A stretch of 64,000 nucleotides of DNA. Source: a virus (Duplodnaviria > Heunggongvirae > Uroviricota > Caudoviricetes). Positions 1 through 64,000 of this stretch are shown piece by piece. The notes beneath the pieces are model-generated. The model worked only from the letters and a program-made list of their open reading frames with translations. It did no database searches and had not been told where the DNA came from. The translations under genes were made by a program, and so were the position numbers. Positions within the stretch are counted from its first letter, which is position 1, and every line of letters starts with the position of its first letter. The stretch lies in IMG/VR virus record IMGVR_UViG_3300020451_002055; one strand, given 5' to 3'.

Positions 1-745
1 CGCACTGTTGGTAATCTCTGCCTCGATCTACTTGCATGAGGTTGACTTCTCTCATGTAGTTGGCAATGATTTCGAGGTCTTCCGGAAGCAAAGCGAACTT
101 GTTATCTCGACCCGGAAGAGTCTTGTCAGTAGTGAAATGCTTTTCGATGTATTCGCAACCCATGGTTGCTGCAGCGATAGCATCGAAGTATCCATCGTAG
201 TGGCCGCTATAGCCAACTCTAGGAGTCAAAGATCGAAGACCTTCGATGCGTTGAAGGTTGACCTGATCTGCGGGACAAGGGTAAGAGGAGACGCAATGCA
301 GCAGAACAACATTGCCGTACTCCGCCCATCTGCTTGCTTCTTCGAACTTAGTGGCTCCGGTTGAGATAAGGACGGTATTGAACATATTGATGGCTTCAAG
401 AACAAGCTCTTCGTTCGTGCATTCCGTGCTAGCTATCTTGACCATATCGCCAAGCTCCCGAATCATCGGAAGGTCGGCTTTATTGAAACATGATGTTAGA
501 AAACCAATGTTCGCATCTCTGCAGAAATCTGCAAGCTGATGATGCTGATCTCTATTGATTTGAGCCTTCTCGTATATCTGGCGACGACCGTCGTCGTCCC
601 AAGGTCCGGACTTCAGATTGTCAACGCTCCAAGTCTGAAACTTGGCGTAGTCTGCTCCGGATTGAGCAGCAGCAAATACCATAGACTTAGCCAAATCCAT
701 GTCGCCCATATGATTCCAGCCGATTTCTGCGATTAGCTTAGACAT
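1..745 (-). CDS. neuB: N-acetylneuraminate-synthase (NeuB) family nonulosonate synthase, 3' end outside window
   Basis: Not in the ORF track because no stop lies in the window. Manual translation from ATG 745: MSKLIAEIGWNHMGD...AKFQTW...KIAS...ISTG...LLHCVSSYP...GYSGH...IEKHFTTDKTLPGRDNKFAL, all canonical NeuB motifs. Confidence 0.93.
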   Translation of the reverse strand, partial: MSKLIAEIGWNHMGDMDLAKSMVFAAAQSGADYAKFQTWSVDNLKSGPWDDDGRRQIYEKAQINRDQHHQLADFCRDANIGFLTSCFNKADLPMIRELGDMVKIASTECTNEELVLEAINMFNTVLISTGATKFEEASRWAEYGNVVLLHCVSSYPCPADQVNLQRIEGLRSLTPRVGYSGHYDGYFDAIAAATMGCEYIEKHFTTDKTLPGRDNKFALLPEDLEIIANYMREVNLMQVDRGRDYQQC

Positions 746-1385
746 GTGATCCTTTCTCATTGAACCAAAGGGTATCTTGCCTGAACTTAGAGCAAGATAC
801 GAATCCGATTTCCTCAAGAAGCCCTCTCAGGCTATCTTCGGAAGATTCAATCAAAAGCCACTTGGCTTTGGCTACAGCTTCTTTGCCATGGGCAACAATG
901 ATCTCATCCGCTTCTTCAGCGTCAATTTTGATAAAGTCAGGTTGAACTTTATTTACTTTCGACCAATCATCTAAAACCTTGAAAGAAGCCATGCAAGCAA
1001 GCTTATCTGCTCCGACTCTGTACAGTCCAGTGTTCTGAACATCGTTTCTTTCTTGGGGTATACCCATTTGCAGATCAGCTTCTTCTTTCCAAAAGCCAAA
1101 GTTATGCAGATTGATATCGCAACCATACTTGGTCGCCTTAGATACATGCTTGCTAAGATACTCGAAGTTAGAACCAACAGGTTCAAAAGCGTGTATTACG
1201 GAACCCGGAAATGCTTCAGCAAAGGCCAGAGTATAGATACCCATGTTGGCTCCTATGTCCAATACTGTTTCAACCGAACAGCCTAAACCTGATTCCAGCA
1301 TGTATTCTTTGCAGCCTCGAACAGCCCTATAGTTGGCCTGAACAAGCTTCGGATTGACCATGTAATGATCTGACCACATGCCCAT
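738..1385 (-). CDS. FkbM-family SAM-dependent methyltransferase
   Basis: VLDIGANMG, HAFEP and DFIKIDAE motifs. Confidence 0.88.
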   Translation of the reverse strand: MGMWSDHYMVNPKLVQANYRAVRGCKEYMLESGLGCSVETVLDIGANMGIYTLAFAEAFPGSVIHAFEPVGSNFEYLSKHVSKATKYGCDINLHNFGFWKEEADLQMGIPQERNDVQNTGLYRVGADKLACMASFKVLDDWSKVNKVQPDFIKIDAEEADEIIVAHGKEAVAKAKWLLIESSEDSLRGLLEEIGFVSCSKFRQDTLWFNEKGSHV

Positions 1386-2164
1386 TAGCTTATCTCCTTA
1401 ATGTTTCCGCGTTCATCTACTTCTACAAAGCTTGAGTTTATCAGTTTGTTTCGAATGCCTTTTGGAGATGAACCCTTGGGGTTCTTTGTCTTCCAGCTTT
1501 CCACCCAAGGAGAAGGATGCAACTCTTCTATACTTGGCAATAATATGTCTTCATCCAAAAGCTCATTCAAAATGAACATAGCGTTGTTAGACTGAGTATC
1601 TGAAGGCAGCACGAAAAAGAGAGAATACCCATGAGCTTTGAGTAGATTATTGAAAGCGGCCAAAGAAGCCCCATAGTTTGAAGTACTATCTTTCCGGTAT
1701 TTTGCGTTGTATCTAACCGTGTAAGCCTGATCGTGCCTGAATACAGGATTGAACTCGACAACAATGATGCTAGCTATATATCCTGCTGACAAGACCGCAT
1801 GTAGGACATAAAAGTCCATGCTGTCAATATCGAGAGATAACAGATCAACTCTTTTAGGAGTTTCATACTTCTCCAAAAGAGAAACGATATTGTCCGGAGT
1901 CATCCATTCCTTATGAACAGAAGGGTGAGCGCCTCCCTTGGGGGCTCCGTCCATCTCGGTAGTCTTCCATCCTCGCGAATCTGCTAGGTGCCTGACATTG
2001 CTTCCTCTAATGCCGTTACCGCAACCTATGTCTATCGCAAACTTGTTGTCATCTGATATATAACGAAACACTTGATCTAGTATGCAGTCTTCGTTTGCTT
2101 CTGCGTACCAATTTCCAGAAGAACATGGGGACAAAGTTCTAATCCAGTTGCTATCTGAGTTCAT
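1385..2164 (-). CDS. FkbM-like methyltransferase-fold protein
   Basis: AIDIGCGNG, DLLSLDIDSMD, IVVEFNP, YGASLAA motifs; glycan-cluster context. Confidence 0.65.
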   Translation of the reverse strand: MNSDSNWIRTLSPCSSGNWYAEANEDCILDQVFRYISDDNKFAIDIGCGNGIRGSNVRHLADSRGWKTTEMDGAPKGGAHPSVHKEWMTPDNIVSLLEKYETPKRVDLLSLDIDSMDFYVLHAVLSAGYIASIIVVEFNPVFRHDQAYTVRYNAKYRKDSTSNYGASLAAFNNLLKAHGYSLFFVLPSDTQSNNAMFILNELLDEDILLPSIEELHPSPWVESWKTKNPKGSSPKGIRNKLINSSFVEVDERGNIKEIS

Positions 2165-3114
2165 GAAGGATTCCTATCAAACCATTGGTTTAGCTTATCA
2201 GCGATTCTGCCATACGCCATTTCTTGAGCTTCGATGCTCATTCCTCCGATATGAGGGGTAACAAGGATATTAGCTCCACCATGCATTGCCGCGAGTATTG
2301 GGCTGCCAGCTATATCTCCTTGTTCGTTCGCAAGAACATCAGTTGCATAACCCTTGAGATAGCCCATCTTGAGTGATTGCACCACATCTTCTTCGTCAAC
2401 TATCCCTCCGCGAGATGTATTGATGAGATAGCATCCATCAGACCTGCAGAATAGAGACTCGTCGATCATGTTATGAGTGGCTTCATCATGATGGACATGA
2501 ATGGCAACGATGTCGCATTCTTCAAATATCTCTTCTATCTCGACTTGCTCATATCTAGAGGGAGCAGGAACGAATGGATCGCATATTAGCACTCTCGATC
2601 CAAATGCATTGCAATAGTCTGCGTACATTGAGCCCAGCCTGCCGTATCCGATTACTCCAACCGTCAGCCTGTTCATCTGCCTGCCTACATATGGTTTGTA
2701 ATCCCAACGCCCGTCTCTGACTGATTCTGCAGCATCATTAATGTTGCGAACAATGCTAAGCGTTAGGCCGAAAGCAAGCTCTGCAGTTGAACTGATGTGC
2801 TTGATGGTCTGATAGTCAGTTGTCAGACTGATGATTTCTATGCCAGCTTCTTTGCAGAACGCCTTGTCAATATGGTCGGTCCCGGTAGAGGCAGTTGCTA
2901 TGACCTTGACGGACGAGCCTTCAAGCAATGCTCGGTCAAGCTTGTATGTCTGCTTGTTGGGATTGACGAAAAGAGCAGTAGGCTCTAGTTCGCTGATCAG
3001 AAACTTAGCCTTGTCCATATCCGCATCGGGATAGTTGAACGCCTGAGCTTTCTGCTTTAGCTTTCCGACAACTCCGGGTATATGATCTACAGGCGTCAAG
3101 CAAAGGGTCTTCAT
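2161..3114 (-). CDS. D-isomer-specific 2-hydroxyacid dehydrogenase (SerA-like)
   Basis: TASTGTDHID, GVIGYGRLG (Rossmann), INTSRG, TDV, TPHIGG. Confidence 0.92.
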   Translation of the reverse strand: MKTLCLTPVDHIPGVVGKLKQKAQAFNYPDADMDKAKFLISELEPTALFVNPNKQTYKLDRALLEGSSVKVIATASTGTDHIDKAFCKEAGIEIISLTTDYQTIKHISSTAELAFGLTLSIVRNINDAAESVRDGRWDYKPYVGRQMNRLTVGVIGYGRLGSMYADYCNAFGSRVLICDPFVPAPSRYEQVEIEEIFEECDIVAIHVHHDEATHNMIDESLFCRSDGCYLINTSRGGIVDEEDVVQSLKMGYLKGYATDVLANEQGDIAGSPILAAMHGGANILVTPHIGGMSIEAQEMAYGRIADKLNQWFDRNPS

Positions 3115-3812
3115 TCCATCCCTCTTCTCTGTTCCAATATGGCAGCGGCAACGATGAGATCGAGCGGCTCATCAATGTTCAGCGTTCTTTCTTCGGGCAT
3201 GATGTATGCCAATGATTCTTTATCGTACCTTGACCTAGATGACAGCAAGAAGTCTTTTGTCATTGCATAGATAGAGCCATTTCTAACATAGGCAGCAGGC
3301 GTCAAGTCCTGTCTTCTGGTCTCCGGAATCTCCGGATAGAAGTCATTCATCTTCCCATTGTCCGACAGAAACTTGACTCTAGAGGGGTGGTGATCGTATA
3401 TTCTGACAACAGAAACAGCGGAGTGAGATTCCCTATCATCAAGCATTTCAATCACGCCGTCGATATCCTCTGCTATCTTCAGAGGATTGGTAGCCATGAT
3501 CTCAACAATGTAGTCATAGTCGTCTTGGATGGTCTCGACAGCATGAATCAATGCATCGGCAGAAGTTGCGGTGTCGCTCGCCAAGTCAGAAGGCCTCTCA
3601 ATCGTATCAACAGAAGAAGCCAAGGCGACTCCAATGATATCAGGATCGTCGGTAGAAACAACATATCGATCTATGTAGTTGCTGCCCTTGACAGCATCGA
3701 AGGTATATTCGATAAGCGGGCGACCATCGAGGTCGATAATGTTCTTGCGAGGCACTTTCTTGGAGCCTCCTCTCGCAAGAGTTACAGCTAGAACCTTCTT
3801 GCCATTGATCAT
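3111..3812 (-). CDS. neuA: Acylneuraminate cytidylyltransferase (CMP-nonulosonate synthetase)
   Basis: LARGGSKKVPRKN, VSTDD, RPSDLASD, RRQDL, RNGSIY, NIDEPLD. Confidence 0.92.
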   Translation of the reverse strand: MINGKKVLAVTLARGGSKKVPRKNIIDLDGRPLIEYTFDAVKGSNYIDRYVVSTDDPDIIGVALASSVDTIERPSDLASDTATSADALIHAVETIQDDYDYIVEIMATNPLKIAEDIDGVIEMLDDRESHSAVSVVRIYDHHPSRVKFLSDNGKMNDFYPEIPETRRQDLTPAAYVRNGSIYAMTKDFLLSSRSRYDKESLAYIMPEERTLNIDEPLDLIVAAAILEQRRGME

Positions 3813-4759
3813 GTCATACTTAGCGTGCCCGAGTTTGGATCGTGGTTGTAGAACCGTTCAAGCAGCGTCCCCTTATACCTGCCTACTACCTTGCCGAATG
3901 ATTTGCGGTTGCCCCATTCAAAGCCCCACTTGCGTTTCCATATGTCAAGATGCTCCGCTTGTTCAAAGTAGTAGTTGTTCTCTTTGTTCTTCGTATATTG
4001 AGCGGAGTTGCGAGGAAGACCCATTTCTTGCTTGAGGTCTGGTCTGTGTTCTATGTAGAGATCAGGCAAAGCTACATTGTAGATGTTCTGTTTCAAGAAC
4101 TGAAAGCATACATCGTCCCATCCCAAATGAAATCTCAAGTCTTGGTCTGGTTGTATATTCTCTAGGTAGGATTGAACGTTGACCCCTATTGCGAACCAGG
4201 CCACTGACTCAATAGGAAAAGGCTTGCGATACTGCTTGTTCATACTAACTGCGGGATACAACTTCGGCCTAGCAGAATAGGACGAATACCATGCATAGCC
4301 TTCAAGGGGCGCTCTCGCCATAACTCCAAGCGGTCTGCCGCCTTTCCGCATGACCTTCATATGCTTACCGTGATTCTGAACCGTATCGGTAGCAAGAGCA
4401 TTGAAGCCGATAGTTCCGTATTCATCGAGGTCGCCCGCTTCTATCTTGCCTTTCAGTTTCTCGAAGAAGTCAGATTCAATGGGCCAGCAATCATGCTGAA
4501 ACCATAGCATCCATTTGATTCCTTGCTCCGCGAAATATCTGGCTGCTTGATGGGCGTTGTTCTGAACTCCGGGCACATCGCGATCTAGGTACTTGATGCC
4601 TTGAGCTTCGCAGAATTTTTGGCCGATGGCTCGCTGCTCTTCATCAGAGCCTTCATCAATATTGAGAACCGGGCAACCGCATGAAGACATATGAGGCCAC
4701 CAATGCTTTTCGAAGAAAGCATAGTTGTTCTTACTGACGACGTATACGCCTACGCTCAT
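3809..4759 (-). CDS. Putative GT-A fold (GT2-like) glycosyltransferase
   Basis: NIDEGSD, WFQHDC, WDDVC and WKRKWG motifs; context. Confidence 0.6.
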
Positions 4760-5808
4760 TCGGTCTCCGATCGAACGATGTCTTGGATGATCGCCTTGAT
4801 GTCATACTGACGCTGCCAGTTCGGGTAATGGGTCTCGAACTTGCTCGTATCCGATATCCACCAAAGATGGTCTCCAACTCTGTTCTGTTCTTGATAGCTG
4901 TAGTCAAGCTTCTTGCCCGAGAATTCTTCAGCCATGGAGATCGCTTCGAGCATAGAGCAGTTCGAGTATCTGCTGCCTCCAATGTTGTAGACCTCTCCGC
5001 TTCGAGGGTTCTTGTAGAACTCGTAGAAAGCGGTAGCCAAGTCATGAGAATGTATGTTATCTCTGACTTGCTTACCCTTGTATCCGAAGACCGTATACGG
5101 CTTGCCATGAACAACGCATTTGACCAAGTAGGAAAGGAAGCCATGAAGTTCGACGCCGGAATGACATGGACCAGTCAAGCAGCCACCTCTGAAGCAGGCG
5201 GTATTGAGATCGAAGTAGCGACCATACTCTTGAACCATAACATCTGCAGCAACCTTGCTCGCCCCAAAGATGCTGTGGGTTGAGTTGTCAATCGAAAGCG
5301 TTTCATCGAAACCTTGGTAGAACTCGCTTCTCAACGGAGCTTCGTACCTCGTCTCAAGTTCTTCATACTCGAAGATGTTAGGCCTGTCTCCATAGACTTT
5401 GTTGGTTGATGTAAAGATGAAAGAAGCTTCGGGCGAATGTTGCCTGTAAGCTTCGAGCATATTCATTGTTCCTACCGCATTGACGCCGAAGTCCGTATGA
5501 GGCTCTTTGGCTGCCCAATCATGAGAAGGCTGAGCGGCGCAATGAACAACGAGATCAATGTCCGAGTTGAATCTGCTGAAGACTTGATCTATCGCGTCCT
5601 TGTCTCTGATGTCGGCATTCATATGGACATATGAGTCGTAGTCCTGCAATTTCGATACCATGCCATCTGTTGATCCTCGATCCCCAAAGAAGTAAGAACG
5701 CATGTTGTTATCGATACCAACAACTTCAAAGCCTTTGTTCAAGAAGAACAAACAAACCTCTGAACCAACAAGGCCTCCTGATCCTGTAACGATAACTACC
5801 TTAGACAT
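4756..5808 (-). CDS. NAD-dependent epimerase/dehydratase, CDP-tyvelose(paratose) 2-epimerase-like
   Basis: [42 protein letters not shown]. Confidence 0.88.
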
Positions 5809-6481
5809 CTGACACCTCGCTTGCCATTTTAGAAAGAATGGTAATGACTTCCGTAGAAGTCTGACTCCAATCGTTGCTGTTTATACGACCAAGAAGTTCT
5901 ATGTTGTCTTGCAAGCTTTTCATGAGTTGCTGCTTCTGGTCAACCGGGTAAACCTTGCGGCCTTCAAGATTAAGAGAGATCGGAATGCCTTTGGTTTCCG
6001 CTTGGGAAAAGTCCCAATGGTCCGAATGCTCGGTTCTGCGGAAGTCCCAAGGATGGATAGCTGCCAAGCCTGCGTTCTCCATAAATCGAGTCAGGCTAGC
6101 CTCATCAAAGAGCATGTAATGGAAGTTTTGCTCATAGGTCTGTCCTCCCATGAAGGGGCCTATGACCGATGAAATATCTCCGCAAGACTGGTATATCTCG
6201 ATGAGACGCTCTAGGGAAGGAACGGATACTCGCAGCAGTCCTCCGGGCTTGAGAACCCTGACCCATTCGGTCAAGATGGACTGTATATCGCTTCGCTTGA
6301 AATGCTCAAGAACATGAGCCACATATACCATGTCAAAGGTATCATCTTCAAACTGATCGAGAGGGTAAATGTCGCCCTCATGCTGAACGCCCGGAATGTT
6401 CCTGATATCCATGTTCTCGAACGGCTCGGGCAGGATGACGGTCCCGCAGCCCAAGTGTAGATATCGCTTACTCGTACTCAT
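5801..6481 (-). CDS. Class I SAM-dependent methyltransferase (type 11-like)
   Basis: [28 protein letters not shown]. Confidence 0.88.
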
Positions 6482-7566
6482 TTTAGTAGCCTCGCAATAG
6501 TTGTCATGTAAGTTTCGGTTGCGTTGAAATCCTCGCCTCCGGACAAGGTATCCCTAATGAACGACAAATCTCTACCTGACTCCTCTTGATCCTGCAGAGT
6601 ATTCGCTATCTTGGTTGAGTCCAAAGGAACCAGTCCTTGGAACCCCTTCAAACTCCCAATCATGCCGTATCCATCTAATACGGCTGTTGGTATGCCTAAC
6701 TGGATAGACTTGAACGCCAAAGTTGATGGAGCAGACACTACATACTTAGAGTCCGCTATAAGTTGATTATCGTCATCTACGTCGTAAATGCATTCTACAT
6801 TTGGGTATTTGCTGAGAGCTTTTCGGAGAGAATCGCATTGCCTGCTCTTCGGAAACCGGCTCTTCTCTTTGACTATGATCTTGCAGCCAGTCTTTTCTGA
6901 AAGCTCTAATACTCCGGACTCGACGAATCTCTCTTCATGAAAGAAGAGGTATCCTGTCTCTTTCTGGTCCTTCTTTCTCGTGTAGTTAGGAATGACCAGT
7001 ATATGCTTTTGATTCAGATCATAAGAAGATAGGTCATCATTGCTAGGAACTCCGCCGGGAAATATCTTGTCGGAAGCTCCCCATTCTCTGCAATCCTTCG
7101 GCCCAAAAACGAACGAGTAGTCGTAGGCCCATCCGATCTGTCTATGGATGTAGCCGTCATACTCTCTATTGCCATGAGGACATGCAACTACAGGTATGTC
7201 GAAATGCTTTGCCCATCTATAGATAGCAGGCGTTCCTCTCGCTACTTTGCAAAGGTTGTCATCAAAGATGATCAGATCATACTTCTTGAAGTCGATACCT
7301 CGACATAGAGCTTTTCCATTCTCGCAGCTTTTAGCTAGCTCTTTGAACGTAGCTCCCTCAAAGACTTGGCCGCAGACCCTTTTGCATAGATCGTAGAATG
7401 GATGCCTTACGTCAACATCGCCCGCCCAAGGAGTGCCCGGACTCATCTGTCCAAGCAGAAGAACATCGCAACCGTATTTCTCGGCAAGGGGTTCAACAAG
7501 GGGGTATACTTTCTCTCCGCATCGATAGATGGTCGCAACTAGAAGTACGCTCACTTCTTCTCCCAA
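6478..7566 (-). CDS. Putative GT-B fold transferase (capsule/nonulosonate-transferase-like)
   Basis: VACPHG and VVSAPSTLAFKSIQLGIPT resemble the C-terminal signature of GT-B enzymes; weak match. Confidence 0.45.
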   Translation of the reverse strand: MGEEVSVLLVATIYRCGEKVYPLVEPLAEKYGCDVLLLGQMSPGTPWAGDVDVRHPFYDLCKRVCGQVFEGATFKELAKSCENGKALCRGIDFKKYDLIIFDDNLCKVARGTPAIYRWAKHFDIPVVACPHGNREYDGYIHRQIGWAYDYSFVFGPKDCREWGASDKIFPGGVPSNDDLSSYDLNQKHILVIPNYTRKKDQKETGYLFFHEERFVESGVLELSEKTGCKIIVKEKSRFPKSRQCDSLRKALSKYPNVECIYDVDDDNQLIADSKYVVSAPSTLAFKSIQLGIPTAVLDGYGMIGSLKGFQGLVPLDSTKIANTLQDQEESGRDLSFIRDTLSGGEDFNATETYMTTIARLLK

Positions 7567-8177
7567 GAGGTAAATCTTGCTTTCGTCTTAGGCCTTTGGA
7601 AATCGCTCTTAGACAGCCAAGGCCTGCCTGTATCCTTGATGATGGGGCGCTTGCCCATGCAGGTTATATTCTTGGGAAATATGCCGTCTACTCGCAACTG
7701 AACTTCAGGATTCAGTTCTTCATTCAACTTGCCCGCAAATCTCTTATACAGAGACTTCCTCCATACGCTAGGGCTCAAGCATAGAGACTTGTAAGGATAC
7801 TTGTAAGCTCGAAAAGCGACCTCAAGAATGTCCGGATCATCGAATCTCTTGAGAACATCATTCATGCCGATAGATCGGAGAAGCTCCCAATCGTCTTCAA
7901 GATGGAATATGTAATCCGAATCGGCTTGAGACCAGAGCCAGTTTACGGCTGCGGTAAAATTGGGCTTATCAGGAGTTCGGTGAACTACATTGCCAAAGAA
8001 GCTCTTGGCGACTTCAAGGGTAGCCTGTTGCTTCTCAGCTTCCGGAACGGGATCGATGTTGATGTATAGGGTGGACTTGGAAAAGTCAATACCCGTTAGG
8101 TTGGAACTGAAAGACTCGTATGTCTTACGGAGTATCTCAGGACGGGAGCATGCTGTTGTAGTGAAAGAGACATTCAT
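7551..8177 (-). CDS. GT-A fold glycosyltransferase
   Basis: TTTACSRP, INIDP, IFHLEDDW (DxD-like). Confidence 0.7.
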   Translation of the reverse strand: MNVSFTTTACSRPEILRKTYESFSSNLTGIDFSKSTLYINIDPVPEAEKQQATLEVAKSFFGNVVHRTPDKPNFTAAVNWLWSQADSDYIFHLEDDWELLRSIGMNDVLKRFDDPDILEVAFRAYKYPYKSLCLSPSVWRKSLYKRFAGKLNEELNPEVQLRVDGIFPKNITCMGKRPIIKDTGRPWLSKSDFQRPKTKARFTSWEKK

Positions 8178-9130
8178 ACCTGTTTGAGTATCCTTTCCTT
8201 GCAGGCAGCTATAGAAAGATGACTGTCGTAATAAGCCCTAGGCTGATACGATTCAAGATTGCCGAGGACTTCTCGAACAGCCTCGAAGAACTCTCCCTTT
8301 GCTGCCATCTTGCCTGTATGGTCATTGATATATCTATCCTTCCATACATGAACAGAGTTCAGGCAGACTATTGGCGTATCGCAAGCCAAAGACTCTGGTA
8401 TGACGCGAGGACAAGAATCATACGAAGTAGAGCAGCAGACTGCTATTTTGGCCTGAGCGTAGTAGGATGGCAAATCTTTGCGAGGCAGACGCTTTCTTGT
8501 AAACGTGACATGAGGGTTATTGTTGACTATGCCCTTTGGAGTATTCCCTACAACTAATGCCTTCAAGTCTTTGGGCAAGTTCTCCAAGAAGAAGTCAAGG
8601 CCCTTCATTCTCGCATGATTTACGGAGAACATAATGTCATACTTGACATCGCCATCTACCGGTCTGAAGATATTTTCTGCCGCGGGCTTGATAAGAAGAT
8701 CGCTCTTGATCTGAGGAAACTTCTTCTTGGCCTCCTCAAGCTGACGCTCCGAGTCAACGAGTATGAGGTTGTAACCTTTGAAGTCAAACTTGGGCAAATA
8801 CCGGACGCCTGCTCCGTAGTATATCTTGAAAGCGTTGGGGTGACGCCTGAGAACCTGATCGTATGGTTTGAAGCCGCCTCTACAGAAAATGATGTCAGGA
8901 TCAAAGTCATGCTTCGTAGAACCGAATGAAGGTATCCATCTCTCTATGAAGTTGTCAGCGAACTTCTTTTTACGGGTTCCGTCCCAATACCATATCTGAC
9001 CGCTACCATCCTTAGCTATCTCGTAAGCTAACTGAGTCCACATATCATCGTTGTCTTCTATCCTGTCAAAGACAATCTCTTGCGGATTTCTGTCTTGAGG
9101 AACTTGCCCTCTCAGGAATAGAAGCTTCAT
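8174..9130 (-). CDS. GT-B (GT4-like) glycosyltransferase
   Basis: RMKGLD, YYAQAKIAV, DSCPRVIPESLACDTP. Confidence 0.78.
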   Translation of the reverse strand: MKLLFLRGQVPQDRNPQEIVFDRIEDNDDMWTQLAYEIAKDGSGQIWYWDGTRKKKFADNFIERWIPSFGSTKHDFDPDIIFCRGGFKPYDQVLRRHPNAFKIYYGAGVRYLPKFDFKGYNLILVDSERQLEEAKKKFPQIKSDLLIKPAAENIFRPVDGDVKYDIMFSVNHARMKGLDFFLENLPKDLKALVVGNTPKGIVNNNPHVTFTRKRLPRKDLPSYYAQAKIAVCCSTSYDSCPRVIPESLACDTPIVCLNSVHVWKDRYINDHTGKMAAKGEFFEAVREVLGNLESYQPRAYYDSHLSIAACKERILKQV

Positions 9131-10047
9131 CTCTTGCCCTCCGAAATCAGATGTTCAATATGAGCCGTCAGTTTTCTCATATTGGTCGGGCGGTCGCCGA
9201 TCTTTTCCTTGATAGTCTTTTCTGCGTTTGACTGAAGCCTGTTTCGTAAAGCTTCATCCTCCATAAGACGCTTTACGTCTGATGCCCCTTGCTTGATGGC
9301 TCTCGCTCTATAGACCATACAGGTCTCATCGTTGATTCCGTAGTCCGCATTGCCGCTTTGGGGGTGATCGGTAAGAACCAGGGCGGCTCCGCATAGGGTA
9401 GCTTCTATAGGAACATTCTGAAGCCCCTCGTTCTCGCTCGCTGATACCCAGACAGCGCATGAGCTATAGAAGTCTCGCAACTCATCGACCTTGCCGGAAC
9501 GGATATCCCGATTGAGCATGCGAGAGGAGTATCCCGCTCTCTTGGCAATGTCTAAACAGTCTTTGGATCGCTTGGATTGCTTGGGGTGAGAAATGCCGCC
9601 GACGACGAGATCGGCAGGCCTTGAACGATACCATTGATCAAAGTCAATGCCTTGATAAATGACCTTGGAATCTGTGCCCCTTCGTTTCAGTTCTTCATGA
9701 ATCCAACTTGAGTTGGTAACTACATTGATCGAAGCATAGGTATCCCATAAGACATGATCCTTGGCTTGCCAAACCTCATGACCTCTTACATACCAGAGTT
9801 TTGTCCTTGCTCCGCGAAACTTCTTTGTCGTCTTGACGCTATGGTAGCCGGTTGCTATCAGAGCATCGCACTCCGGTATCTTGCGAACAAAAGGGATGTC
9901 GGTCTTGAACCATGAAGCTCGATTGGCAGTACCGGATATCAATACCTCATGCCCGAGGTCTCGCAGAGTCTCCGCAGAACGAATGATCGTTCTTGACCCT
10001 CCGTTGTTCCCAAGACCTACATCATGAGCATTGAATACGATCTTCAT
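9127..10047 (-). CDS. GT4-family glycosyltransferase
   Basis: NNGGSR, QGID, SENEGLQNVPIEATLCG. Confidence 0.85.
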   Translation of the reverse strand: MKIVFNAHDVGLGNNGGSRTIIRSAETLRDLGHEVLISGTANRASWFKTDIPFVRKIPECDALIATGYHSVKTTKKFRGARTKLWYVRGHEVWQAKDHVLWDTYASINVVTNSSWIHEELKRRGTDSKVIYQGIDFDQWYRSRPADLVVGGISHPKQSKRSKDCLDIAKRAGYSSRMLNRDIRSGKVDELRDFYSSCAVWVSASENEGLQNVPIEATLCGAALVLTDHPQSGNADYGINDETCMVYRARAIKQGASDVKRLMEDEALRNRLQSNAEKTIKEKIGDRPTNMRKLTAHIEHLISEGKR

Positions 10048-10787
10048 TTCTTCTTGCCTCTGGGTTCAGCCTCTCCTATCGGCACGTTGCGAAGAAACAT
10101 GTGGAAGCGATGCTTGCGTTCGTTTCTGTTCTCAATCCATTCAACTCGGTTCTCAAACTGCTCAGAAAGAGGCACATCATATCTTCTCATTTGCTTGACT
10201 TTGTATGTATGATGAGACCCCTTACGAGGTTCTAGGTTGCCCGATTTGCTATGGCTCTTCCAGAAGTTCTCATGCTGAACTTGAGTTTCTTGTCCCGGGT
10301 CGGCTGCGTGTAGACTGATTATCGAGAAATCTTGCTCCCTATTGAGCTTTCTCTTTTGCATGGCTTTCTCGTAATTCCAATCAATGCGACCCTGCTTAGC
10401 CGCCTTGAAACCTCCTAGCGCTCTAACTCGTTTAGTATCGTAGACCTTGAACGACCAAGGGGTAGCAGAAGACCAATGCTCGAACAGTCTCCATTCCCAA
10501 AGACCAGCCTGCCTTTTCTTCTGTTCCGGAGCATGAAGAAGGCACCAACTCATATACTCAATAGCTCTAGGATGCATAAGGAAATCGTCATCGATCTTGA
10601 CAAAATGCCTGGTCGGACACTTCTCAAGAACCTCATTCATTGCATCAACCAAAGGCCTGTTGTGATACTCGAAGATAGGTAGCGATACGGTCTGTTCTTC
10701 GAAAGACTTGTAAGCCCATTCAAAAGTAGGTCTACCGCCGGTGAAGATGTAGGCAGTCAACGGAATATGAGGGTCAACTTTGTTCAT
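10044..10787 (-). CDS. GT-A-like glycosyltransferase (paralog 1)
   Basis: FVKIDDDFLMHP; similar to the adjacent ORF. Confidence 0.6.
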   Translation of the reverse strand: MNKVDPHIPLTAYIFTGGRPTFEWAYKSFEEQTVSLPIFEYHNRPLVDAMNEVLEKCPTRHFVKIDDDFLMHPRAIEYMSWCLLHAPEQKKRQAGLWEWRLFEHWSSATPWSFKVYDTKRVRALGGFKAAKQGRIDWNYEKAMQKRKLNREQDFSIISLHAADPGQETQVQHENFWKSHSKSGNLEPRKGSHHTYKVKQMRRYDVPLSEQFENRVEWIENRNERKHRFHMFLRNVPIGEAEPRGKKK

Positions 10788-11443
10788 TGATTTTCCTTGA
10801 GATACTTAGAGAAGCTTCGCTTAGGAGCATTCTGTTTGTCGATCCATTCAGTTCGCTTGTCATACTGCTCTTTCATAGGAATATCGCATTTGAACATAGC
10901 GCTTCGATGATTCTTCATATGTCTTCCAGAAGGCGAGTTTCTGGCCCATATCTTCTCATACTTCCTCAAGTCCTCGTTGGGAGCGGACGAATGAAGAGCG
11001 ATTACGCTTGGATCATTGATGTACCTTAGATTGGCATTGCGGCAATCCTCCAAAAACGGAGGGTCTACTCTGCCTGAACTTCTGGCTCTGAATCCTCCAA
11101 CCCTTTTTATGAGGTTTCTGTCATATATTTTGACAGACTGAATGCGCTTCTTAGTAGCAACATCATACAGATGCCAATATCGCATGACCACATCTTTTTC
11201 GAATGGGATGAACTGCTGCAAATACTCAACAGACCTCGGATGAAACAAGAAGTCATCATCCACTTTAAGGAAGTATCGAGATATGTCTCGCCGCTTTGCT
11301 AAATGGTTCATGGCATCGACCATAGTCATGTCTTCCACGACGTGAATCTTGATCTTCATAGTCTGCTCTTGCAAAGAACGTATGCAATAGTCAAAGCTAG
11401 AGCGCCCATTTGTTAGAATACATGCGTCGAATACTGAAGTCAT
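10784..11443 (-). CDS. GT-A-like glycosyltransferase (paralog 2)
   Basis: FLKVDDDFLFHP, VKIYD, GGF, GRVD shared with 10044-10787. Confidence 0.6.
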   Translation of the reverse strand: MTSVFDACILTNGRSSFDYCIRSLQEQTMKIKIHVVEDMTMVDAMNHLAKRRDISRYFLKVDDDFLFHPRSVEYLQQFIPFEKDVVMRYWHLYDVATKKRIQSVKIYDRNLIKRVGGFRARSSGRVDPPFLEDCRNANLRYINDPSVIALHSSAPNEDLRKYEKIWARNSPSGRHMKNHRSAMFKCDIPMKEQYDKRTEWIDKQNAPKRSFSKYLKENQ

Positions 11444-12222
11444 TTGATGCTCTCAAGGAAAGGGATAAGCCTACTCTTGTAAAGGCCATCATTTAGGTTG
11501 CGGGTTTGAATGTGCTGAATCTCTTTGAAGGTAGACCGGTTCTTGATCATGTCTGTCTTATGCCAAAAGACCATGCCTCGAACCCTTAAGGCTCCGGCTA
11601 CATGGTAAAGGCCGGTATCGTTTGAAACGAATGCATCGCATCTGGCTAGAACAGAAACGCTCTTTCTGAGATTCAACTTACCCGCGAGAACAATGCATTT
11701 GCTGGTATCATTGGCTTTCCAGAAGTTGTTTACATCTCCCTTTGAACCAAGAAGAACAGGAACCATGCCATGACGAACGATCTCATCTATCATCATTTGT
11801 CTATTGGAGGCTCCGATGTCTTTTCTCTTCTTCAATACTGTTCCAAGACAGCCATGAAAGACAGCTATATACTTCTTGTCTTCTTGTATCTCAAAGTCAT
11901 ACTCTGAAGCATCTGGCCGGTCAACATATGTCGAAGGGATTGGACCCTTGTGCCCAAGCTGTATCCTGCAATAGGCTTCCGAGTCTGTTTCTTCGCCTCT
12001 CCTAGCTTTCGGATGTCTACTTGAACCGTATGAAGCAGGACCGGCAGGCCTCTTCTTTAGAACCTTGATGAAGTCTGCGTCTCTGTATAGAGTAGCAAGC
12101 TGATCGTTCGTAAAGAACGTAGGAACAGGTTTCCCTATCCGCTTGCTTTGCAACTGCATCATGGGCGTTGCCATAACGAAGTTACCAAGTCCCCAGTCTC
12201 TTTCTTGTATGAAATAGCTCAT
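11440..12222 (-). CDS. GT9 (heptosyltransferase-like) glycosyltransferase
   Basis: GLGNFVMATP, LAGKLNL, FVSNDTGLYHVAGAL. Confidence 0.88.
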   Translation of the reverse strand: MSYFIQERDWGLGNFVMATPMMQLQSKRIGKPVPTFFTNDQLATLYRDADFIKVLKKRPAGPASYGSSRHPKARRGEETDSEAYCRIQLGHKGPIPSTYVDRPDASEYDFEIQEDKKYIAVFHGCLGTVLKKRKDIGASNRQMMIDEIVRHGMVPVLLGSKGDVNNFWKANDTSKCIVLAGKLNLRKSVSVLARCDAFVSNDTGLYHVAGALRVRGMVFWHKTDMIKNRSTFKEIQHIQTRNLNDGLYKSRLIPFLESIK

Positions 12223-12224
12223 GA

Positions 12225-13199
12225 TTACATATGCGGCAGCATGCGGCCAATGACATCAACCCATCTGAATCCATTGAGAACGAAGTTTCGAGCGGGGTTA
12301 GGATCGAAGTTCTCTTTCAAGTGTTCAAGCATCTCAAATGCATGGTCGTTTATCTTGCTGTAATGATGCGATGTAGAAGGGTTCATCAAGTCAGTGTGCA
12401 GTCGATTCTTCATGGAGACGACATGAGCGCCGCATGCTTGGGTCTCGATGACCGGAAGCTCATACAAGCCCGATATGCCGCTGATGTAGACATGGGCTCT
12501 CTTGTAGACCTCTACAACATCAGTAAACTTCTCCTTGGGACGAGCCTTGCCCGCCCTATTGAATCCCAAGAAGTCAACCTTATAGCCTCGCTTTGTTAGC
12601 GACTCGATGATATCAAGAGACATCTTGATAGTTGGAGCATCGGTCGGTCCTCTCGATCCGTCTACAAGAACAGTAAACTCGTCTTGGTTGGGATAAAGAA
12701 GCTCGGTATCCGCCCCTCGGCCAACGAAGTAGGACCGACTAAGAAGACGCTGCCTTGGAGAATTATACTGACCGTTCTTGTAGTAGGGATTGGACAGGTT
12801 TAGGTAAGCCTTTCGAGACAGAAAGTAGGCGTCGAAGATGCTACTAGCAGGTATCAGATTCGTGTAGTAGTATCTGCGCTTGCATTTTGCTTTGATACTC
12901 TTCATTAGCGGAGCAATCTCTCTGACCATGACATCCGTATCGTAGTAACATAGAAAGCAATGATCATATGAACTATCGAGAGGTTGTACACCTTTTCTGG
13001 GAACAAAATGGTAGTCCACCTTAGCTCCGCACATCTCAAAAAGCGACCCGATAGAAAAGCCTAGGACTGCATAAATGCTATTGATGTTTCTGTTGGGTCT
13101 ATAGCGGCTGGCAATACAGATGCGGCTTCCGTCTACCTTGGACCGGATAGCTTCCTCCATGCCAGAATCTTGCAAAGTCTTGTAAAGCGTGTCGTACAA
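12225..13199 (-). CDS. GT-B (GT4-like) glycosyltransferase, TTG start
   Basis: VYKRAHVYI, LYELPVIETQACG; SD AAGGAG upstream. Confidence 0.65.
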   Translation of the reverse strand: MYDTLYKTLQDSGMEEAIRSKVDGSRICIASRYRPNRNINSIYAVLGFSIGSLFEMCGAKVDYHFVPRKGVQPLDSSYDHCFLCYYDTDVMVREIAPLMKSIKAKCKRRYYYTNLIPASSIFDAYFLSRKAYLNLSNPYYKNGQYNSPRQRLLSRSYFVGRGADTELLYPNQDEFTVLVDGSRGPTDAPTIKMSLDIIESLTKRGYKVDFLGFNRAGKARPKEKFTDVVEVYKRAHVYISGISGLYELPVIETQACGAHVVSMKNRLHTDLMNPSTSHHYSKINDHAFEMLEHLKENFDPNPARNFVLNGFRWVDVIGRMLPHM

Positions 13200-13209
13200 G
13201 CTAGTCTCC

Positions 13210-14253
13210 TTACGTCATACTCTGAGCTAGCTGAACGTAGTCTCTAGCCATATACTTTGCATCAAGATGTTCCATGAAGTATTCCTTTGTATTCGCCTGC
13301 AGACTGGCGAGTAGCTCGGGATTCTGAGCAAGCTTTTTCAGTCGGTTATACATGATCTTACGGTCCTTGCAGATAAATCCATTGTTCCATTTCTTGATAC
13401 ATTCAGTATTTCCTGGTCGGTTGTTGATAATTGCAGGTTTGCCGCACGCTAGAGCCTCAAGCATCGACATGCTAGTTCCCTCGTCCCCTACGATCTCATA
13501 CAAGAAGACATCCCAACTCTTGATGTATGCAATCTTCTTCTCGAAGTCGTTGATTCTACCGGGAAGATTGAGATAGACCTTGTTTTTCTGCTTTCTGTAT
13601 TTCTTGTTTGCCTTCAAAGCATAGTTCCTAGACAAAGAATATCGCTGACCTGCTCCGAGGTAATCGTGCCAATGACTCACGCCCGATATGGGGGTCTCGC
13701 TCAGCCATCGCAGCCATGTCTTAGGGTGCTTTGTCGCATTGAAATTATTGAGACGACCCGAAACAAAATAACCCTCGCGATCCTCGTCTCGCAAAGGCTT
13801 AATATTCTCATATCTACAAGCGTTGACCCCGTTGCGGATCATTACTAGTCCCTTAGACCGAATCTTACGCTTCATCGTATGAAGCATGTGATTTGAAACG
13901 CAAACAAGGTTATCGCAATCCGCAAGACCAACCGGATTTTTTGCTTGAGTATGATTGATGATATTGAAGGGAACCTTGCGATATAGAGCATCAGAAGCTC
14001 CGCTGCAGTTGGTCCTAGATATCTTGTGCATGAAGACTACTGGATTTGTATAGTTGGATCGAATATGATCAAGTATCTGGTCAGTATTGACAACATCATC
14101 TCCCTGGCCGGGAGATTTGCTTGATAGGCTGATAATGGACTGGCTGACTTCATTTCCATGATGTTTGTCGATAGCAAAATGTAGCTCATCAAGCATGCTG
14201 CCAGCGCCGTAGACTAGCTTGTTGGGTATTAGGTGAATGATCTCTACCATCAA
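13210..14253 (-). CDS. GT4-family glycosyltransferase
   Basis: VCVS, IRNGVN, EGTSMSMLEALACGKP, NNGF. Confidence 0.88.
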   Translation of the reverse strand: MMVEIIHLIPNKLVYGAGSMLDELHFAIDKHHGNEVSQSIISLSSKSPGQGDDVVNTDQILDHIRSNYTNPVVFMHKISRTNCSGASDALYRKVPFNIINHTQAKNPVGLADCDNLVCVSNHMLHTMKRKIRSKGLVMIRNGVNACRYENIKPLRDEDREGYFVSGRLNNFNATKHPKTWLRWLSETPISGVSHWHDYLGAGQRYSLSRNYALKANKKYRKQKNKVYLNLPGRINDFEKKIAYIKSWDVFLYEIVGDEGTSMSMLEALACGKPAIINNRPGNTECIKKWNNGFICKDRKIMYNRLKKLAQNPELLASLQANTKEYFMEHLDAKYMARDYVQLAQSMT

Positions 14254-14264
14254 AACTTCCTTCG

Positions 14265-14906
14265 ATGAAAAACCCTTACGTCAACCTTGAACGCAACGAT
14301 CAACTGCAACGAGGATTCTCTGCTCAAATCAGAGATCAGACAGTTCCCGTTGAATCCTTTATCGGCGATTTGCTCGAATGGATGAGGAAACCTACCAGCA
14401 CTTATGAACCATATGCTAGGTGCATCCGAGAGAGCATAGGGATAGGCAGGAACGGCAAAGACGCAGACATCGAACAGATCAAAAAGTACCTTCCAAGGTT
14501 TGAAGAGATCATGGAAATCTCCAAGATCAAGGGTAGCCCCTTCTCTAAAATGATCCTGAGTGAATCTTTAGGACACAGGTATGCCGACCTTTGGTTATCA
14601 GAAAAGAGTCAAGAGCTAGAATGCAAAATGATCGAAGCCTACAAGATGGCTTACGAATCGGCGGTCGAAGGTAAATATCTAAAGAATCAGGACTCTGCAC
14701 CTTACTGGCTAGCGAAAGCGTATGAGAAAGCCAATCAAGTCGAGAAGGCCTACATCCACTACCGGTTCGTACTGGAACGAAAAGGAGGCCGCTTCAAGCA
14801 GGCCTCCCATAGAGAAAAAATCGAAGAGTCGAGACGGTTCGTCAACGCTCGCCGGTCTCGTTTTCAGTCAACCAGTCGTGACCCATTTCAGCTACCACCT
14901 GCTTAG
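14265..14906 (+). CDS. Hypothetical TPR-like helical protein (only credible plus-strand gene)
   Basis: Fills a ~590-bp gap with no minus-strand ORF; YWLAKAYEKANQVEKAYIHY is TPR-like. Confidence 0.6.
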   Translation: MKNPYVNLERNDQLQRGFSAQIRDQTVPVESFIGDLLEWMRKPTSTYEPYARCIRESIGIGRNGKDADIEQIKKYLPRFEEIMEISKIKGSPFSKMILSESLGHRYADLWLSEKSQELECKMIEAYKMAYESAVEGKYLKNQDSAPYWLAKAYEKANQVEKAYIHYRFVLERKGGRFKQASHREKIEESRRFVNARRSRFQSTSRDPFQLPPA

Positions 14907-15345
14907 CGAATGCTCGGATGGCGCATTGACCTCCTTGGGCAGGAATAACAAAATCGGCCTCGTCCTGAACTTCTCGGATAGCATTCCAGGGACAAGCTGA
15001 GAATCCGGCCTTTTTGATGGCCGCCAGATCATTCTCTGCGTCTCCGATGAATCCAACCTCGTCCCAAGTATATTCGTCGCCTATGATCTCTTCTATGGCC
15101 TCTACCTTGTTCTGAACATCAGAAACGCATTCGAGATTTACAGAAGCAGCCTTGACATCCACAGCGCCGTCGTTCGCCCCTGTTAGGATGATGACTCGGA
15201 TGCCAAGCGAGCGAAGCCTATGTATGGCGTGAAAGTCCGCTGTATTGAACACCTTTGTCACTGAGCCGTCCGATGAAACAAAGTAGTTACCATCAGTGAG
15301 CGTCCCATCGCAGTCTATGAACAGAATCTTGAAATCAACCTTCAT
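14842..15345 (-). CDS. KdsC/KDN-9-P-phosphatase-like HAD phosphatase
   Basis: IDCDGTLTDG, ILTG, K, FIGDAENDL, GGQCAIR. Confidence 0.9.
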   Translation of the reverse strand: MKVDFKILFIDCDGTLTDGNYFVSSDGSVTKVFNTADFHAIHRLRSLGIRVIILTGANDGAVDVKAASVNLECVSDVQNKVEAIEEIIGDEYTWDEVGFIGDAENDLAAIKKAGFSACPWNAIREVQDEADFVIPAQGGQCAIRAFAKQVVAEMGHDWLTENETGER

Positions 15346-15347
15346 TG

Positions 15348-16214
15348 TTACCCCTTGAACTTCAGTTTCTTGCGTTGGGCAAGCTCTTCGTCATCCATAT
15401 CTATTGGTCTGTAATCGAGCGATGCTTTGACCGCCTGCAAATCTCTCACAAGCCTCGACAGGCCTCCGGGCTCCAAACTGGCGGCAGCATCGGTGTGCCT
15501 GACCGTTCTGTCATCGATGAAATGCCGCTCGATCCATTCGGCTCCGAGCATATAGCCAGCAATGTCTGCCGCTATGCCTTTGCCGTGGTTGGAGAATCCG
15601 ATACGGATCGGAGTGCCTTCGAGCATCGATTTCAGTCTTGGGATCTCTAATAAATGCAGGTCTTTGAAATCGCAAGGGTATTTACTAGTGCAATGATAGA
15701 TGACCGTTCTGCTCTGGATGCCCGATGCTTCGACAAAATCGAGTAGCCTGCTCATTTCCTCTCTTGTTGTCATTCCGGTTGAAATGTGCAGGTCGCCCTC
15801 GTAGTTCTTGGACAAAAACTCTAGCATGTCATAGTGCTGATTGCATGCGCTTGGAATCTTGATAAGCGGAGGGCTAAGTTCAGCAACCTCTCTGGCGGAT
15901 GTCATATCCCATACTGATGTCGTATAGACGATGCCGATCGAGTCGCAGTAGGACTGAAGCTCTGCATGCTTTTCAATGGAGAACTCAAGATTGATGCGAT
16001 GTTCAAGGTATGTGTCGCCATAAGCGAACAGCTTATTTGGATGCGGCTTGTCCCGTATATCGAGAGGAGTGCTTTCGTGAGGATTTCTTTTCTGAGTCTT
16101 GACATAAGGGGCTCCGCAGAGCTTGGCGAGTCGGCAAAGCTCCTTGGCCCGCTCGAAGTCTCCCAAATGAGAACAGCCGATCTCGGCAATGACTTGAGGT
16201 TGTTCGTAGTTCAT
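15348..16214 (-). CDS. neuB: NeuB-family nonulosonate(-9-phosphate) synthase, no C-terminal SAF domain
   Basis: VIAEIGCSHLGD, KTQKRN, KIPSA, ISTGM, YHCTSKYP, GFSNH, IERHF, DAAASLEP. Confidence 0.93.
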   Translation of the reverse strand: MNYEQPQVIAEIGCSHLGDFERAKELCRLAKLCGAPYVKTQKRNPHESTPLDIRDKPHPNKLFAYGDTYLEHRINLEFSIEKHAELQSYCDSIGIVYTTSVWDMTSAREVAELSPPLIKIPSACNQHYDMLEFLSKNYEGDLHISTGMTTREEMSRLLDFVEASGIQSRTVIYHCTSKYPCDFKDLHLLEIPRLKSMLEGTPIRIGFSNHGKGIAADIAGYMLGAEWIERHFIDDRTVRHTDAAASLEPGGLSRLVRDLQAVKASLDYRPIDMDDEELAQRKKLKFKG

Positions 16215-16921
16215 AAGAATCCGCCGTAATGTTTAGCAGCCATTTCCATCAGAGCGAAATCATCCTCTGTATCGATCTGCATGCTTTCGAACTGAGAACA
16301 TTGCTCCAACAATGGACGATCCGTTATCCGCCCGTTGCTACTAAACTTATCGGCTTCTATGATGTATAGGTTGCCATTGTCATGATAGTACATCTCGTAA
16401 CGTTCTAGGTCTTGTCTCATCTTACGCTTACCGGAATATTTACAGCGAGCCCCTCCATCGTCATATTGCCAGAAGAACGGGGTATGCTCGCTGACCGTCA
16501 TAAGACTGTCTGCTCCGTAGTCCGTTATCCGTTTGTAACATCTATCTATCAATCTATTGGGACGAGCAGGAGATGTTGGTTGCAAGAGAGATACATACTT
16601 AAAAGAGACATCGAGTTTAGATATTTCATCAATAGCATGGGTCATGGCATCTTCTGTTGTGGATGAATCGCCGCAAAGCTCTTCTGGTCGTTCAATGATC
16701 CGTACTGTATCGCTTCCGTGATCTCGATTGAAACCTTCTGCTATTCTGATGATCTCGGGATCATTTGTCGAAACTGCTATCTCTGCTCTATGGCTGAAAC
16801 GTCTTGCTGCCTCGATAGTCCACCATGTCAGCGGTTTGCCGTCGATCTCTCGGTAGTTCTTGCCGGGCACTCCCTTCGAACCGGCTCGGGCAGGTATAAC
16901 GAATAGTACGGGAACATGCAT
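16211..16921 (-). CDS. neuA: Acylneuraminate cytidylyltransferase
   Basis: IPARAGSKGVPGKN, LLQPTSP, RQDL, DNGNLY, QIDTEDD; start moved to ATG 16921 (track ORF begins 17011). Confidence 0.92.
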   Translation of the reverse strand: MHVPVLFVIPARAGSKGVPGKNYREIDGKPLTWWTIEAARRFSHRAEIAVSTNDPEIIRIAEGFNRDHGSDTVRIIERPEELCGDSSTTEDAMTHAIDEISKLDVSFKYVSLLQPTSPARPNRLIDRCYKRITDYGADSLMTVSEHTPFFWQYDDGGARCKYSGKRKMRQDLERYEMYYHDNGNLYIIEADKFSSNGRITDRPLLEQCSQFESMQIDTEDDFALMEMAAKHYGGFL

Positions 16922-16922
16922 A

Positions 16923-17669
16923 TCATTTGAGCCTATCTGCGTATTTGTCCAAAACATCTTCAAGAGCCATCTTGGGAAAACTCTTAAGTAAACCTTCTGT
17001 AGCGGTATCAATGATCTCTACTTTGCCCTTATTGGTAGCTGCGAACTCCCTCCAATATTCATGGAAGTCAATGCAGTGATGATCGACGGGCTTGTCTTCT
17101 ATTCGTCCGCGGTTTGGAGTAGAAAAGAATCGAGTGCCTATTTTGATAGGAGCCTTCTCTCCAGGGAACTGCCAGAAGTATCTTTTGCGTCCTACATAGC
17201 AACAATCGCAACCCATCAGAACAATAGGATCGCACCCCATGATGTATGCGAGATGAACAGCCGTGCCCATCGAAGTCCTAGCTCCGACTATAGGCTTGCT
17301 AGCCTCTCTCGTAAGCTCTAGACCTTCCGGGTATTTCTTCTTCTTGCTCGGATCATACCAAGTCTTATGAGAGAAGAACGCAACATCTTCTTCGCGAAAA
17401 TGAGAGACCGCATCTGCTAGCTTTGTCTTGAACAGAAGCTTCTTGCATTTGCTGTCTCTCGCTGTTTGTAGGTAGTAACTCCATTCTCTGACGCCTTGGT
17501 CATCAGAGACAAAGTAATCGCAGTCCGGCATCTTGACAATACCAGAGTTGACAGTGATCGTTACATACTTAGAGAGCGGAGTTACATCGACGCCGTGCAG
17601 AGACGGACCTGCTCCGATCAAGAACGCAGCGCTACCCTTGTGCTTGTTCTCTATTTCGCTGAGTTCCAT
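16923..17669 (-). CDS. MAF/DUF115 (MptE-like) domain protein, putative nonulosonate transferase
   Basis: LIGAGPSL, TVNSG, DYFVSDD, GARTS..AVHLAYIMGCDPIVLMGCD. Confidence 0.78.
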   Translation of the reverse strand: MELSEIENKHKGSAAFLIGAGPSLHGVDVTPLSKYVTITVNSGIVKMPDCDYFVSDDQGVREWSYYLQTARDSKCKKLLFKTKLADAVSHFREEDVAFFSHKTWYDPSKKKKYPEGLELTREASKPIVGARTSMGTAVHLAYIMGCDPIVLMGCDCCYVGRKRYFWQFPGEKAPIKIGTRFFSTPNRGRIEDKPVDHHCIDFHEYWREFAATNKGKVEIIDTATEGLLKSFPKMALEDVLDKYADRLK

Positions 17670-18396
17670 ACCTTTGCAGCACCTCCGGTAGGCTCATTCT
17701 TGGAAACGCATCGATAAGCGAGTCAGTAGATGCATTGATAATCTCTACGCCTTTATTAGCATCGGCAACCGCTCTCCAATACTCCAAGAAATCCCTGCAA
17801 TGTTGATCAACCGGACTGCCGTTGATATGGCCTGAGTTCGCTTTGGCAAAAACTTTCCGGTAAGGAGTATCAGAAACTACCTTCTTCCAACCAGGGAACT
17901 GCCAGAAGTATCTCTTGCCCTGAACATACTTTGCATCGCATCCAAGAAGAACAATCGGATTGCAACCCATGATCTTAGCAAAATGGACAGCAGGACCGGC
18001 TGAGGTTCTTGCTCCAATGATTTCGCTCTCGATGGACATATCGAGACCTCTGTCAGTAGCATTCTCATCGTAATGGGGATCATGCGGAGACTGACAATGA
18101 TAAAAGCACTTTTCATCGTCAGGAATAGGTTCAGATACATCGTCCATTCGTAGAGCTTGAAAGAGCTTGATGGAATCGCCCTTTAAGACTTCCTCTTGCC
18201 AGTAGTCCCATTCAGCGCAGACCGGATCGCCTGTCAAAAAGAACTCAGCATCAGGAACGGCTCTGATACCAGAGTTGACAGCAATACGAGTATGGCCTTT
18301 GAGCAGATCAAGGTCTTGGAAATGCAACGACGGACCTGCCCCTACGACAAATCCGATCGTGCCTGTCCTTGAATCTTTGAGGTCAGAGATCAGCAA
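17632..18396 (-). CDS. MAF/DUF115 domain protein, paralog
   Basis: VVGAGPSL, AVNSG, GARTSAGPAVHFAKIMGCNPIVLLGCD; TTG 18396 chosen by alignment with the paralog. Confidence 0.78.
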   Translation of the reverse strand: MLISDLKDSRTGTIGFVVGAGPSLHFQDLDLLKGHTRIAVNSGIRAVPDAEFFLTGDPVCAEWDYWQEEVLKGDSIKLFQALRMDDVSEPIPDDEKCFYHCQSPHDPHYDENATDRGLDMSIESEIIGARTSAGPAVHFAKIMGCNPIVLLGCDAKYVQGKRYFWQFPGWKKVVSDTPYRKVFAKANSGHINGSPVDQHCRDFLEYWRAVADANKGVEIINASTDSLIDAFPRMSLPEVLQRYGTQRNREQAQG

Positions 18397-19333
18397 AACA
18401 ATCCATGCTCCCTCTTCCAACTATCCGGCCATTCATAGAGCCATACATTGTTTTCATGACATCTGAAGCGTCGTAGTTGGTAATGATGAGTTCCTGACCG
18501 TCATCCTTGACTTCCTTGCCGGTTCCGCTGTATTTCCATGTCTCAGAATAAAGATGGAACCCATCGTCTTCTCGGAAAAGTTCTCTAACAAGCTTATGAT
18601 CATCGTAGCTGATACAGACCTTGTGGTCGCTTGCAAGAACAGCATCCCTGAACTTCTCATGATCTTCCATGCTGAATCCAAGCTGATATAGCTGACTGTT
18701 GCGAGCAAGCTCAGAGTTGACGACATAAGGCGGGTCGAGGTAGACAACAACATCATCGCCTGGCTCAGAAAGCGTTACCTCATAGGAATCGCAAGTTATG
18801 CGAGTGTCCTTAAGGTGAGCGGCAACCTTCTCTAGCAGGTCTGTTTTGATGATGTTCCAACCTTGAGGGTTGGAGAAGTAAAGACGAGAGCGCTGAGCAG
18901 GATCATACGTCACTCTTCCGCCCCAAATGGTACGGTTGAGATAGAAGTACCGCAACGCAGCATCCATGTTTTCGTCGTCAACAAACTTATCGAAGACGGC
19001 TTTGAGACGGGCGTTGTATTCCTTCGATCCTTCTTTTGATGTCTCTTTGGACTTGACCGTTGGCTCGCCTTCCTTGGCGGGCTCAATCTCTCTGCATGAA
19101 GCAATGAACTCATCCGGCCTATCTCGCAGAGCCTTGTAGACAGCTATAAGCGGATCGTTTAGGTCATTGATCCATCTCTTCTCAACTCGATCTGTTGGGA
19201 TTGCGAAGAAAATGCCTCCGCCGCCGACAAAGCCTTCTCGATATTCGCCGAATCTGGCGGGCATGCGTCGAAGGATCTTTTCTTGGACATGCTTTCGCGT
19301 CTTGCCGCCAGGATATCTAAAGGGTGATCTCAT
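18383..19333 (-). CDS. dam: Dam/D12-class DNA adenine methyltransferase
   Basis: SPFRYPGGK, EGFVGGG, INDLN, YLDPPY, ELIITNY. Confidence 0.9.
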   Translation of the reverse strand: MRSPFRYPGGKTRKHVQEKILRRMPARFGEYREGFVGGGGIFFAIPTDRVEKRWINDLNDPLIAVYKALRDRPDEFIASCREIEPAKEGEPTVKSKETSKEGSKEYNARLKAVFDKFVDDENMDAALRYFYLNRTIWGGRVTYDPAQRSRLYFSNPQGWNIIKTDLLEKVAAHLKDTRITCDSYEVTLSEPGDDVVVYLDPPYVVNSELARNSQLYQLGFSMEDHEKFRDAVLASDHKVCISYDDHKLVRELFREDDGFHLYSETWKYSGTGKEVKDDGQELIITNYDASDVMKTMYGSMNGRIVGRGSMDCFADL

Positions 19334-20025
19334 TCAACTGCCCTACGAATCATCTCTCGGAAGTTCTCTATGCTATCGTCTGAAGGGTTGGGGTCTGTCA
19401 TAGAGAACCACGGTAGATCGAAAATGCGGTCTGACTCTTCGATGTCGTAGTAGTATTTTGTCTGACCGCCAGGATTTGTGTAGCTTCCAAGCTTCGGGTA
19501 GTTGTTCATAGATATTCTTGGCCCAACATCTTCAAGATCAGCAGACACAAAGAGGTTGATGCGCTCGCAGTCATATGTAGTTCCGATCATGGGGACTCCG
19601 ACATGCTTTTTATCTATCATGCCGTTATGAGAGTCCATGTTCATCCTAAATCTCTTATTATGCTCCGTGCTTCTTCCTGAGTTGGTAACTCTTGGAACAG
19701 CTTTCATGTCGAAGACTACAGTCTGAGTCTGCCCATTGACCTCAAAATCAACTAGCAAATCTCCTTTGTCTCTGAATGAGCCGCTTTTATCAACCTTGGG
19801 ACTTACAAGCAACTTGTGACCGAGTATCTTGTAAGGAGAATACTTCTCTAAAACTTCCATAAACCTGTCAGCCGCATAGCTTTCAGTATGGAAGCTCTTC
19901 ACCATGTCATTTCCAAAATCTTCGTCAGTTCGATAATCCCTTCGTCTATCATAGGACATATCTAGCTCCGGATTGTATCCATCCTGAGCCCAATATACTT
20001 CATCCAGATTCAATTCGTCTATCAT
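19330..20025 (-). CDS. Hypothetical protein, possible PD-(D/E)XK nuclease
   Basis: E...GDLL...FDMK spacing; coupled to the MTase. Confidence 0.4.
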   Translation of the reverse strand: MIDELNLDEVYWAQDGYNPELDMSYDRRRDYRTDEDFGNDMVKSFHTESYAADRFMEVLEKYSPYKILGHKLLVSPKVDKSGSFRDKGDLLVDFEVNGQTQTVVFDMKAVPRVTNSGRSTEHNKRFRMNMDSHNGMIDKKHVGVPMIGTTYDCERINLFVSADLEDVGPRISMNNYPKLGSYTNPGGQTKYYYDIEESDRIFDLPWFSMTDPNPSDDSIENFREMIRRAVE

Positions 20026-20321
20026 TAGTTCGTCTCTGGTACCAGGAATAGAAGGGGTATTTTGTGTACCTTTTCGAGAGTATCCGGGTATTGACTAAAC
20101 ATATCCACGAAAGATTCATACAGAACAGCTACATCATGAGTAGATAGAAGACTCGGGTCTTCGAGTATATCCAGTACGTTATTGACGGATATGACACTAT
20201 GGGAAGGAACCATTTCCGGATGCTTTTCTATGAACTGCATCCATAACTTCATTGACAAGAGCATATACTCTCGGCAGTCGTCTTCAAGGTTCTCATCATA
20301 GTACGGGTTCTTTGCCATCAA
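20025..20321 (-). CDS. Hypothetical protein
   Basis: Tiles the operon with overlapping start/stop. Confidence 0.65.
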   Translation of the reverse strand: MMAKNPYYDENLEDDCREYMLLSMKLWMQFIEKHPEMVPSHSVISVNNVLDILEDPSLLSTHDVAVLYESFVDMFSQYPDTLEKVHKIPLLFLVPETN

Positions 20322-20650
20322 TGAAAACTCCGGCCAAAGAACTGAAAAGGCATGTTCAGTAGGTCAACGCCCATTATTTTAGCAGTAGCGAGCAGGTCGC
20401 TGTATGCTTGCCATATCGCAGTTGCATTATCCCCTTCGGCAATAGCATCTTCCAAGTCGTTCATGCAAACAACAAGCCGAGGGTGAAGTTCATAGTTAGA
20501 GTTACGCAAGTAGGCAATCGTCACGGCCATCCAGTTAATACCGGATCGAAAAACAAGCTGTTGAAGCTTGGCGTCCTCGCATACCTCGTCCATCTCCCGC
20601 TGCTCTAGAGAGTTATCGCTGACAGAAACTTCACCAAACATCTTCATCAT
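20318..20650 (-). CDS. Hypothetical protein
   Basis: Tiles the operon. Confidence 0.6.
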   Translation of the reverse strand: MMKMFGEVSVSDNSLEQREMDEVCEDAKLQQLVFRSGINWMAVTIAYLRNSNYELHPRLVVCMNDLEDAIAEGDNATAIWQAYSDLLATAKIMGVDLLNMPFQFFGRSFH

Positions 20651-22595
20651 CCTTCTTCAAAATACCCGATTCAAACAGGAACCTGCTTGGCCGGTTGTTG
20701 ACTGTTCGCAGAAACTTGCCGCTCTTGATCTTCTCTTGTTTGCTGTAAGATGCAATGAGTACTTTCTCTGCCCTTGTCATGGCGACATAGCAAAGTCGTC
20801 GCTCTTCCTCAACACCTCTATCCTCTGTCGAGCTTCGGTTATGAGGCATCTTGCCTTCCTCTAGCCTCGGCAGGAATACAACAGGAAACTCAAGGCCCTT
20901 GGATGCATGAATAGTCATCAACGAGACCGTGCCCGCTTGAGTTGACTTGTCGGCAGTAGTCATCAGAGCGATCTTGTTCAGGTACTCTGAGATATTCGCG
21001 TTTGACCCCTTGGAAGCCCTTGCTGCGGCATTGATAAGCTCGCTCAAAGAATCCTTACGATCATCCGCATCATCTTCGTAGTTGACTTCGATCCAGTCTT
21101 CGTAACTAAGGTCTTTGATGATACCTTCGAGGATGGAGCCTATATCTTGACCTGACCTGTCCTTTGAGAACACTCTGCCGATCAGTTTCGCTCTATTCTT
21201 GACCTTCTCAGCCTTGGCCGTTGCTTTGAGGTATTTATCAACATCCATCAGAGCAGATATGAGATCGACCTTGTTTTGATTTGCGTAGTTTTCTATCTTG
21301 CCGAGAGTTACCTCTCCGATAGAATGGCTAGGCTTGTTGACAAAGCGAGCAAGAGCCGTACTGTCAAATGGGTTGATGTAAAAACGAAGCATTGCAAGGG
21401 CATCTTTGATCTCTTCTCGCTTGAAGAAGCTGAATCCGCCGATGACTTGATAAGGAACGCCTCTGTTCATAAAGGCCGTCTCAAGAGCCCTCGACATGGC
21501 GTTGGCTCGATAAAGAACGGCAAACTGATCATGCTTGTATCCTTGCGTATGAACAAGCTTCTCGACCGTGGCCGCAATCATCGCAGCTTCATGATCAGGA
21601 GTTTGAGCAGACATGCATTGAACAGGAGTGCCCGCGTTGTTTACTGTCTTGATGTTTGCTTCTTCTCTACCTTCGTTTGTTCGGATTAGTCTCGAAGCGG
21701 CAGCAACAATCTCTGGCGTTGAGCGGTAGTTGACCGGAAGCTCAATGACAGTGGCCTTGTAGTTCTTGATAAAGTCATCGATGTTCTCATATCGAGCCCC
21801 TCTCCATTGATAGATGCACTGATCAGGGTCTCCGACCATGAAGATATTGCCATGGGCTCCGATCAGTTCAACGATACGGAACTGAGCGTAGTTGGTGTCC
21901 TGAGCTTCGTCTACCTGAAGAAGATCAAACCGGCGCATAAGACGCTGGCAAACTTGTTTGTCCTTCTCAAGAAGACGTATGGTCTCAGAGAGTATGCCGC
22001 TGAAGTCTGTCTGATTATTGGCGAGCATGCGAGCAACATACTCTCTCGCTATCTTGGCATCTTCGGCAGACTTGAATGCTGCATCAAACTGAGCATCAGT
22101 ATACAGATTCTCTCTTGCATCGCCGCATGTATAGACGAGAGACTTGACCTCGGGCTTCTTCAGATCGTAGCCCAACTGTCGAGCGCACTGAGACATCAGA
22201 GCAAACTGATCGTCGTCATCTAGGACGGTAATATCTGAGGTGTATCCGATGCTCTTGCCAAACTTGCGAAGTATGTTTAAGCTCAGAGCGTGGAACGTGC
22301 TAACGTAGATCTGGTCAGCCGTCTCCCCAAGGATACCGGTAAGCCGCTGCTTCATCTCTTGAGCGGCCTTGTTCGTAAAAGTTATGCAGAGTAGCTTCGT
22401 TGGAGAAAAGCCGCCCTCGATAAGTCTTGCTGCTCTCTCAGTGATAACTCTCGTTTTTCCGGATCCCGGACAAGCAGATACAAAGCAAGCACCCCACTTA
22501 TGGTTCGCTGCCTTTTCTTGCTGATCGTTGAGCTTCGGTCTCGGTGTTTTTCTTTCCACAGCCGCATCCTGTTGATCCCTTGCTACTAGTCCCAT
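20631..22595 (-). CDS. uvrD: UvrD/PcrA superfamily-1 DNA helicase
   Basis: ACPGSGKT, ITFTNKAA, STFH, VDEAQDTN, VGDPDQCIYQWRGA, NYRS, TIHASKGLEF, EEERRLCYVAMTRA. Confidence 0.96.
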   Translation of the reverse strand: MGLVARDQQDAAVERKTPRPKLNDQQEKAANHKWGACFVSACPGSGKTRVITERAARLIEGGFSPTKLLCITFTNKAAQEMKQRLTGILGETADQIYVSTFHALSLNILRKFGKSIGYTSDITVLDDDDQFALMSQCARQLGYDLKKPEVKSLVYTCGDARENLYTDAQFDAAFKSAEDAKIAREYVARMLANNQTDFSGILSETIRLLEKDKQVCQRLMRRFDLLQVDEAQDTNYAQFRIVELIGAHGNIFMVGDPDQCIYQWRGARYENIDDFIKNYKATVIELPVNYRSTPEIVAAASRLIRTNEGREEANIKTVNNAGTPVQCMSAQTPDHEAAMIAATVEKLVHTQGYKHDQFAVLYRANAMSRALETAFMNRGVPYQVIGGFSFFKREEIKDALAMLRFYINPFDSTALARFVNKPSHSIGEVTLGKIENYANQNKVDLISALMDVDKYLKATAKAEKVKNRAKLIGRVFSKDRSGQDIGSILEGIIKDLSYEDWIEVNYEDDADDRKDSLSELINAAARASKGSNANISEYLNKIALMTTADKSTQAGTVSLMTIHASKGLEFPVVFLPRLEEGKMPHNRSSTEDRGVEEERRLCYVAMTRAEKVLIASYSKQEKIKSGKFLRTVNNRPSRFLFESGILKKDDEDVW

Positions 22596-22914
22596 ATACT
22601 TGAGATACCCCTCTAATCGTCAGATTCGGATCGTCATAGTTCATCTTCTCACAAAGCAAATTGAAGAAAGCGATGGGAGATATATAGCCAATGTATTGAA
22701 CATACACTTCTCCCGTTTCCTCAGAAAGAGCCTGTAAGTGCGGATATGTTTCTACTCCGAACTTACTGCAAAGTTCTTCATTCGAGTCGTCGTCCGCGTC
22801 AATGAACTCATAGTAGAAACCATAGAAGTCCATTGCCTTACGCATCTTCTTGCATGTCGGACAATCCGAACTGCCGAACATGCGGTATGTGATCTTTCCA
22901 TTACCCATCGGCAT
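22498..22914 (-). CDS. Thioredoxin/glutaredoxin-like protein
   Basis: CPTC motif, FGVETYP cis-Pro loop. Confidence 0.75.
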   Translation of the reverse strand: MPMGNGKITYRMFGSSDCPTCKKMRKAMDFYGFYYEFIDADDDSNEELCSKFGVETYPHLQALSEETGEVYVQYIGYISPIAFFNLLCEKMNYDDPNLTIRGVSQVYGTSSKGSTGCGCGKKNTETEAQRSARKGSEP

Positions 22915-23227
22915 GAGCCCTGAAGGTATCGAAATGTTCAGCGAGTCCCTCGCTTATGCCTTCGCTCTTAGTATCGGGCAGCTTGCATTCAGGCAGTCCC
23001 TCTACCACAAAGTTGATCTCTTTATTGATCATGTCAGAGCAAAACTTATGCAAGTGCATCGCGTCCACCTTCTTAGCATTGATTCCCAACGCAGAAAGCA
23101 GATCCACAGAAGGCCAGCAGAACTTTTGTTCATCGCCAGTGTCTAAGAATTGAAGAGTCCAAATGATCAGGTCATTTTCTTCTTCGTACTTAGATTCAAG
23201 TATCTTCACTCTCGATGGATTCGTCAT
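22901..23227 (-). CDS. Hypothetical protein
   Basis: Tiles the operon. Confidence 0.65.
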   Translation of the reverse strand: MTNPSRVKILESKYEEENDLIIWTLQFLDTGDEQKFCWPSVDLLSALGINAKKVDAMHLHKFCSDMINKEINFVVEGLPECKLPDTKSEGISEGLAEHFDTFRAHADG

Positions 23228-23951
23228 TTAGTTGCTCCTTCAGCTTGTAGTAAGCAGACATCATCTGCTCGATTATCCTGTTCTTCTCTTCGTCTCCGAG
23301 ATGAACGCGAACGGTAGATAGCTTTTCGAGATGTTCTTCGCCGAATAGATGGATGAGAACATGATCGTGATAAGTTCGGTAAGAACCGAATGGCTCGTCC
23401 GTAATGAGTTCGTCTTTGATTCCGATGGCTTTCTCGGCCTGTCGAGCTTGATTCCACCATGAATCGGTCTTCTTAGGAGTTACCTCGCTACCGTCAGCAG
23501 TCTCAACGAGACCGCATTGGTCTCGGACATCAGGATTGATAACCTTGAGACGCTCATAACGAGGTCTGAACTCTTCTTCAGGTATGATACCATAAACTCG
23601 GCAGTTGTAGGGCCGAGTCTCATGCTGAGAACACATCTTTGATTCATGATCAAAGAAAACGCAACCCTTGACTGACTTATCGAATAAGTAGTTCCTCAAG
23701 CTTGATTCAATCAGATTACCTATCTGCTGATCAGACCAGTTCGAGGTTACATAGTTCCAAGTATTGAGAAACTCAATATAGAGAACGCTAGGATTTTGAA
23801 CCTGGCAGCACCAGGCTCCGCATCCTCCCTCGTTCTCGGGCATATTGATATGCTCAAGACAACCCTTAGTATCGGGTATCTTGCTGTATGCGTAATCGAG
23901 AACAGCTATAGCATTCCGTATACGTTCCTTGTCAGTCGTCGCTCCATACAT
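23196..23951 (-). CDS. YkgJ-family Cys-cluster (Zn/Fe-chelating) protein
   Basis: CGAWCC, CVFFD, CSQHETRPYNCRVYG. Confidence 0.82.
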   Translation of the reverse strand: MYGATTDKERIRNAIAVLDYAYSKIPDTKGCLEHINMPENEGGCGAWCCQVQNPSVLYIEFLNTWNYVTSNWSDQQIGNLIESSLRNYLFDKSVKGCVFFDHESKMCSQHETRPYNCRVYGIIPEEEFRPRYERLKVINPDVRDQCGLVETADGSEVTPKKTDSWWNQARQAEKAIGIKDELITDEPFGSYRTYHDHVLIHLFGEEHLEKLSTVRVHLGDEEKNRIIEQMMSAYYKLKEQLNDESIESEDT

Positions 23952-24556
23952 CAGATATCGATTCCGTCGTAATCCTCATCCTTCGAACCGCTAAAAACAG
24001 CCTTCGGTTCGACGTTTGATTCCTTCTTAGCGACAGGCTGCTCGTCCTTGTCCTTTTCAATGGTAACAGTCAACGATTCTCTATCGTCGCCCTTGGTTAC
24101 TCCCTTGGGGACATTATTGTTCTTCTCAAGCTCGTCCAAGACTTTGTTCATTTTAGTCTTGTTGATCTTGTATACCTGCTCGTAGGCGTCGTCTCCGATA
24201 CCGAGTTCTTCGCAATGCTCAATCAGAGCGTTCTCGTCCTCGATTTCCCACTTGCCCTTGACAGTTCTACGGCTGAGGTTGCCGACGCCCGGATACTTGA
24301 GCGTCTTCTTGCCAGCAGAAGTCATGCACTTTTCGATCGCCTCACGAAGAGTTGATTCTCGCTGCTCCATCTCTTTGATCTGAGCATCATAATGGGCTGC
24401 CCTGCGCTTCTTAAGAGCCTTGACATGCTCGATCTCTTGCTGAGCATTGCGTATCTCAATAAGAGCATCCTCAAGCTCAGATGGATCGCTAAACTCGCCG
24501 CCTCGCAGCACTTCTCTAATTTTCTCGCTACCGATTGCTTCAAATTCATCAAACAT
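23951..24556 (-). CDS. Mu Gam / Gp157-like DNA-end-protection protein
   Basis: Long coiled coil followed by KKTLKYPGVGNLSRR...EIEDENALIE...KINK. Confidence 0.65.
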   Translation of the reverse strand: MFDEFEAIGSEKIREVLRGGEFSDPSELEDALIEIRNAQQEIEHVKALKKRRAAHYDAQIKEMEQRESTLREAIEKCMTSAGKKTLKYPGVGNLSRRTVKGKWEIEDENALIEHCEELGIGDDAYEQVYKINKTKMNKVLDELEKNNNVPKGVTKGDDRESLTVTIEKDKDEQPVAKKESNVEPKAVFSGSKDEDYDGIDI

Positions 24557-24559
24557 TTG

Positions 24560-24916
24560 TTACCTCGTTACTACCTTCATTACGATGGCCGTCTTTACGC
24601 TTCCATCGAACTCCGCATTGTCAAAACTTGGCTCAACCACAAGATCGAGCCCCTTCTTTGATCCTTCGCCCCTAGCGATGATAAGAGCTTTCAAAGCATT
24701 AGAGATGGATGGCGCTCCAACGGCCTTGAGCTTGGCTGAGCCATGCTTTCCAATGACCGTTAGAATCGCTGAAGATAGCTTCTTGATGTATTGCTTGCGT
24801 GCCTCATCAACTTCTTCTGGACTTTCTGGTTTACGGGTTTCTCCGTTACCTACATGCAAGTAGTGCCCGTTGTCTCCCTTGATCTTCAACAGCGTCGGAT
24901 CGTCGTGATATGCCAT
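24560..24916 (-). CDS. spoVS: SpoVS-family (Alba-like) nucleic-acid-binding protein
   Basis: AVGAPSISNALKALIIARG...GLDLVVEPSFDNAEFDGSVKTAI parallels SpoVS AIGAGALNQAVKAVAIARG...GVDL...PAF...DGEERTAI. Confidence 0.85.
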   Translation of the reverse strand: MAYHDDPTLLKIKGDNGHYLHVGNGETRKPESPEEVDEARKQYIKKLSSAILTVIGKHGSAKLKAVGAPSISNALKALIIARGEGSKKGLDLVVEPSFDNAEFDGSVKTAIVMKVVTR

Positions 24917-24941
24917 AACTTCTTCCTTTACTCATCATGAG

Positions 24942-25931
24942 CTACTCAAAGCTCCCGTAGAAAGCGGCTCGCTTTGCTCCGAGGTTTGGGTCATTCCAAA
25001 CCTTCGACTCATGACATATCGACGAGAAGTCGCAATACTTACAATCGAATGAAGTTTTGGACTCAGGTCGAGGAGGAGGAAGAAGCTTGTTATCTACCAT
25101 CGAGTTCATCTTGACGGCCTGCTCTTGAATCTTAGCCCACATCTCAGGATTTCTACCAACCTGGTAGACCTTCGTGGCGCAGTCGTCCTTGTTCTCGTAT
25201 ATGATGACTCCATAATCCAAGTCAAGAACATTGACATAGATAGTTATCTGTACCTTGTAATGGAAGTCCGGAACGTTGGTCAGTTTCTTCTTGAACTTGA
25301 AAGAGTTGACCGTCTTCATATCGATGACGATTGGCTTCTTAGGAAGATCTTCCGGCTTGAACAGAATCGGAACTGCATTGCCTTCCCTATACTGATTTGC
25401 GTTGAAGTTCGAGAAGTCTAGAATCTGGTCTGCATGACCGTGGAAATTTAGTTCCTCGTCAATCACGGAGACTTCATGATACCTGAAGTTCTCGCATCCG
25501 CAACGCTTGCAGGATTCCGGCTTGAAGCATCCGAGCTTATCATCAAGGCCGTAACGCTTGGGCCTCTCGTCAGAGTAATCCGGACCGGCATAGTTGCCAT
25601 GCTCATCATAGCAGCCGCAATCCGGGTTCATGCATTCCCATACTCCTCGAAGAACTCCGATGTCCTCGAAATACTTGGCCCAACGATCATGCATTGAGTG
25701 CCCGGTATCCCAAATGCGACACATCCGAGGCTCCGGAGACGACGGCTCGCACTCAATGTAGCCTCGCTCTGCATAACGCTGATACTGCATCTTGCGGAGA
25801 CACTGACCGAATGCAGATGGGTGATAAATCTCGTAACCGCGAGGCGGTCCGTTCTGATTTACCCAACTGCAATGGGTATTGACCAAGTTGATTAGATTTG
25901 TTACTTCTGGCGGTTGTCTAATGATTTCCAT
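24942..25931 (-). CDS. Cas4/AddB-like PD-(D/E)XK exonuclease with Fe-S cysteines
   Basis: HPSAFGQC, GHSMH, GHAD, IDMKT, QITIY, C-terminal CKYC....C. Confidence 0.82.
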   Translation of the reverse strand: MEIIRQPPEVTNLINLVNTHCSWVNQNGPPRGYEIYHPSAFGQCLRKMQYQRYAERGYIECEPSSPEPRMCRIWDTGHSMHDRWAKYFEDIGVLRGVWECMNPDCGCYDEHGNYAGPDYSDERPKRYGLDDKLGCFKPESCKRCGCENFRYHEVSVIDEELNFHGHADQILDFSNFNANQYREGNAVPILFKPEDLPKKPIVIDMKTVNSFKFKKKLTNVPDFHYKVQITIYVNVLDLDYGVIIYENKDDCATKVYQVGRNPEMWAKIQEQAVKMNSMVDNKLLPPPRPESKTSFDCKYCDFSSICHESKVWNDPNLGAKRAAFYGSFE

Positions 25932-26671
25932 AGCCTTACCTTTGTCATGTTGACTTCTCTGTTCTTTTGGGCCTCCAAAAGAGCTTCCTTGAGAACAGTT
26001 ATACCTTCTTTCATTACTAACTCGTCAGGATCCTTGTATGTATCGTTGAAAAACACTGGGTAGAAGTTCGTACTGAATGCCGGAGCTTCTAGCCGCTCTT
26101 CCTCATACAAGTCCATAGCTCTGATCAAGTTCTTACGACCCGAGTCATCGTTATCAAATAGCAGATAGATGTTCTGACAATACCGACGCAATAGAGATAC
26201 ATGATCAAACGTAAATGCGCTGCCAAGAACTCCTACGGTATTTGTTAGACCATGAACATGCAGGCAGGTCGTATCAAACTGGCCTTCGACAACGATAGCA
26301 GAGTTCTTCTGCATGATTCTCTGCTTGGCAACGTTAAGGCCATACAGATACCGCTTCTTATTGAACTGCTCATGAAGGTGCGGTCGATGCTCCTTCTTGG
26401 TTGTTCGAAAGTTGCGGCTCGTCAATACGATGAGATCGCCGTATTGATCGTAAAGAGGCATGATGACCCTTCCGCGCCAATCATGCCCGGTCGCCCTCTT
26501 CGGAATGTATCCGAATCGGAACGTGTCAATTGCTTCAGCATTGAGGCCCCTTTTTTCGAGGAGATACTGACGGGCCTCGTTTACATCATCATTGTCTTCA
26601 ACTGTCAGGGTCCGGTGAGCGAGACGAACTATCTCCTCTCTCTCAGCCGGAGTGAACTTGGTCTTCATCAT
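25901..26671 (-). CDS. dnaG: DnaG primase catalytic core (TOPRIM) without Zn-binding domain
   Basis: YL.KRGL, GRVIMP, LYGL, VVEGQFD, LFDNDDSG, KDPDE. Confidence 0.9.
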   Translation of the reverse strand: MMKTKFTPAEREEIVRLAHRTLTVEDNDDVNEARQYLLEKRGLNAEAIDTFRFGYIPKRATGHDWRGRVIMPLYDQYGDLIVLTSRNFRTTKKEHRPHLHEQFNKKRYLYGLNVAKQRIMQKNSAIVVEGQFDTTCLHVHGLTNTVGVLGSAFTFDHVSLLRRYCQNIYLLFDNDDSGRKNLIRAMDLYEEERLEAPAFSTNFYPVFFNDTYKDPDELVMKEGITVLKEALLEAQKNREVNMTKVRLWKSLDNRQK

Positions 26672-27927
26672 AGCTCGGGATTGTCGTCAGATGAAACAGC
26701 GAACTCTACTTCGCCACTTGCGTCATCCTTTGCTTCCTCTGCCTTCTTCGTAATCTTAGGCTTCGACTTGGCCTTAGATTTCGACCTGGACTTGGACTTT
26801 GGAGCATCATCGTCATCGTCCTTACTGCCTGATTCTTCGATGATCTTCTTATGGCTGTCGTAGTTGAGAATCTCTGCAGGAACCGGCAATTCCTTTTCTA
26901 CGGCGGCTGCCTTCATCTCTTCAATAAGGTCAGTCATGTCGATCTCGCCAAGGGCTTCAATGAAGGCCTCTCGTCCATCCACCTTCAGGTCTCCCCAAGA
27001 GTAAACGGTCTTGCGCTTGTTGATAACCTTTACTTCTCTACCGAAGTTGAAAACTCGTTCTTCAAGATCAGGGAAGTAAGGCTTGTAGTAGATCGGAATA
27101 CGAATGCCTTCTTTGAATGGCATGGAGAACCGGCTCTTCTCGATCCAGACATTCGCCGAGCCCGCAATAAGTTCTTGTTCTCCATCTTCCTTTTCGATAA
27201 AGACAAGAGAATCCTTACTGTTTAGCTTGTTGACCTTGAGGATAACAGAGGATTGGTGAGGTAGGGTATTTCCGCCCTTGTAACCTTCCGGATTTCCAAA
27301 CATAACGCCCGGCTTAGTACGAAGCTGATTGATGCAAACAACGAGAGCATTATGAGCCGATGCAAGACTATTGATAGCAGGCAGAGTCTTGCCGAGGACT
27401 CTTGCGAGAGGAGCCATATGATCCTTCTCAGCAGAGGCCTCAAGCTCTGACTTTGTAACAAGAGCGGCAATCGAGTCGATGACCACGATGTCCGCTCCGG
27501 CCTTGATCGCATCCTTGACCTTATCAAGAATCGCTTCTGCATAGAAGATTTCTTCGGGATTGTCATCATCGAACATCTTGATCTTACCGATCTTCGCAGG
27601 ATCGCAACCATTGATCTTCGCAAGCTGAGGACTGTATGAGTTCTCAACGTCAATCCAAACAGGCGTATAGCCCATCTGCTGAGCGTTGCCGCAAAGACGG
27701 TAAGCCAAAGATGATTTTCCTCCGCCAGGTCCGCCATAGATCATGCATACACTACCGAGCGGAATACCAAAGATGGGATTTTCGCTGTCGGATGCTTCTG
27801 CTTCTCCCTTTGATATACGGTAATCAAGCTCCGTATGACCAGTGGGAATGAATGTTCTCTTCTCCTGGGTTCCCCATTCGAATCCGCCAAGATTCTCTAG
27901 GCCAACCGAGCCTTTCTTCTTCGCCAT
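26668..27927 (-). CDS. recA: RecA recombinase with charged C-terminal tail
   Basis: IPTG..ELD, YGGPGGGKS, IDVE, VIDSIAAL, INQLRTKPGVMFGNPE, GGNTL. Confidence 0.93.
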   Translation of the reverse strand: MAKKKGSVGLENLGGFEWGTQEKRTFIPTGHTELDYRISKGEAEASDSENPIFGIPLGSVCMIYGGPGGGKSSLAYRLCGNAQQMGYTPVWIDVENSYSPQLAKINGCDPAKIGKIKMFDDDNPEEIFYAEAILDKVKDAIKAGADIVVIDSIAALVTKSELEASAEKDHMAPLARVLGKTLPAINSLASAHNALVVCINQLRTKPGVMFGNPEGYKGGNTLPHQSSVILKVNKLNSKDSLVFIEKEDGEQELIAGSANVWIEKSRFSMPFKEGIRIPIYYKPYFPDLEERVFNFGREVKVINKRKTVYSWGDLKVDGREAFIEALGEIDMTDLIEEMKAAAVEKELPVPAEILNYDSHKKIIEESGSKDDDDDAPKSKSRSKSKAKSKPKITKKAEEAKDDASGEVEFAVSSDDNPEL

Positions 27928-27961
27928 CAGTGTTCTCCGTGATTATGTATGGATACAGAAT

Positions 27962-27991
27962 GAGCCGCGACCGCGGTAACGATCACGGCTC
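27962..27991 (-). terminator. 12-bp stem-loop downstream of ssb (terminator or mRNA-stabilising hairpin)
   Basis: GAGCCGUGAUCG-UUACCG-CGGUCGCGGCUC pairs fully (2 G-U) only as minus-strand RNA; weak U tract follows. Confidence 0.55.
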
Positions 27992-28049
27992 TTGAGTTGC
28001 TTCCTGATTGTTGGAATCGGATTATTGCAATCTACGCATAAATGCGAGA

Positions 28050-28697
28050 TTAGAACGGAACGTCGTCGTCATCGACCTCGGAACCGCCGGTAGGTGCAGA
28101 TGCAGTTGCAGTCTGCGCCGTTGGCTCCTTGAGGCCGAGCTTCTCTTCGATCTCGTCCTGAGGCGTTGCCTTGAAGATTTCCATCAGGTTGTGAAGGTTC
28201 TTGCCCTTCTCGCCGATCAACTCCTTTTCCTCGTCCGTAAACGGAGCCGGATCAAGAGGAGTCAGGTGATAGCGAGTCGTGCGAGGATCGTTTGGGTTCT
28301 GACGCTCGACGCGGATCATGAAATCAACGCCCTCGTTCTTACCCGGATCCTTCTTGCGAGCCGATGCCCAGTTGGAAACGTCCTTGTAAAGAGTTACAGG
28401 CATTTCCATGACCATGAGATTGCCGCTACCCCTATCAATGACATTGATAGCGTATCGCTCGCTCGGGTTCATGTTGTAAGTGTTGCGGATTACGCAGTCG
28501 TCGCCGCCATTCGTAATGGCCGAACGACCTCGCTCCCCATTCTTGCCGTTGACATAGTAACGGAAGAACCTAATCGGCTTGGCTACGAGTCGAACCGTGT
28601 ACTCGTTTCCTGCCTTTAGACGCAGGAAAGTTTCGCCTTTGCCGCCGCCTCCACGGTTGGAGGTTGACGTATCGCCCCAATCTACTACTTCGCTCAT
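28050..28697 (-). CDS. ssb: Phage single-stranded DNA-binding protein (gp32-like)
   Basis: FLRLK.G....VRL, RYAINVIDR, DP...EGVDF, acidic tail EVDDDDVPF; between dnaE and recA. Confidence 0.78.
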   Translation of the reverse strand: MSEVVDWGDTSTSNRGGGGKGETFLRLKAGNEYTVRLVAKPIRFFRYYVNGKNGERGRSAITNGGDDCVIRNTYNMNPSERYAINVIDRGSGNLMVMEMPVTLYKDVSNWASARKKDPGKNEGVDFMIRVERQNPNDPRTTRYHLTPLDPAPFTDEEKELIGEKGKNLHNLMEIFKATPQDEIEEKLGLKEPTAQTATASAPTGGSEVDDDDVPF

Positions 28698-28819
28698 TTT
28701 GAGTCTCCTTTGTTGCAGTGTTTCAGTGTTGGGCAGTGCTTAGTGGACCCTACGCCGGGTCGCAGTGTTCTTGTGTCTCTGTTTCCATTGTTGTCAGTGG
28801 ACCTTGGAGACATAAGGCC
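28698..28819 (-). promoter_or_regulatory. Structured 5' leader of ssb: H-type pseudoknot, hairpin, six CACU(G/A) repeats, SD AAGGAG
   Basis: S1 GGCCUU/AAGGUC (28819-28800); loop UGUCUC pairs with GAGACA (28779-28774); hairpin GACCC/GGGUC. Confidence 0.6.
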
Positions 28820-28853
28820 ATATATCTTTTCGACTACTACTGCCATATACCTT
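28820..28853 (-). promoter_or_regulatory. Putative phage promoter AAGG-N15-GTCGAAAA-N7 upstream of the ssb leader
   Basis: CGA lies 10 nt before the first base of the pseudoknot; same geometry at 41847, 47454 and 54877. Confidence 0.45.
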
Positions 28854-28904
28854 CAGCTTTTACTGCATCAATTCTAACTTTTTCTTACTACCTACCAGGC
28901 CTTC

Positions 28905-30062
28905 TCAGAAGCTCACTTCTTGAGGTCCGCCTGACTCATCTTTCGGCTTAGGAGAACGGCTCGGCGAGACTTTCACAGTCGAATTGTCATCGAGCGAATC
29001 GAATCCATCATCTGCTACAGAAGTCGTCCGTGCCTGACTCTGTTTTTGCGGCGCTCCAAACTTTTCAGGAGACGGACCGATACCGGTCAGAGTGACCTGA
29101 CGGCTCAGACTGTCGTATGCCGCATCGAGGTTGTTAAGGATGTCCTTGGAGGTCTCGAACAAGCCTTCAAGCTCATTGTAATACTCCTCCATGTCTCTCA
29201 TATGCTCGTAGTTGACTCCATCCTGCTTTGCGGCAGGCTTTTCATAAACAACCCGAGCAAGCTGTCCATGCATCATGGGAATCAAACGCTTCCAAAGGAA
29301 GTATTGAGAGTTGATGATAGACTTGATCTGAACGACCCTATCTCGCTTCTGCTGAATCGCCTGCATGCGATCTGCAATAGCGTCCTTGTCGCTCAAGCTG
29401 ACGCGGATGCTAACATAGGCATCATGCATCTCTTGGGTCCATTTATCAGTAGGCAATCTCTTGCCGTCTGGCAAATGACGTTGAAGCGTAGTTCGCTTCA
29501 TTTCATAGAACTTGGAGAACATTGGAGTAGGATGATCAACAAGGAATCCTGCCTCCCTTAGAGCATCAAACTCATCTCCCTCAGACGACTTGGAGTCTTC
29601 TACTTCCGGCGATGGTTGTTCAGGAGCCTCAGAATCGTCGTCAGATTCGGCCCCATCTTGACTCCCATCTCCTGAGAGTTCTTCGGGCTCATCAGATGAA
29701 GAGTCATCGGCTTTTTGCTCTTCCAGCGGTTCATCCGGTTCGGATCCGGATTCGCCTTTAGCTGCATTCTTCGCGTCGGTGATGATTGATGCGAAATCTC
29801 GCTCTTCTTGCTGTTCTGATTGCCCATCCGAAGCCTCCTCGTTAGATGAGTTAGTAGTTTCATTTTCGTCTGCGTTAGACGCTTTTGCTACGGCTTCGTT
29901 TACAGCTTTTGCCTTATCCTCAAAGCTTGTTTCTTCCGAGGATTTTATGACTGCAGCATATGCCCCTTCTTGGGACTCGTCAGATATGTCGTCATCTGTA
30001 TCTATGTTGCTGCCATCAGTAGGCACTCCGAATATATCGGCTAGTTCATCTGCGTGTCCCAT
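28905..30062 (-). CDS. Hypothetical protein: acidic disordered N-half plus helical C-half (possible recombination mediator)
   Basis: SD GAGGAG; D/E/S-rich first ~160 aa; coiled-coil-like second half. Confidence 0.65.
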   Translation of the reverse strand: MGHADELADIFGVPTDGSNIDTDDDISDESQEGAYAAVIKSSEETSFEDKAKAVNEAVAKASNADENETTNSSNEEASDGQSEQQEERDFASIITDAKNAAKGESGSEPDEPLEEQKADDSSSDEPEELSGDGSQDGAESDDDSEAPEQPSPEVEDSKSSEGDEFDALREAGFLVDHPTPMFSKFYEMKRTTLQRHLPDGKRLPTDKWTQEMHDAYVSIRVSLSDKDAIADRMQAIQQKRDRVVQIKSIINSQYFLWKRLIPMMHGQLARVVYEKPAAKQDGVNYEHMRDMEEYYNELEGLFETSKDILNNLDAAYDSLSRQVTLTGIGPSPEKFGAPQKQSQARTTSVADDGFDSLDDNSTVKVSPSRSPKPKDESGGPQEVSF

Positions 30063-30081
30063 AAGGGCCTGTCTCCTCTAT

Positions 30082-30417
30082 TTACAAGCTATCGAAGTCT
30101 TCATCCTTCAATCCGCCAGAAAGCGCTCCCTGTTCATCCTTCGGAGTTGCATAGGAGCCCATGAAGCCCTTCTTCTCTGCGGCCTGCAACTCTTCCTGAA
30201 TCATCGAGCAGCTTTCCTTGAAGTCCTTCGTTAGAAGCTTCGTGATGCCTGCGGACTTGTCCATCAACTCGGACAGATTAGACCATTCGATTGTATGCTC
30301 CTGATCAACGATCACATCCATGTTTTCATAGTTACCAAGGTTGAACTTGCGACAGATCGACTTGCGAATCTTTGACGTTCTTGGAACTTTAGTTTCCGAT
30401 TCTTTCTTCTCAGCCAT
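30082..30417 (-). CDS. Conserved-looking phage hypothetical protein
   Basis: SD AAGGAG; RKFNLGNYE motif. Confidence 0.7.
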   Translation of the reverse strand: MAEKKESETKVPRTSKIRKSICRKFNLGNYENMDVIVDQEHTIEWSNLSELMDKSAGITKLLTKDFKESCSMIQEELQAAEKKGFMGSYATPKDEQGALSGGLKDEDFDSL

Positions 30418-30427
30418 TGCTTACTCC

Positions 30428-32470
30428 TTATCCAAAAATATCCTGAGACATAACCCCTTTTCGACGAGAGCGCTTCATGTCTTCTCGTAGTCCACTAAAC
30501 TGATTGACATGATGCTCAACCGGGATCTTCTTGCCCTTCTCGTCCTTCGTCCGGAAGAATCCGGCGATCGCCAGAGACTCAACAGATTTGGTATCAACCT
30601 TCTTTGGATCCGTTTTGAATGCCAGGTCTCTCATGTCCTTGTATGGGGCATTCTCGATAATGTCTTCGGCTGCCGCCTTCGACAAGCCCTTGCATCGAAT
30701 AGGAGGTCTGATCTGCGAATAGGCTACGCCAGAAGACTCATCCTTCTTTGCAACGATCTCGTACTTCATGCCGCACTTGTTGAGATTGCGAGCAAGCATC
30801 TTGATCCCCATCTGATCCGTGCATTCTTTCTCAAGAACCTCGATCTTCTCATACTTAGCTCTGTTGAGTTCGACGTTCAGATATGCGCAGATGAACTCCT
30901 CAGGATAATGACACTTGAGATATGCCGTTTGATAGGACAAGAAACCATAACAGCATGAGTGAGACTTATTGAACGCATAGTCAGCAAACGGTATAATGAC
31001 CTTATCCCAGTAAGCCTGAGATACCTTAGGATCTACGCCGTTCTCTTTGCTTCCGGCAACGAACTGCTTCTCATACTTATCAAGGATGTCTTTCTTCTTC
31101 TTACCGACCGCCTTGATCATTCCGTAGCCATCAGTAATCGAGAAACCGGCAAGCTCGTTGCAAACCTGCATGACCTGCTCTTGGTAACAGAGAATGCCAT
31201 AGGTCTCATCAAGATACTTCTTGACGTATGGTTCAATCGACTCATGGAAGTACGATATCCTCTCATCGCCTCGCTTTCGGGCGCAATACTGAGGAATAAA
31301 CTCCATTGGACCAGGCCGATACAATGCAACGCCTGCGATGATATCCTCAAAACAGTCAACGCCGATCTGTTTCATGGTCCTTTGCATACCGGGCTCTTCG
31401 CATTGGAATACGCCGACAAGATTACCGGTCCGATATAGCTCGAACACTTCTTGGTCATCAAGCGGTATGTCTTCGATACTAAAATCAGCAAGATGCTCAT
31501 AGTTCTCGCGGATCAAGGAGATGCATTGCGAGATAACAGTCAACGTGCTAAGAGCAAGAATATCGAACTTGATGAGGCCCATTGATTCAAGGTCGTTGTA
31601 TTCGAACTGAGTCGCATACTCATATACCTTCTCAATGTTCTCTCCGTCGCCAGCAGACTTGATAATACTGGTCTGCCGGAGAGGGGCTATCTCATCAAGA
31701 GGACAATCTGATATAACGATACCTGCAGCATGAACTCCATAGACGGATAGGAGACCCTCAATAGACCTTGAATGGGTGAGGAGATCAGGATACTGATCAA
31801 TGTAGTATCTAAAGTCTCTGCAATACTTGTACGCATCTTCAACAGTCTTAATAGCATGTTCTTCCCCATCTTCTCCTTTGACCTTCAGCACCGCTCCGTA
31901 CTGCGGAGGCAATGACTTGATGATCTGATCGGCTTTGTCTCTTGTTTCAGCCGTCCATTGTTCTCTGCCTTGTCTAGTTGGCTGCCAAACGCCGTCCGGG
32001 TCAAGGGCCTTGAACGCTTTCCTGAGGAAGCTCCTCATCTTCAGAGCGCCATACGTCCCTATATTTCCTACATTCTCTCTGCCATACCGTTCGATGATGT
32101 AGTCATAGACTTCCCGCCTGCGCTCGTAGTCAAAATCAGTATCGATATCAGGAAAACCCGCTCTAGCAAATGCACGACGCTTCTCTAGGAACTCGCCTTC
32201 CGGCTGCTTATGCGTCATGCCTATGGCCCATGCTGTCCAAGAGTTGACTCGGTTGTCCGAACCGGCTCTCCCCCTGGAAGCATGAAGTGCCTTGACGAAC
32301 TCTTCGATTACCATCTTGCCATGTAGCCCCTCAGTCTCATACATGCGCTTGACTTCATCTTTGATGGACTGCTTAATCTCATCAGCCTTTGGATGAGAAT
32401 TGATACGCTCCGTAACCTCCGGCTCCTTGAGAGCGGCAATAACTTCTGCTTTAGCATCTTCTGCTGCCAT
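30428..32470 (-). CDS. dnaE: DNA polymerase III alpha, catalytic C-terminal part (palm/thumb/fingers/HhH; no OB or CTD)
   Basis: FPDIDTDF, GVHAAGIVI, GLIKFDILAL, GVFQCE, ALYRPGP, ILCYQEQVM, YAFNKSHS, AYLKCHYP. Confidence 0.95.
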   Translation of the reverse strand: MAAEDAKAEVIAALKEPEVTERINSHPKADEIKQSIKDEVKRMYETEGLHGKMVIEEFVKALHASRGRAGSDNRVNSWTAWAIGMTHKQPEGEFLEKRRAFARAGFPDIDTDFDYERRREVYDYIIERYGRENVGNIGTYGALKMRSFLRKAFKALDPDGVWQPTRQGREQWTAETRDKADQIIKSLPPQYGAVLKVKGEDGEEHAIKTVEDAYKYCRDFRYYIDQYPDLLTHSRSIEGLLSVYGVHAAGIVISDCPLDEIAPLRQTSIIKSAGDGENIEKVYEYATQFEYNDLESMGLIKFDILALSTLTVISQCISLIRENYEHLADFSIEDIPLDDQEVFELYRTGNLVGVFQCEEPGMQRTMKQIGVDCFEDIIAGVALYRPGPMEFIPQYCARKRGDERISYFHESIEPYVKKYLDETYGILCYQEQVMQVCNELAGFSITDGYGMIKAVGKKKKDILDKYEKQFVAGSKENGVDPKVSQAYWDKVIIPFADYAFNKSHSCCYGFLSYQTAYLKCHYPEEFICAYLNVELNRAKYEKIEVLEKECTDQMGIKMLARNLNKCGMKYEIVAKKDESSGVAYSQIRPPIRCKGLSKAAAEDIIENAPYKDMRDLAFKTDPKKVDTKSVESLAIAGFFRTKDEKGKKIPVEHHVNQFSGLREDMKRSRRKGVMSQDIFG

Positions 32471-32481
32471 ATTAGACTCCT

Positions 32482-33879
32482 TTAGTACCTATCTACGCCA
32501 CCCATATCGTCTTCTGTATCCCTGGCGTCATCAGATGCCACAAGGGTTTGCAGGTCGATATCGTCGTCGCCGAAATTGAAGTCTTGCTCGGTTACAAAAT
32601 ACTTGTCATCGAAGCCAAGGAACCTTTCCCAAAGAAGTCCATACTTCAAAGGATCAGGTCCGTAAGAGATGTTTAGACATCTCAGAAGAACGCTACCGAA
32701 GCCGGAGCCTCTACCGCAGCCAACGATGATGTCTCGATCTTTCGCCGCAATAATGTAGTCTCGAACAACAAGGAAGTAAGTCGCAAAGTCGTAGCGATTG
32801 TTTTCCCAGACAACCTGAACATCTCGCAACTCCATTTTCAGTCGCTCGACATGCTCGGGACTATTCTCCCAACCCAACTCCTTCAAGCCCTGATAAGCCA
32901 AATGTTCAAGGTAGTGATATGGGTTAGAAAAGTCTTCAGGTATCGGATACCTTGGGAGCCTCATCTTGCCGGTCAGATTCTCCATGATATTTTCGCTGTC
33001 AACAGATGCCGCAATCTCCACCGTATTGGTTAGGAGATTGGGATGAGAACCGAAATGCATCTGCATCTCATCAACAGATTTGAGATAGAACTCATTGAAC
33101 GGGAAATGGATATGCTTTGGATCAGTCAAGCACTTGGAGGTATACATAGCCATGAGTAACTCCTGCGAAACGCCTTGGCATTTTTCGCAGTAGTGACAAT
33201 CATTACTCGCAATGCATTTGCAGTTCAGTTCATCTGAGAGCTTCAGTACGTCTGGAATGATCATAGCTTCCGCATCGATGCCATGATACATGACTTCGAG
33301 GAAGAAATCTTCGCCGAAGAGTTCCTTGAACTTACCGGCAGCCTTGCGTGCCTGATCGTATCTGTCATGGAGTAAGTTTGCGTTGACAACGCTACTCAAA
33401 CATGCAGAAGAACAGATCAGTCCCTCATGATGCTTCTCTAGAAGGTCGAAGTCAATTCGAGGATCTTGAAAGGCGTATCCCTCTGTCCATGACGCCTGAG
33501 ACAATCTGCAGAGGTTCTGATATCCGGTCCAGTTCTTTGCAATGAGGACGAGGTGACGATTACCCTTGCGGCCATCGGTCTGCCCCTCTTCAAGGACATT
33601 GCCTCGCTTGTCTTTCTTGTTCTTGAAATGGACATGACGGTCTTTGGCCAGATAAAACTCGCAGCCTACGATCGGCTTGATGCCGACCTTCTTGCACTCG
33701 TTCATGAACTTGAACGCGCCGCCCATGTTGCCGTGATCGGTGATCGCTAGAGACTCGAAGCCCATCTTGGCTGCGTAAGCCGGAAACTTGCTGACCTTGT
33801 TGACACCATCAAATGCTGAGTATTCCGTATGATTATGCAGATGCACGAAGTCCGCATTAGTGAGCTTCTTCTTAGCCAT
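32482..33879 (-). CDS. dnaE: DNA polymerase III alpha, N-terminal part (PHP plus start of palm)
   Basis: HLHNHTEYSAFDG, AITDHG, GCEFY, HLVL, SNDCHY, YFLVV.D, GCGRGSGFGS, DPLKYGLLWERFL. Confidence 0.95.
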   Translation of the reverse strand: MAKKKLTNADFVHLHNHTEYSAFDGVNKVSKFPAYAAKMGFESLAITDHGNMGGAFKFMNECKKVGIKPIVGCEFYLAKDRHVHFKNKKDKRGNVLEEGQTDGRKGNRHLVLIAKNWTGYQNLCRLSQASWTEGYAFQDPRIDFDLLEKHHEGLICSSACLSSVVNANLLHDRYDQARKAAGKFKELFGEDFFLEVMYHGIDAEAMIIPDVLKLSDELNCKCIASNDCHYCEKCQGVSQELLMAMYTSKCLTDPKHIHFPFNEFYLKSVDEMQMHFGSHPNLLTNTVEIAASVDSENIMENLTGKMRLPRYPIPEDFSNPYHYLEHLAYQGLKELGWENSPEHVERLKMELRDVQVVWENNRYDFATYFLVVRDYIIAAKDRDIIVGCGRGSGFGSVLLRCLNISYGPDPLKYGLLWERFLGFDDKYFVTEQDFNFGDDDIDLQTLVASDDARDTEDDMGGVDRY

Positions 33880-33894
33880 TCATCCTCCTAGCGT

Positions 33895-34236
33895 TTAGAT
33901 ATCCAAGAAATCGTCGATTGTAAGACTCTTGGCATCTTCGCTATCGATCGGATTGTTGCCCGTAATTGAGATACTCACAATGTTCTCGAACGGAATGCGC
34001 TTCAATGTCAAGGTGTGAGTTGGACCTATCGAAAGTATGTCTAAGAATCGCTCTTCTGATATAGCAGTTATGCGAAGTTTGTCATACCTGGTGGTAGAAC
34101 CATCTCTCTTGATAGTGCCCGCGAAAGTAGTTCTCTTCTTGTAGAGAGACTTGCATATGTCAAGCTGAGCTTCTTTATCGAAGATGTCTTCGTCAATGAC
34201 AGGTATCAGAACTACCTGCTTGCATTGTATCTGCAT
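33895..34236 (-). CDS. Hypothetical protein
   Basis: Tiles the operon. Confidence 0.65.
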   Translation of the reverse strand: MQIQCKQVVLIPVIDEDIFDKEAQLDICKSLYKKRTTFAGTIKRDGSTTRYDKLRITAISEERFLDILSIGPTHTLTLKRIPFENIVSISITGNNPIDSEDAKSLTIDDFLDI

Positions 34237-34239
34237 CTG

Positions 34240-34719
34240 TCAGTCCTCGACTTCGATTTTGGCCGGGTTCTCAAGAGAATGACTCGACGTATTCTCGATG
34301 AACCTAGTTTCACCCTTGGGCGTCTCAACTTCAATCTCAATCGGTTCCTCGCCCGTCGATCTCTCTCTATCTAGATCGGCCTGCGATCCGGCGATGACAT
34401 GCTTCTTCACAATCGGCTTCTCGGTCTTTGGTCGAGGCTTTCTCAGCGTGAATGCTTTTCGAACCTCATCTCCAAACTTTGAAAGACTCTCAGACAGTCG
34501 ATTGTCGGCAAGTCTCTCGAAAGAATCGCTCATATGAGAAACCATGTCTCCCATGTCTCGACAAATGTAGTGGTGACCGGTTCCATAAAACAAAGCCTCC
34601 TCATGTTCATCGAGGAAGCCTTGAGAGCAGAACGGAGCTAGAGAGAGGAGCCAGTGGACGAGATGCTCTTCGTCTTCGGACAATAGCACGTCAACTATTT
34701 CTCTTGTAAGCGGGTCCAT
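34240..34719 (-). CDS. Hypothetical protein
   Basis: Tiles the operon. Confidence 0.65.
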   Translation of the reverse strand: MDPLTREIVDVLLSEDEEHLVHWLLSLAPFCSQGFLDEHEEALFYGTGHHYICRDMGDMVSHMSDSFERLADNRLSESLSKFGDEVRKAFTLRKPRPKTEKPIVKKHVIAGSQADLDRERSTGEEPIEIEVETPKGETRFIENTSSHSLENPAKIEVED

Positions 34720-34720
34720 T

Positions 34721-34996
34721 TCATACGCCGCCTTTGGGGAACTTCATTCGAACGCCAGCTTCATCATCTCTGATATACTTAGGCTTAGTCTCATTGATAT
34801 ACTTGCGAGTCTCTTCGCACCATTCCCATGCAGGGCCATTATGCTTGACCATGGGAGCGCAAATAACCCTCTGACAAGGACGACCATCTTCCGGGTTCTT
34901 TGTCAGAGCATCATCGCTCATCTTTTGGAATGTCTCGAAATGCTCGTCTGTAGGGTTTCCGTCTTTGTCTAGATAGGCGTAAACGTATGTTGGCAT
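34721..34996 (-). CDS. FmdB-family zinc-ribbon-like small protein (Cys-poor variant)
   Basis: MPTYVY...FETFQKMSDDALTKNPEDGRPCQRVICAP. Confidence 0.75.
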   Translation of the reverse strand: MPTYVYAYLDKDGNPTDEHFETFQKMSDDALTKNPEDGRPCQRVICAPMVKHNGPAWEWCEETRKYINETKPKYIRDDEAGVRMKFPKGGV

Positions 34997-35241
34997 TAGA
35001 TGTCCCTATCTTCATACGCTCCATCGGGCATGAAGCCCTCGCAGTTAGTTACTGCCATGAAGCTAGATCCTGATTTGTATAGCTTGACCTTCTGCAGAAC
35101 TCCGAAAACGCTGATATCTACCAGCGATACCGGATTGCCGCATTCTTTGTTGACGCAGCTTTCGCACAGGGGCATCTGAACGCCACCCGGTCCAACAGGC
35201 AGCTTAGCCATAGAGCTAAGTTTGACCTTGTATTGGGTCAA
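34996..35241 (-). CDS. Small Cys-rich hypothetical protein
   Basis: CESCVNKEC...CEGF. Confidence 0.65.
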   Translation of the reverse strand: MTQYKVKLSSMAKLPVGPGGVQMPLCESCVNKECGNPVSLVDISVFGVLQKVKLYKSGSSFMAVTNCEGFMPDGAYEDRDI

Positions 35242-35804
35242 TCGCTATCCTCTGCCCTTTTGATACTCTTCTTGGAGGCTTTCTTGCTGCCTTCCGCCCT
35301 AGCAGCAGCCCATTCTTCTCGGCTTGAACCTCTTTCCGCGATAATGTCGTCTGCCTTTGCTTTCTTCTTCGGCTCAACGGTAAATGACTCAAAGCCATCC
35401 TTCGGAATGTCAACGCCTTCAAGCGGCTCCGGAATTTCTGGCTCAGGTTTTTCTTCAACTGGCTGTTGAACCGGGGCTCCGGTCTTATACATACCAGGAG
35501 AACCTGTAATCGTCGGCATGCTCACGCGAGCGGAAGGGGTGGTGTTCTCTCTGTATACTGGCTTGGATGCATTCTTACCGCTATGCAGATTGTCAATGCG
35601 ACGAATCTCTTCGCTGACATCAGTAAACATCGCAGCAGGAAAGCTGTATCCGACGTTGTTGTTGTCGTCGAGCATCGAGATCGTCGGACCGAACTCCTTC
35701 GTATGATGATAACGAAGAGCTACAGTTACAGGCGTCTGGTCTGAAGAATCAGTCTCAAACTCCCATTCGAAATCATGGTTTCTCTTGTTCTCTTTGATCG
35801 GCAT
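35238..35804 (-). CDS. Hypothetical protein
   Basis: SD GAGGAG; tiles the operon. Confidence 0.65.
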   Translation of the reverse strand: MPIKENKRNHDFEWEFETDSSDQTPVTVALRYHHTKEFGPTISMLDDNNNVGYSFPAAMFTDVSEEIRRIDNLHSGKNASKPVYRENTTPSARVSMPTITGSPGMYKTGAPVQQPVEEKPEPEIPEPLEGVDIPKDGFESFTVEPKKKAKADDIIAERGSSREEWAAARAEGSKKASKKSIKRAEDSD

Positions 35805-36003
35805 TGCTTTTCTCCTCTAGGTGTTGCTTCAGGTAAGCTCTTATCGTCTCTTGAGCCTGCCTATGTTTATCATCGTATGTCTCTTCTATCGACCTGATCG
35901 GCTCAATATAGTTGCCGCATCTCGTGCAAATCTTGCCGAAATGGTTTGAGTGGCCTTCGAAACAAAAGCCGCATTGATCGCATTGAATCCCATTAGACAT
36001 CAT
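35773..36003 (-). CDS. Small zinc-ribbon protein
   Basis: CDQC...CTRC. Confidence 0.55.
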   Translation of the reverse strand: MMSNGIQCDQCGFCFEGHSNHFGKICTRCGNYIEPIRSIEETYDDKHRQAQETIRAYLKQHLEEKSNADQREQEKP

Positions 36004-36451
36004 CAGATTCTACATCTGGTTCGGAGAAATCCCGGTGTTCCCTTTCTCCATACTGAGAATCAAACACGCTAGAATCCGCAATGAATGTATCCCATTGCAA
36101 ATGCCAAAAGTCTGTCCATGTATCAATGAGGGACGGAAGCGGTTCAGGCCGTTTCCATCCATACTCTTGAGCCCAATAGCTCAAGCATCGAATATCCGGG
36201 TTATGAATGTCTCGGATAGTAGGAACATAGTCTGCGACAATCAGCCTGCCATCCCAATAAAAATGGCATGAGAACTGAGCAAAACCGAAAGGATTTTGAA
36301 TCGTCACAGTAGAGTCTATCATCCACCTCTCTACCGGCAGGTCTTCAATAATGCCATTTGAACGAGGCTTCTTCATGAGAGCAACAACGTCTTCGTAGTT
36401 GCCGTTAGCCTCCAAGAGAGTTAGATCATTGAATTGGATTTCAAAGTCCAT
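35993..36451 (-). CDS. Hypothetical protein
   Basis: Start MDFE overlaps the upstream stop (TAATG). Confidence 0.6.
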   Translation of the reverse strand: MDFEIQFNDLTLLEANGNYEDVVALMKKPRSNGIIEDLPVERWMIDSTVTIQNPFGFAQFSCHFYWDGRLIVADYVPTIRDIHNPDIRCLSYWAQEYGWKRPEPLPSLIDTWTDFWHLQWDTFIADSSVFDSQYGEREHRDFSEPDVESDDV

Positions 36452-37230
36452 TAGGCAAAAACATCCAATGCGCAAGCGACACGACTGCGAGCATATTCGA
36501 CGCTATCAATATCGTTGTCTATACCAATGTATTTACGGCGCAACTTCTTAGCTACTGCAGCAGTAGTTCCCGTTCCCATGAATGGGTCAAGTACGATATC
36601 GTCTTGATAGCAGTATAGTTTGACGAGTCTTCGAACTAACTCTTCCGGATAAGGAACGTGATGCTTGCCGCGCTTTCTTGTTTCTGGCTGTATGAACCAC
36701 ATGCTCATGGTCCATTGCTGAAACTCTTTATCTGTCAGATCGCATTTTTCCTTATCGCCTTCAAGACGATAGTCGCCCTTTGACCAAACAAGAACATACT
36801 CATGATTGCGTCGTATGATGGGGTTTGAACATGATCCGTATGAGCCCCAAGCGGTTGCAGAGCCGACTAGGTTCTGCTTATACCAGGCAATCTCTGTGCG
36901 GAACATGAAGTCGTTTTTGCGATTCAGGTTTACAAAATCAGCATATAACGGGCGGTAATATTCCTGAGAACGGTCGCCCATATTTGCGGTCATATCAATA
37001 TTGACGCAAAGACGCCCGCCGGGACGTAGGACTCGATAGCATTCAGCCCATACCTTACCCATCCAATCGAGATATTCCTCATGAGCCATCTCGTCGTCAT
37101 GTTCTGCGTAATCAATGCCAACGTTGTATGGAGGCGAAGTGACGACAAGAGAGACCATATCATTTGGTATCTGCTTGAGACCATCGAGAACATCCATATG
37201 CAGAATCTTGTTTACTACGTCTATTGCCAT
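36451..37230 (-). CDS. Beta-class N4-C/N6-A DNA methyltransferase
   Basis: VTSPPYN...HHVPYPEEL...LDPFMGTGTT. Confidence 0.92.
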   Translation of the reverse strand: MAIDVVNKILHMDVLDGLKQIPNDMVSLVVTSPPYNVGIDYAEHDDEMAHEEYLDWMGKVWAECYRVLRPGGRLCVNIDMTANMGDRSQEYYRPLYADFVNLNRKNDFMFRTEIAWYKQNLVGSATAWGSYGSCSNPIIRRNHEYVLVWSKGDYRLEGDKEKCDLTDKEFQQWTMSMWFIQPETRKRGKHHVPYPEELVRRLVKLYCYQDDIVLDPFMGTGTTAAVAKKLRRKYIGIDNDIDSVEYARSRVACALDVFA

Positions 37231-37238
37231 GATGCCTC

Positions 37239-38009
37239 TCAAAGAAATACGTCTTGCTGAATTGCTCGCCTACACCTCTCTTCGGCGATGCCAGCAGCTT
37301 CATTCGAAATATCACAACCAACCGGATGTCTGCCTAGTCTCATCGCTGCCTCGATGAATGAGCCGCTGCCCATGAATGGATCGCAAACACGATCTCCATC
37401 ATTCGACCAAAGCTGAACTACTCGCTTCATTAGATCGAGGGGCTTCTGCGTTGCGTATCCTGTCTTCTCCGGTTCATTGCGGCAAATCGCAGGAATATCC
37501 ATCCACCAGTCTTCGAGAATCTTACCTTTGGCCTCGTACTCTTCCCAAGGTATTTTCTCCTTAGACCATGCGGTTTTACCGCCTACATTCATCTTTGTCT
37601 TGTAAGGAACTCTTTGTTCGTTGTAGGTATAGTTGCCTATTCCATACCAGAGCAGATTTTGGTGCTTTCTCGGAAGCCATTTCTTTGAAGATGCAGGATT
37701 ACTGAATCCCCAAATGATCTCGTTTCGAAAATTCTCTCTTCCGAAAATACTGTCCATTAGAACTCTAAGATTGTGAACGCACTTATAGTCTACATGAACA
37801 ACTATGTTAGCATCAGGCAGCATCAGTTCTTGCATGACTCTAAGACGGTCAGACATGAAATCTAGATAGTCATGAAGATTATCGCCTACGCCATAATATG
37901 TGTCCTCGCCCTTATAACTGTAGGGCGGGTCCATGTAAATCAGAGAAAAGCCTTCTGAGTCTCTAAGCTCAAGGCAATCCTTCACATGCAGGTCATACTT
38001 AGTCTTCAT
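37239..38009 (-). CDS. Beta-class N6-A DNA methyltransferase
   Basis: YMDPPY, FRNEIIW, YATQKP, DPFMGSGS. Confidence 0.92.
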   Translation of the reverse strand: MKTKYDLHVKDCLELRDSEGFSLIYMDPPYSYKGEDTYYGVGDNLHDYLDFMSDRLRVMQELMLPDANIVVHVDYKCVHNLRVLMDSIFGRENFRNEIIWGFSNPASSKKWLPRKHQNLLWYGIGNYTYNEQRVPYKTKMNVGGKTAWSKEKIPWEEYEAKGKILEDWWMDIPAICRNEPEKTGYATQKPLDLMKRVVQLWSNDGDRVCDPFMGSGSFIEAAMRLGRHPVGCDISNEAAGIAEERCRRAIQQDVFL

Positions 38010-38727
38010 CGTCAAATATACTGTCCCAGAACTTTTTGTTGATCTCGTAGCCAACAGCGTTCATGCCCATCTTGCGAGCGGCCCTTGCAGTAGTGCCCGA
38101 GCCCATGAATGGGTCGAGGACAAGGGATCTTTCCGGCAGATTGGCTAGTTTCAAGCATCGAGTCGGTATCTCTTCTGGAAACATATCCTTATGCGGTTTC
38201 TGCTTCTTACTTTGAACTGTCGGATATCCGACGTACCAAACATTACCGGCACACCGAACATCTTGTTTCTGCTGATCTCCATCGAACACTCCATACCGCT
38301 TGACATTGCTCTTATGCATGTATGGAATACCTAGAGAAAGCCTGTCGATTTTGGCCTTACCCTTGCTGAACTGAAAAATGTATTCGAACATATTGTTCAT
38401 GCGATAGTCGCTGTTGATAGGCGTGTAGTGACCGCCGCTAAACGGATTGCTCTTGACCCAAATGATCGTGTCAATCCAGTCAAGCTTCTTAGCTAGCTCG
38501 TTTGCGCATTCAAACGGTCTACCCTTGTCGCTAGCTAGTTGTCCAAAGTTCACGAAAGCCAAAGTTCCCGGCTTCATGACTCTGTAAAGCTCCGATGCTA
38601 GACTTCTCATCAAGCCCGGAGAATACCCGTCCTCATCCTTGTAGGGTGGAGAGGTGATAACAAGATCTACGCTATGATCCCTTATCTCGTCCATGCTCTC
38701 GCAGGACTTCTTGTGAAGTTCTACCAT
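37999..38727 (-). CDS. Beta-class N4-C/N6-A DNA methyltransferase
   Basis: ITSPPY, HKDMFPEE, LDPFMGSGTT. Confidence 0.92.
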   Translation of the reverse strand: MVELHKKSCESMDEIRDHSVDLVITSPPYKDEDGYSPGLMRSLASELYRVMKPGTLAFVNFGQLASDKGRPFECANELAKKLDWIDTIIWVKSNPFSGGHYTPINSDYRMNNMFEYIFQFSKGKAKIDRLSLGIPYMHKSNVKRYGVFDGDQQKQDVRCAGNVWYVGYPTVQSKKQKPHKDMFPEEIPTRCLKLANLPERSLVLDPFMGSGTTARAARKMGMNAVGYEINKKFWDSIFDDED

Positions 38728-39415
38728 CTTGGCCTCCGCTAACGTTGCGTCTTAGACGCTCAATCTCTTCCTCTTGTTTTCGACAATTGAAGTGATTGAC
38801 TCTATTGCGGATATGATAACCAAGACCTTCTGGATTATCGTCATCGAACAAGGCCTTCAAACCTTGGACGTTTTCTGCATACAAATACTTCTCTATCATG
38901 CGGCCTGCCTTCTCTGCAATAACAATCTCATCCGGATCAAAGTTGACTGCTTTGAGATAGTCATGCAAAGATTTATTCAGACAGAACGCTAGTTCTAGAG
39001 ACTCCCTCGGGCTAGGTCTATCCGAGTCCGAAGTAATCTCTAAGATCAAGGCATCCATGATGTCTTCGACATTGATGCCGATGCCTTCGCTTAGACGCTC
39101 AACAACCTGTCTTAAGCCCAGGTTTTCATACTCGGCTACAAAATGAACAATGGAGCCGCCGGACTTGCAGCCGTAGCAATAAAAGTCCTCATGATCTCCC
39201 TTGTCATAGATGTAGAACGAAGGAGAGTTATCGTTAGGATGGCTTGGAAGAGGACAATGATATACAAGATTGCCGTTCGTTCGCATCCGAGCATTGACCC
39301 CTCGCTCGGCTAAATAGTCGGATATCTTGTGCTTGAGCTTGATTTGATCGATGACGATCTGAGGAGTCCTGTCTCCTCTCTTCTCAATATGGACATAAGT
39401 AGGGCCTTCGCTCAT
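38672..39415 (-). CDS. Stand-alone primase CHC2 zinc-binding domain plus helical region
   Basis: CPLPSHPNDNSPSF...FYCYGCKSGGSIVHFV; no TOPRIM. Confidence 0.88.
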   Translation of the reverse strand: MSEGPTYVHIEKRGDRTPQIVIDQIKLKHKISDYLAERGVNARMRTNGNLVYHCPLPSHPNDNSPSFYIYDKGDHEDFYCYGCKSGGSIVHFVAEYENLGLRQVVERLSEGIGINVEDIMDALILEITSDSDRPSPRESLELAFCLNKSLHDYLKAVNFDPDEIVIAEKAGRMIEKYLYAENVQGLKALFDDDNPEGLGYHIRNRVNHFNCRKQEEEIERLRRNVSGGQDGRTSQEVLREHGRDKGS

Positions 39416-41007
39416 ATGTCAAAATCATCCGTAAGAACGTTTAGGTTATCCTTCTTTTCCGGCTCTGAGAATATCTCGTCAGTTGACAGATTCTTAGAAG
39501 AAGGCGGAGCGTTGTCGTCTTCGTCGTCAAAGTTCAAGTCACCTATCATATCGATGTCGTCGATCATTGATTCGGCATGCTTTACAGAATCATCTGGCGT
39601 CAAGCATTCCCATGTAGCATCTTCCTCAGAAGAAATGCGACCTATCTCAGGAGCAACATTGAGAACGGCATAGGGCTTGCCGCCAGGAAAGGTCTTTGAC
39701 CCATACCTGGACTTGATACAGAATACCTGAAGTTTCTCGTTCGGTTGCGAGGGCATTGGAACCTGAGCAAAGATATTGTCGGAGTCTGCGGAGAAGTCGT
39801 GAGAACCTCGAACGTCTTCGGAACCAACAGTCTGTTGACCCTCTTTCTCTTTGCGGTGCTTCTTGATTGCATCTCTCGAAAGCTGAGCGGCGGAGATAAC
39901 AGAGAACCCTAGAGATCGGCCTAGCTGACGCAAGTCCTTACACATATGACCAATCTGCTCATGCGTAGGGGCTCTCTCATTGATTACCTCAGGTCTGAGA
40001 ATTGAAATGTAGTCAACGATAACGACATCGGGCTTGAACCAAGCATAGTTTTGTTCAATGAGCTTCTTGATATCAGATACCCGGAGACGATCGATAGGAT
40101 CGAGCATGACGAATCGATGCTTGATATCATTCCATTTGGCTACTTCTCTCTTGACCTTCTCGAACTCGCTATCAGACAGTCGATCAGCATGCTCGATCTT
40201 TCTTAGTTCAACCTTACTCTCGCGAGAAATGACCTTATGAAACAGCATCTCCGCAGGCATCTCAAGAGGGACCATGAGTACGTTCTTGCCATACTGCTTG
40301 AAAATGTTCAATGCGACGTTGAGCATCATAGTCGTCTTGAAGCCGCCTACGTCGGCGACGAAGAGCGTCAGCATGCCGGGTTTCAATCCGACGCCGATGC
40401 TGTAGTCAATCTCTGGAAAACCAGTCAGCAGTCTTTCTTCGGGTTCCTTGCGGCGCTGTTCAAGGTTCTTGAGCCACTCGTCTTCGCCGAACTCCGCTCC
40501 ATCGAGAACTCTGGCCGTGCCCGCATCTGCTTCGCCAGCCAAGCCCTTGAGCTTCTCTGCAAGCTCAGCAGAGGCCTTGTAGATGTTAGACTTGGCTGTC
40601 TTGTTGTAATCCGAAAGGCTATCGTTGGCTCTCTGCCTTACATAATGCTCTTTGAGCTTGCTGATGTAGAAGTCGAAGTCATTCTTGCTAGCATGCTCAG
40701 TATTGGCAATCTCGCTGAACATAGTTGATTCAGCGATGACAACCATGTTCTTAGACTGCTTTGAGTCTTTAGCATCTATCCAGTCTTTGTATTCGCCGCT
40801 CTCGCATGCTTTCGATATGAAATCCATGTATGCGTTCTTAGTTAGAGTCATACCTCTAACATGCATAGCTCGGATACTTACCGCTAGCGGTCGGTACTTG
40901 ATGCTGAAATATTCGGGCTTTGCGTTTGCCGCAAAGTCTTCAGCTAGCTCCGGGTTATTGGTAACTAGGTGTAGTATCTTCCTTTGATGAGTCTCGTATT
41001 CGCTCAT
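39412..41007 (-). CDS. dnaB: DnaB-like replicative helicase
   Basis: LTGFPEID, GLKPG, ADVGGFKT, LEM, IVDY, AAQLSR, RGS...ADSD, KSRYG. Confidence 0.9.
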   Translation of the reverse strand: MSEYETHQRKILHLVTNNPELAEDFAANAKPEYFSIKYRPLAVSIRAMHVRGMTLTKNAYMDFISKACESGEYKDWIDAKDSKQSKNMVVIAESTMFSEIANTEHASKNDFDFYISKLKEHYVRQRANDSLSDYNKTAKSNIYKASAELAEKLKGLAGEADAGTARVLDGAEFGEDEWLKNLEQRRKEPEERLLTGFPEIDYSIGVGLKPGMLTLFVADVGGFKTTMMLNVALNIFKQYGKNVLMVPLEMPAEMLFHKVISRESKVELRKIEHADRLSDSEFEKVKREVAKWNDIKHRFVMLDPIDRLRVSDIKKLIEQNYAWFKPDVVIVDYISILRPEVINERAPTHEQIGHMCKDLRQLGRSLGFSVISAAQLSRDAIKKHRKEKEGQQTVGSEDVRGSHDFSADSDNIFAQVPMPSQPNEKLQVFCIKSRYGSKTFPGGKPYAVLNVAPEIGRISSEEDATWECLTPDDSVKHAESMIDDIDMIGDLNFDDEDDNAPPSSKNLSTDEIFSEPEKKDNLNVLTDDFDI

Positions 41008-41022
41008 AGATCGCTCCCTCCC

Positions 41023-41847
41023 TTAGACTTTGATCTTGTATGTATTTTGCGATTCTACGATCTTAGCGATTCCGGTCCCCATGACTTCAGACAAAGATAC
41101 CTTGGTTACATCGAAATCAAAGACAAGAATGGTAGGCTTGCCTTCCGATGATCTAGAGACTATGAAGTCGTCAACCGTTTCCTTAGTCCATGATGATGCA
41201 TTACCCTTTTCTATCTTACAGATGTCATCAATGACGAGCCAATCGGCATCGAGAGCATCATGTACATATGAGTCATACCTCTTCAACCCCTGTCGAAGTC
41301 TGAGGAATGAAATCCAATCGTATGTTCTTGCTATGTTTTGAGAAGACATCCGACGCCATATGGCATCGATCATGACGCAGGAAGCTAGAAGCGTCTTGCC
41401 TTTGGGTTCTCTTTTGACTTTGAAGTTCGAGAATCCTACTTGAGCATTGTCTTCGATGCTCTTTTGATCGCCGTGAATGACAAGCGATGAACCCTTCTTG
41501 AACCGTTCATCAAGGACCGAGGCCATGTTTAGCTCGCTCCTTGACATATCTTGCTTGTCTAGAGGGAAGGCCCCCTCATACATATAGGACCAAAGTTCTT
41601 GACGTATTCGATGAGCCTCTCGGACATCGATAATACGTTTATCCTGAACTTTACCCGTATATGAGAAGATATTCGCGTTGCGATACTCTTCTGGTATGAT
41701 TGAACGGATGTTCGCTAGTATTTCAGCGGTTTTATAGCAGACGCAACCGCCCTGCCTCTGACATTGCGAATCTTCGGAATCAAATGTCGGGCACTCAGGT
41801 CTTAGCTGCTTGAGATAGTGCTTGATATAGCTGCTGATGTCTTCCAT
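41023..41847 (-). CDS. DnaC/IstB-like AAA+ helicase loader (divergent)
   Basis: N-terminal Cys cluster, IPEEY, LVIHG...KGKTLLA, WLVIDDI, R...GKPTI; directly upstream of dnaB. Confidence 0.7.
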   Translation of the reverse strand: MEDISSYIKHYLKQLRPECPTFDSEDSQCQRQGGCVCYKTAEILANIRSIIPEEYRNANIFSYTGKVQDKRIIDVREAHRIRQELWSYMYEGAFPLDKQDMSRSELNMASVLDERFKKGSSLVIHGDQKSIEDNAQVGFSNFKVKREPKGKTLLASCVMIDAIWRRMSSQNIARTYDWISFLRLRQGLKRYDSYVHDALDADWLVIDDICKIEKGNASSWTKETVDDFIVSRSSEGKPTILVFDFDVTKVSLSEVMGTGIAKIVESQNTYKIKV

Positions 41848-41871
41848 GCAAATGAAATCGGCTCAATCAAC

Positions 41872-41889
41872 GCTCGCAGATAAGCGAGC
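41872..41889 (-). terminator. Short hairpin after the AAA ATPase gene
   Basis: GCTCGC-N6-GCGAGC inverted repeat 3 nt after the stop; poor U tract. Confidence 0.35.
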
Positions 41890-41892
41890 CAC

Positions 41893-44805
41893 TCAGCTTT
41901 TGACCTTATGAGTGTTGGCGTATCGAGCGTTCTCTTCGGCCCATTTGCGCATGGCTTCGATCTCTTCTGCACGCATCTTTGAGAGAGGCTTGAACTGACC
42001 TGCGGCCTTCGTGATGTCAGACATCTTCAAATCCCGCTTCTGCTTGAAGGCATAGAACAGCGCTTCATTGACGGCCTTCTCAATTTCTGCTCCGCTGAAC
42101 CCTTCAAGGTCTTTATGCTCAGCAACCTTCTTGAGAGTAAGTCGGCTTTCCTTGGGCATGTTATCAGGATCAATGCCCTTGAGCGTCAACATAATGCGAA
42201 GAATGATCTCTCGTTCTGCGGCATCAGGCAGGTCAATGAAGAAGACCTCATCCAATCGACCGGCTCGCATGAACTCGGGCGGGATATCGTCCATGTTGTT
42301 CGCCGTGCAAATGACAAAGACTGATTTAGTCTTCTCTTGCATCCAGGTAAGGAAAGTAGAGATGACTCGCTTCGTCGTCCCGCTGTCGCCAGAACCTTTG
42401 CCAACTGCTGCGGACAGTGCCTTCTCGACCTCATCAACCCAAAGGACGCAGTTGTGGCAAAGCAGATTATTGGCAAAGAAGTTATGGTTGCCTTCGCAGG
42501 AAAGATCGTAGACCGTATCCTTTCCAACCGGATCAACCGACATGACTCGAATGCCGACGACATCAGAGGTAACAAGCGTAGCGACTTCAGATTCATTTCT
42601 CGAATCTTCAGCAGAAATCATGCCGCCGAGATGATACCCGATATGTTTACTGCGGCGAGAGCAGTCCCCAACAGCATGAGTAATCAGTTTGCTGAGATGA
42701 TCGCTGCTGACTCTTTCAACAACCGCTCGGGCGAGGAGATCGATTTCATGCTGCGAAGCGATGAAGACAGTCCTGTACGTTTTGCGAGGAGCGACGATAC
42801 CGATGCAATGCAGAGCCCGGCAGAGACGGTCCCTCTCCTCCGAGTCTTCGACGATGATGGAAATCTTAGTATTGCGACCAAGCTGGATATTGGATGAGGA
42901 CTCAACAAAACCGGACAGGTAGGCGCTGACAAGTTCGTCATTGAATGAGATCAGGTTCTTCCTGATGTATTCAACGATCTGATAGATGGCCTTGTGATGG
43001 ACATAGCACTGAGTTGTCCCGTCTTCTTGATCCTGCAACTCAGGCTCGATACCAAAGCATGCCTGCATAGCAACCGTATAGGCATAGGCTTTGGAAGAGA
43101 AGAGATGAGCCTTGGAAGAAAAGTCGCCGTCAAAGACAACAAGGTCTTCGCCCTCAAGGAAGCCGGAGCCATCAAGCATACCAGCAATGTAGAGAGCGCA
43201 TTCAGGATTGAATCCGTCTTCCGCGAAAAGAATCTCTTCGCAGCTTGGACCTCTGATGCCCTTCTCGTCAATATCAAACGACTCATCCAGGGCATCTCGG
43301 AGATCGAACGGAATCGGGTCTCGCATGAGTTTCTTGGGAGAGACAACGAAATCATCTGCCTTGATGCGGACAGCCTCGATCCACTCAAGCTGACCGTCTC
43401 GGATGATCATCATCTTGTGATCAGCGGTAACGCGAAGCTGAGCATTCGCCGTAACGATTTCAACGATGTCCCTCTTGCGGGGCTTCTTGACAACCGCTTC
43501 GACTCGGGTTCGCTCAATCTGCAATGAGTCTTCATTGAAAGAATAGGTAAAGAACGGCTTACTCTTGAAGAGAGACTTGTCGCTCATCAGGTCATCAATG
43601 GTATAGACAACGCCATTTGAGTCATAGACCTTGGCCTCGCCTGTGACGCATGGAGCAAGCGTCTCCGCCAAAGCGATTGCCTCTCGGATGTTTGCCTCCG
43701 ACTCGCCGACGAGCGAATCCATGACGGCTCCAAGATCGAGTCGAAGCAGGGGACGCCCAAAGAAGCGAGCGATACCCTTGGCAGACAGCGATTTGCCCAT
43801 GCCCGGAACGCCGCAAAGCAAAACGCCTCGGGGGTCAACAATGCCAAACTCTCTTGCTTCGGGAGAGAACGCAAGCTTTCGATCGCGGACCCAATCGAGC
43901 ATGGGATCAAGACCGCCGATATGGTCAAGCTCAACCTGCGAATCGACATAGGTCAGGGCATCGTTTTTGCTGATAGCAGAACGCTTTGCTTCAATCAGCT
44001 TGCTCAGTTCAAGAGGATGGTGATCAAGCTCCTTGGCAGAGGCAATGGTTTGCATGTACGCGGCCTTGATCTCGGCCATCGTCAAACCAAGAACGGCATC
44101 GACGAGAGCATCGCGATGCTTATTGGCATACTCAGTGATACCAGGATACAGCCCTTGAACCCCTCTTGTGCCAATGATGGTATCAAGCTCGGTCGAAATC
44201 TCTTCTCTGTTGGGACGAGGGAACAGGAGGTTCTCGAAAACGTGCCCGAGACCGGCGGAATCCAGATACTTGGGACCGGTGACGATGACTGTTCCGCCTC
44301 GACTCTCATGGGCAAGTTCCCGAAGGAGGCGTTCAACCTTCGGGTCATATTTTGGAGACAGGTACTTGTGGAAGTCGCAGAGAACAAAAACGACACCTCT
44401 GGCGTGCCGGTATTGGGCGGTTCGGACCTGCTTGACCTTTTCAATGATGTGACGCAGAATTCCGACAGGATCGGTTGCCTGCTTCCCCTCACTGATGGAA
44501 TGATTCATGTTCGGGTTGATACATTGCAACCCATGGACGCAATCCCATCGATAAGCGAGATAGTCGCTCGCCATGACCAGGTGCTTCAAATGGTCAAGGA
44601 ATCGATCCTCTTCGGGAGTCGAAACAAAGAGAAGCGGGTGACGAGAGCGAATCAGAGACATCAGCCGATAGTTGTAGTCTGGTTCGGCTCCCGCATGGAA
44701 CCTGTCCAAATGACTCAACTCAACAGGCGTATGTTCTGTACCTGCCGCAGCCTCAACAGCGGCAACGGGCACTTCAATCGTATCGCTAGTATGTTCTTGG
44801 GACAT
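41893..44805 (-). CDS. Ycf46-like AAA+ ATPase precursor containing an intein
   Basis: EEDR, DFHKYL, IGGLD, GVPGMGKS, LVGESE, AP/CVLWVDEVEK, TAN...PPEFMRAGRLDEVFFIDLP, GFSGAEIE. Confidence 0.9.
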   Translation of the reverse strand: MSQEHTSDTIEVPVAAVEAAAGTEHTPVELSHLDRFHAGAEPDYNYRLMSLIRSRHPLLFVSTPEEDRFLDHLKHLVMASDYLAYRWDCVHGLQCINPNMNHSISEGKQATDPVGILRHIIEKVKQVRTAQYRHARGVVFVLCDFHKYLSPKYDPKVERLLRELAHESRGGTVIVTGPKYLDSAGLGHVFENLLFPRPNREEISTELDTIIGTRGVQGLYPGITEYANKHRDALVDAVLGLTMAEIKAAYMQTIASAKELDHHPLELSKLIEAKRSAISKNDALTYVDSQVELDHIGGLDPMLDWVRDRKLAFSPEAREFGIVDPRGVLLCGVPGMGKSLSAKGIARFFGRPLLRLDLGAVMDSLVGESEANIREAIALAETLAPCVTGEAKVYDSNGVVYTIDDLMSDKSLFKSKPFFTYSFNEDSLQIERTRVEAVVKKPRKRDIVEIVTANAQLRVTADHKMMIIRDGQLEWIEAVRIKADDFVVSPKKLMRDPIPFDLRDALDESFDIDEKGIRGPSCEEILFAEDGFNPECALYIAGMLDGSGFLEGEDLVVFDGDFSSKAHLFSSKAYAYTVAMQACFGIEPELQDQEDGTTQCYVHHKAIYQIVEYIRKNLISFNDELVSAYLSGFVESSSNIQLGRNTKISIIVEDSEERDRLCRALHCIGIVAPRKTYRTVFIASQHEIDLLARAVVERVSSDHLSKLITHAVGDCSRRSKHIGYHLGGMISAEDSRNESEVATLVTSDVVGIRVMSVDPVGKDTVYDLSCEGNHNFFANNLLCHNCVLWVDEVEKALSAAVGKGSGDSGTTKRVISTFLTWMQEKTKSVFVICTANNMDDIPPEFMRAGRLDEVFFIDLPDAAEREIILRIMLTLKGIDPDNMPKESRLTLKKVAEHKDLEGFSGAEIEKAVNEALFYAFKQKRDLKMSDITKAAGQFKPLSKMRAEEIEAMRKWAEENARYANTHKVKS
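42451..43650 (-). mobile_element. 400-aa intein with degenerate LAGLIDADG endonuclease
   Basis: Starts CVTGEAKV; block B TADH; ends VYDLSCEGNHNFFANNLLCHN followed by Cys+1; removal restores LAP-CVLWVDE. Confidence 0.93.
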
Positions 44806-44827
44806 CTACGCACTCCCATAGCCTCGC

Positions 44828-45364
44828 TCAGCGGACCGGAGAGAGCGTGGCATGCAAAGATCGGTCTGACTCTATTATCCGCTCTGCCTTCGCCACCTGC
44901 TGTAGCTTCTCGATCTGTTCTTGCAGAATTTGGCGGGCCTCGGCTTTATACCTGCGCTCTCTTCCTTTGAGAACGATGCCGAACTTGACCTGGTGGCCCT
45001 TCTCAAGGAATTTGGTGATTTTATCGCGCTTGATATTCAGGTCATGCTCTTGAGTGCTGTAGTGAAAGGTTATTTCCTTGAGACTCGGAGTCTTGATGTT
45101 CTGCTTCTTTTTTGACTGCTCATAGCGCATCTTGCCGTAGTCCATGATCTTGCAGACAGGCCATTCGCCCCTATCCCGATTGCCCGGCTTGACCTCAACG
45201 AGGTCTAACCCGACTTCCTCGGCTTTCTGCTTGGCATCTTTGGTGGCGATCTCGCCGTGATTCGTACCTTGCTCGTCAATCAGAATGACGCGAGGGGCTC
45301 GAATGAAATCGTTTATACGGTTGGTGCGTTCGTTATTCGAAGAACGATTGATTTTGCGGTGCAT
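44828..45364 (-). CDS. infC: Translation initiation factor IF-3
   Basis: RINDFIRAPRVILIDEQG, GLDLVEV, PVCKIMDYGKMRYEQSKK, KEI, HDL..K, FLEKGHQVK...GRE. Confidence 0.93.
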   Translation of the reverse strand: MHRKINRSSNNERTNRINDFIRAPRVILIDEQGTNHGEIATKDAKQKAEEVGLDLVEVKPGNRDRGEWPVCKIMDYGKMRYEQSKKKQNIKTPSLKEITFHYSTQEHDLNIKRDKITKFLEKGHQVKFGIVLKGRERRYKAEARQILQEQIEKLQQVAKAERIIESDRSLHATLSPVR

Positions 45365-46196
45365 CTGTATACTCGGCAGCAATAAGCGTGAACGGCTCTC
45401 CCGTTGAGCGGGCAAGCGTTTCAATGAGTTCCGAAAACTCTTTCTTCATATCGGATGGGTATGGTCCTAGATTTTCTGTTTGCGTAAACAACTGGTCTAC
45501 GCCTTGTTTGTTCATCAAATCTAGAACGGACTGACATATCTTGCTTATCGACAAACTCTTGTCATTGTTCTCTTTGTTTCTTAGCCAATAGTAACAAATA
45601 AATAGACCGTATGAACAGAGGAACGATCCAATGCCTTGACGCATGGTTGACTGCATTGCATCTTCGGTCAGCGACGACTCAGGCTCAGCTACTTCCACAT
45701 TGCGTTCTTGAGTTTCCAACTGAACATTCTGTTCTGAACAGAACTTGGCAAAATCTTCGACGTTGCGATCATACCGCAGCATCTTAAAACCAAGATACCC
45801 ATACGATGCAATCAAAGATTCTGCTCGTTCTGAGAAAAACCAATCGAGATAGTATTTGGTCAGCCTGTTAGAGGGCCATTCGCCGAACACTCGCTTGAGG
45901 CCTTCCTGCATTAGCTTTATACCCTCCTGGGCTCCGCCATATGAGATTGACCACCTCTGTCCAGTCAGGTTGACATAATGGGCAAGGCAATATCGGAGCA
46001 TGTCCGGCTTGTTCCATTCGCTAACCTTTTTTGTAGCATAGCCGGGACCGCCTCTGGCATCCCACTTGACTTCCTCAGCTTCAAGTCGTTGTTCGCCAAC
46101 AAGCTCCACTTCTTTCTGCGTATAGGAATATCCATGCAGTTGTTCTTTCGAAGCTTTGCTAGCCGCCGAAAGCATTTCATCCATGTTCTTTATCAT
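45333..46196 (-). CDS. Hypothetical protein
   Basis: 287-aa ORF filling the operon. Confidence 0.7.
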   Translation of the reverse strand: MIKNMDEMLSAASKASKEQLHGYSYTQKEVELVGEQRLEAEEVKWDARGGPGYATKKVSEWNKPDMLRYCLAHYVNLTGQRWSISYGGAQEGIKLMQEGLKRVFGEWPSNRLTKYYLDWFFSERAESLIASYGYLGFKMLRYDRNVEDFAKFCSEQNVQLETQERNVEVAEPESSLTEDAMQSTMRQGIGSFLCSYGLFICYYWLRNKENNDKSLSISKICQSVLDLMNKQGVDQLFTQTENLGPYPSDMKKEFSELIETLARSTGEPFTLIAAEYTDAPQNQSFFE

Positions 46197-46203
46197 GCTC
46201 TGC

Positions 46204-47454
46204 TCACTCGGGTCTAACCGTAATTACATACTCAGTTCCGGAAGATTGATCCTTCCGGTAATGGTACTTATAGTCGATCTCGGAAACAGAAACCTTGTTC
46301 CTGAACATTTTGATCGTATCAACAATTCCGTCGATGTCCGACCAGCTACTATCGTTGTAGCTAAACATCCATATAGCCTGTTTAGGCAAGGAATCCAGAA
46401 GCTCTACGAAGCTTTCTTTGTAGGTCTTCGCTGCAGCAAAACGTTTGGCATCTTTGATAACATCCCTGTTGGGGCTTCCATAGAACAGAAAGTCTTCTAT
46501 GAAATCATACATAGCAGAATAGTCGCTCTGTTCGCCGCCATACGGAGGATCAATGTATACGAGATCGAGCGAGTCTAGAGCCTCTTTAGCATACTTGTTG
46601 TCCGAACGCAATAGCTCAATCGCATCTGACCTTGTTGTCTTGCATACCCTGTCGCCGTGAACAGGTATTTCGAACAGCGGAATATCATCAGCAGAGAATC
46701 CCATCTCGTAACCAGCGTTCCGCTGATGAGCTACTCGATGCTCATACTTTGCAATGATCTGACCGGAATTCAATCTGCCTCCAACAAAGCAGCAGTTCAT
46801 CAGGTAATGGGTCAGAGCAACAACCGCATTGGTATACGGTATGTAGTTACTGTATTCTTTAGTTGGAGGATCAGGTTCTTTGCCGTAGTGCATCATCCAA
46901 ATGGGCTCAACGCTACTTGTTAGCTTATCAAAGCATATATCAGCAAAGTCTCGGTCATCGGAATTCATATTGCCGCGAATGATATCGAGTCTCTTTGCTT
47001 CGGCTTCTGAGAAGCGCAGAGGACAGTAGTTGTCCAAGATACGAGTGCCCGCAGGCTTACCGCTAGGGTCAAGCAGTTGCTCTGTGAACTGTTTTGCCAA
47101 AGCCATGTTGCCGGTGAACTGCGGAATGATCAGCGAAGTCGCATTGAGATAAGACGAGCCAAGAATGTCATTCGCCCAAACGCATGAACCCATCGACTTG
47201 AAGAAGTAGCCGACGAAGCCGCTGCCGGTGAACAGATCGAGGACATTGCCTCCATCGACAACATCAGAAAGGCCCTCCTCGAACAAGACAGATGCGAGGT
47301 CAACAAGGAGCTTTCGCTTATTTCCGACATAGGGATTCTTCACTCTTTCGAGGCTGTATTGAGCTTTTCTGGCTCGGCTGAGCCATGAAGAAAAGCCGCC
47401 ATCGTCGCGGCTATCTTCAAACATATCGATCTGAACCGGTCGCTTTGAACCCAT
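46204..47454 (-). CDS. D12-class DNA adenine methyltransferase
   Basis: PYVGNKRKL, LDLFTGSG.V, ANDI, VYIDPPY, SYND, TEYVI. Confidence 0.88.
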   Translation of the reverse strand: MGSKRPVQIDMFEDSRDDGGFSSWLSRARKAQYSLERVKNPYVGNKRKLLVDLASVLFEEGLSDVVDGGNVLDLFTGSGFVGYFFKSMGSCVWANDILGSSYLNATSLIIPQFTGNMALAKQFTEQLLDPSGKPAGTRILDNYCPLRFSEAEAKRLDIIRGNMNSDDRDFADICFDKLTSSVEPIWMMHYGKEPDPPTKEYSNYIPYTNAVVALTHYLMNCCFVGGRLNSGQIIAKYEHRVAHQRNAGYEMGFSADDIPLFEIPVHGDRVCKTTRSDAIELLRSDNKYAKEALDSLDLVYIDPPYGGEQSDYSAMYDFIEDFLFYGSPNRDVIKDAKRFAAAKTYKESFVELLDSLPKQAIWMFSYNDSSWSDIDGIVDTIKMFRNKVSVSEIDYKYHYRKDQSSGTEYVITVRPE

Positions 47455-47500
47455 AGACTTTATGTCGTCAGATCATGGCTCATCAAAGAACCCAACACCA

Positions 47501-49036
47501 TCATTTGTAGTCTCGGATCAAGAACTCAGGCTCAGTGCAATAGATGCTTCTACGCTTGTCACTATGGCTGCGAAGATAACGAGTATTGTCAACGAAATCG
47601 ACTACAAAGGCGTCTTTCTTAGCAATACCTGTGACAGGATCTTTGTAAGAGCGGATGACCCTACCGATGCGCTGCAAAGCTCTTGTCTGAGATTTTCCGC
47701 TGCCTGCAAGAATAAGACCATCGAGAGGCTTGACATCTACGCCCTCGTCAAAAATCGAAGTCGCAATCGTCACCTTCGCTTCTCGGTCCCTCATCTTCTG
47801 AATCCATTCCTCTCGCTGCTTGCCGGTATGAGTACCGTTGATGAAGAAGCTATCAGGTATCATGGACTCAAGAGTATTGCCGTGATCGATATGCTTGACA
47901 AGAATGAGCGTCTGGCGACTACTCTTGGTCATCTGATCTGCCAAGTTAGCAATCATCGTATTGCGTTCAAGATTCTCGACAATGCCTTCTTTGTAGACGG
48001 TCTGATAGGAACCCTCAATGTCAAGCCTCGGCATATGGACGAAGTAGATGCTTGGCTGAACGAGTATGCCCTTTTTGATAAGGAAGGAAGCATTGATGTC
48101 TACGATAGGCTTGCCGAAGCAGGCATCAATAAGCAGGTCATCGCCTTCGTCTCTCCATGGGGTAGCCGAGAGACCGTAACGGAAGCGGGCTGCAAGAGAA
48201 TGGTCCGCAATGATCTGGCATGTCTTGGCAGCCCAGTGTTGAACCTCATCGCATATCATTCCTTGGCATGTTCTGATGACGTTGGCGATCTTCTCCTTGT
48301 CAGTCTCATCGTACTTAGAGTTGTCTGCTCCGTCTTCATCATCGTACTTCGTAAAGCGACCGCCCAGAGAACGGACAGCCGTCTGAACGGTCATGATGTT
48401 GATGTCCTTGATGTCGCAAAGACCGCCTCCGATCATGCCGACTTCAATCGGCTTGCCGTCTTTTCGAATGAACCTTTCGAGTTCTGCCTTCGCCTGTTTG
48501 AGCAGGTCAATGCTCGTAACGTAGAAGATGAAAGGCGTAACGCCAAGCTCTGCAATGATACCCGAAGCGGTAGCTGTCTTGCCTCCGCCCGTAGCCATTT
48601 TGACAATGCCTCGCTGCTGCTTGACAGCATTCTTGATGATTTCTAGCTGATAGTCTCTCGGCTCAAAGTCCGGGCTCATTGAGTATCCGTTGCCAACTTC
48701 TACCTGAACTCTAGCATCGATGATTTTGTAGGGTACGTTTTCAAGCTTGAAGAAATCCCTTGCTCTTGATATGAGACCGGTAGGGAAATGCGTTCCATCT
48801 TTCTTGACATGGCAACGACAATACTTGCGGTTGTAGCAGACGGTACTACGCCAGCCGTCCCACTTGGTATTAGGCTTCCCGTCTTTGCCTCGGGGAGCCT
48901 TCCACATGGCCTTGTCGTCTTGGTATCCCAGGGCTTTCTTGAGGCCCTGATAAACGTCCCTGTCGAGTCTTCCCTCTACATAGGTGACGGTATCGCTGAC
49001 TCTAAGAACTATTTCTGAGTGAGCGGTTTGAGTCAT
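47501..49036 (-). CDS. Superfamily-2 helicase (UvsW/XPB-like)
   Basis: PRDYQ, MATGGGKT, DEVQH, LSATP, FDEGVD, QRIGRVIR, DFVD. Confidence 0.9.
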   Translation of the reverse strand: MTQTAHSEIVLRVSDTVTYVEGRLDRDVYQGLKKALGYQDDKAMWKAPRGKDGKPNTKWDGWRSTVCYNRKYCRCHVKKDGTHFPTGLISRARDFFKLENVPYKIIDARVQVEVGNGYSMSPDFEPRDYQLEIIKNAVKQQRGIVKMATGGGKTATASGIIAELGVTPFIFYVTSIDLLKQAKAELERFIRKDGKPIEVGMIGGGLCDIKDINIMTVQTAVRSLGGRFTKYDDEDGADNSKYDETDKEKIANVIRTCQGMICDEVQHWAAKTCQIIADHSLAARFRYGLSATPWRDEGDDLLIDACFGKPIVDINASFLIKKGILVQPSIYFVHMPRLDIEGSYQTVYKEGIVENLERNTMIANLADQMTKSSRQTLILVKHIDHGNTLESMIPDSFFINGTHTGKQREEWIQKMRDREAKVTIATSIFDEGVDVKPLDGLILAGSGKSQTRALQRIGRVIRSYKDPVTGIAKKDAFVVDFVDNTRYLRSHSDKRRSIYCTEPEFLIRDYK

Positions 49037-49289
49037 AAGTCCTCGTCTTCTCTGCTTCTTCGCGAGGACTTTCCGGAACGGTTAGTCCAAGCTGGTATAC
49101 CTGCTTCATCTTTGGCTTCTTCTTTTTCTTCTTGCCCTTCCAGCGATCAATGATGTCTTCATCGCCTTCGTTAGCTCTTTGAGCAGGCACGCCAAAGCTA
49201 CTATGACCCTGGTCTCGATCTACGAAACCTGGTTGGTCATCAAAACTAGCTGCTATTTTCAGAAAGCTATTACTGGCTACTATTCTCAT
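49002..49289 (-). CDS. Small basic hypothetical protein
   Basis: Fills a gap; poly-Lys stretch. Confidence 0.5.
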   Translation of the reverse strand: MRIVASNSFLKIAASFDDQPGFVDRDQGHSSFGVPAQRANEGDEDIIDRWKGKKKKKKPKMKQVYQLGLTVPESPREEAEKTRTYDSNRSLRNSS

Positions 49290-49536
49290 TGGTATTGCCG
49301 TTCCTTGAAACGCGCTCTTCGGACGCATTCATGTAATACGACATACCGTCTCGAATACCTTGAGCCTTTTTCCAAGCCGCAACATGCTGACCATTGTCGA
49401 GCAGATTCAGTACGCTCTCCATATTGGTCGCATAACGACGGAATACATATGCCATATGGCGGTCAAACTCTTCTGGCGAGGACTCGATAATGCGAAGACG
49501 CTGGTCGCCTTGCTGAGTGTTTTCTGAATTGGACAT
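49270..49536 (-). CDS. Hypothetical protein
   Basis: SD AGGAG. Confidence 0.6.
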   Translation of the reverse strand: MSNSENTQQGDQRLRIIESSPEEFDRHMAYVFRRYATNMESVLNLLDNGQHVAAWKKAQGIRDGMSYYMNASEERVSRNGNTNENSSQ

Positions 49537-49545
49537 CCTGTTCTC

Positions 49546-50643
49546 CTACCAAATACGATCTTCGTTTAGAAGACCTTGTAACGTCGATTTCTCATCTACT
49601 TGCATATCGTCAGATTGAATGCGTAGCAACATCTCAAATGGAACTTCGTCTAGGCCTCGAACTCGTCTTTCGTTTTCCACCCGGTTCCATAGATCATCCG
49701 TGATCGTTTTCCAAGTCTCATACACGCCCCAATCCTCAGATCGAGCCGGTTCAAGCATTTTCTCTGTCAATCCTAAGAACCACCAGTTGGTAGCCATCTG
49801 AGCCGTTCTTTTCATGGAATCCTTCGAATCCTGGTAGACCTCGAAAGCGATCTTCTCCAAATCCTCATTCGCGCAAAGAATACTGAGAACCGCAAAGAAT
49901 GAGGCCGCTTCCTGATCATTCGTGAATGACATGCGGACGAAATCAACCATCCGCTCCTTCATATAGAAGTTGCAGAACGTGTCTGATATAACAGCCGGTA
50001 CATCCTCCTCAGAATCGCACATCGAGTGAAGAGCTTCATAGAGAAGAAATGCTGAACGGACAGAGCTTGACTGGACATCGAGGTTCACGAAAATAAACGA
50101 GCCCTCATTGTTGGTCATTCGAGGGCCTTGCTCTGTCTCTTCATTGACCCAAATACAAGCGTCTGCAATGCCTGAGTGCCCGGCAATGATTCTCATGTTC
50201 GAGAACTCAAGACGCTGTGCCGGACAAATGATATTCCTCAGAAGCCCCCATACCATAGGAAACTGGTCAAGTCGCATAGCTATGGCATCGCCATTGCTTT
50301 CGATAGGGTCGATTGACTCATTCTCAAAATCATAAGCTAATCCCCTAATCACCGAAAGAGCGAAGTTAACGACAGCTTGCCTTTCGCTCTCAGAAGGAAG
50401 AGAGACCCCTACAATGCTCTTTAGATAGTAAACATAGATGGATACCATCGCAAACATATTGCGAGTCAAAGACTCCTCTTCCGGCAAGACCATAACGCCT
50501 CCCTTCAACGAAGGTTCAACCTTGGGCTTGAACTCAATACCAAGATCAACAAAGTCAGCATCGAGTTGATGACAGACAATTCTTAGTATTCGGTGAGGAA
50601 GAAGGAAGTCGCTGATGTGAGTTTTGTCATTCCGGTTCGTCAT
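49546..50643 (-). CDS. Hypothetical protein with degenerate zincin-like motif
   Basis: FIFVN...RSAFLLYEALH. Confidence 0.6.
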   Translation of the reverse strand: MTNRNDKTHISDFLLPHRILRIVCHQLDADFVDLGIEFKPKVEPSLKGGVMVLPEEESLTRNMFAMVSIYVYYLKSIVGVSLPSESERQAVVNFALSVIRGLAYDFENESIDPIESNGDAIAMRLDQFPMVWGLLRNIICPAQRLEFSNMRIIAGHSGIADACIWVNEETEQGPRMTNNEGSFIFVNLDVQSSSVRSAFLLYEALHSMCDSEEDVPAVISDTFCNFYMKERMVDFVRMSFTNDQEAASFFAVLSILCANEDLEKIAFEVYQDSKDSMKRTAQMATNWWFLGLTEKMLEPARSEDWGVYETWKTITDDLWNRVENERRVRGLDEVPFEMLLRIQSDDMQVDEKSTLQGLLNEDRIW

Positions 50644-51058
50644 TTTGCACCTCAGGATCAATACCTAAATATCGGAGAAATTCCTCGTAGCTTTTACTGC
50701 TATGAAGAACCCGTTTCAAGGCCTCGATCTCTTTATTCGATATCTTGCTGCCCGAACTCTTGACAGAGGAAGGGTCCGATACCTCTTCTGAGCTATGCAT
50801 TGAGATGATCTGTTCCAGGAGAGCAACAAGGTCAGCTTCGGGATCGCTCGGGTCAGCAATCCAAAGTGATTTCTTAGAGCAACTGGGACAAACATACTCG
50901 AAAGTCAGCACATAGCCGCCTTTTGAGGGGTTATCTTCGCTAAAGTCCTTCTGCCTGACTCCGACGCCAATAACGCCATGAACATGAGTCTCAGCTTTGC
51001 AATAAGGGCATTTCTGCTCATTCAGAAACGGATTCGCCCATGGAGGTAGTGGGATCAT
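50627..51058 (-). CDS. Zinc-finger hypothetical protein
   Basis: CPYC...CPSC. Confidence 0.6.
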   Translation of the reverse strand: MIPLPPWANPFLNEQKCPYCKAETHVHGVIGVGVRQKDFSEDNPSKGGYVLTFEYVCPSCSKKSLWIADPSDPEADLVALLEQIISMHSSEEVSDPSSVKSSGSKISNKEIEALKRVLHSSKSYEEFLRYLGIDPEVQNDEPE

Positions 51059-52277
51059 TAGGGTGCCTTCTCGGATGATCAAGATTGATGTTATAGGAGT
51101 ATGTAATACCCCTCTCATCATGAATACCGAAAAGCTTCTGTTCAGCCCTTGTGCCAGGTAGATTATTCTTCAAAGAGTATACATCAGAACCAACGAACGA
51201 ACCGTTCATTACGACCCTACCGCTATGCGATGTATACTCGCCCGCATTATGGAAGTGACCGCAGACCGCGTAGTGAAGCTTCTTGCCCATTGTGGCCTGC
51301 ATCTTGTTCTTGACTTCAAGCAATCCTTGGATAGGAGTGTTCTTACTCTTAACATCATCTCCATGGCAAAGCAAGAAGTTATGGTTTTGAATATCGACGA
51401 TCTCAAACCAAGACATAGGTATATCGAATGTTATTCTTGGATTGTTACGAAACTCGGTTTCTAGCATTCGATAAATAACAATGTCCCAGTTACAGAAGTC
51501 CTTTTCAACTCCGCTTGGGGCAACCCTGCCATGATTACCCCGAATGCCATAGAAATGAATCTTCTCAAAGATTGTCAACCAGTACCAGATAGCGTCAGAC
51601 AGTGCTTGAACGCCATACATAACCTGGTCGTAAATGTTTGTTGAGATGTAAACCGGAGACCATTTGCCTGCGGCATTCATGCCATCAACGATGTCTCCGA
51701 GGCAAAAAATATGCATCTCAGGAATGGCGTACATATGCGAATGCAGTTCATAGATATCGGCAACAGCGTACTGCATGTTCTGCATTCTTTGGCGGAAAAT
51801 GTCAACGTTGTATTCTGACAATCCTCCGGTCTCTTGCTTGGAATGCTCATGGCCGATATGGAGATCGCTCAAAACGACCCCCATATGCTCAGGAGTTCCT
51901 TCTTTCTGAGATCTTGGAGCCCACTTGCTAAGCTTAGCTTCTGGTCGTTTTTCTATTGCTCTGCAGAGCTTGTCCGCAATGAGGTCGGTTCGAGAGCGAT
52001 GGACTGCGAGACGATTGTCTGCAACAACCTTGTTGTATTCTTCAAAGGTTTCCGTCTTGCGCTTCTTGATTCGCTCCTGAACCTTGTCCGGAATATCCGT
52101 GTCTTCCCAGTTCGTATTGCGATACTTGTCCCAGCATGCTTGTTCAGTTCGCCCAAGAATCTCTGCAATCTGCTTATAAGGAGTGCCCAAGACTCGATGC
52201 TCCCAAAGCGTCGTTGTGTCTTCGATGCTCCAAGGTCCGGTCTTTATCTCTCTACTCTGCTCGTTCGATCTACTCAA
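51018..52277 (-). CDS. HTH/Myb-like domain fused to calcineurin-like metallophosphoesterase
   Basis: WSIED...YKQIAEILGRTEQAC; SDLHIG, LGDIVDG, GNHGR, HGD, GHFH. Confidence 0.85.
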   Translation of the reverse strand: MSRSNEQSREIKTGPWSIEDTTTLWEHRVLGTPYKQIAEILGRTEQACWDKYRNTNWEDTDIPDKVQERIKKRKTETFEEYNKVVADNRLAVHRSRTDLIADKLCRAIEKRPEAKLSKWAPRSQKEGTPEHMGVVLSDLHIGHEHSKQETGGLSEYNVDIFRQRMQNMQYAVADIYELHSHMYAIPEMHIFCLGDIVDGMNAAGKWSPVYISTNIYDQVMYGVQALSDAIWYWLTIFEKIHFYGIRGNHGRVAPSGVEKDFCNWDIVIYRMLETEFRNNPRITFDIPMSWFEIVDIQNHNFLLCHGDDVKSKNTPIQGLLEVKNKMQATMGKKLHYAVCGHFHNAGEYTSHSGRVVMNGSFVGSDVYSLKNNLPGTRAEQKLFGIHDERGITYSYNINLDHPRRHPNDPTTSMGESVSE

Positions 52278-53029
52278 AGCTGCGCTCCTTGTTCTACAGC
52301 GGCATGATATTCATCTCGGAATCGACGCCATACCTGCATGTGAGCGTCAATCATTTCGCTTTTGTGTTTCTGCGTCATTCCATCAGGATTTTTTCGGTAG
52401 TAGATAAGCATCTCTGGAATGTTCGCCATCTGCTTACCTTCAATCAATGCTCTGGCCCAAAGGTCCATATCGGGAACCGTGTAGATACTCTTGTCGAGCG
52501 TATAACCGCCAAGCTCATCAAAGTCTGCTTTGCGGAACATAGTTGTCGGATCGATCATGGGGTTCTGCTTCAAGCGAAGCAAACTCATAACAATCTGCCT
52601 CTGACGTATAGGAGGGTAAGACATAATCCCTGTCTGTTCACTGTCATGATCGATAGAAATCGCATGCCCGCCTACGCAGAACACGTTTTCATGAACATCG
52701 AGATAGCGAACTTGAGTCTCAAACCGATGCGGAAGACTGATATCATCGCCATCATGAATGGCGATATACTCGCCTCTTGCAAGGGCTATAGCCTCATTTC
52801 TCCGCGTAGGTATCTTCTTATTCTCTCTGCTATCTACAAGATCAACCCTCTCATCGCCGCCGACGATATCGCTAACGATCCTCCATGTAGAATCTGTTGA
52901 TCCATCATTGAGCAAAACCCATTGAAAGTCCGTATAACTCTGATCAAGAACAGACCGCAATGATTCCTCAATGAAGCGTTCGCAGTTGTATACTGTCGTG
53001 ATTACTGTCAACTTAGGCTTGGAAGACAT
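52274..53029 (-). CDS. GT2-family glycosyltransferase
   Basis: TVYNCERFI, NDGSTD, ARGEYIAIHDGDD. Confidence 0.92.
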   Translation of the reverse strand: MSSKPKLTVITTVYNCERFIEESLRSVLDQSYTDFQWVLLNDGSTDSTWRIVSDIVGGDERVDLVDSRENKKIPTRRNEAIALARGEYIAIHDGDDISLPHRFETQVRYLDVHENVFCVGGHAISIDHDSEQTGIMSYPPIRQRQIVMSLLRLKQNPMIDPTTMFRKADFDELGGYTLDKSIYTVPDMDLWARALIEGKQMANIPEMLIYYRKNPDGMTQKHKSEMIDAHMQVWRRFRDEYHAAVEQGAQL

Positions 53030-54128
53030 CTCGGTATTGCTCCTTGATCTTTGACCAGTCGTAATCTCTGAGCATAAGCTCCTTGCCGTCTCTGCTCAAC
53101 TGATTTCTTAGATCATTGTCTGTCAATATTGATGTAAGACCATCTGAAAAAGCCTTGTAAACAGGCGTCGAATATTGCAACTGACCTCGCTGCTTCTTAT
53201 CGCTTCTGCAAACAATGCCTCCGGCGAGAGAAGGCACGTTGCCGACATTCAATGAGACATAGGGCAGACCGGCAGCCATACACTCTAAGACAACGAGCGG
53301 CGCGACCTCGGTTTGCGAGGGAAACGCGAATACGTCTGCCTCAAAGAATGCCTGTATCGTTTCTTGCCGCGGAATATTCTTGAGCGAACTCGAAGAATAC
53401 TTAGCCTTGCGGCGCATCATATCATGCCTGCGTCTTAGGGCTTCTGCAGGAGCAAAGTTGACGTTCGTGGATATAAAACAAGCATGGATGTCGGGAACTT
53501 GAGAATTGACCTGCGTTAGAATATGATGCAAATGTTCTTGTCCCTTACCAGGAAAGAAGTTAGATACGCAAAGTATCAACTTCTTATCCTTGGGGATGTT
53601 ATGCATTTCTCTAAAGCTAAAACCCTGCGGCTTGAACTCATTGAGATCAACAGCATTTCGTATAACTTTGACGGGTATATCCATGGATTCGCATGTTGTA
53701 TAATCCAAGTAGTCATCAGAATGAGTTATGACCTGGAAATGCTCATGATTTCGCTGAAACAAAGCAAAAGTATCGCCATGAGCCCGCATATGGTTCATGC
53801 CGACAAGGGCTATGCTCTTTTTGCCAGGTATAGTTTCTGGATGCCTAACCAGAGCAGGCCACATCAAAAACGAGTCGCTGTAAACAAAGGTATGATCGGG
53901 CTTTAACTCTCGTAACTGCTCCATGAAAAGACGCTCGGTCTTCATGTGAGGCATAATGCGGACGCCGTTCTTGACTGTTTCTCGATCAGCCCATTTTGCA
54001 AGAACAATGCATTCCATACCGTAGTCTTGGGTCATAGATTCAGTGACCTGTTGAACTACTTTCTCAGAACCGCCTACATGAAAAGGGGCAGCATGATTGA
54101 CGCATACTACGAGTCGTTTAGGTTTCAT
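53013..54128 (-). CDS. GT4-family glycosyltransferase
   Basis: GGSE, IRNAVD, GKGQ, ADVFAFPS.TEVAPLVVLECMAAGLP. Confidence 0.9.
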   Translation of the reverse strand: MKPKRLVVCVNHAAPFHVGGSEKVVQQVTESMTQDYGMECIVLAKWADRETVKNGVRIMPHMKTERLFMEQLRELKPDHTFVYSDSFLMWPALVRHPETIPGKKSIALVGMNHMRAHGDTFALFQRNHEHFQVITHSDDYLDYTTCESMDIPVKVIRNAVDLNEFKPQGFSFREMHNIPKDKKLILCVSNFFPGKGQEHLHHILTQVNSQVPDIHACFISTNVNFAPAEALRRRHDMMRRKAKYSSSSLKNIPRQETIQAFFEADVFAFPSQTEVAPLVVLECMAAGLPYVSLNVGNVPSLAGGIVCRSDKKQRGQLQYSTPVYKAFSDGLTSILTDNDLRNQLSRDGKELMLRDYDWSKIKEQYRDVFQA

Positions 54129-54877
54129 GTCTTCAAAGCCTCAACAAGGTCTTGACGCTGAGGACGAAACTTTCTCTTTGCCCATTTGGTGCAAAACTCA
54201 GAGTAGCTGTTCTTGAAAATCTCCATCTTCTTAGAGTTCTTACCAAGAGTCTGGTGAGGCAGATGAACAATCCTAGCTTTGTAGTTCCACGCAAGTCTGC
54301 CCTCATCATCCATGATGCGAAAACAGAAGTCGGGATCCTCAAAGTAAGCCGGATTGAATCGCTCATCGAACATACCAAGACGCTCAGGCAATTCCCCTCG
54401 CATAAGCATGCCTCCGCAACCCACATATGTCCAAGGATCGTTCGGTCGCTTTGCTTGCTGCACAGGATAGAATCGACTGTTCATGAGCCAAGCTTCGACG
54501 CCAACAACCCTTGCCCTGGTCCCCTTGAGTACAGAGTGGTGTTGCTCTAGCCAGCCCTCTTGGACATATTGATCGTTATCCAAGAACATGAGATATTCAG
54601 GCTTATCGCTTAGGTTCTTATATAGGTCAAATCCGTAGTTTCTGCCGCCGATGACACCCATGTTCGTAACGCTCGCAGAATAGACCATATTGGCCCGCTT
54701 TCCGGCTTCTTCTGCCAGATATTCGGCAGAGCCGTCATCTGAACCGTTATCAATCATGATTAGCAGCAGATTGTCTTGATCCGTGTTTGCATCGAGATGC
54801 TGCATGAAACGCTTCGTCGTTTCAATGCCGTTGTGAGACAAGACAACTAGGGCTGTTCGGATATCGCCTGTTCCCAT
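54125..54877 (-). CDS. GT2-family glycosyltransferase
   Basis: IDNGSDD, GGRN.G, FLDND, FDERF...YFEDPDFC. Confidence 0.9.
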   Translation of the reverse strand: MGTGDIRTALVVLSHNGIETTKRFMQHLDANTDQDNLLLIMIDNGSDDGSAEYLAEEAGKRANMVYSASVTNMGVIGGRNYGFDLYKNLSDKPEYLMFLDNDQYVQEGWLEQHHSVLKGTRARVVGVEAWLMNSRFYPVQQAKRPNDPWTYVGCGGMLMRGELPERLGMFDERFNPAYFEDPDFCFRIMDDEGRLAWNYKARIVHLPHQTLGKNSKKMEIFKNSYSEFCTKWAKRKFRPQRQDLVEALKT

Positions 54878-54901
54878 GACAGACCTATCGGATGTTCGGC
54901 G

Positions 54902-57900
54902 TTATGTATCTTGGATTGTCACGGTATTACTGCGAACAGTAACGCCAACCGATATGCCATCGAACGGAACGACCTCAGCATACCATTGGTCTCCTGCAGC
55001 CGTGTTTGTTGCAAGGATAAAGCCTTCGTTTGCCAGGCTAGCTACTTCTGAGAAGTCCTCTTCGCCGCTTCTCTTGCGATACCAGCGGATCGAGCTTTCA
55101 TCTTGCTGACTCTGCGAGCCCTGTGCAATGTCGTTATCGAAGAAGGTATAGTTCAGATCCAGGCCGGAATCAACCGCCGGGCTCTCTGGCGTTATGATAA
55201 CGCTTGATACGATCGGAGGCGCGTTCTCGACAGTGACCGGAGCAGAGCGGACAGGATCGCTAATTAGGTTACCAGATGCCGGTCGAACTTCGACTTCAAG
55301 AACATTGCCAATGATCATTGCAACAACTGCTCCGGAGATTTCGCCCGGTACGATCTCGTTATTGCTCAGCCCGTTGACAGACTCATTGAGAATGCCTCGC
55401 TTGAACTCGACGCCGTTGACATACCAAATGATCGTAGACTCGTTCTCTCCTCCATCATCGAAGAAGTTGAAGTCCGCGATAGCAGTAGTCGATGTAGTTA
55501 CCGTATCTTGGAGCCCGCCGGTTTGCGTTCTACCCCGGATAGATATCTCTGTAATGAATGGCGGGGCAGCTACGATCTCAACAGACGGAGAACGAATGAC
55601 TTCGCCAAAGTTGAGACCATCGCTCGGTCGAACGGTGAAGTATACAATGTCGCCTACAGAAACAAGGCTTTCTTCCCGCTCTCTAGCAAACTCTTCAATG
55701 CTTGTTCCGTCAGGCACATCTTCCGGCGTAAAGCTAAAGCCAAAGGACCAGATAGGGTCAAGGAAGTTGTTAATGTTGTTCCATTCTCTTAGATCGCGAA
55801 GGAACTCAGCTTCAACGCCGTTGATGTACCATCTGATCTGAGTCTGCTCAGTATCTTCCTCGTCTCCATTGAGATCAAAGAATCGATAGGTTGCAGAGAT
55901 AGTAGTATATGTTGCCGGAGCAGAAGGCACAACCCTAGGCTCTTGAGCTTCAGGCGGACGCTCCGAAAGCGGAGGCGGCAAGAATACATTGGTATTCCAC
56001 ATGTAGCCAACGCCTCGGATATTGATATCCTCGCTCGCAAAGCGATTGATAACTTGAATGCCGATTCTGAACTGGTCAGAATTCTCAATATCGATATTGA
56101 ATGGGCCGGTTCTCTTTCTCTTGAAGACGATCAAACCCTGTCTCGGGTATGCTCTGTATTCTGTTGCCTCGATGACATTATCAAGGGAATCTCGAACCGT
56201 AATCTGCGATGTCAAATCCCAAGCCCCGTAGGTAGTCTTCCATACAAAGCCATCGATATTGATCAGAGACTCTTTGAGAACTGCCTCTTCCTGATCCGTT
56301 CGAATAGGAATGAAGAGCTTTCCGTATTGATCTACTGCGGGCCTTGCTCCGGTTCTGAAATCTTCCCAAGAAGAAGAGTTACTTGTTGCGACTCCAACAA
56401 GAACTTCGCTCTCGGGCGGATCATTTGCATCGACCGCAACTGCGATCTGCTGAGCCCCAAAGAGGGAGCTATCTGCATTGAGATACAAGAAACTGATCTT
56501 GGGGAGGCTGTACCTGATGTTGATACCAGTCAATGCTGGCACGCCCGGCGTTGCCAGGTTCTCATATGCCTCCAAAATAGAAGCAGACAATCCGGAAAGC
56601 AGAGACACTCTAAACTTGAAGAAACGACCAGTCAGTCTAAAGAAGTCAACTTCGCTATTTGGACTGAACTGATCTGATGGTTCAGAAAAGTTGAAGCCAT
56701 CATCCGAAGCGGAAACCGTCCAGTTGCCATCAGTGTTCTCGAACAGAGTATAATCGAGAACGATTGAGTTGACAACGCTGATCTGACCGAGATCAATAAC
56801 AAGCTCGTAAGCACCGAAGCCGACAGAACCAGCGGCTCGACCGATCATGTTATTGAGTATTTCATTGAGGAAGTTAGCATCAAGAACCGTTTGCGATTGG
56901 CCTCCGGTTTCAGAAGCAATAACCTCAAGGTCATCCGTATCGGTTCTAGCCAGCAAAGCTGAAAGCGTTACGGGGAAAACGACTGAGAAGTTATTGACTA
57001 GAACCGGAACCTCAGCAAATCCATCGATAGCCTGAACATTCTCAAGAGCAGTCTCTAGGCCTATGAAGGATAGGCTCTCTTCATTGTCAGTCTGAACATA
57101 GATGACCTTTGAAGCAGTATCGAGAGCTTCATCAAGCATAACTTCAGCGATAGCGCCAAGGCCGTCATAGAACGGCGATGCTCCAAAGGGGACGGCGTTG
57201 CGAAGGCGCTCTACGATTTCCAAAGCCTCTTCAGCGGTTCCATCATTCGTATTGATGTAAGGAATAACCTGAGGAACCCATTCTATGTCGCTGAAATACT
57301 GAACAGACGGACTCTCTAGCTGCGGAGTCTGCGGAGGGTTAAGGTCAAAGACAGGATTATCTCTATCCGCCAGGTCATCGCCAATAGGCGTTCCGCCTGC
57401 ATTGTCGTCAACATCTGGGCCATCGTCATCGCCGTTGCCATCTGGATCTGGCGGTTCAGGAAGCTCTTGAGTTACAGTATACGAACGACATCCTTCAAAC
57501 TGAGGCGAATACGGATCTGTAGGAGGCGGGTCCAGAACATCCGGCTGACCGTCGTCGTCGGTATCATCATTCGTATCATCTGAATCATCGTCATCCCCGG
57601 TGTCTTGGAACTGGTCAGGATCTTCGTTGTCATCAAAATCGACAACCGTCTGACCATAATAGAAGTCATCGATAACGGTAAGCTGAATACGGATGACGTA
57701 TGGATTGCGAACGTCGCCCTCATTGATAATAAGCGGCTCAGTTTCATCTGCAGAATCGGTATCCTCTTGTTGTCGAGCAAGCTCAAGCTTCCTGCGAATC
57801 TCATCTACCTTGTCAAGAATGTCTTCTGATCTTGGTAGCAACGTAGTAGAAGCAAGACCATTGACAGCAATGATATCGTTGCTTGAGAAAACAACAGGAT

Positions 57901-60900
57901 AAATAAGAGCCGCACGACTTACATTGTCAGAGGCGGTCTGCTGGTCGTCATCGCTTCCGCCGCCACCACCCTGTAGATCATCTGCGTCGTCATCTTCCTC
58001 GCTATCCGGAAGCAATACGAAGCCTCGAACAAGAATTCGTATATCATCAGTCGGCCTCTCGCCAACATCATCAATGAGTTCGATATCTACGCCCGCCGAT
58101 TGCTTGCCATCAAGCCGTATGCGATCTGGCGTTACTTCTGCATTGATCTGCAAAAAGCCAGCAGGGCGACCGCTCGTAATGCCTCCGGCCACATAGACGT
58201 AGCGGAAGTCATCAGAAGTCATACCAAAAGCCTGCCTCGGGATTTCGACTCCTGCAAGCTCAGTAAACGTAAACGGATCAGGCGATACCGAAGGATCAAC
58301 AGATTCAAAAGTCCTTGAAACGCTTGCCTTTCTTGTCGCTCCTCCCAAGAAGTATGGGGTATCTTGGACGACTGCAGTTCCACCCTTGTATCGAGGCTGC
58401 GGAATATCTGCATAGTCCTGCTCGTCTCGCTCGATAGTCAACGTGTCAAGATCAATCTTGTAGGTATCAGTCAGGAAAATGATTTCCTGGCTCTGCCCTT
58501 CTCCGATTGGAACAGCGCCGCCTGAGACTCTAATGGTATTATCTGCTTCATTGTAGAATGCGAAAGGAGCAATACGCTCATAGAGAACCTCATCTTCGCC
58601 AGTAAACTGATCGGAGACGCTCCATTCATCAAGATCTATATCATAGATGACTACTCGGTCGTTTAGCTCCTGTATTCCGCCTTGGGATCCTACAAGCCTG
58701 ATGCCTCCAACAAAGTAGACCTTGCTGTCAACCTTGATAGCAGTCCCCATGGCAACGCCATACGAAAGGAAGTCATTGTCATCAAGAGTTGGCATCGATG
58801 TGATCGGCAGCCATGTATCGATAAGCGGATCATATACCTCGCAAAGTTGAGTTACGACAATACTGTTATCAACAACCGCGAAACCGCCAAAGACATAAAC
58901 TTTGCCCGCGTCCTCGATGGCATGGTGGTAGAACCTTGGCGTGGTCATTGGGGCCATGTCGGTCCATGTTTGCGAATCGATGCGATACTGCTCGTTGTAG
59001 AACGATACCGTATTGCCATCTAGACCGCCGATTGCATACAGGACTTCGCCGTAAGCGTCAAAGGTCCAAGTAAGAGTTAGAGCCCCTCTTGGATGGTTGA
59101 GATCATTTGGGAGGGATTCCCATTCATCAGTGACCGTATCATAGATATCGATCGTGCCGCTGTAGAGGTTGTTGATTACTGCTTCCTGATCGTCCTCATC
59201 CTCATCATCTGGCTGTTCGTCTTCAACCTCGTAGCGGATAGTTACGCATGCGGTCATGCTCCGCTCAGCATCTCCTCGCTTGTCGTAGTTTACCTCTGCT
59301 TGTATCTGAGCCTCAAACTCTTGAATTGGGCTCATTGGGAGAAGAGAGAAAGAGGCATAAGACCTTTCCTCTGATCCATCAATCAACGGATCAACAATAG
59401 TCTCTGTGAATACAACCTGCTGAGGCACTTGAATCTTAGTCGGATTGTTGCCGCCAACCGTTATGCGAATTGGAGTTCCGTTGGGAACAGGGCGTCCGGC
59501 AAACGATACTCTAACAACAAAGGTATGAGACGACTGACCATCAACCAAAAGCTCATTGACAGGCTCATTATCTCTTCGCACTTGAACAATGCGAATATCA
59601 AGCGGTTCTTTAAGCCTAACAATGCATGGCGGGATGCCGTTTTCTGCATCGCCGCCGCCAGAAAGGTATCTAATCTCTCCGTCGAGTTCGGTCTCAGTAC
59701 GACCGAAGATGATGTTGTCTCCTTGTTCCTCTCGGTAAGTAAAGTCAATGGCTGCGCATCGATTCTCAACCGGATCATTATCATCTCCTCCGCTAGATTG
59801 CGGAGGCGGGCCTATGAAGGTATTGATGCGAAGAAAAGCCTCTGTTGTCTGCTCTTCTTCAAGAGGTATAACCGCAAACCCTAATTCTTCCTCGTTATTC
59901 GAGAACGTGGGCTCATCGATGTAGGGATCAAAACCTATCTCAAGATCAGGTCCGTAGAGTATTTCGAAGTTATTACCTGTCTCTACCTCGACCGGCTGAC
60001 CGGTGTTGAGAATGAACAACGTTCCATTAAAGTCGTCTGCGCAAGAACGGAAAATTTGACCAAATAGTCCGCCTGCCTGGTTGGGGTCTTTCCATATGGT
60101 TAGTTTCTCGTAATCATATCCGTCTGCCCACATTTCGACTTGATATTGCCGTAGGTGCATAAGGAATCGAGAACCAAAACCGCCCTGAGTCTGCTGCGGA
60201 TAAATGAAGGCTGGTTTCTCATCGAATGCAGAAAGACCATCGTAAACGATGTCAGTCCTAATAGCATATAGCTCGGGAAGCAACTGCGGGCCAAACTGCC
60301 CTTCAAAGATATACCATGTAACACCGCAAGCCGGTCCAAAGAAGACTCTGCGTGCCTGTCCATTGATGACTCTAGAGAACACGCCGGGACCGGTTTGAAC
60401 GGCATTATCGGTAGAATAGAACGGCCTATCTTTTCCGGATACGCCCTTTCTTAGTCTCCATTTGACAATCTCGTTATCAGGTATTCTCTCTCTGCGGTCC
60501 GGGTTATCTGGATCAATCAGATATGCAGCGGCAAACTGCTCTGCAATATCAACGCAGTCAGGAGCCGGAACGCTTTCTGTCAACTCGATGCGAAGAATGT
60601 TCTCGAAAGCGATATAGAGCTTGCGGCGACCGAAGAAGCCGTTGTAGCTCGCCTTGGCAAAGAACATGACGCCCTGCGGGAAATCAGGAACTTGGAGCGG
60701 TATATCAGCATAGCTGAACTGAGTAATGACGCCTTCGTTGTCCTCTTCCTCTCCCAACAAAAGATCAACAGTTGTAGAGGGAGGAAGAACTGTCCTGCTC
60801 TTGCGATCAGAGAAGGATGGTTCAAATGGCTGCGGCGGATCAGAGTCATTGTCATCGCAATCAGGATCAGAAGCCTCATGCACAGCAACAAAGACCTTAC

Positions 60901-63900
60901 CGCCATCAGTAATGGCTTCGTCTCTATAGGTTACTCGAACCCTTGCAACAAAAGGCTCTTGCCTTCTAATGTATGTTCCATCAAAGTCTTTGGTCTGATC
61001 ACTAACAAGAAGACCGCCGGTGCTTTGCGTAAGAACATCATTGAGATCAACTGTTGCCTTGCAGACGTGTTCAACTCTATCTCCACGGAGATTGATCAGT
61101 TGCATACCGAACGGGTTGTCAAGCTTTATACTGATCGGTCGAGAGTTGAACTCAAAGATATTCGATGACGGGTTCTCCCTATCCGGTATTTCGAAAGATA
61201 CAAAAACGCTGAAGTTGATAGAGTTCAAAGCAGAAAGGATATCAAAGTCATCTGACATGCGCAAGATGCCTCGGATAACGCCGTTGCCTTGAGGAGTGGT
61301 AGTAAGTATGTGCGCCTCTTCGAAAGAGGGCGTAGTAGTATCTCTGTTGACTTGCTCGCCGAATACGTCTTCGCTGTTTCCCGAACCAGAGACGCTGCCG
61401 CTAGTCGTGAATTTCAGGTTTGACTCATCAGCGACAGGGGCTCCGAACTCATCGGTAATCTGAGCGAATAGAGCAACTCGCTGATCAAACCAGCCCTCAA
61501 GCGACTTCTGGAATATGACAGGCTGTTCCCAGGCTAAGCTGATCGCATCGTCAGTAACGACTTCATATCGAAGCTTGCGGACCTCAAGAAGCGGAATGCC
61601 AGTTTCATCAGCGTCTTCTAGAGGAGTCTCGCTTGTATAGGTTTCGGTTGAAACGTAGCCATACTTGTCTGTTGTTACAAATGCATAGAAGGCTTCTTGA
61701 TTATTAGGGATGTTCCTGTGAACAAAGCTAGTCTGGCTTGGATTGCCTCGGAAGATAAGCTCTGAATCTGAGTTTCCCTGCTCATCGATAATAGGGAATC
61801 GGTTGTCCGAGTAGAATATCTTGACTTCGCGAGCAGCATCAGTTAGCCCCGGAATCGACCACTGGAAGTATATCTTCCTATTGCCTACTTGAGTGGTTAT
61901 GTTCTGAATAGTTGGAAGAGCAGGAGGACCGCCGACTACTCTGTCGCGTTGCTCGTCGCTCTCAAACTCTGGTATTGTTACCGAAAGAACAGGAGAATCG
62001 CTCCATAGCGAATAGTTGCCTATGGCATTCTGGGAGAATATCTTGTAATGATACTCTCTGCCATGTATGAAGTCTTTAGATACTGTGAAGAAGAAGTTGC
62101 CCGGAGAGGCTTCTGATTCGTAGATAACAGTTCCGTCATTCTCATGGTACGGTATGTCGCCAAAACCGATATCAACTAGTTCAAAATCACCTGAATCTGG
62201 ATCATCTATTCTATCTTGAAGTCTTGGACCGGCTTCTTCCTTTTCAACAACTCTGACGTTACCATCAACATAGTTGTAATCTGCAGGAACCGTATAGTTG
62301 AATGCAAGTATGCGATCGCCGTTGTCTAGCTCTTTTTGCTCGTTATCGCCCGGAAGAGTTGCTGCTTCTTGTATGTAGAGAATATCTCTCTCAACGCTAT
62401 GGACAGATACTTCTGTTATCTTGCCAAAGAACGTAGAGGAGCCATCCAAAGCTCCTATCTCAAAGGAGTTAATGAGAGAGGCCACCGCGCTACCGCTAGG
62501 CAAAGAACCTTGAGCAGCGATCGCTCCATTCACATAGATGATTGCATTATTAGTATCCGGATTCCAGGTTACAGCAACATGGTTCCATTCATTCTCAATA
62601 AGAGGAGAAGATGACGTAGTAACACCTGTAGCAGCCCTATTCCAAATCTGCAAGTCTTTGCCTGCTCTGATAAGGAAAAAGCCAAAGCCCTCAATAAATG
62701 AGCCGGTCGGTCCTTTTTCTCCAAATACAAACTGAGCAACAGGATTGGCTTGCTCAAATGGCAGAATCCATGCCATAAAAGTAAAACCGCTACCCGCCCC
62801 CATAAGAGATGTGGAAGGGGTGTCTCTTAGGTGTCTCCAATACTGATCGATGCCATTGAGCCGGACGCCTGATCTTCCGATAGGCGTATCTTCCTCATTC
62901 AACCATCTTGGTTCTTCTTGATTGATGGCAGATAGATGGTACTGGTTCGGAGTAAAATCAAAGGCCTCTAAACCTGCTGCCTCGTTGAAATGCCAAAGCG
63001 CTGTTACGTCATCATCTAGACGGATGCCAGAGCCTCGAAGGATCGTAGCGTTAAAGGTTCCAATACCGTTGGGAAGGATTCGAGGGCGAGGTATAGCTGA
63101 TATCTGCTTGCCTTCGCTGAATGTTCCGAACTGATCATAGGTGTAGACTGTGTAGAAGTAGTCTTCGCCCTCTTCAAGATTATCGTCGAAAGCTCTGTCT
63201 AGGAAGCCTTCGGTAACAATGTCTCCGTCTACGGCATTGTTCGAGAACAGTGCTTCCTTGCGAAGAACCCGAACGCCTGCATATCCGCTTTCTTGGTCCG
63301 CGAAAAAGGCATCAGCAATAGCTCCGCCATCGCCGGTGTCCACTTGGTCATCCTCAATGACGGCAAAGAAGTTGACGCGAATCGGAGTTGATTCGAATGA
63401 GAATAGATTGAAGCTAACTTGGCCCGGATAGGTGGCATCGAGCCTAGTAATGAGGCGACGAAGAATCTCGTGGCGAGTCTTGGGCTCGTCGTTCCATGTC
63501 ATTGAACCAGACTGATCAACAAGCAGCGAAACAATTCGATCAGGCAACCGAAGAGAAACCTCATTGGTAACTCCGTCATCGTTTTGAATCTCTGTATTCA
63601 AAAAGACCGGGTTGGTGTCCGGATCATCAAACTTGTTGGTACGATCTATAAAGGCCTCTGCGGGCGGAGTCTGAATGACGCAGCCGGTCTCGTCAAGAGC
63701 ATCGACAAAGAACCACATAGTAAGAGCGAACCGGAGATCAGATGCCTCCCATCCTGCTCCGTCTTCATTGGTAAAGGACTGAAGAGCTATATAGGGGTCT
63801 ACATCAGAACTCGCCAAATCCCATACGATATATGAATCATCGTCGCTTCCGACCGGATATAGAGAGAATGAGAAGTTATTGTCGTAATCTACCGTTGATC

Positions 63901-63985
63901 CGGCAAACTTCTGCATATCAAAGTTGTATTGATCGTCCAGTTGTAGTTCGGAATAGGTAGATTTAGCGTCATAGAATGGACCCAA
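54902..63985 (-). CDS. Giant acidic multidomain protein (VWA halves, FN3/Ig-like, LamG, Kelch propeller, C-terminal Ig repeats); probable virion/adhesion protein, likely 5'-truncated by the window
   Basis: DQSGSM; ALWHFNE...FTFMAWI...WNHVAVTW...IYVNG; repeated YAIGG/YVFGG/YFVGG/YFLGG/YVAGG; frame stays open to base 64000. Confidence 0.8.
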   Translation of the reverse strand: MGPFYDAKSTYSELQLDDQYNFDMQKFAGSTVDYDNNFSFSLYPVGSDDDSYIVWDLASSDVDPYIALQSFTNEDGAGWEASDLRFALTMWFFVDALDETGCVIQTPPAEAFIDRTNKFDDPDTNPVFLNTEIQNDDGVTNEVSLRLPDRIVSLLVDQSGSMTWNDEPKTRHEILRRLITRLDATYPGQVSFNLFSFESTPIRVNFFAVIEDDQVDTGDGGAIADAFFADQESGYAGVRVLRKEALFSNNAVDGDIVTEGFLDRAFDDNLEEGEDYFYTVYTYDQFGTFSEGKQISAIPRPRILPNGIGTFNATILRGSGIRLDDDVTALWHFNEAAGLEAFDFTPNQYHLSAINQEEPRWLNEEDTPIGRSGVRLNGIDQYWRHLRDTPSTSLMGAGSGFTFMAWILPFEQANPVAQFVFGEKGPTGSFIEGFGFFLIRAGKDLQIWNRAATGVTTSSSPLIENEWNHVAVTWNPDTNNAIIYVNGAIAAQGSLPSGSAVASLINSFEIGALDGSSTFFGKITEVSVHSVERDILYIQEAATLPGDNEQKELDNGDRILAFNYTVPADYNYVDGNVRVVEKEEAGPRLQDRIDDPDSGDFELVDIGFGDIPYHENDGTVIYESEASPGNFFFTVSKDFIHGREYHYKIFSQNAIGNYSLWSDSPVLSVTIPEFESDEQRDRVVGGPPALPTIQNITTQVGNRKIYFQWSIPGLTDAAREVKIFYSDNRFPIIDEQGNSDSELIFRGNPSQTSFVHRNIPNNQEAFYAFVTTDKYGYVSTETYTSETPLEDADETGIPLLEVRKLRYEVVTDDAISLAWEQPVIFQKSLEGWFDQRVALFAQITDEFGAPVADESNLKFTTSGSVSGSGNSEDVFGEQVNRDTTTPSFEEAHILTTTPQGNGVIRGILRMSDDFDILSALNSINFSVFVSFEIPDRENPSSNIFEFNSRPISIKLDNPFGMQLINLRGDRVEHVCKATVDLNDVLTQSTGGLLVSDQTKDFDGTYIRRQEPFVARVRVTYRDEAITDGGKVFVAVHEASDPDCDDNDSDPPQPFEPSFSDRKSRTVLPPSTTVDLLLGEEEDNEGVITQFSYADIPLQVPDFPQGVMFFAKASYNGFFGRRKLYIAFENILRIELTESVPAPDCVDIAEQFAAAYLIDPDNPDRRERIPDNEIVKWRLRKGVSGKDRPFYSTDNAVQTGPGVFSRVINGQARRVFFGPACGVTWYIFEGQFGPQLLPELYAIRTDIVYDGLSAFDEKPAFIYPQQTQGGFGSRFLMHLRQYQVEMWADGYDYEKLTIWKDPNQAGGLFGQIFRSCADDFNGTLFILNTGQPVEVETGNNFEILYGPDLEIGFDPYIDEPTFSNNEEELGFAVIPLEEEQTTEAFLRINTFIGPPPQSSGGDDNDPVENRCAAIDFTYREEQGDNIIFGRTETELDGEIRYLSGGGDAENGIPPCIVRLKEPLDIRIVQVRRDNEPVNELLVDGQSSHTFVVRVSFAGRPVPNGTPIRITVGGNNPTKIQVPQQVVFTETIVDPLIDGSEERSYASFSLLPMSPIQEFEAQIQAEVNYDKRGDAERSMTACVTIRYEVEDEQPDDEDEDDQEAVINNLYSGTIDIYDTVTDEWESLPNDLNHPRGALTLTWTFDAYGEVLYAIGGLDGNTVSFYNEQYRIDSQTWTDMAPMTTPRFYHHAIEDAGKVYVFGGFAVVDNSIVVTQLCEVYDPLIDTWLPITSMPTLDDNDFLSYGVAMGTAIKVDSKVYFVGGIRLVGSQGGIQELNDRVVIYDIDLDEWSVSDQFTGEDEVLYERIAPFAFYNEADNTIRVSGGAVPIGEGQSQEIIFLTDTYKIDLDTLTIERDEQDYADIPQPRYKGGTAVVQDTPYFLGGATRKASVSRTFESVDPSVSPDPFTFTELAGVEIPRQAFGMTSDDFRYVYVAGGITSGRPAGFLQINAEVTPDRIRLDGKQSAGVDIELIDDVGERPTDDIRILVRGFVLLPDSEEDDDADDLQGGGGGSDDDQQTASDNVSRAALIYPVVFSSNDIIAVNGLASTTLLPRSEDILDKVDEIRRKLELARQQEDTDSADETEPLIINEGDVRNPYVIRIQLTVIDDFYYGQTVVDFDDNEDPDQFQDTGDDDDSDDTNDDTDDDGQPDVLDPPPTDPYSPQFEGCRSYTVTQELPEPPDPDGNGDDDGPDVDDNAGGTPIGDDLADRDNPVFDLNPPQTPQLESPSVQYFSDIEWVPQVIPYINTNDGTAEEALEIVERLRNAVPFGASPFYDGLGAIAEVMLDEALDTASKVIYVQTDNEESLSFIGLETALENVQAIDGFAEVPVLVNNFSVVFPVTLSALLARTDTDDLEVIASETGGQSQTVLDANFLNEILNNMIGRAAGSVGFGAYELVIDLGQISVVNSIVLDYTLFENTDGNWTVSASDDGFNFSEPSDQFSPNSEVDFFRLTGRFFKFRVSLLSGLSASILEAYENLATPGVPALTGINIRYSLPKISFLYLNADSSLFGAQQIAVAVDANDPPESEVLVGVATSNSSSWEDFRTGARPAVDQYGKLFIPIRTDQEEAVLKESLINIDGFVWKTTYGAWDLTSQITVRDSLDNVIEATEYRAYPRQGLIVFKRKRTGPFNIDIENSDQFRIGIQVINRFASEDINIRGVGYMWNTNVFLPPPLSERPPEAQEPRVVPSAPATYTTISATYRFFDLNGDEEDTEQTQIRWYINGVEAEFLRDLREWNNINNFLDPIWSFGFSFTPEDVPDGTSIEEFAREREESLVSVGDIVYFTVRPSDGLNFGEVIRSPSVEIVAAPPFITEISIRGRTQTGGLQDTVTTSTTAIADFNFFDDGGENESTIIWYVNGVEFKRGILNESVNGLSNNEIVPGEISGAVVAMIIGNVLEVEVRPASGNLISDPVRSAPVTVENAPPIVSSVIITPESPAVDSGLDLNYTFFDNDIAQGSQSQQDESSIRWYRKRSGEEDFSEVASLANEGFILATNTAAGDQWYAEVVPFDGISVGVTVRSNTVTIQDT
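54905..55950 (-). repeat. Three protein-level Ig-like repeats at the C-terminus of the giant ORF
   Basis: [YF]xFFD...[RI]WY...G[DN].....V.P..G occurs three times. Confidence 0.65.
58170..59170 (-). repeat. Kelch repeat region (about 6 blades)
   Basis: GG...Y...W...M..PR periodicity. Confidence 0.8.
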
Positions 63986-64000
63986 TCCTCCCGGTCCGCT

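Follow-up and report, generated by a model that had tools for sequence, protein, structure and literature searches.

The 64,000-nt stretch of viral DNA analyzed here (the window) belongs to a giant marine phage of ~487 kb, in which a 122-nt leader precedes a gene for a gp32-fold single-stranded DNA-binding protein (SSB). A Tara Oceans contig of 486,833 bp carries a gene for the identical SSB protein, and the contigs of relatives measure 467–502 kb; no SSB homologue was found among cultured phages. The leader is located in a 207-nt gap on the minus strand, between the ORFs 30062-28905 and 28697-28050. The latter is ssb (28050..28697, minus strand), which was recognized by profile and fold match and encodes 215 aa with an acidic C-tail, while the former (28905..30062, minus strand) encodes 385 aa of unknown function, is syntenic in all relatives, and hosts a candidate promoter at its 3′ end. 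Downstream of ssb follow recA, a TOPRIM primase, a PD-(D/E)XK nuclease, a SpoVS homologue, and a Gam-like gene. The SpoVS homologue (24560-24916, minus strand; E 2e-15) has a fixed place in the replication/recombination cluster in every relative and could be a nucleic acid-binding regulator or a clue to the host. Between ssb and recA lies a terminator-like hairpin (27962..27991, minus strand) with a weak U-tail, which is kept in homologues with compensatory changes and might be a terminator or a processing site; its conservation suggests a short ssb transcript. Elsewhere in the window, the gene for DNA polymerase III alpha is divided between two ORFs (32482-33879 and 30428-32470, minus strand), homologues of which carry inteins or LAGLIDADG insertions in L002, L003, L005, and L057. 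Further minus-strand genes encode an AAA+ ATPase with an intein (41893-44805), at least five DNA methyltransferases (including 36451-38727, 46204-47454, and 18383-19333), and a 3004-aa protein with VWA, laminin-G, and Kelch domains (54902-63916).

The designation of the gene as an SSB gene is borne out by its product. Profile matches are weak (Pfam gp32, E 0.016; PHROG 1607, E 3e-5), and the gp32 domain match spans part of the protein length. The structure model (pLDDT 87.5) has clear fold matches only to RB69 and T4 gp32 (2a1k/1gpc; TM 0.53–0.55, 14–15% identity), with Z-scores of 10.1–10.3 compared to 5.8 for the next match. Judged by this model, the protein is a remote gp32 homologue. It contains a single cysteine, C68, which aligns to one of the T4 zinc ligands, and the second conserved cysteine is absent, which implies that the gp32 zinc site is missing.

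All elements that the initial annotation had described in the leader were recovered at their positions on the minus strand. Stem 1 (S1) of an H-type pseudoknot is formed by a 5′ strand (28814..28819) and a 3′ strand (28800..28805), so that 28819-28814 pairs with 28805-28800 in 6 bp including one G-U pair. The S1 loop (28806..28813) comprises a single-nucleotide L1 (A28813), the 5′ strand of stem 2 (S2), and an unpaired junction, C28806; S2 consists of 6 bp between 28812-28807 and 28779-28774. The intervening L3 (28780..28799; 20 nt, and 10–24 nt in homologues) begins with a CACUG repeat that directly follows S1. The 3′ strand of S2 (28774..28779) mimics the Shine-Dalgarno (SD) region and is referred to here as the decoy; its GAGAC is invariant in 10/10 pseudoknot loci and retained in L013-16. 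Downstream follow hairpin 2 (28746..28761), with 5 bp (28761-28757 / 28750-28746) and a 6-nt loop, and the SD region (28703..28710). Six CACU(G/A) repeats are distributed over 28716..28799, starting at 28799, 28767, 28745, 28738, 28728, and 28720, the last four of which are spaced by 7–10 nt in an A/C-rich, G-poor tract. The hexamer 28811-28806 within the S1 loop is the exact complement of 28708-28703 in the SD region, with which it could pair as an anti-SD.

Neither the pseudoknot nor the repeats are readily produced by chance: when the 122-nt leader was dinucleotide-shuffled, the 6+6 bp geometry was found in 1/1000 sequences, six or more CACUR copies in 0/5000, and any comparable word repeated six times in 0/3000, and the densest cluster of CACUR elsewhere in the 64 kb holds two copies per 100 nt. 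Some details of the initial annotation apply to the window only. Both hairpins were said to end in GGUCCACU, which is correct for the window, whereas homologues do not conserve the second copy; likewise, the 6-bp S2 and the single-A L1 are present, but the sixth pair and the length of L1 vary, and the conserved pseudoknot core has an S2 of 5 bp and an L1 of 1–2 nt. Standard folding of the window and several homologues favors an open S1, with S2 and an inner hairpin formed, and the weakly structured part of the leader is confined to the last ~45 nt. A 50-codon ORF over the window leader and a 57-codon ORF in the L003 leader were dismissed, as neither is conserved as an ORF.

Homologous leaders were compared over an SSB identity range of 47–85%. 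The pseudoknot is kept in nine other phage loci (L001-L005, L009, L012, L015, and L032), which together with the window make up the ten loci considered below. In alignment A5, three rows are out of register at S1; pairs in S1 were therefore counted on the seven in-register rows, and by a script on all ten. In the seven rows, 94.8% of the cells are paired, compared to 21–47% in slid-register controls, and the covariation score is reached in 0/500 shuffles. Compensatory changes occur at pairs 4–6 (C-G to U-A; U-A to A-U or C-G; U-A to C-G) and come from two branches only, L009 together with L015, and L003; each of four loci carries one mismatch. Hairpin 2 folds in 13/13 long leaders, with 4–9 bp, and two of its pairs are changed on both sides among five aligned leaders (L003 being out of register in this count). 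The expected covariation was thus found for three pairs of S1 and two of hairpin 2, but for none of S2, whose GUCUC/GAGAC is identical in 10/10 loci, and support for the pseudoknot as a whole hence comes from its invariance and its energy. When the window was left out of its construction, a covariance model gave one match in the 64 kb, the window leader itself (E 3e-6). The structure is lost in L007, and other family members have short leaders, which implies that the element is dispensable within the family. Taken together, comparative evidence indicates that the leader element is real and conserved. Scans of viral contigs with DNA patterns gave 20 further matches, which have neither an SSB gene nor stem 1 and were attributed to chance.

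The repeats are conserved as well: in 9/9 long leaders tested, the most frequent 5-mer is CACUG or ACACU, which reaches significance in six, and the CACUG copies always lie on the mRNA strand, with no reverse-strand copies. They are found directly after S1 in most loci and often directly after the decoy, and in homologues three to four of them precede the SD at a spacing of 7–16 nt. One explanation is that the words act as DNA, i.e., as operators of a transcription regulator, as half-palindromes of the methyltransferase type, or as a signal in ssDNA. CACTG is pseudo-palindromic, many DNA methyltransferases are encoded in the window, and two promoter-like motifs lie just upstream of the leader. 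However, the restriction of all copies to the mRNA strand and their spacing of 7, 8, and 10 nt, which lacks helical phasing, argue against such a function, and the G-U pairs and compensatory changes fit RNA; a role at the DNA level appears very improbable.

As RNA, CACUG might be read by another RNA-binding regulator of the phage or the host, e.g., a SpoVS-like protein, which would couple SSB to the replication program. Exact repeats exceed the needs of a largely sequence-independent SSB, the SSB is devoid of the zinc site, and the SpoVS homologue is encoded four genes downstream in all relatives. The repeat cluster, however, occurs only before ssb in the 64 kb, which fits feedback on a single gene, the copy in the recA leader is not conserved, and gp32 itself provides a precedent for autoregulation, so that we regard a separate regulator as unlikely. 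An operator shared with recA was rejected, since CACTG precedes recA only in the window and in L003.

Two candidate promoters with the same bipartite motif (consensus GTRAAW, 22 nt, AG-NCGA) precede ssb. P1 (28940..28976, minus strand; GTGAAAG, 20 nt, AAG-NCGA) lies within the 3′ end of the upstream ORF, with a predicted start near 28932. Its spacing is fixed in L002, L004, L005, L009, L012, L013, L015, and L032, and also in a sister clade of ~40% SSB identity (L053, L054, and L057); within NCG, the first codon position is variable but CG is fixed, a sign of constraint at the DNA level. P2 (28827..28863, minus strand; CGA at 28832-28830) also holds a conserved GAAGGT(A/T)T block (28854-28845). 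A position weight matrix derived from the orthologous sites and scored within the 64-kb window ranks P1 first (24.5) and P2 second (23.7), followed by a next match of 14.6, and a sigma-70 scan found no minus-strand promoter. The -10-like part of the CGA motif presumably resembles sigma-28 sites. In 8/8 near homologues, the CGA of P2 is positioned 10–11 nt before the first base of S1, and this conserved spacing predicts transcription to start at G28819, the first base of the pseudoknot, which would place the pseudoknot within the ssb mRNA and not upstream of its start. CGA-N10-ATG is also found at 3/8 SD-less genes that follow a gap in the window, which suggests leaderless mRNAs; motifs ending in CGA further precede 54877, 47454, and 41847.

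Transcripts from P1, or read-through transcripts, would contain additional pairing partners. A candidate long-range helix (28732..28844, minus strand) between 28844-28839 and 28737-28732 has a pair probability of 0.93–0.99 in five loci, and one of its pairs has changed twice in a compensatory manner; the helix is disrupted in the L004 group, however, and is proposed only tentatively. A second upstream pairing (28867-28862 with 28719-28714, minus strand) would likewise be restricted to the long P1 transcripts. As these upstream GCAGU copies could pair with two of the repeats, the transcript isoforms might differ in repeat exposure.

The predicted transcript start would also suit a purely constitutive element, in which the 5′-terminal pseudoknot and the 3′ terminator yield a stable, highly translated monocistronic ssb mRNA. 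The pseudoknot begins at the predicted +1, the hairpin downstream of ssb is conserved, and the T4 gene 32 mRNA is unusually stable, with its pseudoknot near the processed 5′ end. But the exact repeats that flank the decoy remain unexplained by a stabilizer, as does its SD-complementary loop, which in one lineage extends to a 13-bp match, and a merely stabilizing function is not what we would expect. Equally improbable in our estimate is the corollary that the decoy merely keeps the loop off the SD while the A/C-rich tract serves as a ribosome standby site.

According to the initial annotation, the pseudoknot and the sequestration of the SD are mutually exclusive. The evidence for such an exchange is divided: a coupled change of loop and SD in one sub-lineage supports it, whereas S2 lacks covariation and the match in the window is borderline. 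An equally strong loop:SD duplex arises in 55/1000 shuffles of the window leader, and in single leaders such complementarity is expected by chance in 4–25%; taken alone, the match is borderline, as GGAGA often serves as the SD in phages of this kind. GGAGA(C/U) is common among other SDs, including that of the upstream gene, with which the loop pairs equally well (-10.9 kcal/mol). In L013/L014/L016, the loop reads UUCUCCU and the SD AGGAGAA, S1 has decayed, and the former 5′ strand of S1 pairs with the spacer between SD and AUG. The resulting loop:RBS duplex (13 bp, -13 kcal/mol) is matched in 3/1000 shuffles and has a predicted pair probability of 0.8–0.9 in two of the three loci; the coupled change counts as a single event. 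In favor of an exchange, GGAGA is followed by C or U in 10/10 ssb SDs that go with a G-UCUC loop and by A where the lineage has a U-UCUC loop, whereas the recA SDs of these loci have A. That S2 is frozen beside a variable S1 is expected if the loop must match the SD as well, but could equally reflect recognition by a protein. In a rough energy model, the pseudoknot with a free SD is favored over the SD-docked form by 1.2–4.7 kcal/mol in 10/10 loci, a margin small enough to allow switching, with ON as the default state. An anti-SD switch is best described as plausible from the sequences.

The same data can be accommodated without a switch, i.e., by a sub-case of SSB autoregulation that corresponds to a plain operator of the T4 type. 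Here, SSB nucleates on the pseudoknot and coats the repeats, and the match between loop and SD is incidental or left over from a duplicated RBS segment made up of a repeat, an A-rich spacer, and GAGAC. The preference for the pseudoknot state in all ten loci, the frequency of equally strong duplexes among shuffles and the equal pairing with the SD of the upstream gene agree with this reading, and the T4 operator works without an anti-SD. It accounts less well for the 13-bp duplex of L013/L014/L016, for the invariance of S2 beside a covarying S1, and for the leader of L057, a sister-clade member, in which an anti-SD near -120 is accompanied by a local look-alike partner (16/1000 shuffles; a single sequence). 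A plain operator is a tenable, though doubtful, explanation.

Leaders of more distant relatives are built differently. Those of the sister clade (L053:9858-10001, L057:4870-5001, and L054:4865-5001) contain neither the pseudoknot nor CACUG. Six GAACA repeats are present in an unstructured tract of the L053 leader (P 0.008), whereas those of L057 and L054 do not reach significance. Lineages may differ in their repeat word. In a distant SSB clade (~35% identity), the gap before ssb is only 15–45 nt, and a covarying RNA structure of ~155 nt lies within the 3′ end of the upstream ORF (L010:2825-2979 and L011:2828-2979, with matching stretches in L018, L019, L022, L026, L027, and L030). It has 43 pairs with 11 double-sided changes, no Rfam match, a closing helix of 9–11 bp, and an invariant GAGAC/GUCUC core in reverse order, and its 3′ strand can alternatively form a weak hairpin over the SD. 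The shared GAGAC/GUCUC core may be a coincidence, with an estimated chance of ~10% after correction for the look-elsewhere effect. A search of viral contigs for the helix pattern of this clade yielded four matches, three of which are unrelated and ascribed to chance.

Sequence comparison thus establishes S1, hairpin 2, an invariant loop with two potential partners, and strand-specific CACUG repeats, and the leader is probably a cis-acting translational operator by which the gp32-type SSB limits its own synthesis, similar to T4 gene 32. Feedback by SSB is the most economical reading in view of the gp32 fold and the precedent of T4 and RB69, while the missing zinc site and hairpin 2, which interrupts the path for cooperative spreading of SSB, leave room for another regulator or a purely stabilizing role. 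By default, the loop would be held by the decoy, so that the pseudoknot is formed and the SD is free (ON). When SSB is in surplus over ssDNA, it would load onto the single-stranded repeats, which border the decoy strand and occupy the stretch leading up to the SD; their spacing of 7–10 nt corresponds to about one gp32 footprint. Translation could then be shut off by the coating of the tract, which would block the ribosome, and/or by strain on S2, upon which the loop would shift onto the SD. During replication and recombination, ssDNA would titrate SSB, and translation would resume. That autoregulation makes use of the anti-SD exchange is a more tentative proposal than autoregulation as such. 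No firmer is the extended version, in which the leader senses SSB by passing the loop from an RBS decoy to the SD once the zinc-less gp32 loads onto the repeats, and in which the SSB family comes back to the same anti-SD/decoy logic with different folds (the L013 group, L057, and the ~155-nt structure of the distant clade).

Structured RNAs before gp32 genes are already known as a class, as they have been predicted in bulk. From IMG/VR, Fremin et al. (2023) reported 12 candidate structured RNAs that precede GP32 genes and are described as covarying RNAs of uncultured phages and proposed autoregulatory sites (PMC10690425). The leader resembles these candidates in being a covarying RNA directly upstream of a gp32-type gene. 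It is probably not one of the twelve, given the absence of the window's clade from the IMG/VR copy searched and the weak, partial gp32 match of the protein. A search of 28500-29100 against Rfam 15, including riboswitches, leaders, and STAXI, gave no match at E<=10, and none in the window reached the gathering score; no paper was found on the leader of this phage clade. The novelty lies in the putative decoy/anti-SD design, which has covariation support and belongs to a zinc-less, remote gp32 family. In 2010, the gene 32 pseudoknot of T4-type phages was reviewed as possibly the sole viral pseudoknot for translational autoregulation, and a wider phage diversity was called for in its study (PMC3014915). 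The present leader adds a covariation-supported candidate before a gp32 of ~15% identity without the zinc site, and if the decoy/anti-SD exchange is true, it would represent a compact, protein-triggered RNA switch that reports free SSB and reads the ssDNA load during the replication of a half-megabase phage.

Among known regulatory RNAs, the E. coli rpsO (S15) operator and the preQ1 and SAM-II riboswitches likewise alternate between mutually exclusive folds, one of them a pseudoknot, to control the access of ribosomes; preQ1 and SAM-II are H-type pseudoknot riboswitches that sequester the SD. In these systems, the pseudoknot is the SD-blocking or repressor-bound form, whereas here the local pseudoknot would be the form with a free SD, and decoy and SD would compete for one loop.

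The closest comparison is the gene 32 operator, in which a 5′ pseudoknot is the nucleation site from which gp32 of T4 and RB69 extends along repeats as far as the RBS and represses translation (PMC535899, PMC3014915). The zinc site of T4 gp32 is reported to be essential for repression, as cited in PMC535899 (its ref. B40). Like this operator, the leader precedes the gene of a gp32-fold SSB, has an H-type pseudoknot with an L1 of 1–2 nt at its 5′ end, and has a weakly folded stretch with short repeats ahead of the SD. T2 shares its outer S1 pairs, GACC/GGUC, with the consensus of the window's clade, a 4-bp resemblance that is too short to prove descent, and an AACUG just 3′ of S2 in T4, T2, and Roth20 (L064:3385-3395, minus strand; L065; L066) echoes the clade's post-S2 ACUG, weakly so because it is a 4-mer. 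A covariance model (R1) run against the leaders of T4, T2, Roth20, and P-SSM2 gave no match (best E 3.5). The SSB shares 14–15% identity with T4/RB69 gp32 and is without the zinc site; S1 and S2 of the window's clade have 5–6 bp each and L3 has 10–24 nt, compared to an S2 of 7 bp and an L3 of 5–7 nt in T4/T2. The distance from the end of the pseudoknot to the AUG is ~75–105 nt and includes a hairpin, whereas T4 has ~40 nt and none, so that the contiguous unstructured tract that connects pseudoknot and RBS in T4 is here interrupted by the covarying hairpin 2. The repeats are CACUG instead of UUAAA, and S2 copies the SD region, which the S2 of T4 does not. The initial annotation had suggested an independent RNA. 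Independence is likely as far as the RNA fold is concerned; the regulatory habit need not be independent, given that the SSB is a remote gp32 homologue. By these features, the leader appears to be like the gene 32 operator in layout, but not a member of it by sequence.

Follow-up and report, generated by a model that had tools for sequence, protein, structure and literature searches.

How does a DnaE-type replicative polymerase work when its palm is cut through the active site and the pieces lie in two genes? The locus that raises this question belongs to a giant marine phage and lies in a 64,000-nucleotide stretch of DNA (the window), where two neighboring genes carry the parts of the enzyme:

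32482–33879, minus strand: gene 1 (465 aa), with a PHP exonuclease domain, the N-terminal NTP-binding half of the DnaE palm, and an acidic tail
30428–32470, minus strand: gene 2 (680 aa), with a head, catalytic palm, thumb, fingers, and HhH/beta-binding domain
32482–32484, minus strand: TAA stop of gene 1, read from the sequence
32477–32482, minus strand: Shine–Dalgarno sequence AAGGAG of gene 2, overlapping the gene 1 stop, with the ATG (32470) 6 nt further on; read from the sequence

ORF calls and direct reading place the genes 11 nt apart in different reading frames, with the split site between ERFL, which follows GRGS, and PDIDTDF. A preliminary description of this DNA had reported the same open reading frames and coordinates, the ERFL/PDID break, the Shine–Dalgarno sequence belonging to gene 2, and the 11-nt gap, and all of these hold. 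The elements of a DnaE palm are all present but divided, GRGS being on gene 1 and D108, D110, and D303 on gene 2; the two genes match Pfam family PF07733 at profile positions 2–98 and 8–260, respectively. The catalytic core is on two polypeptides instead of one, in separate genes throughout the family, and the sequences point to a C-family polymerase of the DnaE type, in a two-chain variant, that would work like a DnaE.

Such a break might be an artefact or a sign of decay: sequencing or assembly may have gone wrong, the locus may be a pseudogene, or frameshifting, bypassing, or protein splicing may yield one product. An 11-nt gap with differing frames is a possible outcome of a single-base error. 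The comparative data contradict this explanation, including the assembly error and the single spliced or bypassed product that the preliminary description had named as threats to its reading, and leave it hardly credible. Identical copies of both proteins are known from 11 contigs of up to 487 kb, and thousands of homologues share both lengths: word-based searches passed 5799 gene-1-like and 7238 gene-2-like metagenomic proteins, and the best 120 of each had the expected lengths and Pfam domains. The survey of relatives that had been suggested as a check found the split again at 25 distinct related loci in which both genes were located, with gene 1 upstream on the same strand and spacings of –8 to 2936 nt; several of these loci have methyltransferase or deaminase genes between the halves. 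Gene 1 has its own conserved C terminus, and gene 2 has its own Shine–Dalgarno sequence and conserved N terminus. As described earlier, neither gene contains an intein: Pfam found no Hint/intein family in either at E up to 1, although the same search readily picked up inteins in three relatives that served as positive controls (L076, L049, and L004), and neither gene has splice-junction residues. A nucleotide search of isolated phages gave no close match. By these sequence comparisons, the two-gene arrangement is common to hundreds of related phages, and the split is real and old.

Gene 1 resembles the front part of an ordinary DnaE and contains the following features:

33283–33843, minus strand: PHP domain, aa 13–199 (PF02811, E 6.4e-47)
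32617–32922, minus strand: palm-N copy 1, aa 320–421, with three helices, beta1, the GRGS loop, alpha2, and alpha3 ending in ERFL
32704–32715, minus strand: GRGS, aa 389–392 (G389-R390-G391-S392), the canonical NTP-binding GS motif of a Pol-beta-like palm
32485–32616, minus strand: tail, aa 422–465, with a conserved GFDDK-F...DF junction, a variable acidic linker, and a terminal GGVDRY
32485–32502, minus strand: GGVDRY at the C terminus, from a tail comparison of about 30 homologues

The nine PHP metal ligands (H15, H17, D24, H49, E74, H109, C160, D227, and H229) and the canonical GRGS, which the preliminary description had said were retained, are all invariant in 116 gene-1 homologues; for the role of GRGS, we assume what is established for DnaE and Pol-beta-like nucleotidyltransferases. 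Palm-N copy 1 matches the palm-N of unsplit phage DnaEs with an hhalign P of 8e-33, and its GS segment (aa 382–421) is the best-conserved part of gene 1, with a mean pairwise identity of 76%. In the AF2 model of gene 1 (pLDDT 87), aa 6–424 correspond to residues 7–415 of Mycobacterium tuberculosis DnaE1 5lew (VIA Z 39.0, rmsd 4.1, 393 aligned) and, also by VIA structural alignment, to residues 2–395 of Escherichia coli 2hqa. The acidic tail noted earlier does end gene 1, as the tail comparison confirmed; F423 and D433 are invariant in the 116 homologues, mean identity is 26% in the linker and 80% over the last ten residues, and pLDDT in the monomer model is below 50. The conserved GGVDRY had been overlooked at first. 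A large subgroup of gene-1 proteins lacks this tail, and GGVDRY is therefore not a universal glue.

Downstream of its first 96 residues, gene 2 supplies the remainder of the polymerase:

32153–32179, minus strand: junction RRAFARAGF, aa 98–106, best conserved in gene 2; its confidence in the monomer model is the lowest
32132–32152, minus strand: PDIDTDF, aa 107–113, a strand with D108 and D110, two of three catalytic aspartates
31562–31564, minus strand: D303 in GLIKFDILAL, likely the third catalytic aspartate
31037–31546, minus strand: fingers domain, aa 309–478 (PF17657, E 3.5e-49)
30548–30808, minus strand: HhH/beta-binding domain, aa 555–641 (HHH_6, PF14579, E 4.5e-8)
30431–30448, minus strand: C-terminal SQDIFG, a protein end resembling a clamp-binding motif

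PDIDTDF aligns with PDIDTDF of Thermus aquaticus Pol III alpha and GLIKFDILAL with GLLKMDFLGL of 2hpi; D303 is presumably the equivalent of E. coli D555, and D108, D110, and D303 are invariant among 98 gene-2 homologues. RRAFARAGF has 82% mean pairwise identity, and its R98, R99, R103, and F106 do not vary in the same homologues. Its pLDDT of about 50 in the monomer model is what one would expect if the segment were ordered upon binding a partner; its counterpart in the single-chain relative L031 is RVFARPGF. The AF2 model of gene 2 (pLDDT 89.9) aligns from aa 103 to 680 with residues 397–923 of E. coli 5fku (VIA Z 24.4) and from aa 106 to 663 with residues 419–933 of 5lew (VIA Z 27.2). That gene 2 stops after the HhH/clamp motif without an OB fold, as first described, agrees both with Pfam, which detected no OB fold in either gene and did detect one in L049, and with the end of the alignment, where the final residue of the model falls at E. 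coli residues 923–926; we take the internal clamp motif of E. coli, QADMF, to lie at 920–924. The family consensus at this end is GVxSxDxF-x, in which conservation reaches at least 90% at G672 and F679.

The first 96 residues of gene 2 (the head) are a real duplicate of palm-N, diverged from the canonical copy:

32183–32470, minus strand: head, aa 1–96, the diverged second palm-N copy, with helices at 3–14, 17–24, 29–45, 54–65, and 78–82
32240–32263, minus strand: head loop G70-x-x-N73-x-V-N76-S77, collinear with canonical G-R-G-S-A-A-G-S in the hhalign register

A head profile aligned with 21 unsplit phage DnaE palm-N segments at an hhalign probability of 92.5% (P 4.7e-7, score 40.5), compared with P of at least 0.08 and scores of 13.8 or less for the controls. 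It also matched five separate DnaE lineages (P 1e-5 to 8e-4), all in one register, and the head structure resembles PF07733 clusters in the Atlas with TM 0.68–0.71 over 90–93 residues; the profile alignment to the DnaE palm, named beforehand as a check, and the structural likeness both place the gene 2 N terminus with the palm. On unsplit phage DnaEs, gene 1 (to aa 436–443) and gene 2 (from aa 65) match one common subject stretch. The head alone gave no PF07733 match in Pfam at E up to 10 in the window and four relatives; in an hmmsearch of PDB sequences at E up to 10, its profile found no DnaE chain, the top matches being unrelated at E 0.13 or more; and among 1.84 billion representatives, its matches at E up to 0.001 were confined to 74 clusters of the head family, with no canonical DnaE.

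The preliminary description had regarded this N terminus as a degenerate duplicate of the palm echoing the end of gene 1. The homology to unsplit palm-N stands, but the similarity to gene 1's own copy does not, since the two profiles do not match significantly (hhalign P 0.17–0.31); on that account, we do not claim that the head was copied from the segment present in gene 1. Of the four echoes proposed between the genes, three have a register that fits hhalign, whereas the fourth (RRAFAR with ERFLNPER) is wrong, because L031 carries both ERFL and RVFARPGF, 18 residues before PDID.

The head has lost the canonical GS loop, and its beta1 is polar, not hydrophobic. Within the head loop, N73 is invariant and G70, N76, and S77 are at least 90% conserved, position 75 is V in the window and I in most homologues, and position 72, the equivalent of the canonical GS glycine, is variable. 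The part of the head equivalent to gene 1 aa 382–421 has a mean identity of 57% vs. the 76% of gene 1. In the gene 2 monomer model, the head itself is confident (pLDDT 82–96); its placement is uncertain because the linker (aa 96–108) has low confidence. When the whole chain of gene 2 is aligned, the head superposes on no solved DnaE.

The two chains probably form a heterodimer with one active site that uses the GRGS of gene 1, and the fact that hundreds of related phages share the split and the extra copy makes such a site probable. The predicted models of gene 1 and gene 2 tile a solved DnaE exactly and without overlap (E. coli 2–395 plus 397–923), leaving the head over. This reading is favored because of that tiling and the unsuperposed head, because the GS segment is the best-conserved part of gene 1 with an invariant GRGS, because the head varies at the canonical GS glycine, and because headless single-chain relatives use the gene-1-type copy: in L031 (998 aa) and L037, this copy runs straight into RVFARPGF-PDIDTDF with no head in between.

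The preliminary description had weighed a heterodimer with a two-chain site against a PHP-less autonomous polymerase, and the former is now the better supported. In the latter, gene 2 would polymerize on its own with the head loop G-x-x-N-x-I-N-S as a modified NTP-binding subdomain, and gene 1 would be a detachable PHP proofreader whose palm-N survives only as a relic with a structural or docking role. In favor of this, the head is truly homologous to palm-N and is modeled with confidence, it directly precedes the catalytic strand as the canonical copy does, and its conserved G70, N73, N76, and S77 are collinear with G-R-G-S-A-A-G-S, so that an altered NTP loop in gene 2 is conceivable. Even so, we consider gene 2 unlikely to be autonomous: the whole-chain structural alignment does not put the head in the canonical site, its GS-glycine equivalent is variable and its beta1 polar, single-chain relatives without a head rely on the gene-1-type copy, and an invariant GRGS within the best-conserved part of gene 1 is hard to explain for a relic.

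We propose that one replicative polymerase of the C family (DnaE-type) is shared between the two genes, each coding for one of its two subunits. Both chains would be translated from one message, in which the gene 2 Shine–Dalgarno sequence overlaps the gene 1 stop. The PHP exonuclease for proofreading would come from gene 1, as would the NTP-binding palm half (beta1, GRGS loop, alpha2, and alpha3), and gene 2 would bring the Mg-binding D108, D110, and D303, the thumb, the fingers, the HhH/clamp-binding region, and the terminal clamp-motif-like peptide; the active site would form only upon association of both chains. The head, lacking a canonical GS loop and a hydrophobic beta1, would lie outside the catalytic center and is most likely an assembly or docking domain. 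Candidates for the interface are RRAFARAGF from gene 2 and, from gene 1, the acidic junction and GGVDRY. A further possibility is that the head acts as a regulated placeholder, shielding the half-open site of free gene 2 until gene 1 binds and displaces it, which would license the polymerase only together with its proofreader. The head has the fold type of the docking piece, is joined to the body by a flexible, low-confidence linker, and is under purifying selection yet evolves faster than the core, all of which would suit a placeholder; such a switch, however, is one that we infer, and the single-chain relatives L030 and L032, which bear a head, would gain nothing from it, making this idea quite improbable.

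The one-active-site heterodimer also has to accommodate these single-chain forms. Close relatives include single chains of 1102–1103 aa that keep the head, and its retention in L030 (1103 aa) and L032 indicates that the head does not serve only to hold two chains together. In the maximum-likelihood tree, the single-chain forms are nested within the split clade; a basal position for them is also compatible with the AU tests (p 0.065 and 0.20). The three architectures seen within one family agree with the duplication and fission proposed in the preliminary description, with neither order rejected by the AU tests, as far as the sequences can indicate; that the resident gene was duplicated in tandem is not supported, and we do not claim it because the head resembles other DnaE lineages and not gene 1's copy. 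Tentatively, these features may be joined into one reading, which we regard as possible: a large clade of huge phages would have an obligate two-chain C-family polymerase whose nucleotidyltransferase sheet is completed across the interface, with the head a catalytically retired half-active-site turned assembly domain. The series of 998-aa, 1102–1103-aa tandem-duplicate, and two-gene forms would then record fission by duplication and complementary degeneration, an outcome that may have arisen in or spread to at least two other phage DnaE lineages near an intein/homing-endonuclease hot spot.

Among known systems, the closest in domain order are the single-chain bacterial DnaE/Pol III alpha enzymes whose PHP proofreader is active (M. 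tuberculosis DnaE1 5lew/7pu7, T. aquaticus 2hpi/3e0d, and E. coli 2hnh/5fku), which likewise have a nine-ligand PHP, a Pol-beta-like palm with GS and three aspartates, thumb, fingers, and HhH/beta-binding domain. In the aligned structures, sequence identity amounts to 31–36%, and VIA Z reaches 39.0 with gene 1 and 28.9 with gene 2. Unlike them, the phage enzyme is made as two chains, with the cut falling after alpha3 (ERFL) and before the catalytic strand, and adds at the cut a diverged palm-N copy of about 96 residues; it has no OB fold or tau-binding C-terminal domain, ending instead at the clamp-motif-like peptide, and its gene 1 has the acidic tail ending in GGVDRY.

A comparable split, made without an intein, has been described for the "minimal" Pol III alpha of group 2.2 jumbo phages, where one enzyme is proposed to be reconstituted from two proteins, the N-terminal one binding NTP and the C-terminal one binding Mg and template (Iyer, Anantharaman, Krishnan, Burroughs, and Aravind 2021, Viruses 13:63, PMC7824862). 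Compared by description, the cut is topologically the same, separating the NTP-binding from the Mg/template-binding subdomain. As portrayed in the part of that account dealing with the split, the jumbo phage enzyme lacks PHP and other Pol III domains, is encoded by widely separated genes, and occurs alongside a family B polymerase (PMC7824862), whereas the enzyme here is near full length with PHP, fingers, and HhH, and its genes are adjacent (11 nt); a duplicated segment flanks the cut here, and none is mentioned in that part of the account. Our literature search turned up no account of a PHP-bearing split like the present one.

C-family polymerases are the main bacterial replicases, and the solved examples compared here are all single-chain in the catalytic core. 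A widespread, intein-free cut through the active site would show where the DnaE fold tolerates a break and would offer a natural system that parts proofreading and dNTP binding from metal and DNA binding, while canonical, internally duplicated, and split forms in one phage family would be a rare stepwise record of the splitting of an essential gene. For annotation, both genes are better called subunits of one polymerase than truncated or broken dnaE.

Two other kinds of split gene are also among the closest known systems. In cyanobacteria, a split-intein DnaE is encoded as DnaE-n and DnaE-c, and two split-intein phage DnaEs (L076/L077 and L003/L004) occur among the relatives examined. These likewise occupy two genes, and the L076 break lies about 30 residues upstream of the window break, inside GRG|S; their halves, however, bear Hint/intein pieces and are spliced into one chain, whereas the window genes bear none. 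Among T4-like phages, NrdA (Aeromonas phage Aeh1) and the gp43 DNA polymerase occur as genes in pieces, with a free-standing homing endonuclease gene at the break and halves thought to reassemble unspliced. An essential replication enzyme is likewise split unspliced here, but the enzyme families differ, and we know of no duplicated flank in the T4-like cases. The Pfam scan of the window and family loci found no homing endonuclease gene at the break, the intervening genes being methyltransferases, a deaminase, and ORFs of unknown function, and an endonuclease origin of the family's split is thus unsupported. At one distant locus (L093), a free-standing homing endonuclease gene does lie at the break.

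The DnaE of the window is encoded by two adjacent genes, which occupy different reading frames and are separated by an 11-nt gap:

32482-33879, minus strand: gene 1, 465 aa, with its TAA stop at 32482-32484
30428-32470, minus strand: gene 2, 680 aa, downstream of gene 1
32477-32482, minus strand: AAGGAG, the SD sequence of gene 2, overlapping the gene 1 stop and lying 6 nt before the gene 2 ATG
28050-28697, minus strand: putative SSB ORF with the acidic end ...EVDDDDVPF

The gap and the separate SD sequence, both reported in the preliminary description, are thus confirmed by sequence. Pfam identifies PHP at aa 13-199 of gene 1 (E 6.4e-47) and the DnaE palm family PF07733 in both proteins, with profile positions 2-98 at aa 323-425 of gene 1 and positions 8-260 at aa 16-306 of gene 2, which also contains fingers (E 3.5e-49) and HHH_6. 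The same search found no intein, Hint or OB-fold family in either gene, in agreement with the earlier account of intein-free genes and a gene 2 lacking the OB fold. The surrounding replication module includes a UvrD-type helicase, RecA, a DnaB-type helicase and the putative SSB; the acidic tail of bacterial SSB recruits partners, and the end of this ORF is of that kind. Downstream of gene 2, past a 111-aa ORF and at a distance of 366 nt, comes a very acidic 385-aa protein without a Pfam match (28905-30062, minus strand). It is a conserved neighbor of gene 2, with similar proteins downstream of gene 2 in the related viral loci L002 (8137-9285), L003 (8957-10015) and L004 (8888-10066).

The break is genuine and ancient. 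Proteins identical to those of the window are on record in 11 contigs, the longest of 486,961 bp, and an artefactual break is extremely improbable. Word-based protein searches returned 5799 gene-1-like (E below 1e-20) and 7238 gene-2-like (E below 1e-30) proteins; the best 120 of each set are mostly 430-480 aa and mostly about 650 aa, respectively, and many of these lie on contigs of 200-500 kb. In the 25 distinct related viral loci with both genes located, gene 1 is upstream of gene 2 on the same strand, at a distance of -8 to 2936 nt. The intergenic site accepts cargo genes in relatives, where ORFs between the halves encode a Dam-type methyltransferase, a dCMP-deaminase-like protein, a SAM methyltransferase and unknown proteins; cargo at L015:2675-3553, L020:4405-4926 and L039:3377-4030 includes such enzymes. 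This spacing and the intervening ORFs make a single translated product impossible in most relatives. Since inteins are frequent in the polymerase of relatives and readily recognized there, their lack at the window break is convincing. The C-terminus of gene 1 is itself conserved: ERFL is followed by GFDDK-F...DF, a variable acidic linker and a terminal GGVDRY common to most homologues.

Structure models indicate how the two chains may share one polymerase. In the gene 1 model (pLDDT 87.0), aa 6-424 align to residues 7-415 of M. tuberculosis DnaE1 (5lew; Z 39.0, rmsd 4.1, 393 aligned) and to residues 2-395 of E. coli DnaE (2hqa); a disordered tail (aa 427-465) follows. Gene 2, modeled at pLDDT 89.9, matches 5lew 419-933 (Z 27.2) and E. 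coli 5fku 397-923 (Z 24.4) from aa 103-106 onward. The modeled chains therefore tile a canonical DnaE with zero overlap. The remaining head of gene 2 (aa 1-96) is confident and helical and superposes on no solved DnaE, and the invariant RRAFARAGF linker that follows it has a pLDDT of about 50. Among gene 1 homologues, neither GRGS nor any of the nine PHP ligands varies, and the most conserved part of the protein is the beta1-GS-alpha2-alpha3 segment (76% mean pairwise identity). Identity in the head is 57% over aa 66-96 and 23% over aa 1-28, and it reaches 82% at the junction (aa 97-106).

The preliminary description had left two alternatives, a two-chain polymerase and an autonomous gene 2. 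The tiling of the models and the invariance of GRGS favor the former, and we consider an obligate two-subunit enzyme the best reading and a reasonably probable one. Gene 1 would supply the PHP domain for proofreading and the half of the palm that binds NTP (palm-N). Gene 2 would add the metal-binding aspartates, a clamp-motif-like end and the domains that bind DNA, and its head would be a retired half-site that now aids assembly. Opposite the GS glycine the head carries a variable residue, and its beta1 position is polar. That gene 2 acts autonomously with an altered NTP loop is retained as an unlikely alternative, and that the head is a placeholder seems rather improbable.

Profile and model comparisons identify the head as a diverged palm-N copy, bearing out the palm duplication first proposed from sequence. 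When aligned to unsplit phage DnaEs, gene 1 as far as aa 436-443 and gene 2 starting at aa 65 match one subject stretch in the same frame, as at nt 5001-5138 of L047. With the catalytic strand excluded, a head profile (gene 2 aa 1-97) matched a profile of 21 unsplit phage palm-N segments by hhalign (probability 92.5%, P 4.7e-7, 61-82 collinear columns), scoring 40.5 vs 11.1 for the reversed target, at most 13.8 for 20 column shuffles and at most 12.2 for 16 other windows of both proteins. Five separate DnaE lineages all matched in one register (P 1e-5 to 8e-4). A head HMM run against 7028 ORFs placed its top non-family matches on the palm-N of unsplit DnaEs (E 0.004-0.08), and an ESM Atlas model of residues 1-100 matched PF07733 clusters with TM 0.68-0.71 across 90-93 residues, one being a gene-1-like 470-aa PHP-plus-PF07733 cluster. 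The register sets G70-x-x-N73-x-V-N76-S77 collinear with G-R-G-S-A-A-G-S, position 75 being I in most homologues. It upholds three of the four echoes of gene 1 first noted in the head; the fourth, RRAFAR for ERFL, fails because unsplit L031 has ERFL, 18 residues including RVFARPGF, and then PDIDTDF. The head alone retrieved no canonical DnaE in Pfam, PDB-sequence or whole-library (1.84-billion-protein) profile searches. The palm-N of gene 1, which scores P 8e-33 against the canonical profile, shows no direct similarity to the head (P 0.17-0.31), so that homology of the two copies rests on transitivity.

Three architectures occur in this one family. L031 (one 998-aa ORF) and L037 (a single chain across the junction) lack the head; in the single ORFs of L030 (1103 aa) and L032 (1102 aa), the gene 1 body without its acidic tail leads straight into the head; every other locus examined is split. 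The head family comprises 74 clusters in the 1.84-billion-protein library, and the head is internal in three long proteins (clusters P0254, P0265 and P0256), elsewhere nearly always starting within the first few dozen residues. The ML tree nests the single-chain forms in the split clade (SH-aLRT 89-93); AU tests did not reject trees with these forms basal (p 0.065 and 0.20). The sequences are compatible with either order of events, canonical to duplicated to split or the reverse via re-fusion and deletion.

A related split occurs in the minimal Pol III alpha of group 2.2 jumbo phages, divided into NTP-binding and Mg/template-binding proteins (Iyer et al. 2021, PMC7824862). According to the relevant excerpts, the topological cut is the same; however, that enzyme lacks PHP and its genes are distant, whereas the window genes are adjacent and include PHP, and the duplicated piece of the window goes unmentioned in those excerpts. 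Full-text literature searches returned no description of a PHP-bearing split form.

More distant phage DnaEs are interrupted nearby. The split DnaEs of L060 (646-7397) and L064 (2102-7355) break in the same region, with 1.2-2.9 kb between halves; plain BLASTP suffices to align their heads with canonical palm-N (about 88 residues overlap), and their gene 2 (837-856 aa) has an extra C-terminal part. L093:2715-5708, from a different DnaE lineage, is split independently and without an intein, and a LAGLIDADG ORF (4003-4854) separates its halves; gene 1 is 64% and gene 2a 82% identical to unsplit L087, which gives the locus a mosaic look. Within its 89-aa head, ENTINSYIMWIYGIV recalls the INSWTAYALGMT seen in the window's family (hhalign P 3e-4). 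The NTP-binding loop is itself an intein insertion site: in L076:2629-5708 (also L077), a split intein interrupts GRG|S and a free endonuclease-like ORF (4094-4903) separates the halves, and in L049:3351-7370 that position holds a contiguous LAGLIDADG intein. Together, these cases mark this palm region as a hot spot where both mobile elements and breaks recur. Within the window's own family, Pfam detected no endonuclease gene at the break.

In L003:5956-8434 and L004:3762-8553, gene 2 is broken a second time, at FGC|HAAG. These halves look like a split intein in sequence (N-part starting CLA..T.ILT, C-part ending VHN|C or VHN|S), and Pfam gave no intein match for those of L003. In L004, a free 308-aa ORF separates the gene 2 halves, and YGVLC|...SN|CYQEQ is the site of a LAGLIDADG intein. 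The viral DnaE ORFs of L005-L013 (about 1150-1200 aa) match gene 1 by tblastn only from aa 313-343 onward, their N-terminal part being a very divergent PHP, if it is PHP at all. The gene 1 homologues of L017, L040, L029 and L042 (845-879 aa) carry a ~1.1-1.4 kb insertion past residue 73, in the GCEFY region of PHP, which is probably an intein within the PHP domain.

What the first reader, a model, noticed from the sequence alone, without database searches (positions are those of the whole stretch)
56845..63540. One VWA domain apparently split by a ~2000-residue insertion
Seen: near 63540-63380 lies only the first part of a VWA (IVSLLVDQSGSM...helix...FNLFSF). Near 57280-56845 lies only the remainder (AEEALEIVERL...GASPFYDGL...KVIYVQTDNE...VPVLV...LEVIASETGGQ). 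Together they give one complete MIDAS (DxSxS...S...D). Between them are FN3/Ig-like, LamG and Kelch modules and Asp-rich linkers. Inference: the chain loops out and back so that the VWA closes a giant hairpin arm, or halves from different subunits complement in trans to polymerise a fibre or lattice.
Basis: partly seen in the sequence, partly recalled or inferred. Interest (0 to 1): 0.75.

Follow-up and report, generated by a model that had tools for sequence, protein, structure and literature searches.

The report
Phage vWA domain split by giant insert
A giant (~3,200-residue) protein of an uncultured huge phage encodes one small metal-binding adhesion (vWA) domain in two pieces about 2,000 residues apart, and related phages put the pieces on two separate proteins, so the domain most likely forms only when distant or separate chain segments snap together.

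Summary
The minus-strand ORF 54902-64000 (3,032 aa here, 5' end cut by the window; homologs ~3,226 aa) has a first vWA piece at residues 148-222 (DQSGSMTWND; betaA-alpha1-betaB) and a second at 2222-2392 (GAS, TDNE, TGGQS; three strands, five helices).

Neither piece is a whole vWA:
- Pfam matches only profile positions 3-51 of 107 in piece 1, and an FN3 domain follows directly.
- The AlphaFold model of piece 2 aligns to solved vWA domains only from about domain residue 46 to the end (Z 10-12).

Both piece profiles tile one contiguous bacterial vWA that carries the same DQSGSMSWND signature. A concatenated profile aligns to it in one path (97.5%, E 5e-12). All MIDAS residues are conserved in 121-122 of 122 distinct homologs. 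The gap is never below ~1,450 aa.

Two clades cut the gene in two, at different domain borders, and each keeps one piece per gene.

Physical docking of the pieces, cis versus trans, and function (probably a clasp and adhesin of a virion fibre) are inferred.

This scan has found the same family before on other DNA. I found no paper describing it. I rate it a new variant of a known kind, of moderately high interest.

The parts
54902..64000 (-). Giant ORF: 3,032 aa within the window, N-terminal ~194 aa beyond the window end. Homologs are ~3,226 aa.
63335..63559 (-). vWA piece 1 (residues 148-222): betaA, MIDAS loop DQSGSMTWND (63488-63517), alpha1, betaB and a low-confidence further strand.
   Evidence: Pfam VWA_2 positions 3-51/107, E 5e-5. 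AF2. hhalign against a contiguous vWA: 97.2%, E 4e-11. D162, S164, S166, W169 and D171 invariant.
63080..63307 (-). FN3-like domain that starts the insert (residues ~232-307).
   Evidence: AF2 plus VIA-align, Z 6-7.3 to FN3 domains
62393..62818 (-). Laminin_G_3 / ConA-like lectin domain (residues 395-536).
   Evidence: Pfam E 1.1e-15
59585..59608 (-). EPL|DIRIV, residues 1465-1472: the border where clade A relatives end gene 1 and start gene 2. It is continuous in the window.
   Evidence: E1465, P1466 and L1467 invariant
58136..59173 (-). Kelch beta-propeller (residues ~1610-1955).
   Evidence: Pfam Kelch families, E 1e-15 to 1e-16; PDB profile hits
58097..58135 (-). Border after the propeller and before RLDGKQS, where clade B relatives split the gene. 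It is continuous in the window.
57356..57673 (-). Asp-rich low-complexity linkers (residues 2110-2167 and 2185-2215) just before piece 2. A further one lies at 57914-58015.
   Evidence: disordered in AF2
56825..57337 (-). vWA piece 2 (residues 2222-2392): possible betaC, alpha2, MIDAS Ser2275 (57176-57178), alpha3, betaD with MIDAS Asp2305 (57086-57088), alpha4, betaE, alpha5, betaF, alpha6.
   Evidence: AF2. Foldseek probability up to 1.00 to vWA domains and integrin beta subunits. VIA-align Z 10-11.8. PDB profile hits are all vWA, E ~0.05. hhalign E 3.4e-4. G2273, S2275 and D2305 invariant.
56501..56836 (-). Jelly-roll, CBM32/discoidin-like domain directly after piece 2 (residues ~2389-2500).
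   Evidence: VIA-align Z 8.6-8.8 to 3ggl and 4a42; PF00754 precomputed on homolog P0023
54905..56500 (-). C-terminal beta-rich domains, including three ~100-aa repeats (YxFxDxxGDxE...W) from residue ~2700.
   Evidence: sequence; AF2 strands
52274..54877 (-). Three glycosyltransferase genes immediately downstream. This is conserved context, not part of the protein.

Best explanation
The giant protein holds a single vWA/MIDAS domain whose chain is interrupted after betaB/betaC by a conserved insert of ~2,000 residues. The insert consists of FN3, LamG, further beta domains, a Kelch propeller, Ig-like domains and Asp-rich linkers.

Piece 1 supplies the central strand betaA with the DxSxS loop, alpha1 and betaB. 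Piece 2 supplies alpha2 to alpha6, strands betaD, betaE and betaF, and the MIDAS Ser and Asp.

Inferred: the two pieces dock side by side (betaA next to betaD) into one six-stranded Rossmann-like domain with a complete metal site. In the one-gene form this closes the insert into a loop. In the two-gene forms it joins two gene products. The long acidic linkers before piece 2 would give the slack for the chain to return.

The domain would then be both a structural clasp and a metal-dependent binding site. It sits in what looks like a lectin-rich (LamG, Kelch, CBM32-like) adhesin or fibre of a ~500-kb phage.

Shown: two pieces, each incomplete; tiling of one contiguous vWA; invariance of the MIDAS residues; constant co-occurrence and order; two gene fissions.

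Inferred: physical docking, metal binding, cis closure, and a role as virion adhesin.
For: - Pfam matches only the first half of VWA_2 in piece 1. In two related complete phage genomes the giant protein also matches only positions 2-52, whereas other vWA proteins of the same phages match 2-107.
- AF2 of piece 1 gives betaA-alpha1-betaB, then FN3.
- AF2 of piece 2 gives only three strands plus five helices. It aligns to solved vWA domains from about domain residue 46 to the end, Z 10-11.8.
- Pfam PF00092 hits the C piece of two distant members at profile positions 64-137 and 78-167 of 174.
- A contiguous vWA in a Lachnospiraceae MAG protein (Pfam E 3e-17) is matched by the piece-1 profile at residues 45-81 (97.2%, E 4e-11). 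The piece-2 profile matches it at residues 111-201 (E 3.4e-4). The concatenated profile matches in one colinear path (97.5%, E 5e-12, 157 columns).
- MIDAS residues D, S, S, G, S and D are kept in 121-122 of 122 distinct paired sequences at down to ~25-30% identity.
- Every protein with both pieces has piece 1 upstream, and the gap is 1,450-2,900 aa.
- Two gene-fission classes have clean stops and new ATG starts at two different domain borders. Piece 1 is always in gene 1 and piece 2 in gene 2. The two classes form separate clans on a tree.
Against: - No direct test of docking was possible. Folding the fused or paired pieces is barred by the tools' sequence rules, and no natural relative has a gap under 1,200 aa.
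- Each piece alone falls below Pfam's curated cut-off (24.3 against 27 bits). Single-sequence and PDB profile E-values for piece 2 are weak.
- The AF2 models have only moderate confidence (mean pLDDT 66-70).
- A covariation analysis between the pieces was uninformative.
- A first piece would have to wait exposed while ~2,000 residues are translated, which is unusual.
- Virion location and ligand are unknown. No PHROG or Pfam family assigns a function, and no GenBank phage has a homolog.
Confidence: 0.7

Rival explanations
1. Trans complementation between copies. Piece 1 of one molecule docks with piece 2 of another (a domain swap), giving dimers, rings or head-to-tail polymers that build a fibre or lattice.
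For: Two-gene relatives show that the pieces can sit on different chains. An exposed half-domain during the long translation of the insert would favour intermolecular pairing. Modular FN3, Ig and Kelch arrays are typical of fibrous assemblies.
Against: Nothing here separates trans from cis. In two-gene forms a 1:1 heterodimer explains the data equally well. The long flexible acidic linkers just before piece 2 make intramolecular return easy. No oligomerisation signal was found.
Confidence: 0.17
2. The pieces do not assemble. Each is a repurposed remnant of a vWA that packs on neighbouring domains: piece 1 on the N-terminal domain or FN3, piece 2 on the CBM32-like jelly roll. The motif conservation would then serve separate roles.
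For: AF2 folds piece 2 as a fairly compact alpha/beta unit without piece 1. Each piece is sub-threshold for Pfam. Three-stranded flavodoxin-like half-domains do exist.
Against: The Ser and Asp of piece 2 and the DxSxS of piece 1 are all invariant at exactly the MIDAS positions in 122 sequences. They cannot form a metal site separately. The pieces always co-occur in the same order, even after two independent gene fissions. Together they tile a contiguous vWA without overlap. The last strand of piece 1 and the first ~25 residues of piece 2 are disordered in isolation, as expected for interface segments.
Confidence: 0.1
3. Artefact: a chimeric assembly or a chance pairing of motifs in a long low-complexity ORF.
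For: The window comes from an uncultured source. DxSxS alone is a common motif.
Against: More than 240 cluster representatives and more than 60 independent contigs from many samples show the same architecture. Profile and fold statistics are far beyond chance.
Confidence: 0.01

Closest known systems
Canonical MIDAS-type vWA / integrin alpha I domains (Pfam PF00092, PF13519; e.g. alphaM I domain 1jlm/1na5, CD11b 8ce6, ITIH1 6fpy, TFIIH p44 5of4, Catenulispora vWA 4fx5)
   Same: Same fold elements and the same MIDAS motif set (DxSxS ... S/T ... D). Piece 2 superposes on these domains at Z 10-11.8 over ~130 residues. Piece 1 matches the start of the Pfam profile.
   Different: Known vWA domains are contiguous, ~180-200 residues long, with loop insertions of tens of residues. 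Here ~2,000 residues of about a dozen or more folded domains sit inside the domain. The MIDAS Thr is Ser, and the TDG motif is TDNE.
Contiguous vWA with the DQSGSMSWND signature in a 2,853-aa ORF of an uncultured Lachnospiraceae MAG (locus L071, ORF residues ~666-850)
   Same: It shares the family-specific SGSMxWND extension of the MIDAS loop. Both piece profiles, and the concatenated profile, match it in colinear order.
   Different: It is one uninterrupted domain in a bacterial giant protein, with no insert. Similarity to piece 2 is weak (E 3.4e-4). Common descent of the host proteins was not examined.
Gram-positive pilus-tip adhesins RrgA / PitA / SpaC and the integrin beta subunit headpiece (nested domain insertions that involve a vWA-type domain)
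   Same: They combine a vWA/MIDAS adhesive domain with nested domain topology. They appear among the fold hits (7w6b, 6m48, 3v4p).
   Different: From my own knowledge: in these proteins the vWA carries short inserted arms (tens of residues) or is itself the inserted domain. None has a multi-domain kilo-residue insert inside the vWA or a vWA divided between two genes.
Naturally split proteins that reassemble from two gene products, and fragment complementation of Rossmann-like folds
   Same: In two clades the two vWA pieces lie on adjacent, separately translated genes. This is the logic of fragment complementation.
   Different: There are no intein motifs and no sign of covalent rejoining. The break lies in the insert, not in the vWA itself. 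Reassembly has not been demonstrated.

Membership tests
vWA domain (Pfam PF00092 / PF13519) | Sequence match to the family profile above the curated cut-off, over the whole domain | tested here: not met
   Piece 1 alone scores 24.3 bits against a cut-off of 27 and covers profile positions 3-51/107 only. The window's piece 2 has no Pfam hit. Distant members' piece 2 hits PF00092 positions 64-137 and 78-167 of 174 below the cut-off. No single contiguous stretch matches the whole profile.
vWA domain (Pfam PF00092 / PF13519) | The full set of fold elements (betaA-alpha1-betaB-betaC-alpha2-alpha3-betaD-alpha4-betaE-alpha5-betaF-alpha6) is present | tested here: met
   The elements are present once each, summed over the two pieces (AF2). 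Piece 2 aligns to solved vWA domains from ~residue 46 to the end at Z 10-11.8. The concatenated profile aligns to a contiguous vWA at 97.5%, E 5e-12.
vWA domain (Pfam PF00092 / PF13519) | MIDAS residues DxSxS, Thr/Ser and Asp | tested here: met
   D162, S164, S166, S2275 and D2305 are conserved in 121-122 of 122 distinct homologs.
vWA domain (Pfam PF00092 / PF13519) | The elements form one compact domain that binds a divalent cation | not testable with these tools
Nested domain insertion (parent domain interrupted by inserted domains) | Parent-domain segments flank the insert and are each incomplete alone | tested here: met
Nested domain insertion (parent domain interrupted by inserted domains) | The insert's entry and exit points are adjacent in space | not testable with these tools
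   No model of the whole chain can be made (limit 1,200 aa; smallest natural gap ~1,450 aa).
Split gene encoding one domain on two polypeptides | Two adjacent genes, each with its own stop or start, carry complementary pieces | tested here: not met
   The window's gene is a single open frame. The feature is met in relatives: 8 loci split after the Kelch propeller and 6-7 loci split at the EPL| border.
Integrin beta I-like domain (MIDAS plus ADMIDAS) | A second metal site formed by acidic residues just after DxSxS (DxSxSMxDD) | not tested
   The invariant DQSGSMTWND (W169, N170, D171) resembles the integrin motif from memory only. Integrin beta chains are among the fold hits, but that match concerns piece 2.

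The most novel reading that the evidence does not exclude
The split vWA is a natural snap-fastener whose metal site exists only after two distant or separate segments meet. Completion of the MIDAS would then serve as an assembly checkpoint or a ligand-gated latch for a giant phage fibre. It could alternatively be a domain-swap joint that polymerises copies into a lattice. The nearby Asp-rich linkers might act as built-in MIDAS ligands. It would also be among the largest multi-domain insertions known inside a small domain, and a natural case of fragment complementation that evolved twice.
Probability: 0.22. Interest if true: 0.8.

Novelty: new variant of a known kind. Interest (0 to 1): 0.66.

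Why it matters
vWA/MIDAS domains are among the best-studied adhesion modules, and they are treated as contiguous units of ~200 residues. This family has more than 240 cluster representatives from huge phages. A ~2,000-residue multi-domain insert sits inside the domain, and twice in evolution the two pieces ended up on separate genes.

If the pieces do assemble, three things follow:
- It is an extreme natural example of nested insertion and fragment complementation.
- It gives a ready test system for how a half-domain survives long co-translational delays.
- It suggests a metal-dependent clasp that holds giant phage fibres together, which may be useful as a protein-engineering part.

It also warns annotators that domain scans will miss or mis-score such split domains.

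Tried and rejected
- Single-sequence searches of each piece against PDB gave only noise.
- A whole-protein profile against PDB was swamped by Kelch hits.
- The apparent E 1.5e-10 match of the piece-2 profile to P0164 is inflated. That protein is 12 near-identical vWA repeats, and each repeat scores only ~4.6 bits. I use it for register only, not for significance.
- Mean-field DCA between the pieces (122 sequences, Meff ~107) was dominated by gap artefacts and gave nothing usable.
- I looked for natural relatives with a short insert that could be folded whole. None exists among 184 retrieved proteins (smallest gap ~1,450 aa), so the decisive single-chain fold was impossible.
The A3 alignment was too variable for a genome-contig scan.
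- No homolog turned up in GenBank phages by megablast or tblastn.
- Literature searches found no description of this architecture.
- hhalign of the piece-2 profile against the phage's own canonical vWA protein (L041) was weak (E 0.044), although it was colinear with the piece-1 match.
- The N-model fold search showed only the FN3 domain. The ~50-residue half-domain is too small to score on its own.
Full report
**What is there.** The finding lies in one open reading frame on the minus strand, 54902-64000. It is 3,032 aa long in the window, and its 5' end runs off the window. Homologs are ~3,226 aa, so about 194 N-terminal residues are missing here.

The window is phage DNA. It encodes a PHROG-type DNA polymerase, helicases and an exonuclease. 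Relatives of the giant gene sit on IMG/VR contigs of up to 548 kb, two of which are rated 98-100% complete. No GenBank phage carries a homolog.

**Piece 1.** Residues 148-222 (window 63335-63559) carry DQSGSMTWND.
- Pfam VWA_2 matches only profile positions 3-51 of 107 (E 5e-5 for the excised piece, 24.3 bits, below the 27-bit cut-off).
- In two related complete phage genomes the same search gives positions 2-52 for the giant protein. Other vWA proteins of those phages match positions 2-107, which is an internal control.
- AF2 of residues 120-330 (29-sequence alignment, pLDDT 66) gives betaA, a short MIDAS-loop helix, alpha1 and betaB. A low-confidence stretch follows, then an FN3 domain from residue ~232 (Z 6-7.3 to FN3 structures).
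- Only about 75 residues of vWA-like chain are therefore present here.

**Piece 2.** Residues 2222-2392 (window 56825-57337) carry PFGASPFYDG, KVIYVQTDNEE and ETGGQSQ.
- A single-sequence search finds nothing.
- A 29-sequence profile has only vWA domains as its six PDB hits (TRAP, RrgA-type adhesins; E ~0.05).
- Pfam PF00092 hits this piece in two distant family members at profile positions 64-137 and 78-167 of 174.
- AF2 of residues 2196-2700 (pLDDT 70) gives two helices, then strand-helix three times: three strands in all. The 48 residues upstream are disordered.
- Foldseek puts vWA domains and integrin beta headpieces at probability 0.95-1.00.
- VIA-align aligns model residues 47-194 to TFIIH p44, a Catenulispora vWA, ITIH1, alphaM/CD11b I domains, ANTXR2 and others. 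Z is 10-11.8 and rmsd 2.4-3.0 A over ~130 residues.
- The match always starts about 46 residues into the solved domain (CD11b 46-184; alphaM 178-316). The missing first ~45 residues are exactly what piece 1 contains.
- A CBM32/discoidin-like jelly roll follows directly (Z 8.6-8.8).

**Do the pieces belong to one domain?** Four lines of evidence say yes.

1. Tiling.
   - A scan of bacterial genomes with the piece-1 alignment found a contiguous vWA with the same DQSGSMSWND signature. It lies in a 2,853-aa ORF of a Lachnospiraceae MAG (Pfam PF00092 positions 1-166 of 174, E 3e-17).
   - The piece-1 profile matches its residues 45-81 (97.2%, E 4e-11).
   - The piece-2 profile matches residues 111-201 (E 3.4e-4).
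   - A profile made by joining the two alignments, for comparison only, aligns in one colinear path over 157 columns (97.5%, E 5e-12).
2. MIDAS conservation. D162, S164, S166, G2273, S2275 and D2305 are invariant in a 37-protein full-length alignment. They are kept in 121-122 of 122 distinct paired sequences, at overall identities down to ~25-30%.
3. Co-occurrence.
   - An exhaustive HMM search with piece 2 found 240 cluster representatives.
   - Every protein that holds both pieces has piece 1 upstream, and the gap is 1,450-2,900 aa, never shorter.
4. Gene fissions.
   - In eight loci, gene 1 stops right after the Kelch propeller, and gene 2 starts with its own ATG or GTG in another frame (M..EYK..KLDGKQS).
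   - In six or seven other loci, gene 1 ends at ...EPLxx and gene 2 starts M(S)IWAQIGD. This corresponds to window residues 1467/1468.
   - Piece 1 always stays in gene 1 and piece 2 in gene 2, with the MIDAS residues intact.
   - On a tree of the joined pieces the two classes form separate clans (support 0.98 and 0.96). The second clan includes two single-chain proteins. The tree rests on only 246 columns, so it is indicative only.

**What is not shown.** I could not fold the two pieces together. Covariation between the pieces was uninformative. Docking, metal binding, cis versus trans assembly and function are therefore all inferences.

**Most likely mechanism (confidence ~0.7 that the pieces form one vWA).**
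- Piece 1 contributes the central strand betaA with DxSxS, plus alpha1 and betaB.
- Piece 2 contributes the other half of the sheet, the remaining helices, and the Ser and Asp of the metal site.
- The two halves meet along betaA/betaD.
- In the one-gene form this closes a ~2,000-residue, multi-domain excursion. The Asp-rich linkers of ~30-60 residues just upstream of piece 2 provide slack for the return.
- In two-gene forms the same interface ties the two products together.
- The surrounding LamG, Kelch and CBM32-like modules point to glycan binding.
- Three glycosyltransferase genes follow the giant gene in both the window and a 47%-identical relative. This is compatible with a decorated virion fibre or adhesin, but it is context only.

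**Rivals.**
- Trans swapping between copies, giving oligomers or polymers (~0.17). The data cannot separate it from cis closure.
- Pieces that never meet (~0.1). This is disfavoured by the joint invariance of a metal site that neither piece can form alone.
- Artefact (~0.01).

**Comparison with what is known.** The parts are ordinary: a vWA/MIDAS domain, FN3, LamG, Kelch and CBM32. The arrangement is not.
- As far as I know, known vWA insertions are loops or arms of tens of residues (pilus adhesins, the integrin beta specificity loop), or the vWA is itself the inserted domain.
- Neither piece alone passes Pfam's cut-off. Strictly, the protein fails contiguous-domain membership, yet summed over the two pieces it meets the fold-element and MIDAS criteria.
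- Literature searches found no description of this architecture.
- This scan has reported the same family from other genomes. Those notes agree with my reading but are not independent evidence. One of them pointed to contiguous Lachnospiraceae vWA relatives, which I re-found and tested myself.

**Verdict.** This is a new variant of a known kind, and I score interest at about 0.66.

Noticed in passing
window 1-20000 (- strand), e.g. 15348-16214, 4756-5808, 2161-3114, 8174-10047: A run of tightly packed genes includes NeuB (nonulosonic/sialic acid synthase), an NAD-dependent epimerase/dehydratase, a D-2-hydroxyacid dehydrogenase and GT1 glycosyltransferases. This looks like a phage-borne glycan synthesis cluster.
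   Followed up: partly
window 52274-54877 (-); L009 19421-21974: Three glycosyltransferase genes (GT2, GT1, GT2) follow the giant gene directly. The same order is kept in a relative with 47% identity. They may glycosylate the giant protein or the virion.
   Followed up: partly
window 63488-63517 (-), residues 162-171: The MIDAS loop is extended to an invariant DQSGSMTWND (W169, N170, D171). From memory this resembles the integrin beta DxSxSMxDD motif, whose acidic pair forms the ADMIDAS site, so a second metal site is possible. I did not test this.
   Followed up: no
L013 16013-16015; L065 8374-8379: Two relatives have an in-frame stop inside the gene. L013 has a TGA at a third position, near the DDxYYGQT segment. 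L065 has a TAA followed at once by ATG at the class A border. These could be read-through, sequencing error or fission in progress.
   Followed up: no
L071 7442-8284 (ORF 5585-14143): An uncultured Lachnospiraceae MAG encodes a 2,853-aa protein with a contiguous vWA that carries the phage family's DQSGSMSWND signature. It may be a relative of the ancestor of the split domain. The rest of that protein was not examined.
   Followed up: partly
L009 99-9437 (upstream of the giant gene): Three further large ORFs (1,059, 1,492 and 556 aa) precede the giant gene in the relative. They have no Pfam or PHROG assignment beyond a weak FN3 hit. Earlier first-stage notes call the corresponding region beyond this window's end 'virion proteins', which remains unverified.
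   Followed up: partly
L070 8788-9300: A 289-kb contig binned as a deltaproteobacterial MAG ends in a strong piece-1 match (E 2e-19). It is probably a mis-binned or integrated member of the same phage group, cut off by the contig end.
   Followed up: no
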